A DNA stretch of 29,240 nt from Eledone cirrhosa (Eukaryota), in assembly GCA_964016885.1 (NCBI GenBank), contig CAXHJY010001761.1, positions 1 to 29,240 of the forward strand, in the 5' to 3' direction. Shown piece by piece: positions 1 through 29,240 of the stretch (the stretch's first letter is position 1; each line of letters begins with the position of its first letter). Under the pieces are notes generated by a model that worked only from the letters and a program-made list of their open reading frames with translations, had not been told where the DNA came from and searched no databases. A program made the translations under genes and the position numbers.

Positions 1-1250
1 ATCAAGCATAAAATCTCGAAAATAATACCCTATGATTTCTTCCGACTTATCGTGTGTTATAGTTCCCAAGTTTTCACTGTTCTCTTATATACACATATTC
101 AATTTGCATACACGTCATATTTCAAACCGAAACATAAAAGGAATACAACTGTCAACTTTGACACAAATAAATTGGAAAAGTGTAAAAAATAGAAAATAAA
201 AATAAAGAGAATTTTCTTTCTCATCAACAGTAGAAATTATATTTTTTATATTTGAAGTTGTAGGACAGATGTTTTCTGTTAAACAAGTGAGATGTTTTTA
301 GACAAACCTTCATTGACATTGTAACTTATTCCCGGTTGTTTATGAACAAGCACCATCTAAGCCTAAGTATAGAATTATGTGAATTTATGTCCTATTTTAT
401 AGTCGCAAATAATCGCATTTACATAACATAATACTTTCATTATTAAAATAAATAAATAAATAAATAAAGAAAGAAACCATTATTAAATTCTTTCGTTTTT
501 AACAATCATTCATTAACACATTTTACTTATAATCATTATTAAATACTTTCATGTATACACTATCTGATATAAAATCACTTGCCAAACAAGCACACAAAAT
601 CGCATGTAACAGTGTTAGCCACCATGCCATACGCCTTGCCAAAAGCAATGAAATAGCTTATTCTCTGGTGTTTGTTCCTTGTTAAACTAAATTTTAGCGG
701 TAAAACCCAGCTACGGTATCTGCCACATTTAATAAGTGATTTGGAGGTAAAACATTGTTTGGAGGACGTGGCATGATTCAATATATGGCAATGATTGATA
801 GTTGAAAAAGAATGCATTCAACAATGAAATTATTATGTTGCATACTTTCGATTTTCTTTTAAATCCCATTTATTTACGACGATAGAATAGAATTTAACTT
901 CAAGTTATTCTTCAGGTAGTCCAGCCTTCTTACTTGTAATTAGGTATGATGATTGGTACACTTCACATTTGTAAATAGAGAGCACTCCATAATCGACGAC
1001 TGTTCCTTTGACATGTAGTGCTTGGTTCAAAATCTTGTGTATGTCTATAATAAAATGCGTTCAACCTGCAGCTTTCCAGTCATATTTTTTCTGGTATAAT
1101 GCAGAGGTTCGACGAGCTTTAGATTCGAGAGTTCGGATAGATCGATACAGATCGAACTTTGAGCTGATCAATAGTGAAACGCGCGTCACTACTCAATAGA
1201 CGTAATGAAGACATAACAAATCGTCCTTTTTATTATATATATATATATAT

Positions 1251-1974
1251 AAACAATTAAGTTAAAAATGTACATCCACATATGTATACTGAAATACTAG
1301 TATGCATATGAATACACACACGTATACATATGTAGATGTACCAAGTCTTTCACTGGTTACTTTACTGTGAGTATCCAGCTATTCTGTATGTAAACACACA
1401 GACAAACCGGTTTTTAGAGTCATACTGGTTTTTGAGGAAACACCTTTCCTCTATTCTCCAGAAAGCCAGACAAGGAATATTGAACTAGTTTCGTTGTTGT
1501 TACAACTCATCAGCAATATTTACCTATCTACCGGCCTTTCTGGAGAATCGTAAAAGCACATATCGTTATATGCTTTTTCTATGAAAATTAGTAGTGGGCA
1601 GACTAATTTGCATAGAGTGTGAGTACGTACCGGTTCAACGGAGACGATAAAAACAAATAACGAAACGAAATTAAATTTCGTTTCGTTTGTAACTCACTTT
1701 TGTATGACTGACGCTTAAACAATTAAGTTAAAAATGTACATCCACATATGTATACATGTGTGTTTACATACAGAATAGCTGGATACTCACAGTAAAGTAA
1801 CCAGTGAAAGACTTGGTACATCTACATATGTATACGTGTGTGTATTCATATGCATACTAGTATTTCAGTATACATATGTGGATGTACATTTTTAACTCAA
1901 TTGTTTAAGCGTCAGTCATACAAAAGTGAGTTACAAACGAAACGAAATTTAATTTCGTTTCGTTATTTGTTTTT
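1251..1974 (-). mobile_element. Non-coding hammerhead-bearing element (retrozyme-like / non-autonomous PLE), ~466 bp unit plus inverted copy
   Basis: AAACAATTAAGTTAAAAATGTACATCCACATATGTATAC occurs at 1251 and 1717 (unit ~466 bp). 1757-1974 is the reverse complement of 1251-1400 and 1648-1755. It contains a hammerhead, has no ORF and is flanked by (TA)n on both sides. Confidence 0.75.
1476..1520 (-). ncRNA. Type I minimal hammerhead ribozyme
   Basis: Minus strand reads AAUAUUG CUGAUGA GUUG uaacaa CAAC GAAA CUAG UU^ CAAUAUU: 7-bp stem I, canonical core, 4-bp stem II, palindromic ACUAGU stem III. Confidence 0.9.
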
Positions 1975-2053
1975 ATATATATATATATATATATATATAA
2001 GTTAAAGGAAGAAGAGTAACATGGTTGGCTGTACAATAAGGGATTCATTTAAA

Positions 2054-2164
2054 GAACTGACAATTGTTTCGTTAATCAGGTGTGCCTAGAGTTCGCTAAT
2101 CACTTGAGGTTGCGTCAATCGATCTCCAATACATTGTTTACCACTTGTCAACACATCAGAGCGC
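2054..2164 (-). ncRNA. Degenerate hammerhead-like motif with long stem II
   Basis: GCU CUGAUGU GUUGA...~80 nt...UUAAC GAAA CAAUUG UC^ AGU. It has A9U in the core and a palindromic ACAAUUGU stem III. The inverted copy near 3245 lacks the GAAAC half. Confidence 0.55.
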
Positions 2165-2783
2165 ATAGATATGAAAATAATTCACTCGAAGCAAGACTTA
2201 TATAGAGGAGTAGCGTAAAACAAAACAATAACATCAATAATAGAGCAGCGTATAATTAAAACAATAACATCAATAATAAAACATGTATGGTAAATAGATA
2301 GAGAAGTTACAGATGTAAAAAGTGACAAGATACAATGTAGGGTACATTAAAAAAAAATAATAATAATAAGAAAATGAGGAAAAGGAAAATACAAAGAAAT
2401 AAAAGAAATGAAAGAGTGATATGTTGTACTTAGAGTTAGATTTTAGTAGTTCCTAATAAAGTGTTCCTTGGTGCTAACATGAGAGGCCAGATTTTAGAAG
2501 TAGATACATTTTTGTGGAGGGTCCGGTAAAATAGAAAACAATAAAATAGAGATTAATTGGTGTATACTATTTATGGGTTGACAGGTCATTTGATAAACGT
2601 TCGTTGTAGATGTTGGTCGCTCTATCTTAATGAGGTTCATGGAGGTAGGGTGGAATAAGTGTACAGAGATTTATGGTCCTGTGATCGGTTGGCAGTATGA
2701 TAGCTAATAGCGGTGTGAAAGTATGTATTCTATATGTTAAAGTCTAGGTGGTTCAGTACTAATTTTGGGATTGGTGATTCGAA

Positions 2784-3109
2784 TCATTGTGGTTTGAAGT
2801 TTGTAAATGTAGTAGCTATTTTATGCCTACAAAAAATGGATCTTTCTATTTTGCTGTTAAGCAGCATCTTATCGTACCTTAAAATATGTAGCAGTTCTAA
2901 ATTACAGAGCCCGCAGTGGGACATACCGTTGCTGTAGGATTTTGCTGCCGATAATTTTGACCAGCTAATCTTGTATTCTAGGTTTTTGTCCTTAAGCTGC
3001 CAGATTTTATTGGCGAGCATTGTAGAATTCTCCAGTGCACGGTTTTTCATGGAGTGTCTGTGGACGTACCACCTTTTAAACTCCCCAGCTGTGGAACCTA
3101 TGTAGTGCC
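2784..3109 (-). pseudogene. GIY-YIG endonuclease fragment of a PLE
   Basis: HYIGSTAGEFKRWYVHRHSMK...STMLANKIWQLK...ISWSKL...CGLCNLE...LLNSKIE...CRH shows the YIG motif, CxxCxxE and LLN...CxH of PLE endonucleases. Confidence 0.85.
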
Positions 3110-3547
3110 AACCGATCACAGGATCATAAATCTCTGTACACTTATTCCACCCTCTCTCCATCAACGTCATTGATGTTATTGTTTTGTTTTATGCTACTCC
3201 TCTATATAAGTCTTGCCTCGAGTGAATTATTTTCTTATCTATGCGCTCTGATGTGTTGACAAGTGGTAAACAATGTATTGGAGATCGATTGACGCAACCT
3301 CAAGCGATTAGCGAACTCTAGACACACTTTAAATGAAGTACTTTAAATAAAGCCCTTATTTTACAGCCATCCATGTTACTCTTCTTCCTTTAACTTTTAT
3401 TACTCCAAATATAACCTGCACAGAAATTTCCGCGAACTCGCTGCATAACTATGGAAACATCTTGTTGAGTCAAACAAAGCCGTACGTTAAAACCATCCAC
3501 AACGTAGAGTACTCTAACCGGATTACCTATAACGATAACTTGTTATT

Positions 3548-3620
<73 letters not shown>

Positions 3621-3623
<3 letters not shown>

Positions 3624-4523
3624 ATAATAATAAATTTGAAGACTAAAATCCAAAGAGGGTTCGATAAGGATATATATATATAACAAATATATAAGAACCT
3701 AACCTCTGTCATTTTCGTTCTACAAATTTATTTACATTATTCTTAACTCTAAAGCCGAGAATCATTCGGTTTCCTAAATAGAATATTTGTCTACGACTTC
3801 ATTTATAACATACACGTGGTTTTGTCTTTGCGTGTAATTGTTCTCATCGATTTACATAATGACGTATTATCTTCGCTTTTTTCCGTTCATTGCCAGGGAA
3901 CGTCTTCACGAACCAAAGTATAGTCTTCCTGTTTTCCTTCGGTTGCAACGTTTTTCGAAATATTTACTTCTGCATTCACAGATTTATTTTTTTTAGTTTC
4001 AGAAGATCCCGTTAAGGGTGAAAGCAGCGATTCTTTGCTTAAACTTTAATCTGTTATTTTAATATATATATATATATACTTTGTGTGTCCGTGCTTGTAT
4101 TTGTATACCTATGGCGAGTGTTTTCGTGTATGCTTGAGTATGTACGTATATGGATGCGTGTATGTATTTATTTAATTTCAATTACTTCTGTATTTTATTT
4201 ACTTTATTCTTAACTCTGAAGCCGAGAATCATTCGGTTTCCTAGTTAGAATTTTAGTCTACGACTTCAGTTATACCATTTACGTGGTTTTGTCTTTGCGT
4301 GTAATTGTTTTTCAATGCTCCAAATAATGACGTATTATCTTCGTTTTTTCCCGTTCTTTGCCAGGGAACGTTTCCACGAACCAAAGTATCATCTTCCTGT
4401 CTTCCTCCGGTTGCAACGTTATTTGAAATATTTACTTCTGCATTCACAGATTGACTTTTTTAGTTTCAGAAGATCCCGTTAAGGGTGAAAGCAGCGATTC
4501 TTTGCTTAAACTTTAATCTGTTA

Positions 4524-4530
<7 letters not shown>
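3621..4530 (+). mobile_element. Non-coding tandem element, ~467 bp period, with decayed hammerhead-like motif in each repeat
   Basis: ~3737-4063 is repeated at ~4204-4530. CAGAAGA UCCC guuaa GGGU GAAA sits at 4000 and 4467. The element is flanked by (TA)n, and a related fragment lies at 9523-9638. Confidence 0.65.
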
Positions 4531-4585
<55 letters not shown>

Positions 4586-4675
4586 TAGAAGTGGTATTTA
4601 ATTTGTTGGAAGTCCGACAAACATAAATGTTTATAACTGATTTAGAGCACTCAACTGATTACTGGAGTAAATATT

Positions 4676-4878
4676 CAATAATATTAAATAAATGGATACT
4701 ATATTTATAAAACTATATTTATTTTATTATATATATTTCAAGGGTAACCAAGAAAACATTGGTACGCTTTCATACAAACTTTGTATTTTATCTGATGAAT
4801 GCGTACCAATGTTATCTTGGTTACCCTTGAAATATATATAATAAAATAAATATGGTTTTAATATCATTTATTTAATAT

Positions 4879-4883
<5 letters not shown>
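4676..4883. repeat. Fold-back inverted repeat between (TA)n tracts
   Basis: TTTCAAGGGTAACCAAGAAAACATTGGTACGC pairs with GCGTACCAATGTTATCTTGGTTACCCTTGAAA; arms ~90 bp, spacer ~30 bp. Confidence 0.8.
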
Positions 4884-4922
<39 letters not shown>

Positions 4923-5219
4923 GGATACTATTTATAGTTATGTATATTTTAAACTTTTTATAGTTATGTATATTTTAAACCATAAACAGGGAAGGTCAGT
5001 AATTTATTACTACCTTATTACCAGTAAGATATATAGCTCAATGTAATAACATCAGTTGTTCTACAGAACAGTTATATATAATTCACAAGAATCAAAGCTA
5101 TGTTCAAAGCATTTATTCACTTACAACTGTTTCATCCAAACCTAGGCTTGATGTCTTCGGAGCATTTTTCAATGTTTGTACATATAATTGACCTCCTATC
5201 CAACGCAAGAGACATGCAG

Positions 5220-5299
<80 letters not shown>

Positions 5300-6104
5300 A
5301 TGTACAGTGGAGTGACATATATTATACTATACTATATTTGTACAGCAATTCAAATTCAAAATCAAAATCAAAATTAAAATTAAAATTAAAATACATTCGG
5401 CAGATAACACAGATAATGCAAGAGGGTATTTTGATAGTCAGCTCTAGTAGGTAGTGTAAGCGTTAGTTACACATGGAGCATGCAAGTGTGTCTCATTTAT
5501 ATACGATTATTGTGTGGCAAGGTGTTACATGTAATACAAGCACTTTAAGCGGGTAAGCAAGAGTATTATGGTGGTTGGAGTGGTAGGGTATTTTTTGTAT
5601 AGATCAAAAAAGTATGTGTGCAGAAAAAGAAACAGAAAAAGAAAAAGAAAAAGAAAAAGAAAAAGAAAAAGAAAGTTATAGTTTTCGCATCCACCACCAT
5701 TTTCACATTCAGAAGAAGGAAGAAATAGTTTTTACATCCATCACATAAGTTACGATGATTCCGTATTGAATGTTTGATGCATTAAATTAAGTTATTGTAG
5801 CGTATTGAGGCTCAGTGTTATTTAATCCATATTTATAGAATAGGTTCTTTCTGCTGCGAGAATTTACAGTGGTTTATTACCCGGAAGTAGGTGTGTAACT
5901 AAGGGGAGTTAATGCGTAAGGGGAGGTAACTAGCTAATTCTCATAACTAAATTCATTGTTCTAACATACATTATATGGTGCCTCAATTGAGTCCCTTATA
6001 TAAAAGGTTATATATTTATATCTAATTTTCAATTTTAAATACATTCTACTCTATCATAATGTATTAAAGGTATCTATAGGAAGTTGATTACTCTTTCTTA
6101 TATA

Positions 6105-6290
6105 GGTGGATTGGCAGTATCAGTAGAGGGTCGGACGCCATGCTTTCCAGTTAAGTTACGTCCCTTTACGATCTGAGTTCAAATCCCGCCGAGGTTGACT
6201 TTGCCTTTCATCCTTACGGGGTCGATAAAATAAAGTACCAGTAATGCACTGGATAATTGCTGGCCTTGTGCCTAAAGTAGAGACAATTAT
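6105..6290 (+). mobile_element. tRNA-derived SINE (cephalopod-type family 1)
   Basis: A-box-like TGGCAGTATCAGTAG, B-box GAGTTCAAATCCC, central GCCTTTCATCCTTACGGGGTCGATAAAATAAAGTACC and an ATT tail; multiple copies in the window. Confidence 0.9.
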
Positions 6291-6753
6291 ATAGTGCTAT
6301 AATTGAATTTTCCATACAAAGTGCCATATCTTTATATCAAAGTTCACTGTAAATACAGTCTACTCTCAAAACATATCAGAGGACCTATTAGAATTTTGTC
6401 TACATAACTCCTGATAAGTTATGGAGCAGCGTATGGCTGTTTGCATGACAAAATCAAATACATCTCTTGGGTAGACAAATACATCCATTATTTACAATGT
6501 CATTAATCCATCCATCAAGTTATACTTGCATATATAATTCATATATAATTCATTGCACCACCCTACATATGAGTTAGACAGATCCCTTATGTTAATAAAT
6601 TAATCCTATATACATTTAATTCCAATTGCATATATAATTCACTGCCGTATCTAGTATTTAAAGTTTATATAGACTGTATTATATTTCTATCACTATATAA
6701 TTATAAGTAATTGAAAGTAATTATATTAAAAGTTGGTGTTTATGAGGATATTT

Positions 6754-7400
6754 CTAGGGTATAAAGTTATAGATAGATAGAATGATTTGTGTCGATGGAA
6801 GGGTGTCGAGAGAGTGTGGTGTAGTGGTGTAAGGCATGCCCTTGAGGTGTGGTGTTAGAAGCGGTGATGGGTTCAAGTCTGACATTGTTATATATTGGGT
6901 TTAAAGTTTTGGAAGGAGTGCCGGAAGCGGTGTTGGCACGACGCAAACACTTCCCATTTTTTATTAAGGAGGTTAAGGTTCGAGAAGATTATAGTATGGG
7001 TCTCTAGTAGACAGAGGTTACAGAATTTATTAGGTGGTCTGTACGATGCCGCCTTACCTATCACTTCCCATTGAAGTGTATATGATCTATTTCTAGTTTT
7101 CAGATAGTGTATGTAGCTAGATAGTGAAGTGGAATTGGCTAGACTGTATTTTTTGAAAGAAAGGAGATGTGAATTGTATCTGGTTTTGAAGCAGTTCGAA
7201 GTAGAGCATATATAGGTTTCAGAAGAGTTGCTAGTTCTGACCGTGCATGAGTAGATGATGTCCTTGATTAAGCAGTTTTTATCTAAAGGGCAGGTTCTAT
7301 TAGATCTACAGTTACAATTATTTTGGATGGTACCCTGTCGGTTATTATGTTGTGTAGAGGTCTGGTTGCTAGGTATTGCATTATGGCTATGGGGGTTGTT
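6754..7400 (-). pseudogene. Complete PLE GIY-YIG endonuclease domain, 5'-truncated (no Met, so absent from the ORF track)
   Basis: Manual translation gives CNCRSNRTCPLDKNCLIKDIIYSCTV...ETYICSTSNCFKTRYNSHLLSFK...STSLSSYIHYLK...LQWEVIGKAASY...CNLCLLE...LLNKKWEVFASCQH, open to TAG at 6754. Confidence 0.9.
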
Positions 7401-7813
7401 GCTTACCCGCTTAAAGTGCTTGCATTACATGTAACACCTTGCCACACAATAATCGTATATAATTGAGACATACTTGCATGCCCCATGTGTAACTAACGCA
7501 TACACTACCTATTAGATCTAACTATCAAAATACCCTCTTGCATTATCTGTGTTATCTGCCGAATGTATTTTAATTTTAATTTTGATTTTGAATTTGAATT
7601 GCTGTACAAATATAGTATAGTATAATATATGTCACTCCACTGTACATCAATATATATATATATATATGTATCTGTATGTTTCTTGCGTTGGATAGGAGGT
7701 CAATTATATGTACAAAAATGCTCCGAAGACACCAAGCCTAGGTTTGGATGGAACAATTGTAAGTGAATAAATGCTTTGAACATAGCTTTGATTCTTGTGA
7801 ATTCTATATATAT

Positions 7814-7876
<63 letters not shown>

Positions 7877-8026
7877 ATAAGATAATAATACTTGAGTGCA
7901 TTAGAGTTAAATACACTCGTCGTATTAGAGAAATGACAGTATAAGATATAGCTCAATGTTATCAAACAGAGCCGAAAAATTATATAAAATTAACAAAGAA
8001 GCCTTTAATACATTAAAAATCTTTAT

Positions 8027-8071
8027 TTGCTGACAATGTTTCGTCCCATTAATTAGGACTCATCAGAGCAA
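8027..8071 (-). ncRNA. Type I hammerhead ribozyme (canonical core)
   Basis: UUGCU CUGAUGA GUCCUA auuaa UGGGAC GAAA C auu G UC^ AGCAA, followed by AAUAAA. Confidence 0.93.
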
Positions 8072-9378
8072 GGAAAAAGACAAGAAATATCATCGGCTAG
8101 AACAATCCAAAATTCAGAAGAATAGCGAATGGATATTTAGGAACATTTAGGAAAATTATCATGGAAAGACATGTTAAACCTAATAGGGTGCATTTGTAAA
8201 TAAAAACTATAGGGCAAGAGAGCAAGCAAACATTAAACAAACCCACGTTAAAAGTACAATATAAGTCTAATACTTGAAATACAACATAGTAATATAATGC
8301 GAGAAATAAGATATAAAAATTATAATATAAAATACAATACAATACAATACATAATACAGAAATAAAACTTAATATATATATATATATATCTACACGCACT
8401 CCGACACATATATACACACACACATATACACATTTTCACATACACATATTAACACAAATATATAAATATAAGCATTATAATAGAATAATCACCCTGACGG
8501 TGTGATTAAACAATACTAAAATCAATGAAAATAATATACTGACATTAAAATATATAAATACATACAACGTACCATGCAAAGTCAACAAAACATGTATAAA
8601 AACATAATGTATTCCACAGGGTAAAAAATAATACCATAAAATAAAATAAAGTATAGTGAAAAAAAAAATATATATATATATAATAGACAATAAATATACG
8701 GAGATATAGGCAATTCAAATACATATAATATTACATATTAATATTTGAATACCAGACACATAATAGCAAGGGAGAAAGTTTTAAAACATATTTACACAAT
8801 ATATTCATCGACACAAGTGACAGAATAAGTGACCCTGTGGCATACATTATGTTTTTATACACGTTTTGTTGACTTTGCATGGTACGTTGTATGTATTTAT
8901 ATATTTTAATGTCAATATATTATTTTCATTGATTTTAGTATTGTTTAATCACACCGTCAGGGTGATTATTCTATTATAATGCTTATATTTATATATTTGT
9001 TTTAATATGTGTATGTGTAAATGTGTATATGTGTGTGTATATATATGTGTCGGAGTGCGTGTAGATATATATATATATTAAGTTTTATTTCTGTATTATG
9101 TATTGTATTGTATTGTATTTTATATTATAATTTTTATATCTTATTTCTCGCATTATATTACTATGTTGTATTTCAAGTATTAGACTTATATTGTACTTTT
9201 AACGTGGGTTTGTTTAATGTTTGCTTGCTCTCTTGCCCTATAGTTTTTATTTACAAATGCACCCTATTAGGTTTAACATGTCTTTCCATGATAATTTTCC
9301 TAAATGTTCCTAAATATCCATTCGCTATTCTTCTGAATTTTGGCTTGTTCTAGCCGATGATATTTCTTGTCTTTTTCC

Positions 9379-9423
9379 TTGCTCTGATGAGTCCTAATTA
9401 ATGGGACGAAACATTGTCAGCAA
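9379..9423 (+). ncRNA. Type I hammerhead ribozyme (canonical core)
   Basis: Identical to 8027-8071; predicted cleavage after C9418 (GUC). Confidence 0.93.
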
Positions 9424-9463
9424 ATAAAGATTTTTAATGTATTAAAGGCTTATTTGTTAATTT

Positions 9464-9525
<62 letters not shown>

Positions 9526-9636
9526 ATAATAATAAATTTGAAGACTAAAATACAAAGATCGCTCGATAAGCATAAATAAATATCAAATATATAAGAACCG
9601 TAGAGCAAATACTTATTAAAATAACAGATTAAAGTT

Positions 9637-9669
<33 letters not shown>

Positions 9670-9929
9670 GGCAAGAATGAAACGAAATTTCATTTCTCAC
9701 TCTTAGTACGGCTGTTACTTAAATATAAGTATGTATACGTACATACATATATGTATACAGACGTACAGTAGTATGTATATATATACATACATGCACACAT
9801 ATATTTTCCTAGTATGGATTTACCGAGCATTTATTATAATGCTCGGTTTGTTTGTAAACAAACATCCCGAATTAAACCGTACAGTGTTTAGCAACCATCG
9901 TTGCCCCTTTGTTCAACACTGACAAAGGA

Positions 9930-9972
9930 ACGATGTACTAGTTTCAAGCTTATTAGCTATCGTCAGCACCCT
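9930..9972 (-). ncRNA. Type I minimal hammerhead ribozyme
   Basis: GGUG CUGACGA U AGC uaauaa GCU U GAAA CUAG UA^ CAUC. Confidence 0.8.
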
Positions 9973-10550
9973 ATACCTTCCTGCTAGATGATTGAACGTC
10001 TGAAAGTATATACTTTCCTTATGCATATTAACGGCTGAACAGCCTAATTTACATATCGAGTGAGTTAATCGGCCGGGCGCACCGAAAAGGATAAATGGAA
10101 AAAATGAAACGAGCATTATAATAAATGCTCGGTAAATCGCTTGAAACTAGTAATCGTTCCTTTGTCAGTGTTGAACAAAAGGGAAACGATGGTTGCTAAA
10201 CACTGTACGGCTTAATTCGGGATGTTTGTTTACAAACAAACCGAGCATTATAATAAATGCTCGGTAAATCCATACGTACATATATATATATATGTGTGCA
10301 TGTATGTATATATATATATACATACTACTGTACGTCTGTATACATATATGTATGCACGTATACATACTTATATTTAAGTAACAGCCGTACTAAGAGTGAG
10401 AAATGAAATTTCGTTTCATTTTTTACATTTATCGTTTTCGGTGCGCCCGGCCGATTAACTCACTCGATATGCAAATTAGGCTGCTCAGCCGTTAATATGC
10501 ATAAGGAAACTATATACTTTCAGACGTTCTATCATCTGGCAGGAAGGTAT

Positions 10551-10593
10551 ACGGTGCTGACGATAGCTAATAAGCTTGAAACTAGTACATCGT
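10551..10593 (+). ncRNA. Type I minimal hammerhead ribozyme
   Basis: ACGGUG CUGACGA U AGC uaauaa GCU U GAAA CUAG UA^ CAUCGU: 6-bp stem I, palindromic ACUAGU, U.U at the base of stem II. Confidence 0.85.
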
Positions 10594-10796
10594 TCCTTTG
10601 TCAGTATTGAACAAAAGGGCAACGATGGTTGCTAAACACTGTACGGCTTAATTTGGGATGTTTGTTTACAAACAAACCGAGCATTATAATAAATGCTCGG
10701 TAAATCCATACGTACATATATATATATGTGTACATGTATGTATATATATACATACTACTGTACGTCTGTATACATATATGTATGTACGTATACATA

Positions 10797-10867
<71 letters not shown>

Positions 10868-10913
10868 CACATAAGAAACGGAGAGTCAGTGGTGCGACGG
10901 ATAAGATTTATTA

Positions 10914-11007
10914 GACATATTAAATCGTTTCTCTGGCGACCAGATCGAGGCACGATCGATGCAATGATCAAACCTGACTCTGAAATCGCAAGATCCTCGG
11001 ATATGTC
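10914..11007 (-). ncRNA. Degenerate hammerhead-like motif with long stem II
   Basis: GACAUAU CCGAGGA UCUUGCGAUU...GGUCGCCAGA GAAA CGAUUUA^ AUAUGUC, then AAUAAA. Perfect 7-bp stem I, U4C core, imperfect stem III. Confidence 0.6.
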
Positions 11008-11175
11008 TCGATTCTACGAAGCAGAGTTTCCAATTATATATATATTAGAAAGTGAGGTTTTTTACAAAATGCAAAAAAAAAAACGAGGTGTCCTACACGA
11101 GTGAAAGTATAAGGAAAAAAGATGAACTCGAAAATGCAACTGGAGTCTTTAAAAAAAAAAACAAATTTATTTGGT

Positions 11176-11215
11176 TTCTTTACCGGTTTCGCAGTTCTTC
11201 TGCTTTTCAAAAGTA
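11176..11215 (-). ncRNA. Hammerhead ribozyme, U3-A8 core variant
   Basis: UACUU UUGAAAA GCAG aagaa CUGC GAAA CCGG UA^ AAGAA, then AAUAAA. Confidence 0.75.
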
Positions 11216-11283
11216 GAATTGAGATAGAGTGTTTGTGGTTTTTCTCACATCTGAGAAAAACCACAGACCCTCCATCTCAATTC

Positions 11284-11323
11284 TTCTTTTGAAAAGCAGA
11301 AGAATTGCGAAACCGGTAAAGGA
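11284..11323 (+). ncRNA. Hammerhead ribozyme, U3-A8 core variant
   Basis: UUCUU UUGAAAA GCAG aagaa UUGC GAAA CCGG UA^ AAGGA, then AAUAAA; palindromic ACCGGU stem III. Confidence 0.78.
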
Positions 11324-11386
11324 ACCAAATAAATATATATATTTTTTTAAAAAGACTCCTGTTGCATTTTCGATTTTATCTTTTTT

Positions 11387-11426
<40 letters not shown>

Positions 11427-11479
11427 GTGGAGAAGTAAATAAAGGAGGACAAACCGTTAAATCATGTTTATTTAAAATA

Positions 11480-11520
11480 GCACCTACATACGTTTCGCCC
11501 GAATGGGCTTCTCAAGGGCA
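11480..11520 (-). ncRNA. pLTR hammerhead ribozyme, U3-A8 core variant
   Basis: GCCC UUGAGAA GCCC auuc GGGC GAAA CGUAUG UA^ GGUGC, then AAUAAA; stem I short. Confidence 0.72.
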
Positions 11521-11888
11521 TAAACAACTAAAAAGCGTTCCTTACATGACCCGGAATGGGTTTTTAGAGATAAGTTCACGTCAGAGTTCATTCTTAGTAA
11601 AAAAAACATGTATTGATTTTGGAGTGGGTCAAGGGAGATATCTCTAGCCGGTGTTAGGGTAGTCTTTTCCGGACGATTTTTTTTATCCGTTACTACTATG
11701 TGGTTACTCCCTTACCATTATCGATACGCACAGGGTCAGGTATGCAACGTTAGTTTCGAGACGTTTGTTTGCTGTGCCTGCCCACCTGGGTCGATTCTTT
11801 CCGGGTCTGGGATGCATGGTTAGTTTCCGGATGTTTTTTGCAGCGCCTGCCCGCTGAGGTGTTAAAGCTTGGTGCAGGGAGACTCGGT

Positions 11889-12330
11889 TTACGGTTTCCA
11901 CTCCTCGTTCTTATTCCATCTGGAGTAGGGTATTTTTAAGCGGTGTGTACAGCTTATCGTTGTGTCAGCTCTGCTGTTGATGAGATCGTGGGGTGCAGTA
12001 ATGATATGGTAGAGCTCCATGAGCCAAAGCTCGCACTTCCTCTTGAAGTTGTACGGAGCAGCTCTGCCGACAATTTCCCAGTGCGTGGAGAAGCTCATGT
12101 TTGAGTCTTTTAATGCTGTGATGTAGTTCGCGAGCGAAGTGGAGTGTCTTAGCTTCTTGTTGCAAAAGAGTGGAGGTGTGTTCGAAATCTATTTTTGAAC
12201 GGCCCAGAGGTAGTCCCTATATAATGTTTAACGCTATTATGGCTAGTTACGGTGCACCTATATATAACCATATCAGTCAGGCAGTTACCCCTAAGGGGAC
12301 AGCATCCCTGTCGCGGCAGTTACAATTTCG
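11889..12330 (-). pseudogene. PLE GIY-YIG endonuclease, two frameshifts
   Basis: NCNCRD/CPLRGNCLTDMVIYRCTV...KHYIGTTSGPFKNRFRTHLHSF/RHSTSLANYITALKD...HWEIVGRAAPY...CELWLME...LINSR...SCTH. Confidence 0.92.
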
Positions 12331-12501
12331 GTCGCGGTCCCTTCTAGTTCCCACGGTAAGGCTATTATTATTATTGCTTTCTACGTTGTTACCTACGCTC
12401 TTACACCTGTCATTAGCACCATTATAACCCACTGTGTGCGGGGTGTTACCATTATTATTCCGCACGCAGCAGCGTCTTCCGTTGCCGTCAGGAGACCCTC
12501 T

Positions 12502-14556
12502 GACAAAACCAAGAAGCTGTACAAGATGGACGCGAGCAAGTATAAACAATTCATTTATAAAGAACTACACAAAGACTACAAAAAGACACCCATTAGTACA
12601 TTAAATGACATAAATAGAGTAGGGAAGGATATAGTTACTAGCTTAGAAATAGATAATTACACAAAGCCATATGTCCCTCTGACGCCTAAATTCTCTCTTA
12701 AGGATCACAAATGTAACTTTAACGAAAGCCCCTCTGTTAGACTAATATGTCCCTTTACATCTGATATAGGTAAGATTAGTAAAGTGATCCTCGATAGAGT
12801 ACTACTGGAGCTTAATAGAAAGGCTCAGATCTGGAGTAACACCGACTAGGTCATAGATTGGTTCACCGAGTTGCCTGATAAAGCGACCCTGAAGTTAATC
12901 CAGTCTGACATAGATAGTTACTACGCCTCTATCTCCCCCATACTCTTAAATCAGGCACTCATCTTAGCTAAATCTAACACTAGCCTCACTAAAAAGAAAT
13001 AGACATAGTTCTAGCGGCGCGTAGAACCATTATCCAGTTCGAAGGCTCCCACTGGACCAGAACCAACCGTCCTGATAACTTAGATATCACGATGGGGTCC
13101 ACTGACTCGGCGCAAGCAACCGACCTGGTCAGAATATACCTCCTCCATAAGCTTAGGGACGAGATACCGGTCCTACAAGGAGGTGTATATAGAGACGACG
13201 CCTTGTTTACCGTTAGGAACAATAGCCCCCGTAGAATAGAGAACATTAACAAGCAGATACACAGGTTCTTCAATTCATACTGCCTATCCGTAAATATAGA
13301 CCTCAACCATCAGGTTGTCAACTTCCTGGACGTGACCCTGGAGTTAAGTACGGGCCTATAAAAGCCATACCATAAGCCTGGAGAGTGCCTTTCTTATATT
13401 AATTATGCCTCCAACCACCCTAAGCAGACTCTCAACTCCATAGTCTATAGAATCTCACATATGATCTCGAGGCTATCCGCCAATCAGGATATCTTCAACA
13501 TAACGGCAGATTACTACAATAAGGCCTTGATAAGCGCCGGTTTTAACCGAGGAATCTCCTACATCCCTAATGCTAGCTCCAGAAACCACCCCTCTCATAA
13601 GACTAACGTTATAGAAAGCCATACCTATAACCGATCACGCGGCGGATTTGAAAGAGTCGGATGTAATAGTATAGAAAATCGCACTAAGGAACACGGCCAC
13701 AATGTTAATTACACTAGCGATAGTATAGGTAGCGTACCACACAATAAAGATCACGACATCGGTGACAGTGACCACTGTAGCCTACTTGAATTATTCCCCT
13801 ACTATAAGTTCAACAAAGGCGACGGCCTACTACCAACGCCTTCCAACCAACATCTTCCTATACATAAACGTAGCAGAAGGAAAAAGAGTGCACCCGAGCA
13901 TATAGCGAAAGGGACACGTAACGGGCTACAGCGCAATAACATGCATAAGAACGGTCACCCTTATAGCACAACCCGTAGCAAACGTACAAAGACTAGTAAT
14001 CGCCACCGTAATGTCGTCCTATGGTTCCATCCCCCCTACTCTCGGAGTGTGGCCTCCGACATACCCCTGATATTCTTCGAAGCCTTAGAGAAGAACTTCC
14101 CACCCAATCATAAGTATAGGAAAATCATTAATAGGAACAATATAACAATATCCTTCTATACTACTCCTAACCTAGCAGACATCATAGGAACAACTAATCA
14201 CAGTAAGATCACCAAGACACAGCACCTTAGCACCGACGCTCCTACACCTGACAACAACTATATCGGCCTTAACGACTCCCTAGCAGCATCCAATAGTGCT
14301 GGCAACAGCCACTACAGACGCAACCGACATAACCGCGACATGACTGGGGAATATGCAGGTGACCCGCACGGCTCACCTGACGGCAACAGAAGACGCTGCT
14401 GCGTGCGGAATAATAATGGTACCACCCCGCACACAATGGGTTATAATGGTGCTAATGACAGGTGTAGGAGCGTAGGTAACAACGTAGATAGCAATAATAA
14501 TAGCCTTACCGTGGGAACTAGAAGGGACCGCGACCGAAATTGTAACTGCCGCGACA
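12502..14556 (+). pseudogene. PLE reverse transcriptase (5'-truncated, 2 stops, 1 frameshift) with thumb and linker
   Basis: DKTKKLY, LKDHK...VRLI, DIDSYYASI, DITMGS.DSA, YRDD (13188-13199), VNFLDVTL, SNHP, WFHPPYS...FPPNH...INRNN, CNCR. Stops at 12847 and 13359, frameshift near 12995. Confidence 0.93.
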
Positions 14557-15087
14557 GTTACAATTACGAATGGTTTAATTCCGGATCTTTTTTGCAGCGC
14601 CTGTCCGCTGAGGTGTTAAAGCTTGGTGCAGGGAGACTCGGTTTACGGTTTCCACTCCTCGTTCTTATTCCATCTGGAGTAGGATATTTTTAAGCGGTGT
14701 GTACAACTTATCGTCGTTTCAGCTCTGCTGTTGATGAGATCGTGGGGTGCAGTAATGATATGGTAGAGCTTCATGAGGCAAAGCTCGCACTTCCTCTTGA
14801 AGTTGTACGGAGCAGCTCTGCCGACAATTTCCCAGTGCGTGGAGAAGCTCATGTTTGAGTCTTTTACTGATGTGATGTAGTTCGCGAGCGAAGTGGAGTG
14901 TCTTAGTTTCTTGTTTAGTAACGGATAAAAAATCGCCTCGAAAAGACTGCCCTAACCCCGGCTAGAGTTATCTCCCTTGACCTACTGCAAAATCAATACA
15001 TGTTTTTTTACGAAGAATGAACTCTGACGTGAACTTATCTCTAAAAACCTATTCCGGGTCATGTAAGGAACGCCTTTTAGTTGTTTA

Positions 15088-15128
15088 TGTCCTTGAGAAG
15101 CCCATTCGGGCGAAACATACGTAGGTGC
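15088..15128 (+). ncRNA. pLTR hammerhead ribozyme, U3-A8 core variant
   Basis: GUCC UUGAGAA GCCC auuc GGGC GAAA CAUACG UA^ GGUGC, then AAUAAA. Confidence 0.72.
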
Positions 15129-15332
15129 TATTTTAAATAAACATGATTTAACGGTTTGTCCTCCTTTATTTACTTCTCCACGTGCTTCCGCTCTGCTAAT
15201 TCTCTCGCCCACTAGATATTAACACTTCTAATATTTAATACTTCCGGCACTAATATTGAGCATCCTCTGCATACGCTATTGGCAAATAATTACATGTATC
15301 GCCTATCCCTCCTTCTCTCTCTCGATACGTAA

Positions 15333-16184
<852 letters not shown>

Positions 16185-16285
16185 GATTCTGTGCGTACAT
16201 GTATTTTTCCGTTATTTTATTTCAGTGTCTGTCACTATAATTTATAATAGATTTTAATTTCATATCTTATATCCAAAATAAAGAT

Positions 16286-16356
16286 TTCTATCTGATGAGA
16301 GATATCAAACGTTTCTGTTAGAATCGTCTAGCTTCGTGAAACCTTAGGTAATGGAA
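16286..16356 (+). ncRNA. Type I hammerhead ribozyme with extended stem II
   Basis: UUCUAU CUGAUGA G...~37 nt...U GAAA CC uua GG UA^ AUGGAA: 6-bp stem I, canonical core, near-palindromic ACCUUAGGU. Confidence 0.75.
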
Positions 16357-16907
16357 TAATTATATTGTGTTGTTTATTATATAATATATATATATATAAT
16401 TAATAGAAATTTAGAAAGAACAAGGGGCTGTGTGTTTACTTGATAAAGTGAATTTAGAAATAAAAGGAAAGCACAAACAAGGGACAGGTCACTTCTTCAG
16501 TTGTCTGCTGGGGTTCTCGGACGTTTCATCGCATTAAAGGCAATATGTCTATCCCCAGTGTGTCAATAACTTTCGTAAGTTATTGGGGAAGGAAAAAAGG
16601 AGAGAGAAAAACAAGGGAAAAAAAGAGAAAAAAAAACGCTGAAAATATTCAGTTGAAGTGGGGGTGGAGGGGGGTGGCACGCGGCGAAGAACATGTATGT
16701 AAGTAATTGGGAGTGAGAGAGAGAGAAGTCAAACTTGTGGCTGGACATAAGTCTGAGGTCTTATTGACAACAAGATAGGGAGAGCGAAGAAAAATATGTC
16801 TAACCTCGGCGGGAGTAGGCGAAAAGAGGCAGAGACGAGAGAAAACAGAAGTAGTAAGGGAGCAGAGAAAAAGAGCCTATCAATGAGTGGGAGAGGGAGA
16901 GAGAAAT

Positions 16908-16958
<51 letters not shown>

Positions 16959-16994
16959 AGGGGAGATAGGGAGCGAAAGAAAGGGAAATAATTA

Positions 16995-17182
16995 ATAATT
17001 GTTTCTACTTTTGGCACAAGGCCAGCAATCAACCAGTACATTACTGGTACTTTATTTTATCGACTCCGTAAGGATGAAAGGCAAAGTTAACCTCGGCGGG
17101 ATTGGAACTCAGAATGGCAAGGGCCGTAACTCTATGCGTCAAAGCATGGCGTCCGACCCTCTACCGATACTGCCAATCCACC
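16995..17182 (-). mobile_element. tRNA-derived SINE family 1
   Basis: Reverse complement of the 6105-6290 family. Confidence 0.9.
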
Positions 17183-17339
17183 AATAATAACAACAAGGGA
17201 GATGAAGAGAAAGAACAAGTCACAGCAAAAAATTAATAAAAATTTAGAAGGAACAAGGGGCTGTGTGGTTACTTTCATTCATTGTCACCTTTCCCTTTGC
17301 TTTTCTTTATATCTATCACCATACATGCTAATATGCTCC

Positions 17340-17517
17340 TGGCAGTATCGGTAGAGGGTTTGACGCCATGCTTTCCAGCATAGTTACGTCCCTTTATGAT
17401 CTGAGTTCAAATCCCGCCGAGGTTGACTTTGCCTTTCATCCTTACGGGGTCGATAAAATAAAGTACCAGTAATGCACTGGGTAATTGCTGGCCTTGTGCC
17501 TAAAGTAGAAACAATTA
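17340..17517 (+). mobile_element. tRNA-derived SINE family 1
   Basis: Matches 6105-6290. Confidence 0.9.
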
Positions 17518-17869
17518 ATAAGATCGAAATCTCTCTTTAGTAGTTTACTTGCCTCAGTAACGAGTGAGTAAATATCACTGAGGGTGGATAAAGATCTTTA
17601 AATACTAGAATTTGTTTTCAGATAGCTGCGACACGATCATAGCTTAAATTATCTAGAGCGAGACTGACTTATGTATGTTTGTTGTATATCAACATCTCGT
17701 ATATGATTCCATACACGTCTTTATTCTTAATCATGCTACTGCTAATTAAAATATATATAGTTTTGAATTTTGAAGTTAGTAGCTTCAACGTTTTTGAGTA
17801 TGACGAATAGTCTAAGCTGAGCATATAAGCTCCTGAAGACGGAAACAAAATAGATAAGCGAAGCCAGTG

Positions 17870-19432
17870 AAACACTAATTAGATAGCCAAAAAGATGCAG
17901 AAACTACCGAAATGAACAAAATTGCGAACTCTTAACTTCACCTCTTAGGAACTGCTTACAGCAATTAAATCTATAAAAGCCAACAAATTCCCAGGAAGCG
18001 ACCAATCTGTAACTGCAGAAACCTTGCGATATGGGATGGAGGGAGGTAACTCCATTCAGTACTTCTTGAGACTGCAAACCTTGTTCTTAATCAAAAGGAA
18101 GCACCAAAGCAACGGAGAGAAAATATTATCATACCTATTACAAAGAAGCAATCAAATAACACGAAAGACTTCCGAGGAATATTACTGATGTCAATTGCTG
18201 GAAAAGTATTTAACAGAATGCCCCTGAATCGCATCTACTAACCAGTAAATAAAATTCTTCAACCTTACCAAGCGGGATTTTGCAAGGGGCGAAATTGTCT
18301 AGAACAAATACACGTGTTGAGAAGGGTAATAGAAGTTTACCATTAATGTTAGATGTCATCTTTGTAGATTTAAACAAGACATTCAATTCTATCAACAGAA
18401 ATATATGTGGGAAATTCTACGGTACAATGAATTCCCTTCCAAAATTGTTGATGTTATTGCTTCAATCTACTGAAACAGTACCTGCCGTGACCGTCTTGGT
18501 AATCATATGAATCAACCTTTCCCCATCAACACTGGTGTCTTACAAGGGGACACACTTGCACCATTCCTTTTTTATCATCGTACTTGATTATGTCCTGAAA
18601 CAAACTCCAATAATGGATTGAAAACGCATCCAGAAAAACCTGGAGTTTTTCTACCCGTTTTAGACTGCAGACGGCATTATTTTACATGACTCGTCAGAAG
18701 CTTTTGCAGCAGATAATCTCAGCAACACACAAGAAACTATCTTCCCTGATGGCCTTAGAATTACCCAGAGAAAACGAAGGCCATGCACATAAATTATACC
18801 CGTACCGGACCCCGGCTATCAGGCCTGGAAAATATAGAAATTGTAACTTCAACTACTTAGAAGCCCGCCTTATCTCATCCCTAGACAACTTTCGTCAAAG
18901 GCGTGTCATTGCCTGTAAACATTTCTGGAAGTTACAAACGGTTTTGAGGTCGAACAAAATCTTTCTTCAACTCAAGTTACGACTGTTTGATTCTTTAATC
19001 ATCTAGATAGTTCTCTATCGGGCAGAATCATTAATTCTCAACTTCTCCATGAAAAAGAAAAATCAGTTAAGCTCATTTGCCACCAGCTGCTACCGTATTA
19101 TGTTGGGTGTCAAGCGAAGAAATAGAGCCAGAAATGAACCGATCCTGGCAACCAGCTGCGTATCCTTGGTCACTGGCTGAGAAGCCCACAAGAAACAACA
19201 GCCCACCGCTATGCTAAAACCCAAGGCCCAAACCGTAGAGGTCGACCACGCTTAACATATGTCCCCCCCCCCCCCCCCCAAAAAAAAAAAACATACAAGA
19301 CTCCACTGGCCTTAGCGTAGATACGATATATCAATGTGCGGTGGACAGGAATGAATGGCGATGACGTGTAGTCAGGAGGCTATACACGCGAACTCCCAAC
19401 TAATAGAATAGAATAGAATAGAATAGAATAGA
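17870..19432 (+). mobile_element. Decayed 5'-truncated non-LTR retrotransposon (RTE-like) RT with (AATAG)n tail
   Basis: Across frames: KFPGSD, IIIPITKK...DFRGILLMSIAGKVFNRM, YQAGFCKGRNCLEQIHVLRRVIE, IFVDLNKTFNSINR, TGVLQGDTLAPFL, IVLDYVL, LKLRLFDSLI, RRGRP. Tail at 19402-19432. Clade assignment is tentative. Confidence 0.85.
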
Positions 19433-20070
19433 AAAAATATTTTCTGATGTGGATAAATTCGTTTCTGTGGATGTATTTTATAAATAAACACTTATTATAT
19501 ATGAGCGGTTTACAGTCTCTACTATTCACGAGTTAATTGGAAAATTTTAATAGAACTGCCGCTCCTGTTGATAAGTAAAGATCAAATTAATAGAATTTTA
19601 TGATTTGTAATAACTCAGACAAGTATCAATGTCAGACAAGTATCAATAGACTGTGCTTTGTGATTTTTCTCTTTTTTTTGTATTTTCTGAAGAACATCAA
19701 TTTCCATGCAATTTGTCTTTCAATATATTTAATTTCTTTCCATTCTTTTTGCAATTTGCAATTACAAATTCGTAAAACAGAAACGTATGTCTAAACCAAA
19801 AATAAATGGTGTTAGAGCAGGCTGTAAGTAGACAAACAAATTTGAAATTCAAAATGGAATGGATAAAATATTTTCAAATTCTTTTTATTGAATTTCGATT
19901 AAACTTCTAATTTCAGACTGTCGTCTTTCTCTTACCTTTGATTTTTTGGTTTTTGAAAAAAAACATCTGTTTTATCAATTTGAAATTTCAATCAACACAA
20001 ATAAATAAGTAATCAAACAAAAACGGAACAAAGTACTAGAAAGGATATTAAATCGAAATTTCGCCGAGCA

Positions 20071-20252
20071 TAATAATTGTTTCTACTTTTGGCACAAGGC
20101 CAGCAATTACCCAGTGCATTACTGGTACTTTATTTTATCGACCCCGTAAGGATGAAAGGCAAAGTTAACCTCGGCGGGATTTGAACTCAGAATGGAAAGG
20201 GCCGTAACTCTATGCGCCAAAGCATGGCGTCCGAGCCTCTACCGATACTGCC
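20071..20252 (-). mobile_element. tRNA-derived SINE family 1
   Basis: Reverse complement of the 6105-6290 family. Confidence 0.9.
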
Positions 20253-21360
20253 TAGATTATATGACATAGCTTTTGGGGTTGTAGAATTTATCTATCGATA
20301 CTCAGCTACCGTTAGACATGTGTTTTAACGAACTCGGGGCTGGATCTGAGATATCATTCAAACAGGACGTTTTCTAAAAAATATTTACAGCCGGCTTCTA
20401 TCACCAATTGTATTTCTACACTCACGATGTGGTACAGTTTAGGGATGGCTCTGTGCCTTCCGGGGTCATTGAAACCCACATGTTGTTAAATATAATCTCT
20501 GGTTACTTCGGCGCCCACAACCTACTCCTATTGTGCCGCAAAGAACATGACGAGCTAAGCGTTAGTCTCCAAATCAATGTTTCTGCGCATGGCCCTTGTA
20601 TTTCACCCAATGCAACACTGACATGTAAGCAGTTGTGCAACACACCGACGTTGTGTCTTATAGCCTCAATCCAAATCCCGAAGACCAGACTCGCATATAT
20701 CCAGTCAATGGAAACCTAATCATTCTATAGATCGGCTATGATGACCTTTAATTGTTCCTCTGTGGGCACACTGTAAACTTCATCACTTTTCGAGAGAAAG
20801 ACGTATGTTGCCTTGCCCTTGTCCTTCGGCAAAATTATCAGACAATGAAGCAAAAATGTTCGTGATTTACTTTTCCTCCTATTATCTATTTATTTTGACG
20901 AGGAGTAATACCATGTTAAAAACCTTTCTCATGCTCGTGACAGTGGCAAATCTATTTTTGTTATTGTCTGTGTTGTACAAATCTTGGCTATATTTACATT
21001 ACAATTGTATTCGTTAATGTTTTATTGTGTAATTTATTGTGTTAACGTCTGTGTTTGTATTTATAACCGTGTTTAATTATCATCGTGCTTTTATTTCTTT
21101 ATCTATTTTTTTTACAATCTATATTTTTTATTTTTATAATTTCCAAGAAAATGTTCTCCGAGATTTTTGACTGTGTACATTATGGCAATCTTTGCAGTTA
21201 GTCTTTCTTATAGAGGCGAAGTGTCATATTGTTAGGCAAGTAAACGGAAGCTTACAAAATAAAATAAATAAAACTATCCAAAATTATTTTCTTATTTTTG
21301 TACCCTAAGATAAACCGAACGAACTCATTACAAAAGATTTTGCATAAAGTGGCATAGTAT

Positions 21361-21550
21361 AGGCACATGTATGACTGTATAGCTGATGTTTCGGTTCACA
21401 GCCATGTAGTTTCGGGTTCAGTCGCACTGCATGATACCTTGGACTAGTGTCTTCTATAGCAACCTAAAACCGAATGAAATTTAGTGGACGGATATCATGC
21501 GGAAGCACGTAATGTATATTAATGTATGTGTGCGCGCGCGTGTGTATGTG
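21361..21550 (+). mobile_element. Old tRNA-derived SINE (second family)
   Basis: GGGTTCAGTCGCACTGCATGATACCTTGGACTAGTGTCTTCTA (B-box plus CORE-like segment), ending in TG-rich repeats. It resembles a common octopus SINE as recalled from memory. Confidence 0.55.
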
Positions 21551-22218
21551 TTTCGTAACTTAGAAGTCAGTCAAAAAGATATCGATGAAATAAGTACCAA
21601 ACTTGAAAATCAATAAGTACACGGTTCCATATAATTGACTAAATGCCTTGAAAACGTTGTCCAAGCATAAACACCCCAAACAACTGAAATCAGCAAAGAA
21701 ATACAAACAAAAACGCCGATTCCTTCGGAAGATCCCTGAGACACGCCTGTCCAGGTCAAACAACAACAATAACCACCACCACCACCACAATAAAAAAATA
21801 ACAACAGCAATAATAGTTATACTGATACTACTACTACTAATAATAACAACAACAACCACTTTATTGGCCACACTTACTGATTAATCTTGCTTTTAACATC
21901 TCATTGGCTAATTTTCGACGAAATACAATGGAGTGTGTGTATATATATATATATATATATTGACCGATTAATCGCTTAAGTTTATTTTAAAAACAACTCG
22001 GTAGAGAGCTTATTCGTTTTGTGCTGTTTTTGCAAATTTTTGCAATAACTACACATGTTGAATTCACTGGCCAAAATAGGGGTTTTCTCCCCTTAGAATC
22101 TCACATGTGCTTTCACAACCTGCGAGATTCCGGCGCAAGAAGACAAAAACCTATTGAGAAAGCGATGCCTTGTTCGATCATTATACCAAAAGCTTATTTT
22201 TATAAGCAGACAGTATTA

Positions 22219-22403
22219 TTGGCAGTATCGGTAGAGTATCGGATGCCATGCTTTGACGCATAGAGTTACAGCCCTTGTTATGCTGAGTTCAAATCCCGCC
22301 GAGGTTAATTTTGCCTTTTTTTCCCTTACGGGGTCGATAAAATAAAGTACCAGTAATGCACTGGGTAATTGCTGGCCTTGTGCCAAAAGTAGAAACAATT
22401 ATT
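22219..22403 (+). mobile_element. tRNA-derived SINE family 1
   Basis: Matches 6105-6290. Confidence 0.9.
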
Positions 22404-22701
22404 GATTTAAGTGTTGCAGAAACCCAATTTCGGAGTATTCCATCTTCCCCGAGGGTCCGGGTAACTATTTCAATCATATCTCATTTTGTTTGACCTGTTT
22501 AGCTTGTTTGCTTTTTTGGCTATGGTGGCTATGGCTTCTTAATCATCGTCTCAGCGATGATGTTTATAGCTCTGCTATCCTCTTCATATGCATGGAGCGC
22601 TTGTCTGCACAATATGGAAGTTGCGTTTCGCTAATTTCTATCCACCTAAATGCGATTCTCGCTAAATTTATATCTGTATATATATATATATATATACACG
22701 T

Positions 22702-22823
22702 ATAAATGGAAAAAAATGAAATTTCATTTCTCACTCTTAGTACGGCTGATACTTAAATATAAGTATGTATACGTACATACATATATATATACAGACGTAC
22801 AGTAGTATGTATATACATACATG

Positions 22824-22867
<44 letters not shown>

Positions 22868-23648
22868 CGTATGGGTTTACCGAACATTTATTATAATGTT
22901 CGGTTTGTTTGTAAACAAACTGCCCGAATTAAGCCGTACAGTGTTCGGCAACCATCGTTGCCCTTTTGTTCAACACTGACACAGGAACGATGAACTAGTT
23001 TCTAGCTTATTAGCTTTCATCAGCATCGTATACCTTCTTGTCAGTCGATTGAACGTTTGAAAGTATATACTTTCGTTATGCATATTAACGTGTTGAACAA
23101 AAGGGCAACGATGGTTGCTAAACACTGTACGGATGCATACTACTGTACGTCTGTATACATATATGTATCTACGTATACATACTTATATTTAAGTATCAGC
23201 CGTACTAAGAGTGAGAAATGAAATTTCATTTTTTCCATTTATCGTTTTCGGTACATCCGGCCGACTAACTCACTCGATATTCAAATTAGGCTGCTCAGCC
23301 GTTAATATGCATGAGGAAAGTATATACTTTCAGACGTTCAATCATCTGACAGGAAAGTATATACTTTCAAACGTTCAATCGACTGACAAGAAGGTACACG
23401 GTGCTGATCACAGCTAATAAGCTAGAAACTAGTTCATCGTTCCTTTGTCAGTGTTGAAAAAAAGGGCAACGATAATTGCCGAACACTGTACGGCTTAATT
23501 CGGGCTGGTGTTTACAAACAAACCGAGCATTATAATAAATGTTCGGTAAACCCATACGTACATATATTTATGTGTGTATGTATGTATGTATATACATACT
23601 ACTGTATGTCTGTATACATATATATATATATGTACGTATACATACTTA

Positions 23649-23652
<4 letters not shown>
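22702..23652. mobile_element. Second insertion of the ~435 bp retrozyme-like family (inverted copy then tandem copies)
   Basis: Homologous to 9662-10800. The inversion junction is near 23090. Hammerheads lie at 22987-23029(-) and 23398-23440(+, core mutated to CUGAUCA). (TA)n flanks both sides. Confidence 0.85.
22987..23029 (-). ncRNA. Type I minimal hammerhead ribozyme
   Basis: ACGAUG CUGAUGA A AGC uaauaa GCU A GAAA CUAG UU^ CAUCGU. Confidence 0.8.
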
Positions 23653-23725
<73 letters not shown>

Positions 23726-23741
23726 ATGTAAAGTAGTGGCC

Positions 23742-23777
<36 letters not shown>

Positions 23778-23820
23778 GGATGTAAAGTAGTGGCCGTACT
23801 CGAAAACGAGTTAGCAGCCA

Positions 23821-23882
<62 letters not shown>

Positions 23883-23895
23883 GTATACATACTTA

Positions 23896-23987
<92 letters not shown>

Positions 23988-24144
23988 ATAGGTTTGGTAG
24001 AAATATCCAAGGGTAAGAGCACTCAGTCAATAGGATGAGTAAATATAATTAGTTACAACAATGACATATACAGGTATTTAAGTTCATTGGGTTATAACCC
24101 CACCAAACTTATGTACCTGTATATGTCATTGTTGTAACTAATTA

Positions 24145-24539
<395 letters not shown>

Positions 24540-24560
24540 ATAATAATAACAATAATAAAC

Positions 24561-27263
24561 AGTTCGAATAACGGTGAAGTGGAGACTGGAATGTCATGTG
24601 ACAGACTCTCACCCAGCAGGTGCTCCCTGGCTCAGCAGCAGGGACTTGGCTGTCAACCAAATACTGCTGGTGTCGCAGGAAGAAGAAGGAAAGGGACCAG
24701 AACCAATTGGACGAAAGAATTGAATAGAACTGTTATGCAATGTTACCTGAAGAGTAATCCAAAGGAAAAAGGCTATAGGAAACGGATGCATAACATCTGG
24801 AACGAGATTGGTCCATTTAAATTAGATGAACAAAAATTGGCCGGGCAGGCTCGGGTAATAAGAACTAATGGGTGGATAAGCGAGCTGGAACTGGAGGAAC
24901 TGAGCAGAGAGATTAGGTTGGAAATGGAGAGTGGAGTATGCCAGGCAAATGAGCCAGTGGGAAATGAAGGTGAAGAGGTTGAGAGAACGGAGGAACCATC
25001 CGAAGCAGACAATGATCTGAATGCTGAAATAAATAATACCTGGTACAAAAATACGGCCATTGAGGAGATGAATGCTGACGGGCTAGGACAAGATTTGGTT
25101 GATATCCTAAACTTAGTGGTAGATGAAATGAACAATGATAGTGGGAAACATAATAACCTAAGGTTTGTAGACAGGAAAAAGTTAAAAGAAACAACAGCTA
25201 AGGTAAACAAAGTCATCCCATACCTTGAGGCGAGGAGCCTTCACCAGTGCAACAATATCCTCAAAGCAACAGCAAATGCGGTGAGGAAATTACTTGGCAT
25301 GAAAGCGAGAGGAAACAACAAATAAGAAAGATCAGAACCTTGGTGGAAGAAACGACTGAATGATCAAATCAGGGAAATGAGAAATGACATTGGAAAGCTT
25401 GTGTCCCGACTGAATGGGACACTAAAAAACATAGACACTAACAATAGACTGGAAATAAAGTACAAAACTAGGAGGAAAAGGCTAAATATTATCATAGAGG
25501 AACTGAAGCAACGCATTGTAGCCAAGAGTGCAAACATTAGGCGATACGAGAGCATAATCAGTCAGTATAGACAGAACCGCATGTTTGACAACAACCAGAA
25601 GATATTGTTTGGACAGCTTGAAGGGAAAGAAAGAGGCAACGACTTGATCCCTGAGGCGGAACAAACTAAGACATTCTGGAGAGGAATATGGGAGCAGGAT
25701 GTTAGACATAATGACCAGGCAGTGTGGATTGAGACAGTACAGAAGGAGATTGGTGAACAGGCACACCAACAAACTGATTTGAGTATCACAGTTGAAACTC
25801 TTAAGGGGCAAGCCAAAAAACTAACCAACTGGAAATCACCAGGCCCAGATGGTGTGCAGGGGTATTGGATTAAAAATGTAACATCCCTCCACCCGAAACT
25901 GACAACCATGTTCAATGACTGCTTGATGTCAGGTGAGGTACCAGAGTGGTTGAAAAAAGGTACCACAGTTCTGGTAATGAAAGACCGAATCAAGGGTAAT
26001 GATGTTACCAACTATAGACCTATCACATGCCTGTCCGTAATGTGGAAACTGTTGACAAGCATTGTGTCTGAGGAAATCTACCATCACCTCCACACAAACA
26101 ACTTGTTACCGGACGAACAGAAAGGATGCTGAAAGAAGTCCTGTGGTACAAAGGACCAGTTACTTATTGATAAGATGGTAATGAGGAATTGCAAAAGGAG
26201 ACACACTGGTCTTGCCATGGGATGGATAGACTACAAAAAGGAATTTGACATGGTGCCTCATTCTTGGATCACCAAAAGCCTGGAGATCTTCAAGGTGGCA
26301 GATAACATCAGACAGTTGTTGGGAAAAAGTATGAAGTCCTTGGAAACAGAGTTAACATCAGTTGGAGAATCCTTGGGAGGCGTGAAGATCAAGAGAGGTA
26401 TCTTCCAGGGAGATACTTTGTCCCCTCTGTTGTTTCTCCTTGCCCTGATGCCCCTGACCATTATACTGCGAAAAAGGATTTGGAACTGCCATGAAATCAA
26501 GGTCGTCCTGATTGTCATAGGCGCACTAGGTACTATCTCAAAGAGTTTCCAAGGATGGTTAAAGAAGGATGGACCATTATACTGCGAAAAGTGAGAGCAG
26601 GATACAAGTTGGGAAAGGGAGAGCTTACCATCAATCACCTCCTCTTCATGGACGACCTTAAGCTCTTCGGGAAGAGTGAGAAGGAGTTGGATGTGCTTGT
26701 TGACACTGTCCGTATTTTCAGCAATGGTATTAGTAAGTGTGGAGTCCTTGTGATGAAGAGGGGTAAATTGAGCAGGAGCAACGGAATCCATGTACCAACA
26801 GGTGAGATGATAAGGAAATTGACACTGAAGAAGGATACAAGTATTTGGGTATTCTGGAGGCTGATGACATCAAGAACAAAAAAATGAAGGAATTGATAAG
26901 ATCTGAATACATTCGGAGAGTAAGGAGCGTATTAAAGTCATGTCTGAACAGTAGGAATGCCATAAGTGCAGTAAATTCCAGAGCTGTGTCTATTATTAGG
27001 TACAGTGCGGGAATTCTGAGATAGAATGTTGCTGAAAAAAAGAAATGGATAGGAAGACTAGGTAGCTATTGACTATCTACAACATGTTCCACAAGAGGAG
27101 TGATGTCGATAGACTCTACTTAAGGAGATCTGAAGGTGGAAGAGGTCTTATCAGCATAGATGACTGTGTTCAGATGGAGAAAAACAACGTACACAAATAC
27201 GTGACCGATAGTAAGGAGCCAATGCTCAAAATTGTACTTAAGGAGAAGACTGTGGTAAAATGA
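24561..27263 (+). mobile_element. Decayed R4/Dong-like non-LTR retrotransposon, 3'-truncated
   Basis: WTKELN..VMQCY...GYRKRMHNIW...[87 protein letters not shown]. It has stops and frameshifts and no APE domain, and its 5' flank is (TAA)n. Confidence 0.88.
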
Positions 27264-27498
27264 AGTCGTGGTCGCCAGTGTGGTAAAATGAAGTATCCTA
27301 TTTGGATTGCTTATCGACATAGACGTGAGGGTATGTCCCTCGCCTATTTACCATCTTTGTATTTACAATATTCCTCACGTCAGGTCATCAATTCTAGCAG
27401 CATGGATTATATATGTCATTGAGACACGAGCAACATAATAATGATTTCAACAGCAGAAATTAGAGATGAAATGTATGTTTATTTTTGTTGTAGCACAA

Positions 27499-27679
27499 AT
27501 AATTGTTTCTACTTTAGGCACAAGGCCAGCAAATTACCCAGTGCATTACTGGTACTTTATTTAATCGACCCCGTAAGGATGAAAGGCAAAGTCAACCTCG
27601 GCGGGATTTGAACTCAGATCGTAAAGGGACGTAACTATGCTGGAAAGCATGGCGTCCGACCCTCTACCGATACTGCCAA
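27499..27679 (-). mobile_element. tRNA-derived SINE family 1
   Basis: Reverse complement of the 6105-6290 family. Confidence 0.9.
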
Positions 27680-29240
27680 TAATGTTGATTAACTTGCATG
27701 GTTGAAGTTACACATAAAAATGAGGTTACAAAAGGGAATGTGCCATTGCGCCGGAAAGCCGGCAGGCTAGGGTGAAAAATCTCACCGTCACATTGTACGT
27801 GTTGCTAGTTCGAAGTTCCTGGTGCGAGAGAGATTCTTCAAATCTATTCGGGTAATTTCTCCCTCAGGGCGCGTAGGGATACATCCTCTTCTACTGGCGC
27901 TGATTGGCTGAACTGAGCCAAATCACGCACAGAGAATGTATGTGAGCCCGCGGAATGTAGGTCACTACAATACCCCCCTCCTAGACGGAAGTCGATACAG
28001 ATTATTGAATCAGCAAGAACAAATGCTGAAAGAGCACATCAGTTTAAAAAAAATAATTGAGCAGAAGGCTGCATGCAAGAAAAAAAATGTTGGCCTCCCT
28101 GATATATTGCCGAATGTGCTAGGGAGCCAGGAAAAAAATGGCTGGTTGCTTTGAAAAGAAAAAAAGCAAGTTTAATCTGTAGGTGGGTTGCAGTGTAAAT
28201 TCCATAATTCGGGCGAATCCACAGAATGGTGGAAATGCCGACAAGTCCAGTTCTATTTGTTGCTTTCCCAGCGAGTCGGGCAAAACAACAAGACGGAGGC
28301 CGTCATGGACGATCAGTGTACAACGAGATGCGAAACTGTTTCAGTTCAGCTGCAATTAGCATTCTCGTTTTGCGGTGTCTGTTTGAATCCAGGTGAATTA
28401 AACTCTGAGTCGCTAGCATGTGACGGCACCTCCACCAGGTGAAAAGGGATCCCGCAGAATATTACGTTTGAAGAACATATACCAAGAACAACATGTTGGT
28501 GTGACAAAGAAATGTGTGCATATGCAGGCATGCAAAACAGCAAAGAATGTGAATGAACAAAAACCATGAGCAAGCAAATAGCAAAAGAGCACAAAACAAG
28601 TAAATGCATTCTACAAAGAAATATGTGAATGTAACAAACTGATAATTCAAAGTGAATATAAGGGAGCAGAGAAATTAATGATCAATGATAAGTTCAAAGT
28701 TTTTCAAAGTCAAATAGTTCACACATCACCAGTGGTACAGACTTTCTGACACTAGTTCTATCTGAAAACTGAAAAAGAAGTTTGTTAAATGCCACTAGGG
28801 GTTAGATGTATATTGTTTTTTGAGAGTTTTCGTGGCCATTCTACCGTCCTGCCACCTTGTGTGACAAAAGGTTGTGTTGCTTGTTGTTAAAGCAAAGTCA
28901 ATGAATCTTCTGTAGAGTCGAAGTCGAGCGTTGAAGAACCCAGCGTCACCAATATGGCAGCCACGTCTGACGCCATAATGGTGAGAAAACTAATGTCTTA
29001 ATTTCTAGAGTCCTTGTGTAACGAGACATAAGGTATGGTGGTTGCGTCGGTAAAGTTACAAGCCGTTCCCTGGCGTGGTTTTTTTTCTTTTTTTTTTTTC
29101 TTAACGGTAGAGACGATAGAAGAGGTGAAAGCGTGGAAGTCAACAATATGATATGTGGTGGTTGCGTCGGTAAGGCTATGAAGCTACCATCTCACTATTC
29201 CCCTGTTGTTGGTTAGTGGTTAAACAATGTTGTCGCTTGC

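Follow-up and report, generated by a model that had tools for sequence, protein, structure and literature searches.

The window, meaning the whole 29,240-nucleotide stretch of Eledone cirrhosa DNA analysed here, is AT-rich (25-47 % GC per kb) and carries many (TA)n tracts, SINE-like repeats, LINE pieces, and inverted-arm insertions. Two of the insertions, at 9664-10806 (insertion 1) and 22702-23654 (insertion 2), are head-to-head pairs of arms built from one repeat family, which has a unit length of 436 nt and 36 % GC. Positions in the unit are numbered from the first base after the predicted ribozyme cut.

A repeated 436-nt non-coding unit

One whole unit, from cut site to cut site, lies at 10153-10587 on the plus strand. 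It is rich in hairpins and, being one base short at the cut, is 435 nt long in this copy. The first-pass annotation had reported a tandem unit of about 435 nt that has no ORF and is packed with internal hairpins, and each part of this description is borne out. Predicted cut sites at 10152 and 10587 set the length, and the three hairpins quoted are located in the unit, at 10241-10264, 10224-10241, and 10402-10420. The lack of an ORF agrees with an ORF scan of 9660-10810, in which the 12 ATG-initiated ORFs of at least 30 aa were all short or readings of the TA repeat, and with tblastn, in which 270 distinct proteins of Penelope-like element (PLE) type (150 and 120 relatives, among those listed by profile searches, with uninformative names) gave no match in insertion 1 or insertion 2. 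A single-sequence protein search scored none of 10 candidates, and the reverse transcriptase (RT) plus C-terminal GIY-YIG ORF that an autonomous Hydra-clade PLE has between its terminal repeats (pLTRs) is absent from both insertions.

When folded as a circle, 64 % of the unit is paired (z -7.5 against 40 shuffles). Its reverse complement folds equally strongly (z -7.7), therefore the fold excess does not pick out a strand. Non-LTR retrozymes are recognized by a non-coding unit of about 150-450 nt, with GC below 50 % and strong self-pairing; this unit has all of these features, though the self-pairing is not strand-specific.

Insertion 1 starts with an inverted (left) arm (9664-10112, minus strand), in which positions 260-436 are followed by 1-281 (1.05 units) and the site B 3′ end runs into (TA)n. 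At the inversion junction there is a templated filler of 32 nt (10107-10138, plus strand; positions 88-119), 6 nt of which are common with the left arm. The direct (right) arm (10139-10806, plus strand) contains positions 423-436, 2-436, and 1 to about 225, amounting to 1.55 units with two cut-site junctions, and its site A 3′ end also runs into (TA)n. As the first-pass annotation had stated, the second insertion, at 22702-23654, has different internal junctions: an inverted arm (22702-23090, minus strand; positions 339-436 and 1-281; 0.87 unit), a templated filler of 43 nt (23090-23132, plus strand; positions 17-59), and a direct arm (23133-23654, plus strand; positions 167-392, 356-436, and 1-225; 1.14 units). 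The direct arm includes a 37-nt duplication (23317-23390, plus strand), the two copies of which are different family variants with four differences. The copies were said to be of more than unit length; this is so for three of the four arms, the exception being the arm of 0.87 unit. Divergence from arm to arm is 3-6 %, and the overlapping copies within insertion 1 differ by private changes only (2.8-4.5 %). For this family, whole insertions are readable at these two loci (n=2).

Public contigs from four of the five listed runs were aligned to one unit, with X1 and X2 being from one sample and X4 from a second organism. There were 11,320 contigs from X1, 12,421 from X2, 120 from X5, and 12 from X4, and based on these numbers the family is abundant. 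Summed contig depth is 10^5 to 10^6, a quantity that does not equal copy number, and the contig comparison covers the unit outside 10213-10329. The exact 34-letter ribozyme pattern had no matches in a metagenome collection. A highly repeated 436-nt non-coding element with a predicted hammerhead is real.

Hammerhead ribozymes of the four arms

Each of the four arms has exactly one complete ribozyme. In insertion 1, a complete type I hammerhead is present in the left arm (9930-9972, minus strand; CUGACGA...GAAA, predicted to cut after 9936 at GUA, with one stem I mismatch) and another in the right arm (10551-10593, plus strand; predicted to cut after 10587), the latter with a helix I of 6 bp, a helix II of 4 bp on a U-U mismatch, and a helix III of 2 bp. 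In insertion 2, the inverted arm has a hammerhead with a CUGAUGA core and a GUU cut (22987-23029, minus strand), and the hammerhead of the direct arm (23398-23440, plus strand) has G8 changed to C, the only one of the four to do so. The shared layout is CUGANGA, GAAA, a helix III inside the palindrome ACUAGU, and a cut triplet of GUA or GUU. At 10139-10158 (plus strand) there is a half hammerhead, with GAAA, stem III, and the cut-site half, lacking CUGANGA and the first base after the cut. A unit running hammerhead to hammerhead from 10141, as previously described, is therefore not found, since only the 3′ half of a ribozyme lies there, with no CUGANGA. One base is absent exactly at the predicted cut of this half ribozyme, at 10152-10153 (n=1), a change that is not among the listed contig indels; it is possibly a ligation or template-jump scar.

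None of the four arms in insertions 1 and 2 has two complete ribozymes, though head-to-tail joints are present. Neither locus can therefore release a unit-length RNA by two cuts, which rules out at both loci the release by consecutive ribozymes that the first-pass annotation had proposed. G8 to C abolishes cleavage in the ribozyme of the Anolis PLE (PMC11167929). The copies at these two loci are probably dead.

Across the four copies and a sister family described below, 74 of 75 pair cells are standard, and in 6 of the 15 pairs both sides have changed, in every case via the sister family. The structure was drawn from the same sequences as were scored, therefore the slide control is biased. Contig variants listed within the ribozyme are confined to five positions that tolerate change (helix I twice, N7, loop II, and H17), and among the 40 variants listed, with 10 more existing, the catalytic core is untouched. 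Helix I formed in two of the four copies when 140 nt were folded locally; a predicted long stem extending helix I would keep the ends of a cut monomer together. At E≤1, none of the four ribozymes of the 436-nt family is listed by Rfam; the sister family hammerhead is listed, below the gathering score. Rfam microRNA matches over the TA-rich hairpins were all below the gathering score as well and were dismissed as composition matches. Judged from its core, helices, and covariation, the ribozyme is of the type I hammerhead class expected of a non-LTR retrozyme. Its form is that of the canonical metazoan hammerhead, which is described as cutting poorly alone and better as a dimer (PMC4209133).

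Fixed 3′ ends in (TA)n and a proposed route of insertion

The inner (5′) ends of the arms vary, being at unit positions 260, 423, 339, and 167. The outer (3′) ends do not. End B, at position 281, is on the left side of both insertions (9664 and 22702), and end A is on the right side of both (approximately 10800-10806 and approximately 23654). Within the whole unit, end A, a putative start of reverse transcription, corresponds to 10367-10376 (plus strand; positions approximately 216-225, with TA-like microhomology), and the tail between the two fixed ends to 10377-10432 (plus strand; approximately 56-60 nt), which holds the AATGAAATTTCGTTTCATT hairpin and terminates in end B at 10432. The earlier proposal of permuted copies is not confirmed: variation is confined to the inner ends, the outer ends being the same in both insertions (281 and approximately 220-225). 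The apparent permutation arises from counting the unit from the ribozyme, whereas the likely starting points of copying are two fixed positions elsewhere.

Contig data point to the same places. Loose ends running into (TA)n are found at 10432 (position 281) in 42 contigs of X1 and 43 of X2, and at 10373 (position 222) in 39 contigs of X2 and one of X5. Among the best 23 of 409 rows of loose ends, the largest coincide with the two outer ends seen in the window and none is at the cut site, which is bridged by at least 31 nt on each side in 7 of the 32 listed contig pieces. The outer ends are fixed in both insertions and at homologous places in the sister family. All four outer ends of insertions 1 and 2 abut (TA)n and, together with the piled loose ends, identify the (TA)n target expected of a Hydra-clade PLE derivative.

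This anatomy is that of PLE insertions, in which a 5′-truncated partial tandem is described as being accompanied by a neighbouring copy in inverse orientation and by a one-sided tail (Arkhipova et al. 2013, PMC3846280; Craig et al. 2021, PMC8557442). An inverted 5′-truncated copy beside a partial tandem is seen in both insertions and in the sister insertion, and two fixed 3′ ends (approximately 222 and 281) enclose a tail. A PLE enzyme has been shown to cut both strands of AT-rich DNA and extend them, with reverse transcription beginning inside the RNA at two neighbouring sites 3′ of the hammerhead; the tail is the stretch between these sites, and uncut RNA is the main substrate in vitro (Frangieh et al. 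2024, PMC11167929). The insertions here likewise have an AT-rich target and two fixed ends 3′ of the hammerhead; they differ in having no ORF between the repeats and a tail of about 60 nt, against 30-40 nt in the published cases. In the Hydra clade, (TA)n targets, DKT and CxCX5C motifs, and canonical hammerheads are reported (PMC8557442). The target and the hammerhead are shared with the 436-nt unit, which unlike those elements encodes nothing. PLE coding remnants in the window (2766-3272, 6891-7490, and 11877-14969) carry DKT and CxCX5C; since the Hydra clade also inserts into (TA)n, this clade is indicated as the probable helper. Pfam found nothing significant in six PLE pieces of the window.

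The preferred reading, at a probability of roughly 0.75, is that the 436-nt unit is a high-copy non-coding repeat of pLTR type that is retrotransposed in trans by a Hydra-clade RT-endonuclease, from a multi-unit template and with template switching. A Hydra-type enzyme would nick both strands of a (TA)n tract, and each nick would prime reverse transcription inside the RNA, one at site A (approximately 222 nt after the cut) and the other at site B (281). Two priming sites would give two head-to-head arms, one of them with the tail of about 60 nt. The RT would read through the ribozyme junction, stop or jump at variable points, and sometimes jump onto another RNA of the family, giving short fillers and a mosaic arm. 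We infer the helper, the priming, and the switching from an anatomy, fixed ends, target, mosaicism, and conserved ribozyme fold that are themselves observed. Weighing against this reading are a coding partner that was not recovered, the single complete ribozyme per arm at these two loci, the formation of helix I in only half of the local folds, and the tail, longer than those published.

Based on these features, the unit is likely to be a retrozyme of the non-LTR type that derives from a PLE, is non-autonomous, and is mobilized by a Hydra-clade enzyme. With non-LTR retrozymes (Cervera and de la Pena 2020, PMC7229834; Li, Clavereau and Pollet 2026) it shares a head-to-tail non-coding unit of a few hundred nt with GC below 50 %, a canonical type I hammerhead with a weak palindromic helix III, strong self-pairing, co-occurrence with PLEs, and a proposed derivation from pLTRs. 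The U-U at the base of helix II is also found in HHR_Amex2 of the axolotl. The circles reported for non-LTR retrozymes are of 170-400 nt, slightly shorter than this unit, and their arrays contain two complete ribozymes, whereas here there are dispersed inverted-pair arms of 0.9-1.6 units. An active copy has been defined as a head-to-tail tandem with two consecutive complete ribozymes (Li et al. 2026). In the 436-nt family, a target site duplication (TSD) is unreadable in the (TA)n flanks. Non-autonomous elements of Chlamys such as MRC1 (PMC8557442) are likewise PLE derivatives with pLTRs and head-to-tail copies; however, they are from green algae, belong to a clade with an N-terminal endonuclease, and mostly have no hammerheads. 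A plant LTR retrozyme, having direct LTRs, type III hammerheads, a PBS, a PPT, and a 4-bp TSD, was considered and rejected on the type I topology and the absence of an LTR pair.

Non-LTR retrozymes, their proposed PLE origin, and the anatomy of PLE insertions are already in print, and the element is a new family rather than a new kind of element. Co-occurrence and pLTR similarity have led to the proposal that PLE enzymes mobilize animal retrozymes, and a derivation of these retrozymes from pLTRs has been put forward in a preprint that calls the mechanism open (Li et al. 2026, bioRxiv 10.64898/2026.07.22.740005). What is added is a non-coding ribozyme unit bearing the marks of PLE insertion, namely an inverted arm, a tail, a (TA)n target, and two internal starts. 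The family is so abundant that circle and linear multimer could be tested against each other across the genome using DNA sequence only. In the open literature listed, no report of the 436-nt family and no mapping of retrozyme copies to two internal RT starts was found, and a search for octopus or cephalopod retrozymes found no paper.

Template, pLTR origin, and neighbouring elements

The cut site is crossed by all four arms, and twice by the direct arm of insertion 1. A cut linear monomer copied once therefore cannot be the template, which is likely to be an uncut multimer or a closed or nicked circle. In insertion 2, the second copy of the 37-nt duplication is identical to the left arm, and the first differs from it at four places, where it has the letters of insertion 1. 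At positions 46-47 the 43-nt filler likewise carries the letters of insertion 1, which neither arm of insertion 2 has. A short stretch of internal similarity marks the site of the duplication, as expected after a template switch. With two variants in one arm, insertion 2 requires at least two template variants rather than one circle, though later gene conversion or a heterogeneous source array could have produced the mosaic arm.

The first-pass annotation had proposed that consecutive ribozymes release a unit-length RNA that becomes a circle, and that RT rolling around this one circle produces permuted copies of more than unit length. The retrozyme-like, reverse-transcribed, and non-coding character of the element is supported; rolling around a circle, as evidenced by permuted ends, is not, given fixed 3′ ends and two templates. 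The same annotation had named fixed ends shared by all copies, these being simply the pLTR of a coding PLE, as what would speak against its circle: the 3′ ends are indeed fixed, and the pLTR-only explanation is retained below at low weight. For a single circle, one arm spans two junctions, the private changes in insertion 1 are as expected of a single template followed by decay, the ends of a cut monomer would stay together through the long extension of helix I, and the one missing base is exactly at the cut (n=1). Retrozymes of coral, mussel, and axolotl make circular RNAs (PMC7229834). Besides the two templates needed for insertion 2 and the fixed 3′ ends, a single circle is opposed by the absence of any arm with two complete ribozymes or more than 1.55 units, and by arm lengths (378-673 nt) resembling those that the window's other PLE insertions show for their inverted arms (244-642 nt). 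Ribozyme cleavage is not required by the Anolis PLE enzyme (PMC11167929), and cutting in vitro was reported for only one of nine Xenopus retrozyme dimers (Li et al. 2026). Copying from one circle is therefore unlikely.

An uncut linear multimer, used with switching, falls just short of an even chance as the template; closed or nicked circles, also with switching, are a reasonable possibility at slightly below that, and other routes are improbable. A more specific proposal, speculative and on the doubtful side, is that closed or nicked RNA circles made by the ribozyme propagate the family, and that a dimeric PLE enzyme of Hydra type would hold two of them, prime at the two fixed sites on the strands of (TA)n, and hop between circles. 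If this were true, the thousands of inverted-arm insertions would document, in readable form, the retrotransposition of retrozyme circles, and circularization would be what regenerates full repeats in a 5′-truncating system.

The head-to-tail joint at 10432-10433 (plus strand) is where the ORF of a coding partner would be expected. The ORF-less joint is identical in three arms and is also present in the sister family; it is bridged by at least 31 nt on each side in 3 of the 32 listed contig pieces. The sister family is represented by an insertion at 1250-1976 (minus strand), with a unit of approximately 466 nt that is 70 % identical to the 436-nt unit (145 of 207 and 170 of 242 aligned letters) and collinear with it, a hammerhead at 1476-1520 (minus strand), and no ORF of 100 aa. 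Its circular fold has a z of -11.8. The two ends, the joint, and the inverted-arm layout are the same, with the tail on the other side. Because the layout has been kept at 30 % divergence, the ORF-less unit is likely to be an independent and long-lived element.

It was suggested in the first-pass annotation that a junction of the unit with a PLE ORF be sought. In two contigs each from X2 and X5, an alternative upstream sequence of approximately 140 nt enters at position 280, and its last codons resemble the C-terminus of a Hydra endonuclease, followed by a stop; three arms have no ORF at the joint. The X5 reading scores 10 bits against the ends of 100 related proteins, equalled by 4 of 20,000 random 30-mers from the window, this being a 30-letter consensus from two contigs per run, with an agreement of about 0.7, chosen from 23 rows. 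In the X2 consensus, a stop interrupts the reading after two codons. None of the 270 PLE-type proteins ends in the candidate C-terminal motif, and no sequence is common to the 436-nt unit and the window's coding remnants, both of which count against the preferred reading. As a hint from sequence, a coding relative of the unit probably exists, which agrees with the derivation of retrozymes from pLTRs (Li et al. 2026), and the unit is likely to be an isolated pLTR of a Hydra-clade PLE.

It could instead be that there is no independent element, the copies being pLTRs that belong to a coding PLE, are truncated at the 5′ side, and lie in partial tandem at each insertion. Fixed ends, standard PLE anatomy, and the ORF-like sequence joining position 280 would all be explained, but independent truncations would not repeat a joint that is base-identical in three arms and present in a family diverged by 30 %, nor is contig depth broken across it. 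In addition, a helix I of 6 bp and a helix II of 4 bp are canonical and of retrozyme type, not the minimal PLE form (PMC4209133). This explanation is judged quite unlikely. A DNA-level fold-back or MITE-like repeat, a recombined satellite, or an assembly artefact would suit the long inverted arms, many perfect hairpins, flanking microsatellites, and a folding excess equal on both strands, but is largely refuted, and highly improbable, given unequal arms with variable inner and fixed outer ends, ribozyme covariation on one strand only, an arm divergence of 3-6 % that is unlike a mis-join, and the same ends in independent contigs.

An octamer-like ATGCAAAT is at the same place in the 436-nt and sister families (10469-10476, plus strand, and 1606-1613, minus strand), approximately 80-90 nt before the ribozyme core, and is altered in two other arms. 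An octamer is presumably involved in the snRNA-type promoter of newt satellite 2. For that satellite, a promoter of snRNA type has been described (PMC2220036).

Four further inverted-arm insertions of PLE type with one-sided tails are present, at 1995-3551, 5041-7818, 7875-9469, and 11425-15310. Three contain decayed pieces of Hydra-type RT or endonuclease, one has a canonical hammerhead (9378-9424 and 8026-8072), and two have hammerhead-like cores with letters changed. The linker of the PLE at 11425-15183 includes a long low-complexity stretch rich in Asn, His, and Arg (13600-14560), which the N-rich inserts of rotifer Penelope elements (PMC3846280) resemble. A non-coding tandem at 3727-4545, with a period of 468 nt, approximately 1.75 units, and 91 % likeness, ends in (TA)n and has a hammerhead-like stretch with the core CAGAAGA...GAAA; it is possibly a variant-ribozyme family. 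A direct repeat of 210 nt (15409-15618 and 15905-16112), 96 % alike and spaced by 494 nt, adjoins (TA)n and contains hammerhead-like fragments.

A SINE-like repeat of approximately 180 nt, which we take to resemble octopus repeats, has six copies (6110-6290, 16990-17177, 17340-17517, 20070-20252, 22215-22403, and 27498-27680) and shorter pieces near 24130-24560. Decayed regions of LINE-type reverse transcriptase are at 17900-19300 and 24450-27100, the second of these two LINE pieces having a Pfam RVT_1 match.
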